Source: an uncultured Clostridia bacterium (lineage in GTDB: Bacteria > Bacillota > Clostridia > TANB77 > CAG-508). From it: a stretch of DNA of 64,000 nucleotides. The DNA lies in NCBI GenBank assembly GCA_944386195.1, contig CALXAD010000001.1, positions 7,581 to 71,580 of the forward strand. The letters run 5' to 3'. How positions within the stretch are numbered: the first letter of the stretch is position 1; every line of letters begins with the position of its first letter. The notes under the pieces were generated by a model. That model saw only the letters and a program-made list of their open reading frames with translations, ran no database searches and was not told the origin of the DNA. Below are positions 1 through 64,000 of this stretch, piece after piece. Made by a program: the position numbers and the translations under genes.

Positions 1-1174
1 TTGCTGTTGCTGATATATATATAAACATTGAGAAAAATTGTATAATCATTAATATTGCCATTCCTAAATATATTGATGTTTTTTCTTGTAGCATTCTTGC
101 TATTTGAACTATATCAGTATTTGGTTCTGTGTGCATTCCAGCAAAAGATAATACTATTACTAATATTGGAAATAAAATAGCTGGCATTATACATTGCATA
201 AAAAATATTGGATTTCTAATTAATGTTTTAAATTCTTTCCCTATATAAGTTTTAGATAAAGAACTTCTTTTAAATGCTATTTTTTCATTAATTGCTGTTT
301 TTGTCCTTTTACCACTATATAGACTGCCTACTGCTCCTCTTAAGAATAGTTTTTGTCCTACTGCAATATATATCAAATACAATATAGCTGTTACTAATAC
401 TAATTCTATTAAATTTAAATAAGAATTATTTGCTAAAGCTTCAATTGCCATTCCTAATGTCGGAAAAGCATCTCTTATCATTTCTACTAAACCATTTGCT
501 TTTGTTGCCATTTCTATTAATTCTTCTTGTGAACCTTCCATGTCATTTGTTTTAAAAGAAATTAAACATATGGCTATTATCAAAATAATTGTAGCAATTA
601 CTTGAAATCTATTTTTATTTTTAGTAAATTTGGCAAAACTCATAACTATTAATACTAGTAAGCTAGAAATTAATATTGGTACTATTGGAAATGCCAATAA
701 AGTTATTATCATAGAAATATAATAAAATATATTTGCTGATGTTAAAATTCCATATATAATAAGTGGTATTAATCCTATTATTACTACTATAAAATATTCT
801 GTAATTAATAATACATTCGTTTTTGCCATTATTATTTGGCTTGGTTTTATTGGTAAAGGTAATATATATTCATTGTCTTTTGAATAATACAATAAACTAA
901 TTGCTGAAAATATTGTTTGTATTAACACAAATATTCCAATTACTAAAAGTATTAATCCTAAAAACACCTCTTCTTGCTGTATTTTTATTAATCCTTCTAC
1001 TAAATTATAACTAAAAAATCCAACTATCCCTGCTAAATACAAAAATACTATTGCATATAAAATTAATATTGATTTTGAATTAGCTTTATTTTTCTTGCTA
1101 CTTGATGTTTCTATATTTTGAAATGAATTTTTTAAAAATACTTTTGTTAATGCTACTACTTTATTTTTCATCAT
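1..1174 (-). CDS. ABC-2-type exporter permease, partial (3' end lies beyond window start)
   Basis: Minus-strand frame is open from ATGATG at 1169-1174 (overlapping the ATPase 3' end by 14 nt) down to position 1. Hand translation (MMKNKVVALTKVFLKNSFQ...) gives about 390 aa with many long hydrophobic segments. It lies directly downstream of an ABC ATPase. It is absent from the ORF track because it runs off the window. Confidence 0.6.
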   Translation of the reverse strand, partial: MMKNKVVALTKVFLKNSFQNIETSSSKKNKANSKSILILYAIVFLYLAGIVGFFSYNLVEGLIKIQQEEVFLGLILLVIGIFVLIQTIFSAISLLYYSKDNEYILPLPIKPSQIIMAKTNVLLITEYFIVVIIGLIPLIIYGILTSANIFYYISMIITLLAFPIVPILISSLLVLIVMSFAKFTKNKNRFQVIATIILIIAICLISFKTNDMEGSQEELIEMATKANGLVEMIRDAFPTLGMAIEALANNSYLNLIELVLVTAILYLIYIAVGQKLFLRGAVGSLYSGKRTKTAINEKIAFKRSSLSKTYIGKEFKTLIRNPIFFMQCIMPAILFPILVIVLSFAGMHTEPNTDIVQIARMLQEKTSIYLGMAILMIIQFFSMFIYISATA

Positions 1175-1889
1175 CTGTAATCTCCAAAAATAATTGCTCT
1201 AAAGATGCATTTTCTTTAAATTTGTCTTTCATTTCTTCAAAAGTACCAACAAAAACCAATTTACCTTTATTTATTATTCCAACTCTATCGCAAAGTTTCT
1301 CTGCAACTTCTAATATATGTGTTGAGAAAAATACTGTATTTCCTTGTTTTGCATGTTCCCTCATCATTTCTTTTAAATCATATGATGATTTTGGGTCTAA
1401 ACCTGTCATTGGTTCATCTAATATCCAATTTTTAGGATTATTTAATAAAACTCCACATATTACTATTTTTTGTCTCATACCATGTGAATAACTTTGTATT
1501 TCACTGTTTAAATCATCATATATTTCAAACTTTTTAGTTAGTGTTTCTATTCTTTCTTTTCTTTTTTCATTTGGCACTTCATATATATCTGCTAAAAAAT
1601 TCAAATATTCTATTCCTTTTAATTTTAAAAACATATCTGGACTATCTGGTACAAATCCAAAATTCTTCTTAGCTTCTAAAGGTTCTTTTTGAATGCTTTT
1701 TCCGTCTATAAATATATCTCCTTCATCTGGGTTTAATATTCCTGTTATCATTTTTATTGTTGTTGTTTTTCCTGCTCCATTTGGTCCTAAGAATCCAAAT
1801 ATCTCACCATTTTTTATTTCTAAATTTAGATTATCTATTGATTTTTTACCTTTCACATAAGATTTTGAAACATTTTCTATTTTTATCAT
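1161..1889 (-). CDS. ABC transporter ATP-binding protein
   Basis: Walker A GPNGAGKTT, signature-like YSHGMRQK and Walker B ILDEP in a 242-aa ORF. Confidence 0.9.
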   Translation of the reverse strand: MIKIENVSKSYVKGKKSIDNLNLEIKNGEIFGFLGPNGAGKTTTIKMITGILNPDEGDIFIDGKSIQKEPLEAKKNFGFVPDSPDMFLKLKGIEYLNFLADIYEVPNEKRKERIETLTKKFEIYDDLNSEIQSYSHGMRQKIVICGVLLNNPKNWILDEPMTGLDPKSSYDLKEMMREHAKQGNTVFFSTHILEVAEKLCDRVGIINKGKLVFVGTFEEMKDKFKENASLEQLFLEITDDEK

Positions 1890-1898
1890 TTTATCCTC

Positions 1899-3452
1899 CT
1901 ATTTTTTAAATAATCTGCCAAATAGTCCTTTTTCCTGCTTTTCATTCTTCTTACTTTTTTCTTTTCTACTTTCTCTTATTAACTCATCAATTTTTTCTTC
2001 AGTTATTTCTCCATCATCTTCTATAATCTCTTCTTGTTCCTGGTCATCAAATTCATCATCATCATATTCATATTCATCATCATATTCCAAATCTTCATCT
2101 TCATAGTCATCATCTTCGTCATATTCATCGTAATTACTTTCTTCTTCATCATCAAATTCTACATCTTCATAATCATTTTCGTCATCATACTCATAATCAT
2201 CATAATTTTCGCCATTATTATAAATTTCTTCTTTATTTTCATTTTCTATTATTGGATTTTCTTCTTCTATCCTATATTCTGATAAATCTTTTTCAAATTT
2301 TTCGCTTACTTCTTCTTGAAATACATTATATATATTTTTTATTCCTTCTATTCTCCAATAATTAGAGTTTATAACTGTTCCCATATTTATTTTTATATTT
2401 GTTACTTCTTCTTCAAAGTCTCTTTCTTTTTCTTCTATATCTTTTAAATAGTTTTTATTATACAACTCTTTATATGCTTTTTTTGTTGCTTTTTTTGTTG
2501 TTTCTCTTATTAATAATTCATATAATTTATTTATTTGTTCTATATCTAAATCAAAATTTTTGCATGCTTCTTCCATTAATTTATCATGTACTTTTTTACC
2601 ATTCATTGCTGTCATTCTTTCATTATCTAAAAATCCTACTATATATTCTTTTTCAGCATTTAAAAATGATAATTTTACATTTACATCTCTTGCTACTTTT
2701 TCAAATTTTGTAAGTTTTAATGAATCATTATTTACTTCACTTAAAAGTTTTTTCATTTTTTCAAAAATAGTAATATATAATTCAGCTTCTTTTTTAGCAA
2801 TTTTTGTTCTTACTTCAACTGCTTTTTTCATAACTTCTACATTAAATGGTACTCTTTCATTTTTACCATTTTTCAACATTTTATTTACAATATTATTTTT
2901 TTCTTCCTCATTGTCTGAACTCATAAATCTTTTTATATTTTCTATTGCTTTTACATTCATTTCTGAAAATTTAGCACTTATTTCTTTTATTGTATCTAAA
3001 TATTCACTTTCTGTAGTTCTATGAATTCTTGCATATTTATTTCTTTCTTTCTGTCTTTCTGTAAATATAACTATTGCTTTTACATACTTTACCCTTAATT
3101 CTTTTATTTTTTCATTATTTTTATCAAAATTATCTTCTATCTCTTGAAGTTTTTGATCTAAAGTACTTGGATTCTCACTTAAGTCATTAAAAAGATTATT
3201 TCTTTCTTCTTCTAATCTCAAATTTACTTCATGTAATTTATTTTGTGCTTTTTGAATTTGCTCTATTTCTGAAGCTACTTCGTCAAATTTTCCTATTACA
3301 TCATCCTCTTCATTAATAATTCTTTGGTATTCTCCTATTTTTTCTATTAATCTGTTGTAATTTTCGTAATTAGATTTCAAATTATTTTCTTTATTAAAAC
3401 CTAAAACTCCTTCAAAATAACTTTCTAAAACTATTGCACTTCTTTCATACAT
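1899..3452 (-). CDS. Hypothetical coiled-coil protein with a polyacidic D/E/Y tail and a C-terminal amphipathic helix
   Basis: 517-aa ORF, 10 nt upstream of the ABC ATPase gene. It is heptad-like and K/E-rich for about 400 aa, followed by about 100 aa of D/E/Y repeats, and ends EKGLFGRLFKK. Confidence 0.7.
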   Translation of the reverse strand: MYERSAIVLESYFEGVLGFNKENNLKSNYENYNRLIEKIGEYQRIINEEDDVIGKFDEVASEIEQIQKAQNKLHEVNLRLEEERNNLFNDLSENPSTLDQKLQEIEDNFDKNNEKIKELRVKYVKAIVIFTERQKERNKYARIHRTTESEYLDTIKEISAKFSEMNVKAIENIKRFMSSDNEEEKNNIVNKMLKNGKNERVPFNVEVMKKAVEVRTKIAKKEAELYITIFEKMKKLLSEVNNDSLKLTKFEKVARDVNVKLSFLNAEKEYIVGFLDNERMTAMNGKKVHDKLMEEACKNFDLDIEQINKLYELLIRETTKKATKKAYKELYNKNYLKDIEEKERDFEEEVTNIKINMGTVINSNYWRIEGIKNIYNVFQEEVSEKFEKDLSEYRIEEENPIIENENKEEIYNNGENYDDYEYDDENDYEDVEFDDEEESNYDEYDEDDDYEDEDLEYDDEYEYDDDEFDDQEQEEIIEDDGEITEEKIDELIRESRKEKSKKNEKQEKGLFGRLFKK

Positions 3453-3520
3453 GATGAAAACCTCCGAATTTTTTATTTGGATATATTATATATAAAAAAT
3501 AATAAAAAGTCTAGGTTTTA

Positions 3521-3709
3521 CTAGACTTTTACAAATTTTTCTTTTTCTATTCCTGTTATTTTTACAATTGTTTCCACATTTATTTTTTCTTTATACATTT
3601 TCTTTGCTAAATTTATTGCTTCTTCTTTTCCTTCTTCTCTGCCTATTTTTCTTCCTATATTCTCATGCATTTTAAATTCTGTATCTATTCTTTCTTTTAC
3701 TGCTAACAT
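3521..3709 (-). pseudogene. Duplicated 3' fragment of an Rpn-family nuclease gene
   Basis: The 62-aa ORF (MLAVKERIDTEFKMHENIGRK...KKMYKEKINVETIVKITG) is a diverged copy of the last ~55 aa of the adjacent 320-aa Rpn ORF. Similarity continues upstream of its ATG (KGDEYM) in a stop-containing frame. Confidence 0.6.
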
Positions 3710-3749
3710 ATATTCATCTCCTTTTATTTAATTTGTTAATCATATTATT

Positions 3750-4712
3750 TTATATAAATTCTTCCTTTTTTAACCCCGTTATTTTTACAATTGTTTCTAT
3801 ATTTATTTTTTCTTTATACATTTTCTTTGCTAAATTTATTGTTTCTTCTTTTCTTCCTATATTCTCATGCATTTTAAATTCTGCATCTATTCTTTCTTTT
3901 ACTGCTAACATATATTCATCTCCTCCTTTATTTAATTCTTTTATTATTTCTTCGATTTCTTCATTTTCCATATTTCCTGATAATGTTATTCTTACTATTT
4001 CATTCATTTGTTCTCTTTCTTCTTTTGTTATTCTTTTAAATACTTCTTTAGCACTTTCTAAAAACTCTTCTATTCCCTTTGATTTTTCCAAATACATTGC
4101 CTTATATAATAGACTTTTACTTTTTAATAATTCTTCTTTAGTATAATTATTTATATCCTCCACTATATAATTTCCTAATGTTTGTATTTCTCTTTCTTCT
4201 GTGTAAAAATCTTCCTGTAATTCCCTTATCTTTGTTTTTGCATTCCATTTTCCTTCTCCTGTATATATTACTGTTGCTAGTACTATTGCCTCTTTTTCTC
4301 CTCTTTTCTTTGCTTCACATGTTCTCATTATTTCTATTTCATAATTTAATATTCTATATGCCATATAATAATCTTTTTTAGTTTGATGTTCTATTAAGAA
4401 AAATATTTTTTTACTTTTTATCTTATATATTATATCTGCTTCTAGTAATCTTCCTCCCTTATTTATAAATTCTTTATCATATACTTCTACTTCCTCTACC
4501 TTTATATTTAAATTAAATTTTCTATTTATAAATTTTACTGCTTCCTCTTTTTTTGATAATATATTTTTAAACATTTTATCGTGTTTTTTGTCTACTTTTG
4601 TTTTACTTTTTTCTAATTGTTCTTCACTTTCTTTTGCTAATTTTTCTATTCTATTTCTTTTTTCTTCATTTTCTACATATTTTAAATAATCTTTATATGT
4701 AAATATATACAT
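3750..4712 (-). CDS. Rpn-family recombination-promoting nuclease / PD-(D/E)XK putative transposase (YhgA-like)
   Basis: Motif block EADIIYKI...FFLIEHQTKKDYYMAYRILNYEIEIM is typical of the Rpn/Transposase_31 family. A paralogue lies at 52714-53805. Confidence 0.8.
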   Translation of the reverse strand: MYIFTYKDYLKYVENEEKRNRIEKLAKESEEQLEKSKTKVDKKHDKMFKNILSKKEEAVKFINRKFNLNIKVEEVEVYDKEFINKGGRLLEADIIYKIKSKKIFFLIEHQTKKDYYMAYRILNYEIEIMRTCEAKKRGEKEAIVLATVIYTGEGKWNAKTKIRELQEDFYTEEREIQTLGNYIVEDINNYTKEELLKSKSLLYKAMYLEKSKGIEEFLESAKEVFKRITKEEREQMNEIVRITLSGNMENEEIEEIIKELNKGGDEYMLAVKERIDAEFKMHENIGRKEETINLAKKMYKEKINIETIVKITGLKKEEFI

Positions 4713-4729
4713 ACTTTTTATGCACCTCT

Positions 4730-4758
4730 ATTATAATTGTAATATATTGTAAAGTCAA
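4730..4758 (-). promoter_or_regulatory. Sigma-A-type promoter for the Rpn gene
   Basis: Minus strand reads TTGACT (4753-4758), a 17-nt spacer, then TATAAT (4730-4735), about 18 nt upstream of the start codon. Confidence 0.55.
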
Positions 4759-4978
4759 GTTTTATTTTAAAGTAAATTAAATATCATTTTTGTATTTCCT
4801 CGTTTTTTCTCTATTATCTACCTCTTTTCTTTTATTTTTAATTAATTGAATTTTGGAAAGACATTTCCAATACGAAATAATTATTTGAACTAAAGTGTAC
4901 TTATAATACCACCATATTATATTTATGTCAATGTCTTTATTAAAATTTCTTTTAACTTTTATTCGACAAAATTTTAGT

Positions 4979-5012
4979 AAAAAATAACAGTAAAATTAGA
5001 TATTACTGTTAT
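4979..5012 (-). terminator. Intrinsic terminator downstream of spoIVB
   Basis: 10-bp stem AATAACAGTA / TACTGTTATT followed by a T-run on the minus strand, 19 nt after the spoIVB stop. Confidence 0.6.
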
Positions 5013-5030
5013 TTTTTTATACTCTTAAAT

Positions 5031-6251
5031 TTAATTTACTTCTTTTGATTGTTTTAACATTATATCTGCAAAAACTCCATAACCTTCTTCTGGTTCATTT
5101 ACTAAAACATGAGTTATAGCACCGATAAATTTTCCGTTTTGAATTATAGGAGAACCAGACATTCCCTGAATTATACCTCCTGTTTTATTAAGTAATTCTT
5201 GGTCTGTTACCTTTATTTCCATACTTTTATTATTATAATTATTATCTTTATAAATTTCTTCTATTTCTATTTCATATTCTTTAGCTTTCCCATTATCAAG
5301 GCTACACAAAATAGTTGCTTTTCCTTTTTTTATCTCATCTCTCGTTGCAACTTCCATTTCTTTTGATGTATCTATATTTAAACTAGATAAATTTTCAACT
5401 GTTCCATATATACCAAATCTTGTATTTTTACTAATTGTTCCTATTTTTGTTTGGTCTTCTATTGTTCCTTGAATTTTTCCAGGATTTCCTCTTTCTCCTT
5501 TGGTTATATTTAATATTCTTGTTGTTACAAATTCTCCTGATGATATATTAACTAATTCATTTGTATCTATATCTGTTATTCCATGTCCTAAAGCTCCAAA
5601 TATTTTGGTTTCTGGCTCATAAAATGTAACTGTTCCCACTCCTGCTGCACTATCTCTAACCCAAAGTCCTAATTTATATTCATTATCCATACTTTTTACT
5701 GGTGTTATACTACATTCTTTAGTTTCTTCATCATGTAAATATTTTATTTTTACTTCTTTTCCATTTGACATATTAACACATTCAATTAAATCATCTGTTG
5801 AATTTATATGTGTATCATTTACTTTTATTATTGTATCTCCTTCTTCTATTCCTGTGTTTTCATAAGGTTTATATTTTTTGTTATCTTCCCCTTCAATTTC
5901 TGACATTCCAACTACTAATACTCCATTTGTATATAGTTTCACCCCTGCAATATTTCCTACTGGTATTACCTTTGTTCTTGGAATTATATTTACATCAACA
6001 TCTTTTATTTTAAATATATCAAATAAACTTACTTCTAATTTTTTATTTCCTATTCCATCATTTATTTTTTCTTCATTATTTGATAATGTTTCAACTGTAT
6101 TTTTAATTTCTAATCCTAATAAAGTTTTCATAGATATGTTTTCTCCTTCAAATAAAACTATTTTATTAGGAATTTTTCCAATTGCTAAAGTATAACAAAA
6201 AATAATTATCAAAAAAAATACTAATAATAGCATTTTCAAATATCTTTTCAT
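5031..6251 (-). CDS. spoIVB: Stage IV sporulation protein B (SpoIVB, S55 serine peptidase with PDZ domain)
   Basis: N-terminal TM segment and motifs GTVTFYEPETKIFGALGHGITD and GMSGSPIIQNGKFIGAITHV, characteristic of SpoIVB. Confidence 0.9.
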   Translation of the reverse strand: MKRYLKMLLLVFFLIIIFCYTLAIGKIPNKIVLFEGENISMKTLLGLEIKNTVETLSNNEEKINDGIGNKKLEVSLFDIFKIKDVDVNIIPRTKVIPVGNIAGVKLYTNGVLVVGMSEIEGEDNKKYKPYENTGIEEGDTIIKVNDTHINSTDDLIECVNMSNGKEVKIKYLHDEETKECSITPVKSMDNEYKLGLWVRDSAAGVGTVTFYEPETKIFGALGHGITDIDTNELVNISSGEFVTTRILNITKGERGNPGKIQGTIEDQTKIGTISKNTRFGIYGTVENLSSLNIDTSKEMEVATRDEIKKGKATILCSLDNGKAKEYEIEIEEIYKDNNYNNKSMEIKVTDQELLNKTGGIIQGMSGSPIIQNGKFIGAITHVLVNEPEEGYGVFADIMLKQSKEVN

Positions 6252-6308
6252 AAATTTCTCCTTAAATTTGCTATTATTAGTATTTACTTTTTTTTATTTT
6301 CTATACAG

Positions 6309-7908
6309 TTATTCACTATATTCATCCATTAATTCTTCATAATTATTATTAGTTTTATACATGCTATATCGCTCTCTTCCAAGTGCTGTAAAATATGCTT
6401 GTGCAGCAGCACCACCTTTTTCTGCCATATATTCATATATATTTTCTGGTACATCTACTCCTGTCTGACTAACTACTGATGAATAACATCCCAGTTCATT
6501 ATGTGAATAATAATAATATGTTCCTTCCGTACTAGTTGCAACTGTTTTTCTTTCAAAATCCATATTTAAATATGCACCTGTTACATTTGTTCCGACGTCA
6601 TTATCAGTTGGTTTATGATATTGACCATCAGATGTTATTAAATATATTGAGTCTGTATTTACAACTTCCTCGTTTACTGTATTAGTTACAATTGAATAAC
6701 CATTATAAAGTTTTCCACCAATGCTTAATCCTTGCATAAAACTTATTATAGAAATATTATTTATTATTCTTTCCCATTCATCTTCTTGTAATTTTGGCAT
6801 TTGGAAATTTGCACTTGTGTCTGAAGCATATCTATTATAATTTGCTATTGCTACAGATAAATTTTTTTCAATTGAATAACGTATTATAGCTTGTCTTTGC
6901 ATATTAAAATTAGAATTTGGGTCTTCTATTGATTTGCCAGTTGAAGCACTTTCACTTTCAAATATTTCATAATTTCCTAGACCTTCAATTTGTCTTCCTG
7001 TTACAATATCTCTAGCATCTGCACCTGTTAAATCTCCTAAATTACTTTCAACCCAATTTGTAAAGTCTCTAGCTTGTTGATAATATCTTATTCCTGAATG
7101 GTCTTGTTCACTGATTGTTGATTCTAAAAAGTCTTGTCTTTGACCATTTAAAATTGAAAACCATGTATCACCATCTTTATAATATTTAACTCCATTTATT
7201 CTAACATATGGACAATTTTGAATTTCTCTAAAACTTCCATCTTCTTGTACAAATCCCACATTTTCTGTTAATGTTTCTGATGGAGAAATTCGAACACCTC
7301 TATAACTTATATTATCTCCTGAACCAGTTATGTTTGATGGCTCTATTAAATATCCATATCTATACACTGATTCACCATTTATTACTCCTTGTACTGTTAT
7401 ATAATTATCCAATGAATATGTTATTACAACATCTATACCACCTGTTTGATATCTACAGCTATAAAATATATATGGTTTTAAACCATATATTTTTTCTCCA
7501 TTTTCGTATGTTACTGATTCTTCTTGAGATTCTTCATCAAGTGTATTGGTAAATGGCGAATAAATATAAAATCCATCATACATTGTATAAACAACTGCTG
7601 GGACATAACTCTGCAATATATCTTTATTATATCCGAGCCATATTAAAATTACTAGCCATTGAATTAAAGAATGTATTAACAGATGCTTCTATATCTCTTA
7701 ATTTTGAATTAGCAATATCTGACGTGCTACTATTAAAAGCATTTAATTGGAATGCTTTTAAAGCATCATATGTCGCATTTGTTAATTTAGTATCATATGA
7801 TATTTGTAATTCCAATGTCTTAACTTGATTTTGCACATATGAAGTTAAAACCATAGATATTGGCAACATAATTATAATAAATATTACCGCTAAACTTTGA
7901 TATTTCAT
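6309..7908 (-). CDS. Filament-locus protein with an N-terminal TM anchor. It is a single 532-aa product only if a +1 shift occurs at CGG-A (complement 7633-7635).
   Basis: The 93-aa ORF (7627-7908) ends ...NFNMA-CGG-AUA-UAA. Skipping the C gives GGA UAU AAU AAA GAU AUA UUG... in frame with the 435-aa ORF (6309-7616). That ORF otherwise has only a TTG start and no RBS. Confidence 0.6.
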
Positions 7909-7981
7909 AATTTATTCTTTCCTTTTGTATTAATAAAATTAGCTTGTAATAATAATTATTACAAGCCAAAAAGTAATTTTT

Positions 7982-8524
7982 TTAATTTCCAGCTCCGTTG
8001 GCTGTAACTATGCCAGCATGTTCCGCTGCAATTGTATATGTATCATTTCCTGTTACTGAATAGAAAAAGTTCTTAAGTTGTTGAGATAATGTTGAATTTG
8101 TATTTTTTACACTTGTTGAAAACATATCTCCTTCTTTTAATGCTAATACTTTAGTTCTACCATCAGAACCTGGAGTTATGGAATCCATTATTTGAGATGT
8201 ATACATTGTATAATAAACATTCTCTCCTATTTTAGTAGATGGTGTCTGTGTTGTTTTCTTTCCTGGGTTTTCATCTAGTATTTGAGCTTCCATTTCAACA
8301 TCATAACTGTTTCCAGTTGCTGAAATTTGTTCTACAAATTTACTATATTTATCCATTGAAATTCTTCCTGTAGTTCTTACATCGTCTACAAATTCAGTTG
8401 TTGCAGCTTCTACCGCTAATTGTGATACATCATCTGTCCTATCAGACATTGTCATTAGTGGAAACACAAACATTAAAACTGCAGCCAATACTATAGCTAT
8501 TACTGTAATTAACGTATCTCCCAT
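7982..8524 (-). CDS. Filament-locus protein, N-terminally membrane-anchored (minor pilin/TadE-like role possible)
   Basis: 180 aa. N-terminus is MGDTLITVIAIVLAAVLMFVFPLM. Co-directional and tightly packed in the locus. Confidence 0.55.
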   Translation of the reverse strand: MGDTLITVIAIVLAAVLMFVFPLMTMSDRTDDVSQLAVEAATTEFVDDVRTTGRISMDKYSKFVEQISATGNSYDVEMEAQILDENPGKKTTQTPSTKIGENVYYTMYTSQIMDSITPGSDGRTKVLALKEGDMFSTSVKNTNSTLSQQLKNFFYSVTGNDTYTIAAEHAGIVTANGAGN

Positions 8525-8555
8525 TTTATCCTCCTTACTGGAACTTGTCCAGATT

Positions 8556-9197
8556 TTATAATAATGTATAAGTAATTACTCTTTTAGTTGTTTTATTTGC
8601 ATCTGGAACATCAGACTCTTCATCATCTGATGTAGAATCTTCATCTGAAGTTGCTTCATCTTCATAAAAAATTCCTATATTTTCTTTTACTTTACTCCTT
8701 ATTATTTTATCATAAATTCCCGTATCATTCAAGTATACTCGTGAGATTTTTGCAAAATTCTCTTTAATATCAATAAAATTATCTAATCTGCTACCATAAA
8801 TTAAAGCATTTATAAATTGAAGTCTTTGCTCTTCTGAACCTAATGACTCATTTTGCAAATCTATTGAATTGACAACTTGTCGATTTCCATGCTCATCAGT
8901 TGCAGTATATACACCATCATCACCTATATTTTCAAATACTATTTTATAATGTTCTTTATATGCTTTATATATAGATGGTATAACTGTTTCTATTCCCACT
9001 ATTCTCTCAGTTGATACATTTCCATCTGCATCTGTATTTTCTTCTACATAAGTATAATCATATTCTTTATCTTGATAATTTAAAATTGTTTCTGCAGTAA
9101 TTCTGGCTTCTCCAAAGGCATTGATACTTATGGATAATGCCAAAACAAATATTAAAACTGCTGCTGCCATTTGTAAAGCTTCTGCTGCATTTTCCAT
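8556..9197 (-). CDS. Pilin-like protein, MENAAEAL-type N-terminus
   Basis: 213 aa. MENAAEALQMAAAVLIFVLALSISINAF followed by a soluble domain with an acidic S/D/E C-terminus. Confidence 0.65.
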   Translation of the reverse strand: MENAAEALQMAAAVLIFVLALSISINAFGEARITAETILNYQDKEYDYTYVEENTDADGNVSTERIVGIETVIPSIYKAYKEHYKIVFENIGDDGVYTATDEHGNRQVVNSIDLQNESLGSEEQRLQFINALIYGSRLDNFIDIKENFAKISRVYLNDTGIYDKIIRSKVKENIGIFYEDEATSDEDSTSDDEESDVPDANKTTKRVITYTLL

Positions 9198-9214
9198 AAA
9201 TATCTACCTCCCTT

Positions 9215-9634
9215 CTAACTACCACTATTTTCGGTTATTGTAATTTCACTAATTAATCCACCTTCTGTATAATCTGTTGCTTCTACTTTATATGTTGAAC
9301 CTGATTTAGCTCCTTTTTTATAGTTTCCTGCTGATGCTGTAGCACCATCTGTAATAGCACTATCTCCTTTAAGTGTAATTTGTTCTGTTGAGTCATCTGT
9401 TGACATATTATTTGTATTTACTGCGCTTACTAATGCGTTAACATTTACTCCTCTTATTTTATCTCCCAAATATTGGTCAAATTTTCCATTAAATGATGTT
9501 ACTTGTACTTCTGTCATTGAATTATTGTTTACTACTCCTGCTGCTTGATTATAAATCATTATTCCTAATGATATAATTAAAATTGCAAGTAATATTGCAC
9601 CTGCGATTATTAATGCTTTTGACGCATTTTCCAT
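9215..9634 (-). CDS. Pilin-like protein (candidate major subunit, copy 1), MENASKAL-type N-terminus
   Basis: 139 aa. MENASKALIIAGAILLAILIISLGIMIY. About 90% identical to the next gene. RBS is AAAGGAGGA. Confidence 0.75.
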   Translation of the reverse strand: MENASKALIIAGAILLAILIISLGIMIYNQAAGVVNNNSMTEVQVTSFNGKFDQYLGDKIRGVNVNALVSAVNTNNMSTDDSTEQITLKGDSAITDGATASAGNYKKGAKSGSTYKVEATDYTEGGLISEITITENSGS

Positions 9635-9669
9635 AATAATATCCTCCTTTAAAATTTTATTTAATTATA

Positions 9670-10083
9670 CTAAGTATTTTCAGTTATTTTTATTTCACTA
9701 ATTAATCCACCTTGTGTATATTTTGTCACTTCTACTTTATATGTTGAACCTGTTTTAGCTCCTTTTTTATAATTTCCTGATGATGCTGTAGCACCTTCTG
9801 TAATAGCTGTATCTCCTGTAAGTGTAATTTGTTCTGTTGAGTCATCTGTTGACATATTATTTGTATTTACTGCACTTACTAATGCATTAACATTTGCTCC
9901 TCTTATTTTATCTCCCAAATATTGGTCAAATTTTCCATTAAATGATGTTACTTGTACCTCTGTCATTGAATTATTGTTTACTACTCCTGATGCTTGATTA
10001 TAAATCATTATTCCTAATGATATAATTAAAATTGCAAGTAATATTGCACCTGCGATAATTAATGCTTTTGACGCATTTTCCAT
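9670..10083 (-). CDS. Pilin-like protein (candidate major subunit, copy 2), MENASKAL-type N-terminus
   Basis: The track ORF extends to 10125. An internal ATG at 10083 is preceded by AAGGAGGG and gives a 137-aa protein colinear with copy 1. Confidence 0.75.
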   Translation of the reverse strand: MENASKALIIAGAILLAILIISLGIMIYNQASGVVNNNSMTEVQVTSFNGKFDQYLGDKIRGANVNALVSAVNTNNMSTDDSTEQITLTGDTAITEGATASSGNYKKGAKTGSTYKVEVTKYTQGGLISEIKITENT

Positions 10084-10167
10084 AATAATACCCTCCTTAT
10101 ATTTTTTACTTTTGTTTTTATTCATATACCAATTATTATTGGTAATTTTAATAACTAATTTAAAAAT

Positions 10168-10605
10168 TTATTCTGTAATTTGTTCTATTAACATGTATTT
10201 AACTTTTTGAGTTTTTTTATGATATTCTATCTTTGTGCATTTAAATTTTATATTATTATAATATTTAGCAAATTTGTCCATTCCTCCACTATAAAGAGTC
10301 TCCATATCATAAGTTTTATCTGTATCTAGCATTTTTAAATCAATTTTAATTGATGTTGTTTCATTTTCAATAAATTTTCCTTTATCATCTTTTTGGACAC
10401 TATTTGTTAAATTATTATCATAAGCTTTATTTACAATTGTTACAACATCAGCTCCATAAAATTCTTCGTTATAATAGCTTTCAAATTGATTATTTTCCCT
10501 TTGAGCCTCATGATAATTTGCTTTATAATTTAAATACATATAAGAAATTCCTACTATAATAATTACTATTATTAAGAAAAATATTGCTATTTTCTTCATT
10601 TTCAT
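10168..10605 (-). CDS. Filament-locus protein with TM anchor; shares a C-terminal motif with the pilin-like paralogues
   Basis: 145 aa. N-terminus is MKMKKIAIFFLIIVIIIVGISYMYL. The C-terminal IKFKCTKIEYHKKTQKVKYMLIE resembles FDCTNVEYNNQTGRIVKMEF of the 250-aa paralogue. Confidence 0.6.
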   Translation of the reverse strand: MKMKKIAIFFLIIVIIIVGISYMYLNYKANYHEAQRENNQFESYYNEEFYGADVVTIVNKAYDNNLTNSVQKDDKGKFIENETTSIKIDLKMLDTDKTYDMETLYSGGMDKFAKYYNNIKFKCTKIEYHKKTQKVKYMLIEQITE

Positions 10606-10613
10606 TTCCTCAT

Positions 10614-11114
10614 CTAATCATTTCTTGTAAACTGTACAACACTTACTCTTTCTGTATTTGGATTTATAGTCACACTACATTTATACGTTGGTAATGCTTG
10701 ATATGTACTTCCATCTTCATCAGTATATGATACTTGAGGCTCATTTCTCAAAAGATTTTGCATATCTTCATCAGACATTTTTTCTAAATGTGTTTCTGAG
10801 CCACCTGACCCTATACCTGTAGCATTGACTGTTACATAGAAATTGCCATCTGTTTGGCTTGTAAGTTCATATTCAGTATTATTCTCTTTAGCCAAATTTG
10901 CAACAGTAACAATATCATATATTGTAACACTATTTTTAGCTTCATATTGAGTAAATTGTGTATTAAATTGATTTATTCTATCGGCATCATTTTGCTTATG
11001 CAGTTCAGCAGAAGTTGCACCAAATGTTGCAAATAAATATACTGCTAAAGATAATACTAATAATCCTATTAAAACTCCTGCTGCCATAAGTAAAGCCTTT
11101 GATGCATTTTCCAT
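10614..11114 (-). CDS. Pilin-like protein, MENASKAL-type N-terminus
   Basis: 166 aa. MENASKALLMAAGVLIGLLVLSLAVYLF. Confidence 0.7.
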   Translation of the reverse strand: MENASKALLMAAGVLIGLLVLSLAVYLFATFGATSAELHKQNDADRINQFNTQFTQYEAKNSVTIYDIVTVANLAKENNTEYELTSQTDGNFYVTVNATGIGSGGSETHLEKMSDEDMQNLLRNEPQVSYTDEDGSTYQALPTYKCSVTINPNTERVSVVQFTRND

Positions 11115-11127
11115 ATTCTAACTCCTA

Positions 11128-11880
11128 CTAATTAAATTTTCCATTTGATTTGAATTCCATTTTTACAATTCTGCCTGTTTGATTATTATATTCTACATTT
11201 GTACAATCAAAATATAATCTTTTAAATTGTATATATTCATAGTAAGTATAAACATCTTCTCTAATTGTGCTATCTTGGGCAATATCTTCCCATTCTTCTA
11301 CTTCTACTTTTTTAGATGCTGAATTAAATTTAGAAATTGCATCTTGTTTTGCACTATCACTACTTGTATCATCAATAAATATTGCTGTTAAAGCTGTTGT
11401 TAAATTTGCTAATGAATCAGAACCATATTCACTTTCTAACTCATTTATTTTATCTTTTATTTCATCTTCAAATTTATTAGTAGTTTTATCTATTGTATAA
11501 CTACTACTTCTTATAAGTCTTTTTTCTCCATCAGCACTTAACTGATTCAAATCATCATTAGTCATTGTAAAAGTTATTGTCATAGGTTCAAAAGCAAGTT
11601 CTGAACCTCTATCTGTACTTCCAGTTCCTTCTGTTGATTGTCTTCTATTATAATCTATTACTTTATTTAATAAAGAATATAAATCACTACCTCTAACATT
11701 TTTTCTATCATATGTATCATATTGGTTATTAAATTCTACAATTTGTGAAGAACGTGTTCCTTCAACATTAGTTTTTTGATAACTTGATAAGCTATTAAAC
11801 ATTAATATTAATGCCCCTATTATCAATAATGCTATTAATACACTTCCTGCCATTATGAGTGCTTTTGATGCATTTTCCAT
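11128..11880 (-). CDS. Pilin-like protein, MENASKAL-type N-terminus
   Basis: 250 aa. MENASKALIMAGSVLIALLIIGALILMF. Confidence 0.7.
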   Translation of the reverse strand: MENASKALIMAGSVLIALLIIGALILMFNSLSSYQKTNVEGTRSSQIVEFNNQYDTYDRKNVRGSDLYSLLNKVIDYNRRQSTEGTGSTDRGSELAFEPMTITFTMTNDDLNQLSADGEKRLIRSSSYTIDKTTNKFEDEIKDKINELESEYGSDSLANLTTALTAIFIDDTSSDSAKQDAISKFNSASKKVEVEEWEDIAQDSTIREDVYTYYEYIQFKRLYFDCTNVEYNNQTGRIVKMEFKSNGKFN

Positions 11881-11904
11881 AAACTAATCCTCCTTAAAGT
11901 TCAA

Positions 11905-13986
11905 TTAAGATGCTGATGAAGAAGTCATTGTCTGGAATGATGATGACATACTTGTTAGACCTATAAATACTAAAGGTACAATTAAATATCCAACAAACAT
12001 ACATACCATTGGTGCAAAACCAATTACTTTTCCTATCATTCCTTTTCTCTTTATTAATCTTTCATTTGATTCTTTTCTCTTTTCTTGATAGTAATCTCTT
12101 TCTGAATCTAACTCATCAAAAGCGTCTCTAATTGGTATTTTCTCTACTGCTGCTTGTAAACTTTCAATTATCCTAATTAAAGGTAAATATGTAACTTCAT
12201 CTTTCATTTGTTCTAGTGCTTCCCATGCACCAGATTCATAGTTATTAACACATTTTGAAATTGGTGTCTTGAATATATTTGAGTATCTTTCTAGCCATTC
12301 TAGAATCATTTCAACATTTACTCTTTCAATTCTCATAAGCATCATTATAATTGTTTGGAATTGCATTACTTCATCTTCCATCTCTAACTGTCTCATCTTA
12401 ACTTGGAAATATAAAATCCAAATTGGTGCCATATAACCAATAACTGCAAATACACACGCTAGTAATAATTCAAACCATTGTAAATATTCACTATTAACTA
12501 TTTGTAACTTATTATATATTCTTTCTGCTGCAGCATCTATATCTGCATCTTCTGCATCTGCATAATAGTCTAAATCTTCCACTGCCATTCTAATTTGATC
12601 TTGTGTTGTATTTATTTTTCCCCTAAATCTATCCAAAATTTTATTGTCCTGTTCAGTTACTTCCATTGCTTTTTCTTCATCTTTTTCCGATAAACCTCCT
12701 ATAATATCATAATCGGTTGTCGGCTCTGTATAAACATAGTTAATTGCCACTTGATGCAATTGTGTAAAAATTATAATTGATGCAAAAAATGTAACTATTG
12801 CTAAACCAATTCTATTTATATAAAGCCACTGTATTTTTTGTGATGAAGCTGCATCTTTTAATAATTTTGTAATCTTTCTACGTTCTTTTGTTCCATCTTT
12901 TGGTATAAATAAATCAACAATTTTCTTGATTGGTTTCTTTTTATATAATCTCTCTTGCCATGGATTTTCTGTATCTTTGGTATTCATTGCAGTTGAACCA
13001 TTATCTTTCAATTTTCTAACTAATATGTATGATACAAAAGTTAGTATAAGTATAATTATTTGTACTATCATTCCAGGTTTTCCTAAATACCAACTAGCTG
13101 TAAATGAGAAATTTGATATAGACCAACTTTTTAATGGTTCTAGTAATAATACTGGTGCAATTGAAATTACTGACAAACTTTGAAATACATAGTTTAATTT
13201 ATCTCTTTTTAAAATTTCAAGTTGCATTTCTTGAGTTATATTGTTAACATTCTTTAAATATAAAGATGCACCATCTACTTTTCTATCACCAAATTCTTTA
13301 GTTAAATATGATATACCAGCAAATTCTTTTAAGAAGCTATTTGGTGCTACATCATAATATTTTTCTAGTTCCATTTCAGGGTCATCTGAAATTAATATTT
13401 CGTATATTTTTTCACCTTGTCTTGAAATTTCCTTTTCATCATCTTGAGATACCTGATATATTGCTTCCTCAACCATATTGTACTCGTGGTAAGCATGTCT
13501 TATTTCTGAAAAGAAATCTATTTGCTCTTTTAATATTTTATTATCTATTTTATCAACAGAACCATCAATAAATGTATCAATCATAAATAATTCAAATATT
13601 AATAATATAAACATAAGTAAATAATTGCTAGATGTAAGAATCAACGTAACAAGCATAATCGGAATTATTATTGCAAATGATTTTGTTAAAATTTTTGCTG
13701 TTCCTTTTCTTGTGTTATATTCATCATCAATATTTATAATTTCTAGTCTTCTTCTTATTTTCAACACATATCTTTTTATAAAAGGAATCTTTATATATGT
13801 AAGATATAATTTTTGAAATAATATTTCTGTTGAAAAGCTTTTTTGTTTAGTACCTTGTTGTAAACGTTGAATTCTCTTATATTCAGAGGTTTGCATCTTT
13901 TTAGATAAAATTACATAAATAAGTATTATAATAACAAATGCTGCTCCTGCACCGCCCATTATATAATAAATCATTTGATTATCCAC
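11905..13986 (-). CDS. Polytopic inner-membrane protein, candidate TadB/TadC-like (GspF-type) platform
   Basis: 693 aa with multiple hydrophobic helices separated by large cytoplasmic-looking segments. It lies immediately downstream of the secretion ATPase. Family assignment is by position only. Confidence 0.5.
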   Translation of the reverse strand: MDNQMIYYIMGGAGAAFVIIILIYVILSKKMQTSEYKRIQRLQQGTKQKSFSTEILFQKLYLTYIKIPFIKRYVLKIRRRLEIINIDDEYNTRKGTAKILTKSFAIIIPIMLVTLILTSSNYLLMFILLIFELFMIDTFIDGSVDKIDNKILKEQIDFFSEIRHAYHEYNMVEEAIYQVSQDDEKEISRQGEKIYEILISDDPEMELEKYYDVAPNSFLKEFAGISYLTKEFGDRKVDGASLYLKNVNNITQEMQLEILKRDKLNYVFQSLSVISIAPVLLLEPLKSWSISNFSFTASWYLGKPGMIVQIIILILTFVSYILVRKLKDNGSTAMNTKDTENPWQERLYKKKPIKKIVDLFIPKDGTKERRKITKLLKDAASSQKIQWLYINRIGLAIVTFFASIIIFTQLHQVAINYVYTEPTTDYDIIGGLSEKDEEKAMEVTEQDNKILDRFRGKINTTQDQIRMAVEDLDYYADAEDADIDAAAERIYNKLQIVNSEYLQWFELLLACVFAVIGYMAPIWILYFQVKMRQLEMEDEVMQFQTIIMMLMRIERVNVEMILEWLERYSNIFKTPISKCVNNYESGAWEALEQMKDEVTYLPLIRIIESLQAAVEKIPIRDAFDELDSERDYYQEKRKESNERLIKRKGMIGKVIGFAPMVCMFVGYLIVPLVFIGLTSMSSSFQTMTSSSAS

Positions 13987-14003
13987 TTAAGATAGCACCT
14001 CCT

Positions 14004-15974
14004 TTATACTTCTGTTTTTTTCTTTCTTCCTCTTTTTTTTGCTTTATCATCTTGTACTGCTGATACTTCAACTGTTTCTTTTTCTAGTTTATTTCCCCAA
14101 TGTCTCTCAACGAACTTATCAAATGCTTCAACATCTGATGCATCCATGTTCATTCTCATTTCTCTTAAGTTGTTTTCTGTTATTGGATTTGTTATTTTAT
14201 ATTCGCCATCCACATATTCTAATATATTTCTATATGTATATAATTTTTTATCTGTAACTTTTTCAAAATAATGTGTTGCATTATCGAAAAATTTATCAAA
14301 TTTGCCTTCCAATGTTTTTTCTTTTCTATAGTCAAATGTATATTCATTTTTTTCTTCTACTGGTATACATTCTGTTATTCTTTCTACATATCTTTTTCCT
14401 CTAAAGTCTTTTGTTAAATGTATATCAAAGTTTAATACTTGTACAACTTGCTCTTCTGCTGTTTTCTCATTATTGAATTGTCCAATTCTAAGCATTGAGT
14501 TTCTAAGTGCTGTTACTAAGTTTGGAAATGTCTTAGCATGGTGTGTAAATAATGTAAATTTTGATGCAACCTGTGCAGCTTGTATCATCCAAGCAGCAAC
14601 GTGGTCTGTTGCAACCTCACCAATGATATTTACAGAACCATCTGTTTTCTTTTGAACGTCCAAACCTTCCTGTCCAGAAATTGTCTCTGTTTCTCTAAAT
14701 GTTAAAATGTTTCTTGTTGGGTATATTTTTCTTAAGTGAAGCTCGAATGCTGTCTCTTGAACCCTTATGTTCATTGTTTCGTAAATATTTTCTATCATAC
14801 CCATTAGCATTGTTGTTTTACCACAACCTTGCTCACCAGTGATTGATATAATCCTTGCTCCTTTAACTAAATATTTTAATAATTCGATTGATTCATCACT
14901 ACCTGGCTCTCCTTTAAACCATTGCTCCAAAGTTGAACGTTTAACGTCGAACTTTCTTACAAAGAATGCCCATGTCTCTGACATACTCGGTCTAACAACA
15001 ACGACACGAGAACCATCTTTCATTTCATTTATTTTATAACCATTTGTGTCTGATAATTGTCCTGGGTTATTATATTTATAAATATTTTGACAAACTCTTT
15101 TTAATTCAGCTTCAGTTCCAAATGAAAGGAATGCTAAACGTATAGATTTACCTTGGAAGAATATCCAAATACTATCACAAGCTCTTGGTACTTTATGCTC
15201 TTGAATTTGATTTAAGTAATCTCCACCATCTGTTTGTGCTACTTGGCTTAAGAAACTTTCAGGAAGTCCTGAAACACCACCTGAAACACCATCTATATTC
15301 ATATCTCTTACTTCATCTATACTACTATATCCTTTATATTGTTGATATATCCTTTGTACAACTACATTTAATTTATCAGAAAATGATAATACAACATTTT
15401 CTTTTTCAAATATACTTTCTATCTCATCTGATGTTATTACATAACAAGGTTTTGTTTCACCTTCGACATATTTTAATTCTGCTAAGTTATATTTTTTTAT
15501 TAGCTCTGTCAAAGCTTCATAACCAAATTCTTTCTTATAAACACAAATTAAAATATCAAATTTATCCTGTGCTGTAAGTAATGATGGAATATCAAAAGGA
15601 ATTGCTTTTGATATATTTGTCTCTGTTACACCATATTCTTTTTCTAATAAATCATATATTAATTCTTTTACATATCTTTTATCATTTACATCTCCATATG
15701 TACAACCTTTTAGGGCTTTTTTCAATTCATATTTCTTGTTTTTTCTTCTTTTTAATTCTTCTTCTGATAGCCCTATATCATATAGATTTATTTTTGTGAT
15801 TTCATCTAATCTTTTCTTAACAAATTCAATCATCATCTCTATGGTATAAGTTTTATCATCTACATTTATTTTCTCTTCTACTTGTGCATTTTTCTTTTTC
15901 TTTATGATGTAAAAAACTGTATATCCAGCAACAAGTAACACAACAATTGTTAGTAGAATATTTGTTATTGTCAT
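14004..15974 (-). CDS. CpaF/TadA (VirB11-superfamily) secretion ATPase with an N-terminal TM helix
   Basis: Walker A ITGEQGCGKTT, ETAFELHL box, IIGEV (Walker B/Asp-box region) and His-box-like TLFTHHAKT. N-terminus is MTITNILLTIVVLLVAGYTVFYIIKKKK. The C-terminal tail is Lys-rich. Confidence 0.85.
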   Translation of the reverse strand: MTITNILLTIVVLLVAGYTVFYIIKKKKNAQVEEKINVDDKTYTIEMMIEFVKKRLDEITKINLYDIGLSEEELKRRKNKKYELKKALKGCTYGDVNDKRYVKELIYDLLEKEYGVTETNISKAIPFDIPSLLTAQDKFDILICVYKKEFGYEALTELIKKYNLAELKYVEGETKPCYVITSDEIESIFEKENVVLSFSDKLNVVVQRIYQQYKGYSSIDEVRDMNIDGVSGGVSGLPESFLSQVAQTDGGDYLNQIQEHKVPRACDSIWIFFQGKSIRLAFLSFGTEAELKRVCQNIYKYNNPGQLSDTNGYKINEMKDGSRVVVVRPSMSETWAFFVRKFDVKRSTLEQWFKGEPGSDESIELLKYLVKGARIISITGEQGCGKTTMLMGMIENIYETMNIRVQETAFELHLRKIYPTRNILTFRETETISGQEGLDVQKKTDGSVNIIGEVATDHVAAWMIQAAQVASKFTLFTHHAKTFPNLVTALRNSMLRIGQFNNEKTAEEQVVQVLNFDIHLTKDFRGKRYVERITECIPVEEKNEYTFDYRKEKTLEGKFDKFFDNATHYFEKVTDKKLYTYRNILEYVDGEYKITNPITENNLREMRMNMDASDVEAFDKFVERHWGNKLEKETVEVSAVQDDKAKKRGRKKKTEV

Positions 15975-15990
15975 GTTTTTTCCACCCTCC

Positions 15991-16827
15991 TTACCTCTTC
16001 ATAGCTAGGTCTTGTAATCTATAAATAATATTGTCTGATGTTCTTTTTATCTCTGACATAAAAAACGCATTTCTGTCTTCTTCATCTATTTTTCTAAGTC
16101 TTAAGAATAAATCTGGTAATTTTGCTTCTTCACATGATTCAAAAAACAATGTATTATATGGTATAGTTGAAACTTTATTCTTTTCATTCATATATCTAGA
16201 AATATTCTTTATTGTATATTTTGAATATTTATCATATCTTCCTATTAATAATAATGTTTTCTTAGAATTCAATATTGGCATTTGTTCTCTCAAATTCATA
16301 AAATTGTTTATACTAGATAATCTTTGGCTTAAAGTTGCTACTATTAAATTAGAATTATTTAAAATTGTTTCTATAAGCTGTTCTCCTAATTCAGCATCTA
16401 AATCAACAAATACTAAATCATAATAATTGTTAGCTAAATTTATCATGTCAGGATAATATTGTTTTATTTCATCATATTCCAACTTTTCGCCTTTGAATGT
16501 TGGTAATATTTCCAATCTATCTTTAAAAACAATTTTAGTATAATTAGTTATTTGTTCTGGTGAAAGCTTATTACTTTTTATTATAGTCTCTAGTCCTACT
16601 ACACCTTCTTCCATTGCAGTATTGGTATTTGGTCCAAATAGTCCTAAATTTTTCTTTACTTTTCTTTCCTCCCAGAAACAACGGTCTAAAGTTTTATCTT
16701 TATATCCTGTAGAAACCACTAAAATTTTATAATTATGTTCGATTGCCATATGTGTGACAATTGCAGCTATTGCTGATGTCTTGCCTGTTTCTTCTCTACT
16801 ATTATTCCAAAATGTTATAACTGACAT
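15991..16827 (-). CDS. MinD/ParA-fold protein with a deviant P-loop (TadZ/CpaE-like)
   Basis: 278 aa. ITFWNNSREETGKTS replaces KGGxGKT. Walker B-like YDLVFVDLD. Confidence 0.6.
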   Translation of the reverse strand: MSVITFWNNSREETGKTSAIAAIVTHMAIEHNYKILVVSTGYKDKTLDRCFWEERKVKKNLGLFGPNTNTAMEEGVVGLETIIKSNKLSPEQITNYTKIVFKDRLEILPTFKGEKLEYDEIKQYYPDMINLANNYYDLVFVDLDAELGEQLIETILNNSNLIVATLSQRLSSINNFMNLREQMPILNSKKTLLLIGRYDKYSKYTIKNISRYMNEKNKVSTIPYNTLFFESCEEAKLPDLFLRLRKIDEEDRNAFFMSEIKRTSDNIIYRLQDLAMKR

Positions 16828-16829
16828 TT

Positions 16830-17549
16830 TTACGCTCCTTTTTCTATTGTTTTTATTGCCCTTCTAACTTTAGAATCTCCAGCATCTCCTAAAATTTCTT
16901 GGGCTAAATATGCTAATCCATCTTTATATTGTACACTTAATTTTTTCAATTTTATTTTAGATACTCTTTGATTTTCATATATAGCACTTAAATCTCCATT
17001 CTCAATTGGGAAATATACTCTATAATCATCCCAAATTATTTTATATCCTAGAGATAAGAAATTTAAATAATCGTCTTCTTCTTTTAACATATCTTTTGAA
17101 AATAGTACTTTGGTTAAAGTTATAGCATTTCTAAGTCCTGTAAAAACTTCTAAACCCTTTTTTAGTGAATACACATCGAAAGAAGTTATAAAATAGTTTT
17201 TTTGTGCATTCTCTAAGTCATAATTTTCAAAACCTTCTGGAGTATCTGTATCTACAAACATAAAGTCATACTCCATCTCTTGCCCATCTGAAATTCCTAA
17301 ATATCTTCTTATTCCTTCTTCATTTGCAAACCCTACAGCTATATCGATTTCTTCATATTCTGTGACATACATCATAGTAGGGTTTATAACAGGAACAATA
17401 TATCTTGCTTTTTGGTTTAGTGTAGCATCTACAACTAATACTTTTTTTCCTAATATAGTTAATATTTTGGCAATATATATAATTAAATCTGTTTTATCGT
17501 AAGCACCTATAAACCCTATTTTTTTCATGATATTCTCCTTTCTACTCAT
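16830..17549 (-). CDS. MinD/ParA-fold protein lacking a Walker A lysine (TadZ/CpaE-like, probable pseudo-ATPase)
   Basis: 239 aa. KKIGFIGAYDKTD occupies the P-loop position, followed by KKVLVVDA and YDFMFVDTD. The start may be the internal MKKIGF. Confidence 0.55.
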   Translation of the reverse strand: MSRKENIMKKIGFIGAYDKTDLIIYIAKILTILGKKVLVVDATLNQKARYIVPVINPTMMYVTEYEEIDIAVGFANEEGIRRYLGISDGQEMEYDFMFVDTDTPEGFENYDLENAQKNYFITSFDVYSLKKGLEVFTGLRNAITLTKVLFSKDMLKEEDDYLNFLSLGYKIIWDDYRVYFPIENGDLSAIYENQRVSKIKLKKLSVQYKDGLAYLAQEILGDAGDSKVRRAIKTIEKGA

Positions 17550-18642
17550 CCGTAGTTGTTGTTCCTGATAATCCTTCTAAGTAATCTTTTCTTGCATTCT
17601 TAGAATTTGTAATACTTTCTTCTATATTCGTTTGTAAATTTGATTCTGCTTGATCTCCTTGGCTTTCTATTTCACTATTTATATTATTTCTTGTTTCCCC
17701 ACTATTTACTTGATTATATCTTGCAACAATTTGATCCATTGCATTTTGTAATATGTTAGGGTCTCTTTGTAATAATTGTGAATTTTCTGCACTAACAATA
17801 TATGTTGGTGTAGCAGCATTTTGCATTCCTGGTTCTGTATATTTAGTTGCATAAAATTTTGCTCCATTAATTCTTGCTGCATCCATTATAGCAGAGCTCA
17901 TATGTAGGATTTCATCTTCTGATAAATTTACCCAAATTGTATCTTCTGAATCTGTACCTCCTACAACTGGAATTTCAACTTCTTTTTTAGATACAACTAT
18001 AAAATCTTGTCCATTTGGAAGCATCAATCTTATATCAATATAATCTCCAGTTGCTAAATCCATAGGTAAAATAACTACATTGTATTCTTGTTTTCTTATA
18101 TCATCTTGCACAACACTATCTCCTCTACTAATTAAATCTGTAGTTATCAATGTGTTTGCATACATATTAACTTTTGCAACAATTGGAACTGTATCTAATT
18201 CTAGATACTCTCTTTCGCCATTTTGTTCAATATAAAGATTTCCTGTTCCCTCATCTTCATTAACTTGATATCTAGTATTATCTATTGTTATATACATTAT
18301 TGGATTTCCATTATTATATTCTGTTACAATCTGATTTCCTTCTTTATCTTGCAATGCATAATTTTCAATAACACTTATATCACTCGTAGCATTACTTGGT
18401 ACTAATGTTTTATTTACGGTTGTTTTTGTTAACATGTCACTTGTTATAACTTGTCCTGATTTAACATCTTGATTTAGCACATAAGCATTTACACTATTTG
18501 CTAAATTTTCTTTTTCTTCTTGAATTTTATTCATTAATTGCATTAATAATATCGCTATAATTACTCCTGCAATAAGTAACATTACTAGCATTCCTAGTAA
18601 AAATGAGTTTCTTGCTTTTCTTTGCATTGGATTTGTTGCCAT
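17542..18642 (-). CDS. CpaB/RcpC-like pilus assembly protein (TM anchor plus SAF-like domain)
   Basis: 366 aa with an N-terminal TM segment, then VLNQDVKSGQVITSDMLT, typical of the SAF domain of CpaB. It is the first gene of the locus. Confidence 0.7.
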   Translation of the reverse strand: MATNPMQRKARNSFLLGMLVMLLIAGVIIAILLMQLMNKIQEEKENLANSVNAYVLNQDVKSGQVITSDMLTKTTVNKTLVPSNATSDISVIENYALQDKEGNQIVTEYNNGNPIMYITIDNTRYQVNEDEGTGNLYIEQNGEREYLELDTVPIVAKVNMYANTLITTDLISRGDSVVQDDIRKQEYNVVILPMDLATGDYIDIRLMLPNGQDFIVVSKKEVEIPVVGGTDSEDTIWVNLSEDEILHMSSAIMDAARINGAKFYATKYTEPGMQNAATPTYIVSAENSQLLQRDPNILQNAMDQIVARYNQVNSGETRNNINSEIESQGDQAESNLQTNIEESITNSKNARKDYLEGLSGTTTTDE

Positions 18643-18750
18643 GACAAATTCCTCCCTTATAATTTATTTTTCGTGTATTTTTTACAAAATATCCATCTAT
18701 TTTATTTTAACTCAAAGTAAGATTAAAATCAATGAAATTACACTGTGTTA

Positions 18751-19635
18751 TCAAAAGTTAATATTTCTGTAATATTTTTGTAATATTTTTGCAACACCGT
18801 CTTCGGTATTGCTTGGTGCAATATCGTTTGCAACATCTTTTACTACAGGTGTACTTTGTCCCATTGCTATTCCTAAACCAGCATTTTCTATCATCATTTT
18901 GTCATTTATATTATCACCTATTGCCATTACTTCTTCTTGTTTAATATTTAATTTTTCCATTAAATATTGTATTGCATACCATTTATCTACATTATTTCTA
19001 GAAATTTCTGTATAAAAATATTCAATAGAAAAGTCTTCTGTTCCTTGCCTTATAGTCTTTCTTGACATATGTGATACATCTAATACTTCTATATCTTTTA
19101 TTTCTTTAAATTTTCTAATTATTGAATTAAAAACAGATTTTGTTTCATCACATACTGTAATTTTCAAAAAATTTGCATTTTCTTTATTTTTCACATATTC
19201 ATACATATCTTTAACAATTGTTATCTTTGTTTTTTTGCTTTCTTCTTTTTTTAAATTTTCTTTATGATAATATAAAACATTATATTTTAATGCTGTTGAC
19301 AGGATTTCTTTTTCTGTATATACATTATATGCTATACTATTTTCTTCACATATTTTTATTATTTCTAAAACTTTTTCTTTTGTCATACATTTTTCGTATA
19401 TTATTTTATCTTTTTCCATATCATAAATAATAGCACCATTTCCAGAAATAAAATATTTTTTACTATCTATTTCATTTGCAATTGATTTTATTGAATCTAT
19501 CGGCCTTCCTGAAGCAATTATTACATTCACTCCTTGTTCTTCTATTTTTTTTATAGTTTTCTTAGTTTCTTCTGAAACCATGCCATAACTATCAAGCATC
19601 GTTCCATCTAAATCTATTGCGACTAATTTATACAT
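18751..19635 (-). CDS. Cof-type HAD-IIB phosphatase
   Basis: Motif I VAIDLDGTML and motif IV GDNINDKMMIENAGLGIAMG. Confidence 0.85.
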   Translation of the reverse strand: MYKLVAIDLDGTMLDSYGMVSEETKKTIKKIEEQGVNVIIASGRPIDSIKSIANEIDSKKYFISGNGAIIYDMEKDKIIYEKCMTKEKVLEIIKICEENSIAYNVYTEKEILSTALKYNVLYYHKENLKKEESKKTKITIVKDMYEYVKNKENANFLKITVCDETKSVFNSIIRKFKEIKDIEVLDVSHMSRKTIRQGTEDFSIEYFYTEISRNNVDKWYAIQYLMEKLNIKQEEVMAIGDNINDKMMIENAGLGIAMGQSTPVVKDVANDIAPSNTEDGVAKILQKYYRNINF

Positions 19636-19801
19636 ATTTCTACTCCTTTTTTAACCAGACTTTATTATATAAATAATTTTTAATTTTTGCAATGTTTTTT
19701 TCTAAAAATTTCCTGTTTATTTTCTTTGTTTTTTGAGAATCATAGTAGTAGAAAAAGCAAAAGTTTTTTCTAGTTGTAATATTACAGGAGGTGAAAAAAC
19801 A

Positions 19802-19999
19802 ATGGCAAACTCTTCAAACAAAAAATTAGTACCAGAAGCTATGACAGCTTTAGATAAATTCAAATATGAAGTAGCTAGTGAAGTTGGTGTTAACTTAAAA
19901 GACGGATATAATGGAGACATTTCAGCTAGAGACGCTGGTAAAATAGGTGGACAAATGGTTAAAAAAATGATAGAACAAGCTGAAAGAAATATGAAATAG
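19802..19999 (+). CDS. Alpha/beta-type small acid-soluble spore protein
   Basis: 65 aa from the ATG preceded by GGAGGTG. The sequence MANSSNKKLVPEAMTALDKFKYEVASEVGV...GGQMVKKMIEQAE matches the SASP alpha/beta signature regions. Confidence 0.9.
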   Translation: MANSSNKKLVPEAMTALDKFKYEVASEVGVNLKDGYNGDISARDAGKIGGQMVKKMIEQAERNMK

Positions 20000-20147
20000 T
20001 TTTATTTTTAACCTATATTTAATAATGGTAGGAAGTTAATTTTTGCTTTTATACATATAAAGGCAGGACTTGATTTCCTGCCTTTTCTTTTAAATTGATT
20101 ACACCAAAATAAAAGAACAGAAATGAATTTCTGCTCTTTTGCTTTAT

Positions 20148-20678
20148 TTAAGCTTCTGGTTCTACTAAACCATAATTTTTACCATCTTTTAATTTATGTA
20201 CTACATTTACCTTACCAGTTTCAACATTTATAAATGCTAAAAAATTATGTGTTGGAATCTCTTGTAATTTTAAAACAGCATCCTCTGGGTGCATTGGTTT
20301 AATTTCATAATAAGATGTTTTTATTATCTCGTTTTCAACTTCATTATGTTTTACATCATTAGTTTCCATATTTTTTATAGAAGCTTCTCTCATCATCTTT
20401 TCTTTTTTAGTTTTTGTTTTTCTTATTTGTCCTTCTAATATATCAATATCTTTATCTATAGAAGCATACATATCCTTATCCTCTGTTACTGCTCTATATT
20501 TTTCTCCATTTGCTGTTACAACACTTATTTCAGCTATTTGTTCATTTTTTTCAGTTCTTAAAGTAACTTCAGCTTCTGCATTTTCAAAATATTTATCTAT
20601 TCTGTCCATCTTTTTTTCTACGTAATCGTTTATTGCTTCTGTTATCTTTAGTTCCTTTCCTGTTATTTTTATTTTCAT
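20148..20678 (-). CDS. hpf: Ribosome hibernation-promoting factor (long form)
   Basis: 176 aa. MKIKITGKELKITEAINDYVEKK plus a C-terminal dimerisation-domain-like region. Confidence 0.9.
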   Translation of the reverse strand: MKIKITGKELKITEAINDYVEKKMDRIDKYFENAEAEVTLRTEKNEQIAEISVVTANGEKYRAVTEDKDMYASIDKDIDILEGQIRKTKTKKEKMMREASIKNMETNDVKHNEVENEIIKTSYYEIKPMHPEDAVLKLQEIPTHNFLAFINVETGKVNVVHKLKDGKNYGLVEPEA

Positions 20679-20756
20679 AAAAATCGCTCCCTTCTCTTTT
20701 TGGTTGTCTAATTATATTTATTATTATATCTGTTATTTTATTTTTTTGCAAGTATT

Positions 20757-21485
20757 TTAAAATAATTCTTCTATCTTATATTCTTTCTCTAGTTTTTGAT
20801 TAAAATATATTTTTGTGATTAACTTAAATTCTTCTAGTGCTTCATCTTTTATATTAAATGAATATAATTTTTTTGCAGGACAAGTTATTGTATAATAAAT
20901 TGCACTTTTAGTACTTTTACTCATATTAAGTGCTGATTTATCTTGTTTTCCACAAGCTTTACATTTAAAGCCATCATCTTTTATGCTAAAATACTCTAAA
21001 TCATTTTCTTCACCACAGCTAGTACATTTTTTGATATTTGGAGTAAATCCTAATATACATAGAAGTCGCAATTTAAATACACTTAATACAAAATCTAAAT
21101 CTTTATCAGTTTCTGATATTGTATAAAGCGTATTTAATGTCAATTGTAAAATATTATAACAATTCTGATTCTCATGTGTTACATCTTGAACTATTTTATT
21201 CACATGAACCGCATATTTTAACTTATCTAAATCTGTTCTCAAATTATAAAATATCTCAATAGGTTCCACAGAATTTATATGATATGTATTAGTTCCTTTA
21301 TACATTAAATATTCTCCAAAGCAAAACATTTGTGTTCCTGCTAAAAGAGCACTTTTAGGTCTTCTTGCTCCTTTAGCAACACATGAAATCTTTCCAATTC
21401 CCGGAGTTAACATTGTAAGCATTTTATCAAAATCTCCTAAATTGCTTTCAGACAATATTATTCCATTTACCTTTATGCTCGCCAT
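20757..21485 (-). CDS. recO: DNA repair protein RecO
   Basis: 242 aa with an N-terminal OB region (GIILSESNLGDFDKMLTMLT) and a Cys4 zinc motif (CTSCG...CKACG). Confidence 0.9.
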   Translation of the reverse strand: MASIKVNGIILSESNLGDFDKMLTMLTPGIGKISCVAKGARRPKSALLAGTQMFCFGEYLMYKGTNTYHINSVEPIEIFYNLRTDLDKLKYAVHVNKIVQDVTHENQNCYNILQLTLNTLYTISETDKDLDFVLSVFKLRLLCILGFTPNIKKCTSCGEENDLEYFSIKDDGFKCKACGKQDKSALNMSKSTKSAIYYTITCPAKKLYSFNIKDEALEEFKLITKIYFNQKLEKEYKIEELF

Positions 21486-21606
21486 TTTCTTTTATATCCT
21501 TTTCTTCTACTATTCTTTTTTCTATATTTTCAATTTCTTTTAATTCTAAATACGCATTTATATCCCCAGTATTTTTAAATGTATCCCAAGCTATTTTCTT
21601 TATCAT
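21448..21606 (-). CDS. yqzL: YqzL-like small protein (52 aa)
   Basis: Hand-translated MIKKIAWDTFKNTGDINAYLELKEIENIEKR... with RBS AAGGAAGTG. It is below the track cutoff. It lies between era and recO, as yqzL does in Bacillus subtilis, and overlaps the recO start by 38 nt. Confidence 0.5.
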   Translation of the reverse strand: MIKKIAWDTFKNTGDINAYLELKEIENIEKRIVEEKDIKENGEHKGKWNNIV

Positions 21607-21686
21607 AAGCCCACTTCCTTTTTTAAAGTTTTAACTTTAATCTTATCTTTTGCTTTTTTATATAATTTTATACAAAAAATGCTTTT

Positions 21687-22589
21687 TTATTTTAATTTAA
21701 AATTATTAACAATTGATGGATTATCTTGCCAATCTTCTTTTACTTTTACCCAAGTTTTCAAATTTACTTTTACACCAAAATTTTCTTCCATATCAATTCT
21801 AGCTGCTCTTCCTATTCTTTTTAACATTTCTCCATTTTTCCCAATAATTATTCCTTTGTGAGATTCTCTTAAACAATATATATTTGCTTCTATATCATAA
21901 ATATCTTCGCCATTTTTATTTTTTCTTTCTTTCATTTTTTGAACTTCTACATAAATACCATGTGGTACTTCATCTTGTAATAATTTCAAAGCTTTTTCTC
22001 TAATTGTTTCTTCAGCAAGTTGTCTTAATGTTTGGTCAGTGTATTCCTCTTTATCATAATATGCAGGACCTGGTTTTAAGTTCTTTTCTATTTCATCTAA
22101 AATAACATCTCTATATTTTGATTCTGTTGCTGAGATTGGTATAACCGCTTCAAAATTATATTCTTTACTATATAAATCAATTAGTTTTAATAAACTTTCT
22201 TTCTTTACCAAATCTATTTTATTTATAATTAATATAGTCTTTGCTTTTGCTTCTTTTATTTTTTCTAATATTCTACTATCTCCTCTTCCTATTTCAGTAC
22301 TTGTTGCTTCTATTAAAAATAAAACCAAATCTGCATCTTTTAAACTTGTAAAAGATGTATCTAACATCGTTTCATTTAATTTTGTTCTAGGTTTATGAAT
22401 TCCTGGTGTATCTGTAAAAATTATTTGAGAATTTTTACGATTTACAATTCCTCTTATTGCTGTTCTGGTTGTTTGAACTTTATTGGCAATTGCGGCAACT
22501 TTTTCACCAACCAACAAATTAATTAGTGTTGACTTTCCTACATTTGTTCTTCCAATTAATGTAACAAAACCTGATTTAAACTCTTCCAT
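21687..22589 (-). CDS. era: GTPase Era
   Basis: G1 GRTNVGKST, G3 DTPG, G4 NKID and a C-terminal KH domain. The start was moved to the ATG at 22589, which is preceded by GGAGG and gives 300 aa. The track ORF extends to 22640. Confidence 0.9.
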   Translation of the reverse strand: MEEFKSGFVTLIGRTNVGKSTLINLLVGEKVAAIANKVQTTRTAIRGIVNRKNSQIIFTDTPGIHKPRTKLNETMLDTSFTSLKDADLVLFLIEATSTEIGRGDSRILEKIKEAKAKTILIINKIDLVKKESLLKLIDLYSKEYNFEAVIPISATESKYRDVILDEIEKNLKPGPAYYDKEEYTDQTLRQLAEETIREKALKLLQDEVPHGIYVEVQKMKERKNKNGEDIYDIEANIYCLRESHKGIIIGKNGEMLKRIGRAARIDMEENFGVKVNLKTWVKVKEDWQDNPSIVNNFKLK

Positions 22590-22805
22590 ATCTTCCTCCA
22601 TGTCCTTTTGGGGACGTTTCTTTTTGGACAAAATGTCCATTTAGGGACACATCCTAATATTTATTATACTCTTTTTTTATGCTAAATTTGTAGAATTTAG
22701 CATAAAACTTATTTTTTCTAAAACTTATTTTAATATATCATACTTTACATTTTTTCTCAAGCCAAAAGAAAGAAAAAACAAGCTTTTACTTGTTTTCCTT
22801 AATTT

Positions 22806-23216
22806 TTAAAATATTTTATTTTTACACTGTTCTACTTTATACAATATATGTCCAATATTTCCTTCTCCTGCAAATTTTTCTATGTTAAAGAAATTTGCAT
22901 TTTTATCAAACCAATATAGTTTATTTATTTCTTCTACCAATTCTATATCTTTATTTAATTTTCCTACAAACACTTCTAACTCGAAATCATCTATTTTATA
23001 TTCCAAATTCATAAAATATATGAGTTTAATATCATCCTTCGTTATTCCAGTTTCTTCTTTTAATTCTCTATATGCTGCACATACTTCATCTTCTCCCAAT
23101 TCTACTTTTCCACCAATTAAATTATATTTTCCCTTATATGGTTCTTTTTCTCTTTTACACATAAGAATTTTATTTTCTTCTTTATTAAATACCATTATTA
23201 TATTCATTTTTTTCAT
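22806..23216 (-). CDS. NUDIX hydrolase
   Basis: NUDIX box GGKVELGEDEVCAAYRELKEETGI. Confidence 0.8.
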   Translation of the reverse strand: MKKMNIIMVFNKEENKILMCKREKEPYKGKYNLIGGKVELGEDEVCAAYRELKEETGITKDDIKLIYFMNLEYKIDDFELEVFVGKLNKDIELVEEINKLYWFDKNANFFNIEKFAGEGNIGHILYKVEQCKNKIF

Positions 23217-23226
23217 ATCATTTTAC

Positions 23227-23637
23227 CTATTTTACTAAATCTAAGTTTCCATTTATTATTATTGGTGAAAATCCTGATATTTCGTCGTATAATATTCCTT
23301 CTGGAATTTCATTATATAGATATATTTTCTTATTTTCCATGAAAGCTTCATATAATTCTAGGAATGTTGAACCTCCTATATAATTTTTCTTTCCATTTTT
23401 ATCAAAATTTAATGCTAATACTGCGTCTACTTCTTTTATTCTTTCTCTACTCATTCTAAACATTTTTTGTTTGAAGTTTGTGTGTTCTTGTTCTCCTAGT
23501 TCCCAACTCTTTTTCTCTGCATCTTTTTCATAGTATGAATTTGGTAATTCTACTTTATGCCCCATATTTTCTAATTTTTCCTTTATTGGTTCTATATCCT
23601 TATAAAATGCTTTACTACATATTATAAATACTCTCAT
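23227..23637 (-). CDS. Small Rossmann-like protein, possibly of the nucleoside 2-deoxyribosyltransferase / DNPH1-like family
   Basis: MRVFIICSKAFY... is a beta-alpha start with a C-terminal ...GGSTFLELYEAF. The ATGA overlap with the HD gene favours the internal start at 23637. Family assignment is from memory of NDT-like sequences and is weak. Confidence 0.35.
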   Translation of the reverse strand: MRVFIICSKAFYKDIEPIKEKLENMGHKVELPNSYYEKDAEKKSWELGEQEHTNFKQKMFRMSRERIKEVDAVLALNFDKNGKKNYIGGSTFLELYEAFMENKKIYLYNEIPEGILYDEISGFSPIIINGNLDLVK

Positions 23638-24212
23638 TTTGACCTCCTCTTTTTCCATATTTTTAGATAATCTTTTACATAAGCATTCATATCTCTATCA
23701 AATAATTCTTTTGAATAATTTAATCTTAATATTTTATTTCTTAATATTGGTAAATAAACTTCTATAATTTCATCAAGTGCATCTGGATTTTCTCCAATAC
23801 ATCTTTTCCATCTATTTTTTCCAATATATGCAAGTTTATCTGCATCTCTTACAATTACCCCTTCTATTGTTGGTGGTATATATTTTCTTTTATGGTTTGT
23901 AACTGCTGAATAACATTCATCTATAAATTCACTACTATATCCTAATTTTGTCATTTCTTCTTTTAACATTTTTCCACTTTTTTCTTCATGTCCTTCATCA
24001 CACACGCTTCTTCCTACGTCATGCCAATATGCTGATATTATGCATATTTCTTTATTTACTGAAAATTTTTCTAATAATTCTTTTACATAATTTATAACAT
24101 CTATTGTATGTCCTATAAAATGTAATGGGTCATTCTCACATCCTTTTATTTTTTCTATTGCCTTATCTATTAATTTTTTATTTTTATTATATATTTCTTC
24201 ATAAATATCCAT
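23634..24212 (-). CDS. HD-domain phosphohydrolase
   Basis: H...HD...D pattern: HFIGH, AYWHDVGR, RDADKLAYIG. Confidence 0.8.
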   Translation of the reverse strand: MDIYEEIYNKNKKLIDKAIEKIKGCENDPLHFIGHTIDVINYVKELLEKFSVNKEICIISAYWHDVGRSVCDEGHEEKSGKMLKEEMTKLGYSSEFIDECYSAVTNHKRKYIPPTIEGVIVRDADKLAYIGKNRWKRCIGENPDALDEIIEVYLPILRNKILRLNYSKELFDRDMNAYVKDYLKIWKKRRSK

Positions 24213-24327
24213 TTTTTTCTTTTGCTCCTTAAGTTTTAATCTTATTTTAAGCTAATTTCATACAACTTTTTACATAGTACCATTACTGTTAAAGTATTGT
24301 CAAAATTTATACACAATAGCTATAATT

Positions 24328-25196
24328 TTAATATATTTTATTATAATTACTATTGCTTTTTATAACATCGACTATTTCCATTAGCTCTTTCACTGTATCT
24401 TCATAACTAATATCTTTTGCATAACTAAACTTGCCTTGATAGTTTTTCCAATGTTCTTTTAAAGCTTCACTTTCTTTTATAACTTCCACTATTTCATCTA
24501 TATTATTTAATTTATCAACAGAGCCTCTATACTCAAATTTCTTTATAATAGCTTGTTTTAACGATTTCTTATCAAAATTCTTCTGTTGTGTTGTCCATAA
24601 AATATAAATATCATAAAAATCTCTTGCTCTTGTAGTATCAACATTTCTAGATATAATTGTTTCAAATTTATCTGCAATTACAGTTTCCATATTATAAGCA
24701 AGTATCTCTATAGAACGCTCTTCAAACAACAAATCAAATTTGTATTTTATTTCTTTTGGAGTAATAACATCTCCTGTTGTTATATCTAGTTTCATAGGTA
24801 CAACTAACTTATCAAACTTGGCATCTAATGATACTCTGTATCCACCATATTCATCTTCTTGTCTTATTTCTTTTATTCCTCTAAATTCAAAAGTTACACC
24901 ATCATCTAAATCAATATTAAAAATTTCATTTAATATATTTTCTAAGTTGTCTTTTCTAAGTCAAAACCTTTTATTGTTGCATCCATATCTAGTGTATTTC
25001 TCATATCTATTCCAACTATAGTTGTTATTAGCATTCCACCTTTTAATATAAATTTATATTTATATTCTGATACAGCAATTCTTTCCAATAGCCTCTCTAG
25101 CATATAATTTTGTAGAATTATATTTTCATTCACATCAACTTTTGCTGACATATTTTTTATCCATGCTTTTAGTTGTGCTCTATTTTTAGCTATCAT
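24328..25196 (-). pseudogene. AbiEii/AbiGii-family nucleotidyltransferase toxin (type IV TA / abortive infection), frameshifted
   Basis: The 84-aa ORF (LKGGMLITTIVGIDMRNTLDMDATIKG) and the 155-aa ORF (MKLDITTGDVITP...) are the two halves of AbiEii. The connecting segment (ENILNEIFNIDLDDGVTFEFRGIKEIRQEDEYGGYRVSLDAKFDKLVVP) is open in the second frame. The frames swap within GAAAAG at about 24951-24956. Confidence 0.8.
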
Positions 25197-25786
25197 AGCA
25201 AAACCTCCAGATATTTTCTCAGTTCATCTTCAATATTAAATATTTTTGCATATTTATGCAATTTAATAGAATCTCTATCTTTTCTATCAGCATATCTTTT
25301 CATTGCGTCTGTAAATAAAGCTATTTCAATTTTCTTTTTATTTCTTATAATATCACATATTGTTCTTTCTAAATCATAGACTTTTACTTTATTTCCATAA
25401 GGCGTTTTTATTTCTGTAATACCTATTTCATATAGTTCTTCTTTCAAATAAAAAAATTGATAGTTTTTATTTTTTATTAATATGTTATTATAATTAGTTG
25501 GTACTGTTAATTGATATTTTATAGGTGTTCTATCGCATAAATCATGAAAATATAAAGCTGTTTCATGAGAGAATATACCTTTTTTACATATAGCTTGTGT
25601 TATAAAATATGTATCTTCTAGTGTATCTACACTTATATAAACACCTCTTGCAACTCTTTCAATTATCCCTCTTTCAATCATCCTTGTTAGAATTCTACTG
25701 TTAATTCCTAATTCTTCAACTTCTCTTGTTGTTATAATTCCATTTTTCTTATTTAATAATTTTTCAATTTTTTTAATATTATCCAT
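25193..25786 (-). CDS. AbiEi-family antitoxin / transcriptional regulator
   Basis: MDNIKKIEKLLNKKNGIITTREVEELGINSRILTRMIERGIIERVARGVYI (wHTH). RBS is AAAGGAGAA, and there is an ATGA overlap with the toxin. The track ORF's upstream extension merely reads through the operator palindrome. Confidence 0.8.
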   Translation of the reverse strand: MDNIKKIEKLLNKKNGIITTREVEELGINSRILTRMIERGIIERVARGVYISVDTLEDTYFITQAICKKGIFSHETALYFHDLCDRTPIKYQLTVPTNYNNILIKNKNYQFFYLKEELYEIGITEIKTPYGNKVKVYDLERTICDIIRNKKKIEIALFTDAMKRYADRKDRDSIKLHKYAKIFNIEDELRKYLEVLL

Positions 25787-25802
25787 CTCTATTTTTTCTC
25801 CT

Positions 25803-25852
25803 TTGTCGGAAATCTTCGTAAATATTATATCATTTACGAAGATTTCCGACAA
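25803..25852 (-). promoter_or_regulatory. Perfect 21-bp inverted repeat with an embedded promoter (putative AbiEi operator)
   Basis: TTGTCGGAAATCTTCGTAAAT-N8-ATTTACGAAGATTTCCGACAA. On the minus strand, -35 TTGTCG (25847-25852) lies in the upstream arm and TGaTATAAT (-10 at 25824-29) in the loop, with a 17-nt spacer. Confidence 0.7.
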
Positions 25853-26089
25853 GTGTTTGTCATGAATTTTCCCCAAAAAACAAAGCACTTATCAAAGTAC
25901 TTTACTTAGAGTGCTTCTTCTTTCTTATAATTTTATTTTTAACTTCTAAATTTAAGTATTTTTTATATATTCACTATATATGCTTAACATGCCTCGTATA
26001 GATACGGTAGATATGAGTGTTTTTCTTTCCTTACTGACTCTGCTTTTACATATTTTTTTGATTTTTTCAAATCTCAATAATTTTGAGTT

Positions 26090-27448
26090 TTACTTCAAAC
26101 ATAGCACTGAAACACACTCAATATGTTTGCTAAATGGAAACATATCAACTGGTTTTATTGTTTTTATTTCATATTTTTCTTCCAAACTCTTCAAATCTCT
26201 TACAAGTGTTGCTGGATTACAACTAACATAAACCACTTTTTTAGGACTAATTTTTAATATATTATTTATACTTTTATTATCTAGTCCCTTTCTTGGAGGG
26301 TCTACCATAATAATATCTGGAATTATTTTCTTCTTATTTATTAAGTCATCTAAAACAATTTCTACATCTCCTGCAATAAACTCAGAATTTTTTATATTAT
26401 TTAATTTACTATTTTCTTTTGCATCTTTTATAGCATCTTCTACAATCTCAATACCATAAACCTTTTTAGCATATTTTGCCATAAATAGTGATATTGTTCC
26501 AATTCCACAATATAAATCAAACACAACATCATCTTTGCTAATTTCCGCTCCTTTAACTGCTATATTATAAAGTTTTTCTGCTTGAATAGGATTCACTTGG
26601 TAAAAAGAAAGTGGTGATATCTTAAATACAAAATCTCCTAATTTATCCTTTATATATCCATCTCCATATAAATTTATATTTTCTTTTCCCATAATCACAT
26701 TTGTGTTTTTAGTATTTATATTTTTAACAATTGTTTTAACTTCTGGAAATGCTTTTAATATTTCACTTACTAATTCTTTTTCTTTAGGAATATTTCTACC
26801 ATTAATTACAATTATACACATAATTTCATTTGTCTTAATTCCAATTTTAGTAACAATATGTCTTACCAAACCTTTTGTAGTTTTTTCATTATAAACACTA
26901 ATGTTATTTTTCTTTATAAACTCTAGCACAAATTTAGCTAAATTTTCACTTTTTTTATTTTGTATCAAACATTCTTTGATTGGTATAATTTCATGTGTTC
27001 TATTTGCAAATACTCCTATAATCGGTTTTCCTTCTTTATCTAATCCTACAGGATACTGAGCTTTATTTCTATAATTATAAGGATTTTCCATTCCTAAAGT
27101 TTCTTCAACTTTTACCTCGTTTTCTAAAGTTTTATTTACCAAACTTTGAACTGCATTTTGCTTCATTCTTAGTGTCTCTTCATATTTAATATGTCTTAAA
27201 TCACAACCTCCACAACGTTTGTAAGTTTCACAATCACTTTCTTTTCTATATTCTGATGGTTTTATTATTTCTAAGACTTTACCAAATGCATGTGATTTTA
27301 GTACTTTAACTATTAAAATCCTTACTTTTTCACCTTTTATACTATTAGGAATAAATATTGTAAAATTCTCAATTTTAGCAATTCCTTCTCCTTCATAACC
27401 ATTATCTATAATTTCTACAATATATTCTTGATTTTTTTCTACTGGCAT
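26090..27448 (-). CDS. 23S rRNA (uracil-C5)-methyltransferase, RumA/RlmCD family
   Basis: N-terminal TRAM domain, Fe-S cysteines CETYKRCGGCDLRH, SAM motif DLYCGIGT and a C-terminal catalytic Cys region VYVSCNP. Confidence 0.85.
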   Translation of the reverse strand: MPVEKNQEYIVEIIDNGYEGEGIAKIENFTIFIPNSIKGEKVRILIVKVLKSHAFGKVLEIIKPSEYRKESDCETYKRCGGCDLRHIKYEETLRMKQNAVQSLVNKTLENEVKVEETLGMENPYNYRNKAQYPVGLDKEGKPIIGVFANRTHEIIPIKECLIQNKKSENLAKFVLEFIKKNNISVYNEKTTKGLVRHIVTKIGIKTNEIMCIIVINGRNIPKEKELVSEILKAFPEVKTIVKNINTKNTNVIMGKENINLYGDGYIKDKLGDFVFKISPLSFYQVNPIQAEKLYNIAVKGAEISKDDVVFDLYCGIGTISLFMAKYAKKVYGIEIVEDAIKDAKENSKLNNIKNSEFIAGDVEIVLDDLINKKKIIPDIIMVDPPRKGLDNKSINNILKISPKKVVYVSCNPATLVRDLKSLEEKYEIKTIKPVDMFPFSKHIECVSVLCLK

Positions 27449-27518
27449 ATTTTCTCCTCTTTATATTTATTTTCTAATAAATTTTAACATTTTATAGAAA
27501 AAAAGTAAAGCAACATGT

Positions 27519-28268
27519 TTATTTTCCTGCTTTACTATCAGTTTTTTCATTTTGAATCTCATTTAAAATATTTTCTGTAGTTTTAGATTTATCTAATTTC
27601 TTAGTTACTAAAACAATTATTCCTACTAATGCAAATGTTGCTAAATAACAAAGTAATCCAATATGCCAGTTTCCTTCTACTAATGTATCTCCTGCAATTG
27701 TAGATGATATTATTGAAGGAAATCTTGCAAAACTTGAAATTAAAATAAATCTTACCGGATTTACAGGAAGTAATCCTGCAATATATACTAATAAATCCTT
27801 AGGAGTACCTGGAATAAAGAATAATATTAACATTATATATTCTATCTTTTTAGGATTTTTAAATAATTTGCTATTTTCTAATTTATCTATTTTTTCTTTA
27901 CTTACTATTGTGTAAACAAAATCTCTTCCTAATTTTCTTACAACAAAAAATATTATACTTGTTATTAATAACACTGAAAAAGTAATAAATAAAAATCCTC
28001 CAATTGTTCCATAACACATTCCTGCTAAAATTTCTATTGGTTCTCCCGGAAGTATTGGTAATAATATTTGAGCCATCTCTAATCCTAACAAAATAAACAT
28101 CCCCGTTGTTCCATTTTGTTGTATTTGTTGTTTAAACATTTCTCTTCCTTCTGGTTTAAACAAATTACTCATTATTGGAAATAAATATATTGTTAAAGAT
28201 ATTAATAATAAAATTGTTATAATAAACACTATTATTTTTATTATTTTTGATTTTTGATTTTTATCCAC
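27519..28268 (-). CDS. TVP38/TMEM64 (DedA-related) family membrane protein
   Basis: 249 aa, polytopic, with LPGEPIE and FIPGTPKDL motifs. Confidence 0.75.
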   Translation of the reverse strand: MDKNQKSKIIKIIVFIITILLLISLTIYLFPIMSNLFKPEGREMFKQQIQQNGTTGMFILLGLEMAQILLPILPGEPIEILAGMCYGTIGGFLFITFSVLLITSIIFFVVRKLGRDFVYTIVSKEKIDKLENSKLFKNPKKIEYIMLILFFIPGTPKDLLVYIAGLLPVNPVRFILISSFARFPSIISSTIAGDTLVEGNWHIGLLCYLATFALVGIIVLVTKKLDKSKTTENILNEIQNEKTDSKAGK

Positions 28269-28348
28269 ATTTATATCTCCCTTACTTTTTTACATTTCCT
28301 ATCTAGTATACCATATTTGAACAAATGTGAAAATTAAAATTTTCACCC

Positions 28349-28375
28349 TTGCTACTAATTAGAAATTAGTAGCAA
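28349..28375. repeat. Perfect 12-bp-stem hairpin, possible IS200/IS605 end or omega-RNA remnant
   Basis: TTGCTACTAATT-AGA-AATTAGTAGCAA, about 40 nt downstream of the tnpB fragment stop. Confidence 0.5.
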
Positions 28376-28415
28376 TTTTTGTAAAGATGTTGTTTTTAAG
28401 TTTCCACCTAATTCC

Positions 28416-28598
28416 TTAGGCAACCCTTTTCTTTAATGGTCGTTGTTCTCGACCAATATCCATCGCTATTTCTAGGTTTGGACTAAAGACTTCTTTTATA
28501 TATTTTCTTAGAATATTTATACTTCCATTTACATCTGCATTTATTATTTTCCCACTATTTGTTTTAAATAATCCTCTCTTTATTTGTAAATTAGCTAT
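28416..28598 (-). pseudogene. tnpB: 3'-terminal fragment of an IS200/IS605-family tnpB (RuvC-III region)
   Basis: Hand translation is ANLQIKRGLFKTNSGKIINADVNGSINILRKYIKEVFSPNLEIAMDIGREQRPLKKRVA*. The INADVNGxxNILRK block is the conserved TnpB C-terminus. The frame is closed by a stop immediately upstream. Confidence 0.6.

Positions 28599-64000: not shown

Follow-up and report, generated by a model that had tools for sequence, protein, structure and literature searches.

Which pilus system is encoded by a 12-kb gene block in an uncultured gut clostridium, and how would its pilins mature? On the minus strand of the window (the whole 64,000-nt stretch of DNA analyzed), 13 co-directional genes run from 18642 to 6309 over ~12 kb, and all genes listed in a preliminary description of this DNA were confirmed in place. 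They encode a SAF/CpaB-like protein, two ParA/MinD-like proteins, a CpaF-like ATPase, a membrane protein of 693 aa, five paralogues beginning MENA(S/A)(K/E)AL, and three N-terminally anchored proteins (g8, g12, and g13). Gene content, gene order, and the CpaF and SAF/CpaB signals agree with the preliminary description of pilin paralogues in a Tad-like type IV filament locus; read from its genes alone, the block is a genuine locus for the assembly of a Tad-like, though very divergent, pilus. In the profile searches proposed there, the SAF domain of g1 passed the Pfam gathering score, but most core proteins score under the curated family thresholds (Pfam, NCBIfam).

The locus had also been taken for an undescribed Firmicute branch. 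This reading falls because gene order, protein sizes, and annotations match those of a cluster of pilus genes that is conserved in TANB77, an uncultured order of gut bacteria (proteins 927-938; PMC11680825, Kim et al. 2024, Nat Commun 15:10726), where CpaB, TadZ, CpaE, TadA/CpaF, a fused TadC/TadB, and pilin-like proteins were assigned on the basis of structure. The published cluster has the same gene order and near-equal sizes (358, 231, 280, 640, 693 aa, etc.), including a 693-aa protein with eight membrane helices, and its host is likewise a low-GC uncultured gut member of the Clostridia. The two differ in the number of MENA-type pilins (five in the window, about four in the published cluster) and in a frameshift in the window's orthologue of protein 938. 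The order HAD-g1..g13-spoIVB is kept in nearly all of 80 species-level genomes, and the chromosomal flanks in the window and in the 80 related genomes consist of housekeeping genes (HAD hydrolase, hpf, recO, era; spoIVB). The locus is thus quite probably the chromosomal, vertically inherited pilus cluster of TANB77. It would encode a filament machine that is Tad-like (type IVc-related) but highly divergent, in a cell of Gram-positive type.

The predicted assembly machinery

The genes upstream of the pilin paralogues are as follows:
g1, 17542..18642, minus strand: 366 aa; N-terminal membrane anchor and SAF domain; CpaB/RcpC-like; orthologue of TANB77 protein 927
g2, 16830..17549, minus strand: 239 aa; ParA/MinD-like; TadZ-like; orthologue of protein 928
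g3, 15991..16827, minus strand: 278 aa; second ParA/MinD/Get3-like protein; CpaE-like; orthologue of protein 929
g4, 14004..15974, minus strand: 656 aa; CpaF/TadA-like secretion ATPase; carries a transmembrane helix at its N-terminus and an N-domain of ~260 aa peculiar to the family
g5, 11905..13986, minus strand: 693 aa; eight predicted transmembrane helices; putative fused TadC/TadB-like platform; orthologue of protein 931

The SAF domain of g1 scores 22.6 bits (Pfam gathering score 21), and the protein matches the CpaB model TIGR03177 at E 1.7e-6, under that model's cutoff. It is kept in 76 of the 80 related loci, while g3 was found in all 80. A degenerate P-loop is seen in g2, which has GAYDKTD at the expected position; Pfam and NCBIfam scans gave no match for g2, and a profile search reached MinD (4v02) weakly, at E 0.053. 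Similarity to the structure of TadZ has been reported for its orthologue, protein 928 (PMC11680825). The second ParA-like protein, g3, retains TGKTS (EETGKTS) and showed weak profile matches to Get3 (E 0.013) and ParA 3ea0 (E 0.039).

The best PDB matches of g4 are all CpaF (8rkd and others; E 1.5e-8, residues 275-541), and its Walker A motif, GEQGCGKTT, is intact. The T2SSE domain scores 23.5 bits with a gathering score of 24.9, and the best NCBIfam model is TIGR03819, "TadA family conjugal transfer-associated ATPase" (E 2.7e-9). Canonical CpaF aligns with only the C-terminal 42% of g4, at ~26% identity, while full-length relatives with 37-58% identity are found on Firmicute plasmids. The archaeal affinity suggested earlier finds no support in the ATPase: its closest solved relative is bacterial CpaF, and no archaeal FlaI or GspE2 structure was matched at E ≤ 0.01 in the PDB search. 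Nor does it group with VirB11 among type IV secretion (T4SS) neighbors, the case that the preliminary description had named as refuting its reading. The VirB11 model TIGR02788 reaches only E 9e-3, against 2.7e-9 for the TadA type, and no T4SS genes flank the chromosomal locus, although some plasmid-borne relatives adjoin coupling-protein and relaxase-like genes.

The putative platform protein g5 has eight hydrophobic segments, and its AF2 model is all-helical (pLDDT 84, pTM 0.75). By hhalign, residues 152-328 align with the TadB alignment (E 1.8e-4, probability 48%) and residues 506-682 with the TadC alignment (E 5.8e-3, probability 6%), the two halves being co-linear with the T2SSF parts of TadB and TadC, respectively. 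Pfam T2SSF gave no match in the 38 members of the family scanned, no mutual similarity was found between the two halves, and the model had no Foldseek match in the PDB. The profile search with g5 gave only 1186 clusters at 50% identity, and thus evidently falls short of the far larger canonical T2SSF families.

Compared with bacterial Tad/Flp systems (CpaF/TadA, TadB/TadC, TadZ/CpaE, CpaB/RcpC, Flp, TadE/F/G, TadV), the locus shows the same roles and order logic, sharing a SAF/CpaB protein, ParA-like proteins, one CpaF-like ATPase, a platform, and pilin genes. It differs in having no tadV, in a platform made of one fused ~690-aa protein of its own family that is missed by Pfam T2SSF, in the transmembrane helix and private N-domain of the ATPase, and in two ParA-like proteins in place of one TadZ. 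The pilins differ as well: those of TANB77 are 130-250 aa long with a globular head and without G/XXXXEY (a slash marks the cut, here and below) or a basic leader, whereas Flp has 50-80 aa. In their short N-terminal segment, hydrophobic helix, lack of Glu(+5), and globular head, they resemble archaeal type IV pilins (Epd/Aap-like). The system differs from archaeal pili, however, in having CpaB- and ParA-like partners, which are features of bacterial Tad systems, and an ATPase whose similarity to bacterial CpaF exceeds that to any archaeal ATPase of solved structure.

Pilin paralogues and anchored proteins

The five paralogues, together with the three other anchored proteins and a hairpin, are:
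g6, 11128..11880, minus strand: 250 aa; MENASKAL pilin paralogue; minor pilin candidate
g7, 10614..11114, minus strand: 166 aa; MENASKAL pilin paralogue
g8, 10168..10605, minus strand: 145 aa; accessory protein with an N-terminal anchor (MKMKKIAIFF...), restricted to the TANB77 form of the module
g9, 9670..10083, minus strand: 137 aa counted from an internal start; near-duplicate of g10, in tandem with it; MENASKAL pilin and candidate major pilin
g10, 9215..9634, minus strand: 139 aa; MENASKAL pilin; major pilin candidate
g11, 8556..9197, minus strand: 213 aa; MENAAEAL paralogue, position 6 acidic
g12, 7982..8524, minus strand: 180 aa (MGDTLITVIAIVLAAVLMFVFPL...); N-anchored core component, family-wide; pseudopilin candidate
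hairpin, 7939..7969, minus strand: terminator-like, between g12 and g13, 14-bp stem followed by a T run
g13, 6309..7908, minus strand: orthologue of TANB77 "pilin 938"; N-terminal anchor and large C-terminal domain; frameshifted

The DNA pattern for M-E-N-A-x-x-A-L occurs five times where shuffles predict none, each time at one of these gene starts (start codons at 11880, 11114, 10083, 9634, and 9197), and a strong Shine-Dalgarno sequence lies 7-9 nt upstream of every one. The ORF first given as 9670-10125 most probably starts at the internal Met at 10083, because the upstream extension overlaps the ribosome-binding site (AAGGAGG before the internal ATG). In the alignment, g9 is near-identical to g10, and M1, E2, N3, A4, A7, L8, A11, L15, and L19 are common to all five. 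For g10, 7251 homologues were found, and a Pfam domain was present on one of the 120 matches listed (P0186, the unrelated PF00590); its first 16 residues are near-invariant in 36 sequences, 14 of the 16 fully so. A structure prediction, proposed earlier as a check on the pilin assignment, agreed in part: the AF2 model of g10 (pLDDT 83) has a helix of 36 residues (2-37) followed by a small alpha/beta head, but Foldseek found no PDB fold match.

Among the anchored proteins, g8 is kept in 75 of the 80 loci and is missing from the nine-gene core in Bacillales. Homologues of g12 are present on pTHECO01 (34% identity) and pBsph (28%), as well as in metagenome loci. What had been listed as the last gene proved to be two ORFs of one frameshifted gene, g13, in which a 1-nt insertion near 7635-7636 separates ORF 7627-7908 (93 aa) from ORF 6309-7616 (435 aa). 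The extra base is seen in a DNA alignment with four relatives, and relatives have a single ORF of 533-749 aa, by a rougher figure about 530-650 aa. For its orthologue, protein 938, similarity of the N-terminal quarter to TadE/PilV has been described; the protein was also tested as a TLR4 agonist, and in recombinant form it activates dendritic cells through that receptor (PMC11680825).

The claim that the pilins have neither the Flp G/XXXXEY nor the G/FxxxE motif holds. The accompanying claim of a Lys at -2 in an archaeal class III pattern is not borne out: among 288 orthologues and paralogues, position 6 may be K, E, D, R, or N, and the residue at -2 of the proposed K-A/L site is acidic (E or D) in g11 orthologues, with S, E, or D found there in Paenibacillaceae relatives. 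The N-terminus, which is acidic or neutral and has no conserved [KR] at -2, is therefore a fit to neither the Flp motif nor the strict archaeal [KR][GA] rule and, judged from the sequences, maturation is not canonical, there being no basic leader, Gly(-1), or Glu(+5). The positions of lowest entropy (4, 7, 8, 11, and 15) follow a helical periodicity through the putative K-A/L site, placing the conserved residues on one helix face that spans it. We lean slightly toward retention of the conserved octapeptide, which would then begin the assembly helix of the mature pilin, over its loss as a leader. The start codons are firmly set by the ribosome-binding sites, M-E-N-A is invariant in five paralogue groups and hundreds of species, which would be unusual for a discarded leader, and canonical Firmicute Tad pilins (pB6464, pCLK) have basic leaders (..RKG/SSE.. 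and ..KKGG/LSQ..) clearly unlike MENA. Counting against retention, [AG]7-[LI]8 is well conserved as a possible prepilin peptidase site, and in some Paenibacillaceae relatives the core is preceded by 1-5 additional, leader-like residues, the last of them Gly (MG, MPG, MAAVG).

A specific form of cleavage, in which a seven-residue archaeal-type class III signal peptide would be cut after K-A by a distal A24/FlaK-like peptidase in an Epd-like or archaeal-like branch, seems possible but doubtful. Besides the conserved [AG]-[LI], it draws on the K at -2 in most TANB77 paralogues, the variable length of the pre-core region in relatives, and the cutting of canonical Firmicute Tad pilins after KG or GG before L or S. 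Opposed to it are the varied residue at -2, the neutral or acidic "leader", the invariance of M-E-N-A, the helix face crossing the cleavage site, the bacterial affinity of the ATPase, and the absence of a prepilin-type peptidase from the window. This absence, claimed earlier for both locus and window, was borne out for A24-type peptidases throughout the 64,000 nt. Among coding-strand ORFs of 100 aa or longer, three or more hydrophobic segments were present only in g5, a DedA/VTT protein, and an M50 peptidase. Nearly all other ORFs of at least 150 aa, except a few close to the ends of the window, were scanned for families and matched housekeeping, toxin-antitoxin, or transposase-like ones, or none at all. 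No prepilin peptidase gene was noticed in ~170 related loci from several lineages, ~8 of which were covered by GenBank annotation or precomputed Pfam hits; in ~160, the search was confined to homologues of genes from the window and did not extend to A24 peptidases. The lack of such a gene at the locus carries little weight in favor of retention, because canonical Firmicute Tad loci on plasmids likewise have no annotated peptidase nearby.

Relatives and proposed role

The published cluster was called exclusive to TANB77 (PMC11680825), whereas relatives were found here to be widespread: in a second low-GC gut lineage, on Paenibacillaceae chromosomes, and on large plasmids of Lysinibacillus, Clostridium, Butyrivibrio, and others. 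Plasmid modules (pTHECO01, pBsph, pPPM1a, pCY186, and C. botulinum p12/29) carry homologues of g1-g5, a pilin, g12, and g13 in the same order, g4 being 38-58% and g5 24-40% identical to the proteins of the window. They have only one or two pilins, beginning with related motifs such as MSTNASKAL, MGENARKAL, or MNNASSAL, and continue with SLH and giant DUF5704 proteins and GGDEF or HD proteins. Their proteins are annotated as hypothetical, with g1 relatives as "SAF domain-containing protein".

Some plasmid modules lie near replication, relaxase, or coupling-protein genes, a setting that might suggest mating or DNA transfer by a conjugative thin pilus or T4SS-like apparatus in place of an adhesive pilus. 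On pTHECO01, genes for a T4SS coupling protein and for a replication-relaxation protein lie ~8 kb from the module, a relaxase-like gene is near the pPPM1a module, cell-wall hydrolases occur inside or beside the C. botulinum and Butyrivibrio modules, and the best NCBIfam model of g4 has conjugal transfer in its name. We nevertheless regard this as decidedly improbable, since neither VirB4, VirD4, nor a relaxase is present in the window and the 80 related genomes, all 35 plasmids with a g5 homologue are typed non-mobilizable, the Saccharibacillus and Paenibacillus chromosomal copies are also flanked by housekeeping genes, and the VirB11 match is poor. A short pseudopilus or secretion piston (T2SS- or Com-like) for protein export or DNA uptake is unlikely as well: the many minor-pilin-like paralogues, compared with a simple Tad locus, and the SLH-domain and giant DUF5704 proteins encoded behind the Bacillales modules, as possible cargo, would suit it, but the duplicated small pilin g9/g10 resembles an abundant major subunit, the TANB77 locus has no ComEA/ComEC-like or cargo gene, and the closest solved ATPase is a Tad pilus motor.

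The position upstream of spoIVB, at 57 nt and not 58 nt as first given, might suggest a filament associated with sporulation or the spore surface, which we consider very improbable. SpoIVB is directly downstream in 63 of 80 related loci, and a simple scan found no terminator-like site between g13 and spoIVB; the adjacency is, however, confined to the TANB77 order, and Paenibacillaceae, plasmid, and second-gut-lineage members have neither spoIVB nor other sporulation neighbors. Conserved synteny in a reduced genome is no evidence for co-function, and the spoIVB adjacency is, from these comparisons, lineage-specific synteny only.

As a Tad-like pilus, the machine would be driven by g4, inferred from homology and gene content to be a hexameric CpaF-like ATPase that acts on g5 and is anchored in the membrane through a helix at its N-terminus. 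The platform g5 would raise membrane-embedded pilins from the bilayer and add them to the growing filament, with g2 and g3 (TadZ/CpaE-like) scaffolding or positioning the machine and g1 (SAF/CpaB/RcpC-like) forming a conduit outside the membrane. The major pilin would be g9 and g10, with g6, g7, and g11 as minor pilins sharing the same N-terminal helix, g12 and the large g13 as core pseudopilin or tip components, and g8 as a lineage-specific accessory. The spread beyond TANB77, the absence of a peptidase at the loci, and the pilin N-terminus are points without discussion in PMC11680825. For the organism, the filament is likely to serve in surface adhesion or host interaction in the gut.

Gene organization and identity of the putative pilus locus

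Thirteen tightly packed genes, termed g1-g13 in the order of transcription, were found on the minus strand of region 6309-18642 with intergenic gaps of -8 to about 84 nt, in agreement with the co-directional gene block of the preliminary description. Five of them encode paralogous pilin-like proteins starting with M-E-N-A-(S/A)-(K/E)-A-L, hereafter MENA-type:

g1: 17542-18642, minus strand, 366 aa
g2: 16830-17549, minus strand, 239 aa
g3: 15991-16827, minus strand, 278 aa
g4: 14004-15974, minus strand, 656 aa
g5: 11905-13986, minus strand, 693 aa, eight membrane helices predicted
g6: 11128-11880, minus strand, 250 aa, MENA-type
g7: 10614-11114, minus strand, 166 aa, MENA-type
g8: 10168-10605, minus strand, 145 aa
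g9: 9670-10083, minus strand, 137 aa, MENA-type
g10: 9215-9634, minus strand, 139 aa, MENA-type
g11: 8556-9197, minus strand, 213 aa, MENA-type
g12: 7982-8524, minus strand, 180 aa
g13: 6309-7908, minus strand, about 530 aa, split in two ORFs here

The start codons of the MENA-type genes are firm, since every one is preceded at 7-9 nt by a Shine-Dalgarno-like AAGGAGG, TAGGAG or GGGAGG, and a longer form of g9 is therefore an ORF-calling artefact. The DNA pattern for M-E-N-A-x-x-A-L occurred five times in the 64-kb window, each time at a MENA gene start, as against none in 100 shuffles. A weak match of the long g9 to the archaeal family DUF515 (E 4e-4, under the cutoff), spanning the spurious extension and the N-terminal part of the protein, was disregarded. 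The split of g13 results from a frameshift by one extra base near 7635-7636 (minus strand, window 7627-7640; TGGCTCGGAT vs TGGC-AGGAT in four close relatives), and reflects either a mistake in the assembly or a genuine pseudogene of this strain; in other genomes g13 is a single ORF of 533-749 aa. A terminator-like hairpin between g12 and g13 (7939-7969, a 14-bp stem followed by a T run) suggests that g13 expression may be partly uncoupled from the remaining cluster, several pilin genes of which are predicted to have promoters of their own (Kim et al. 2024, PMC11680825).

The locus is flanked upstream by a gene for a Cof-type HAD hydrolase and downstream, at 57 nt, by spoIVB (PF05580, E 3.5e-87). 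Two YhgA/Rpn-like (Transposase_31) genes were observed (3750-4712 and 52714-53805), one of them just downstream of spoIVB. Elsewhere in the window we identified an AbiEii toxin/AbiEi antitoxin pair (type IV toxin-antitoxin, 24328-25888), where the toxin ORF covers the C-terminal part of the AbiEii model only, and a T-box leader (52346-52573, 100.5 bits) upstream of pheS and pheT (50811-51830 and 48023-50443). A VWA-domain gene (55816-57171, 451 aa) and the ORF at 29112-30143 (343 aa) are the only two large plus-strand genes. The latter had no significant Pfam match, nor had the ORFs at 39736-41613, 54410-55414 and 1899-3452 (625, 334 and 517 aa).

A run of 10-14 genes that 122 of 129 TANB77 species have in common has been reported (Kim et al. 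2024, Nat Commun 15:10726, PMC11680825), with twelve representative proteins, 927-938, of 358, 231, 280, 640, 693, 165, 170, 143, 146, 237, 178 and 621 aa. Gene order, protein sizes and host type all match those of our window: the two share, as co-directional genes, those for a CpaB-like protein, two ParA-like proteins, a CpaF-like protein, the 693-aa protein and then six to seven single-helix pilin-like proteins with the large one last. The locus, proposed in the preliminary description as a possibly undescribed branch, is thus the published TANB77 pilus cluster and is not new. Kim et al. (2024) used AlphaFold2 and Foldseek to assign CpaB, TadZ, CpaE and TadA/CpaF, and by Foldseek against AFDB related the first half of the eight-helix, 693-aa protein to TadC and the second half to TadB. 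The remaining proteins were termed "pilin-like", with a TadE/PilV-like N-terminus in protein 938, the orthologue of g13. Recombinant 938 activated dendritic cells via TLR4 and improved anti-PD-1 responses in mice, whereby the cluster is already of medical interest. That paper makes no mention of a prepilin peptidase, an N-terminal motif, archaea or sporulation, and later literature on TANB77 pilins, judged by titles and abstracts, apparently consists only of reviews or unrelated studies.

Relationship to Tad and other type IV filament systems

When all 13 proteins were scanned against Pfam and NCBIfam, the sole above-threshold match was SAF in g1, the remaining matches being sub-threshold. The CpaB model matched g1 weakly, under its cutoff, and g2, g3, g5 and all small proteins had no match in these curated libraries. 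Profiles of g2 and g3 showed only weak similarity to MinD/ParA/Get3 (E 0.01-0.05); g1 is a candidate counterpart of CpaB/RcpC of Tad/Flp systems, and g2 and g3 may be counterparts of TadZ/CpaE.

Compared with the PDB, g4 matched only CpaF, the motor of the Tad pilus (E 1.5e-8, residues 275-541). Its best NCBIfam model was TIGR03819 (TadA-type ATPase; E 2.7e-9, far under the equivalog cutoff), and Pfam T2SSE fell just short (23.5 bits; gathering score 24.9). Judged by these matches, g4 lies in the neighbourhood of the TadA/CpaF ATPase family, a likeness to Tad/Flp systems that holds at this level and not at that of an equivalog. The Walker A, Asp-box-like, Walker B and His-box-like motifs are intact. 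Canonical CpaF aligned to the C-terminal 42% of g4 only, at ~26% identity, leaving a clean gap to the full-length relatives. At its N-terminus g4 (14004-15974) bears a transmembrane helix of its own (MTITNILLTIVVLLVAGYTVFYII) and an N-domain of ~260 aa that is specific to the family. Anchoring in the membrane is probably unusual among the ATPases of type IV filaments, most of which are soluble. The helix is also present in the relative on plasmid pTHECO01, and protein 930 is listed with one TMH (PMC11680825).

The AF2 model of g5 (pLDDT 84, pTM 0.75) is all-helical with eight membrane segments. Neither Foldseek with this model (E <= 0.001) nor the sequence profile found a match in the PDB, and Pfam T2SSF was detected in 0 of 38 family members. 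Each half of g5 aligned co-linearly with the T2SSF part of TadB/TadC in hhalign comparisons with small alignments (E 1.8e-4, probability 48%, for TadB; E 5.8e-3, probability 6%, for TadC), a likeness that is suggestive, not strong; comparing the N- and C-terminal halves gave no internal repeat. The g5 profile retrieved 1186 clusters at 50% identity, 669 of them at E <= 1e-30; with so small a result set it evidently falls short of the canonical T2SSF families, which are much larger.

A Tad-like filament machine is the best-supported reading of the locus, and the broad assignment of the preliminary description is right. The steps by which such a machine would work are all deduced from homology and gene content. 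Unlike Tad/Flp loci, that of TANB77 contains no Flp-type prepilin, and no TadV is encoded in the window. The archaeal affinity suggested previously was not borne out by the ATPase comparison: g4 matched CpaF, and no archaeal ATPase structure was matched at E <= 0.01.

Distribution of the module in Bacillota

Scanning one genome per GTDB species, we found relatives of g4 in at least 589 genomes. Every one of the best 80 was a MAG from uncultured gut Clostridia, Clostridium sp. CAG:389 and Clostridium sp. 26_22 being among them. The order HAD-g1...g13-spoIVB was almost always kept in these 80, which marks the locus as part of the chromosome, inherited vertically, and not as a mobile island. Phage origin was rejected, as phage records gave only two weak partial ATPase matches.

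Searches of plasmids with tblastn revealed full-length relatives (g4 37-58% and g5 22-41% identical) on large plasmids of Thermobacillus composti, Cohnella, Paenibacillus, Alkalihalophilus, Cytobacillus, Sporosarcina and Lysinibacillus sphaericus (pBsph), as well as Butyrivibrio proteoclasticus, Clostridium argentinense, C. beijerinckii and C. botulinum. The genes of the module follow one another as in the window: that for the SAF protein comes first, then those for two small proteins, the ATPase and a ~680-aa hypothetical protein, and after these the genes for small pilin-like proteins (one or two) and for the g12-like and g13-like proteins. The core proteins are all detectably homologous to those of the window. 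Many chromosomal copies were found in Paenibacillus, Saccharibacillus and Tumebacillus. In metagenome contigs, a second gut lineage of low GC content (27-32%) carries the module without HAD/spoIVB neighbours (g4 ~60%, g5 ~41% identical; loci L113, L116, L129, L131, L137, L151, L153, L155, L164 and L166); its pilin-like genes are more numerous and differ from those of TANB77 (MDNAQKAI, MEENAFKAI, MDYMSNKAL and others). This contradicts exclusivity to TANB77 in the gut, and statements that only TANB77 has the cluster need qualifying. Based on the plasmid, chromosomal and metagenomic relatives and the bounded g5 family, the nine-gene core is a distinct, sizeable, Bacillota-wide module that is everywhere annotated as hypothetical.

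Directly after the module, the Bacillales relatives invariably encode an SLH- or stalk-domain protein together with a giant protein of 1000-1200 aa that contains DUF5704 (L081, 19069-23914; L082, 15566-19939; L085, 17824-21970; L088, 12860-17478), and thereafter often a GGDEF and/or HD-domain protein. Such neighbours hint that a partner or cargo may be anchored in the cell wall and that c-di-GMP may exert control; a literature search on DUF5704 gave nothing relevant. On C. botulinum p12/29 (L083), a cell-wall hydrolase gene is inserted after the pilin gene (18226-18987) and a signal peptidase I gene (lepB) lies ~8 kb downstream (25931-26419), while on Butyrivibrio pCY186 (L084, 5162-6938) NlpC/P60 and cell-wall hydrolase genes are located just upstream.

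Conjugation finds some support for the plasmid-borne relatives: a coupling protein and relaxase-like genes are located close to the module on pTHECO01, and cell-wall hydrolases accompany the Clostridial and Butyrivibrio ones. All 35 g5-bearing plasmids were typed as non-mobilizable. For the chromosomal TANB77 locus conjugation finds no support: the set of VirB11-type ATPase, VirB4, VirD4 and relaxase that marks a conjugative T4SS is missing, and VirB4, VirD4 and relaxase genes were absent from the window and the 80 syntenic loci, occurring only near some plasmid-borne relatives. A conjugative ATPase, which the preliminary description had weighed against its own reading, also fits g4 less well (VirB11 E 9e-3, TrbB 4.6e-5, vs 2.7e-9 for TIGR03819). 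A literature search on pXO16, Tad and conjugation gave nothing relevant. The idea of a role in sporulation has as its sole basis synteny with spoIVB, which is specific to the TANB77 order, and was not upheld.

Pilin N-termini and maturation

The MENA-type proteins (137-250 aa) have a head domain and a neutral or acidic N-terminus, M-E-N-A-x-x-A-L, and lack the Flp-type basic leader with G/XXXXEY, having neither Gly(-1) nor E-Y. They differ sharply from canonical Firmicute Flp-like pilins, which are 57-77 aa with basic leaders (..RKG|SSE.., ..KKGG|LSQ..). The AF2 model of g10 (pLDDT 83) has the general pilin shape, with a 36-residue N-terminal helix and a small alpha/beta head; no fold in the PDB was matched by Foldseek at E <= 0.001. 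The 80 loci contain 288 ORFs with this start, at two to six in each locus; their fifth residue is S, A, T or V, and their sixth K, E, D, R or N. The family-wide core is x-N-A-x-x-[AG]-[LI] after 1-5 variable residues, as in MGENARKAL, MSTNASKAL, MNNASSAL, MSNAQKAL, MGSNATSGL, MPGQSSSEGL, MAAVGDNSSDGL, MDNAQKAI, MEENAFKAI and MDYMSNKAL. Position -2 before the putative cleavage site is thus K/E/D/R/N in TANB77 and S, E or D in relatives, and the [KR][GA] of archaeal type IV pilins, to which the leader had been likened, is not kept before the hydrophobic core. Removal of Met by methionine aminopeptidase was considered as a rule setting pre-core length; it fits MENASKAL, MGENARKAL, MSTNASKAL, MNNASSAL and MGSNATSGL, and was dropped since MSNAQKAL and MGNAQKAL break it.

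As described previously, no prepilin peptidase was found in the locus or the window, neither of the A24 type (TadV) nor FlaK/PibD-like. Nearly all other ORFs of >=150 aa in the window were scanned and gave housekeeping, toxin-antitoxin, transposase-like or no matches, and the only multi-helix ORFs on the coding strand were g5, a DedA/VTT protein and an M50 peptidase. The last of these is SpoIVFB/RseP-like (244 aa, 36427-38065) and adjoins a HipA_C-like kinase gene; no other membrane peptidase is encoded in the window, and it does not belong to the prepilin peptidases. Nor was a prepilin peptidase annotated or matched by Pfam in those relatives, on plasmids and chromosomes, that were inspected; roughly 160 further loci were screened for homologues of the window's own genes only. 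Absence from the locus is weak evidence, however, because canonical Firmicute Tad loci on pB6464 and pCLK also have no peptidase nearby.

Cleavage between [AG] and [LI], as first proposed, would account for the conserved small residue before L and a pre-core of variable length, but S, E or D frequently occupies -2, and no part of the protein is better conserved than the supposed leader. Variation is lowest at A4, A7, L8, A11, L15 and L19, which have helical spacing and form one face running through the putative site, as expected if residues 2-8 begin the assembly helix. We lean slightly towards the view that MENA-type pilins undergo no dedicated cleavage, with the cut at [AG]-[LI] slightly less favoured. 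A bolder, tentative proposal is that they are leaderless type IV pilins whose final N-terminus comes from synthesis (with at most deformylase/methionine aminopeptidase), assembled by a Bacillota-wide, peptidase-independent machine forming a separate clade beside Tad. Such a clade might, if it exists, be characterized by pilins that bear a head, an ATPase anchored in the membrane and a family of fused platform proteins found in it alone (about 1,200 clusters at 50% identity); with similar doubt, it could span TANB77, the second gut lineage, Paenibacillaceae and large plasmids.

The MENA-type pilins conform to none of the known prepilin signals, and inspection of related loci revealed no peptidase gene. 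If they assemble uncleaved, this would contradict the rule by which all type IV filaments need a class III signal peptidase. The remaining interest of the locus thus lies in its unexplored pilin maturation and in the homologous modules of cultivable Paenibacillus, Lysinibacillus, Butyrivibrio and Clostridium, through which the maturation problem is testable and the machine open to genetics, TANB77 itself being uncultured.
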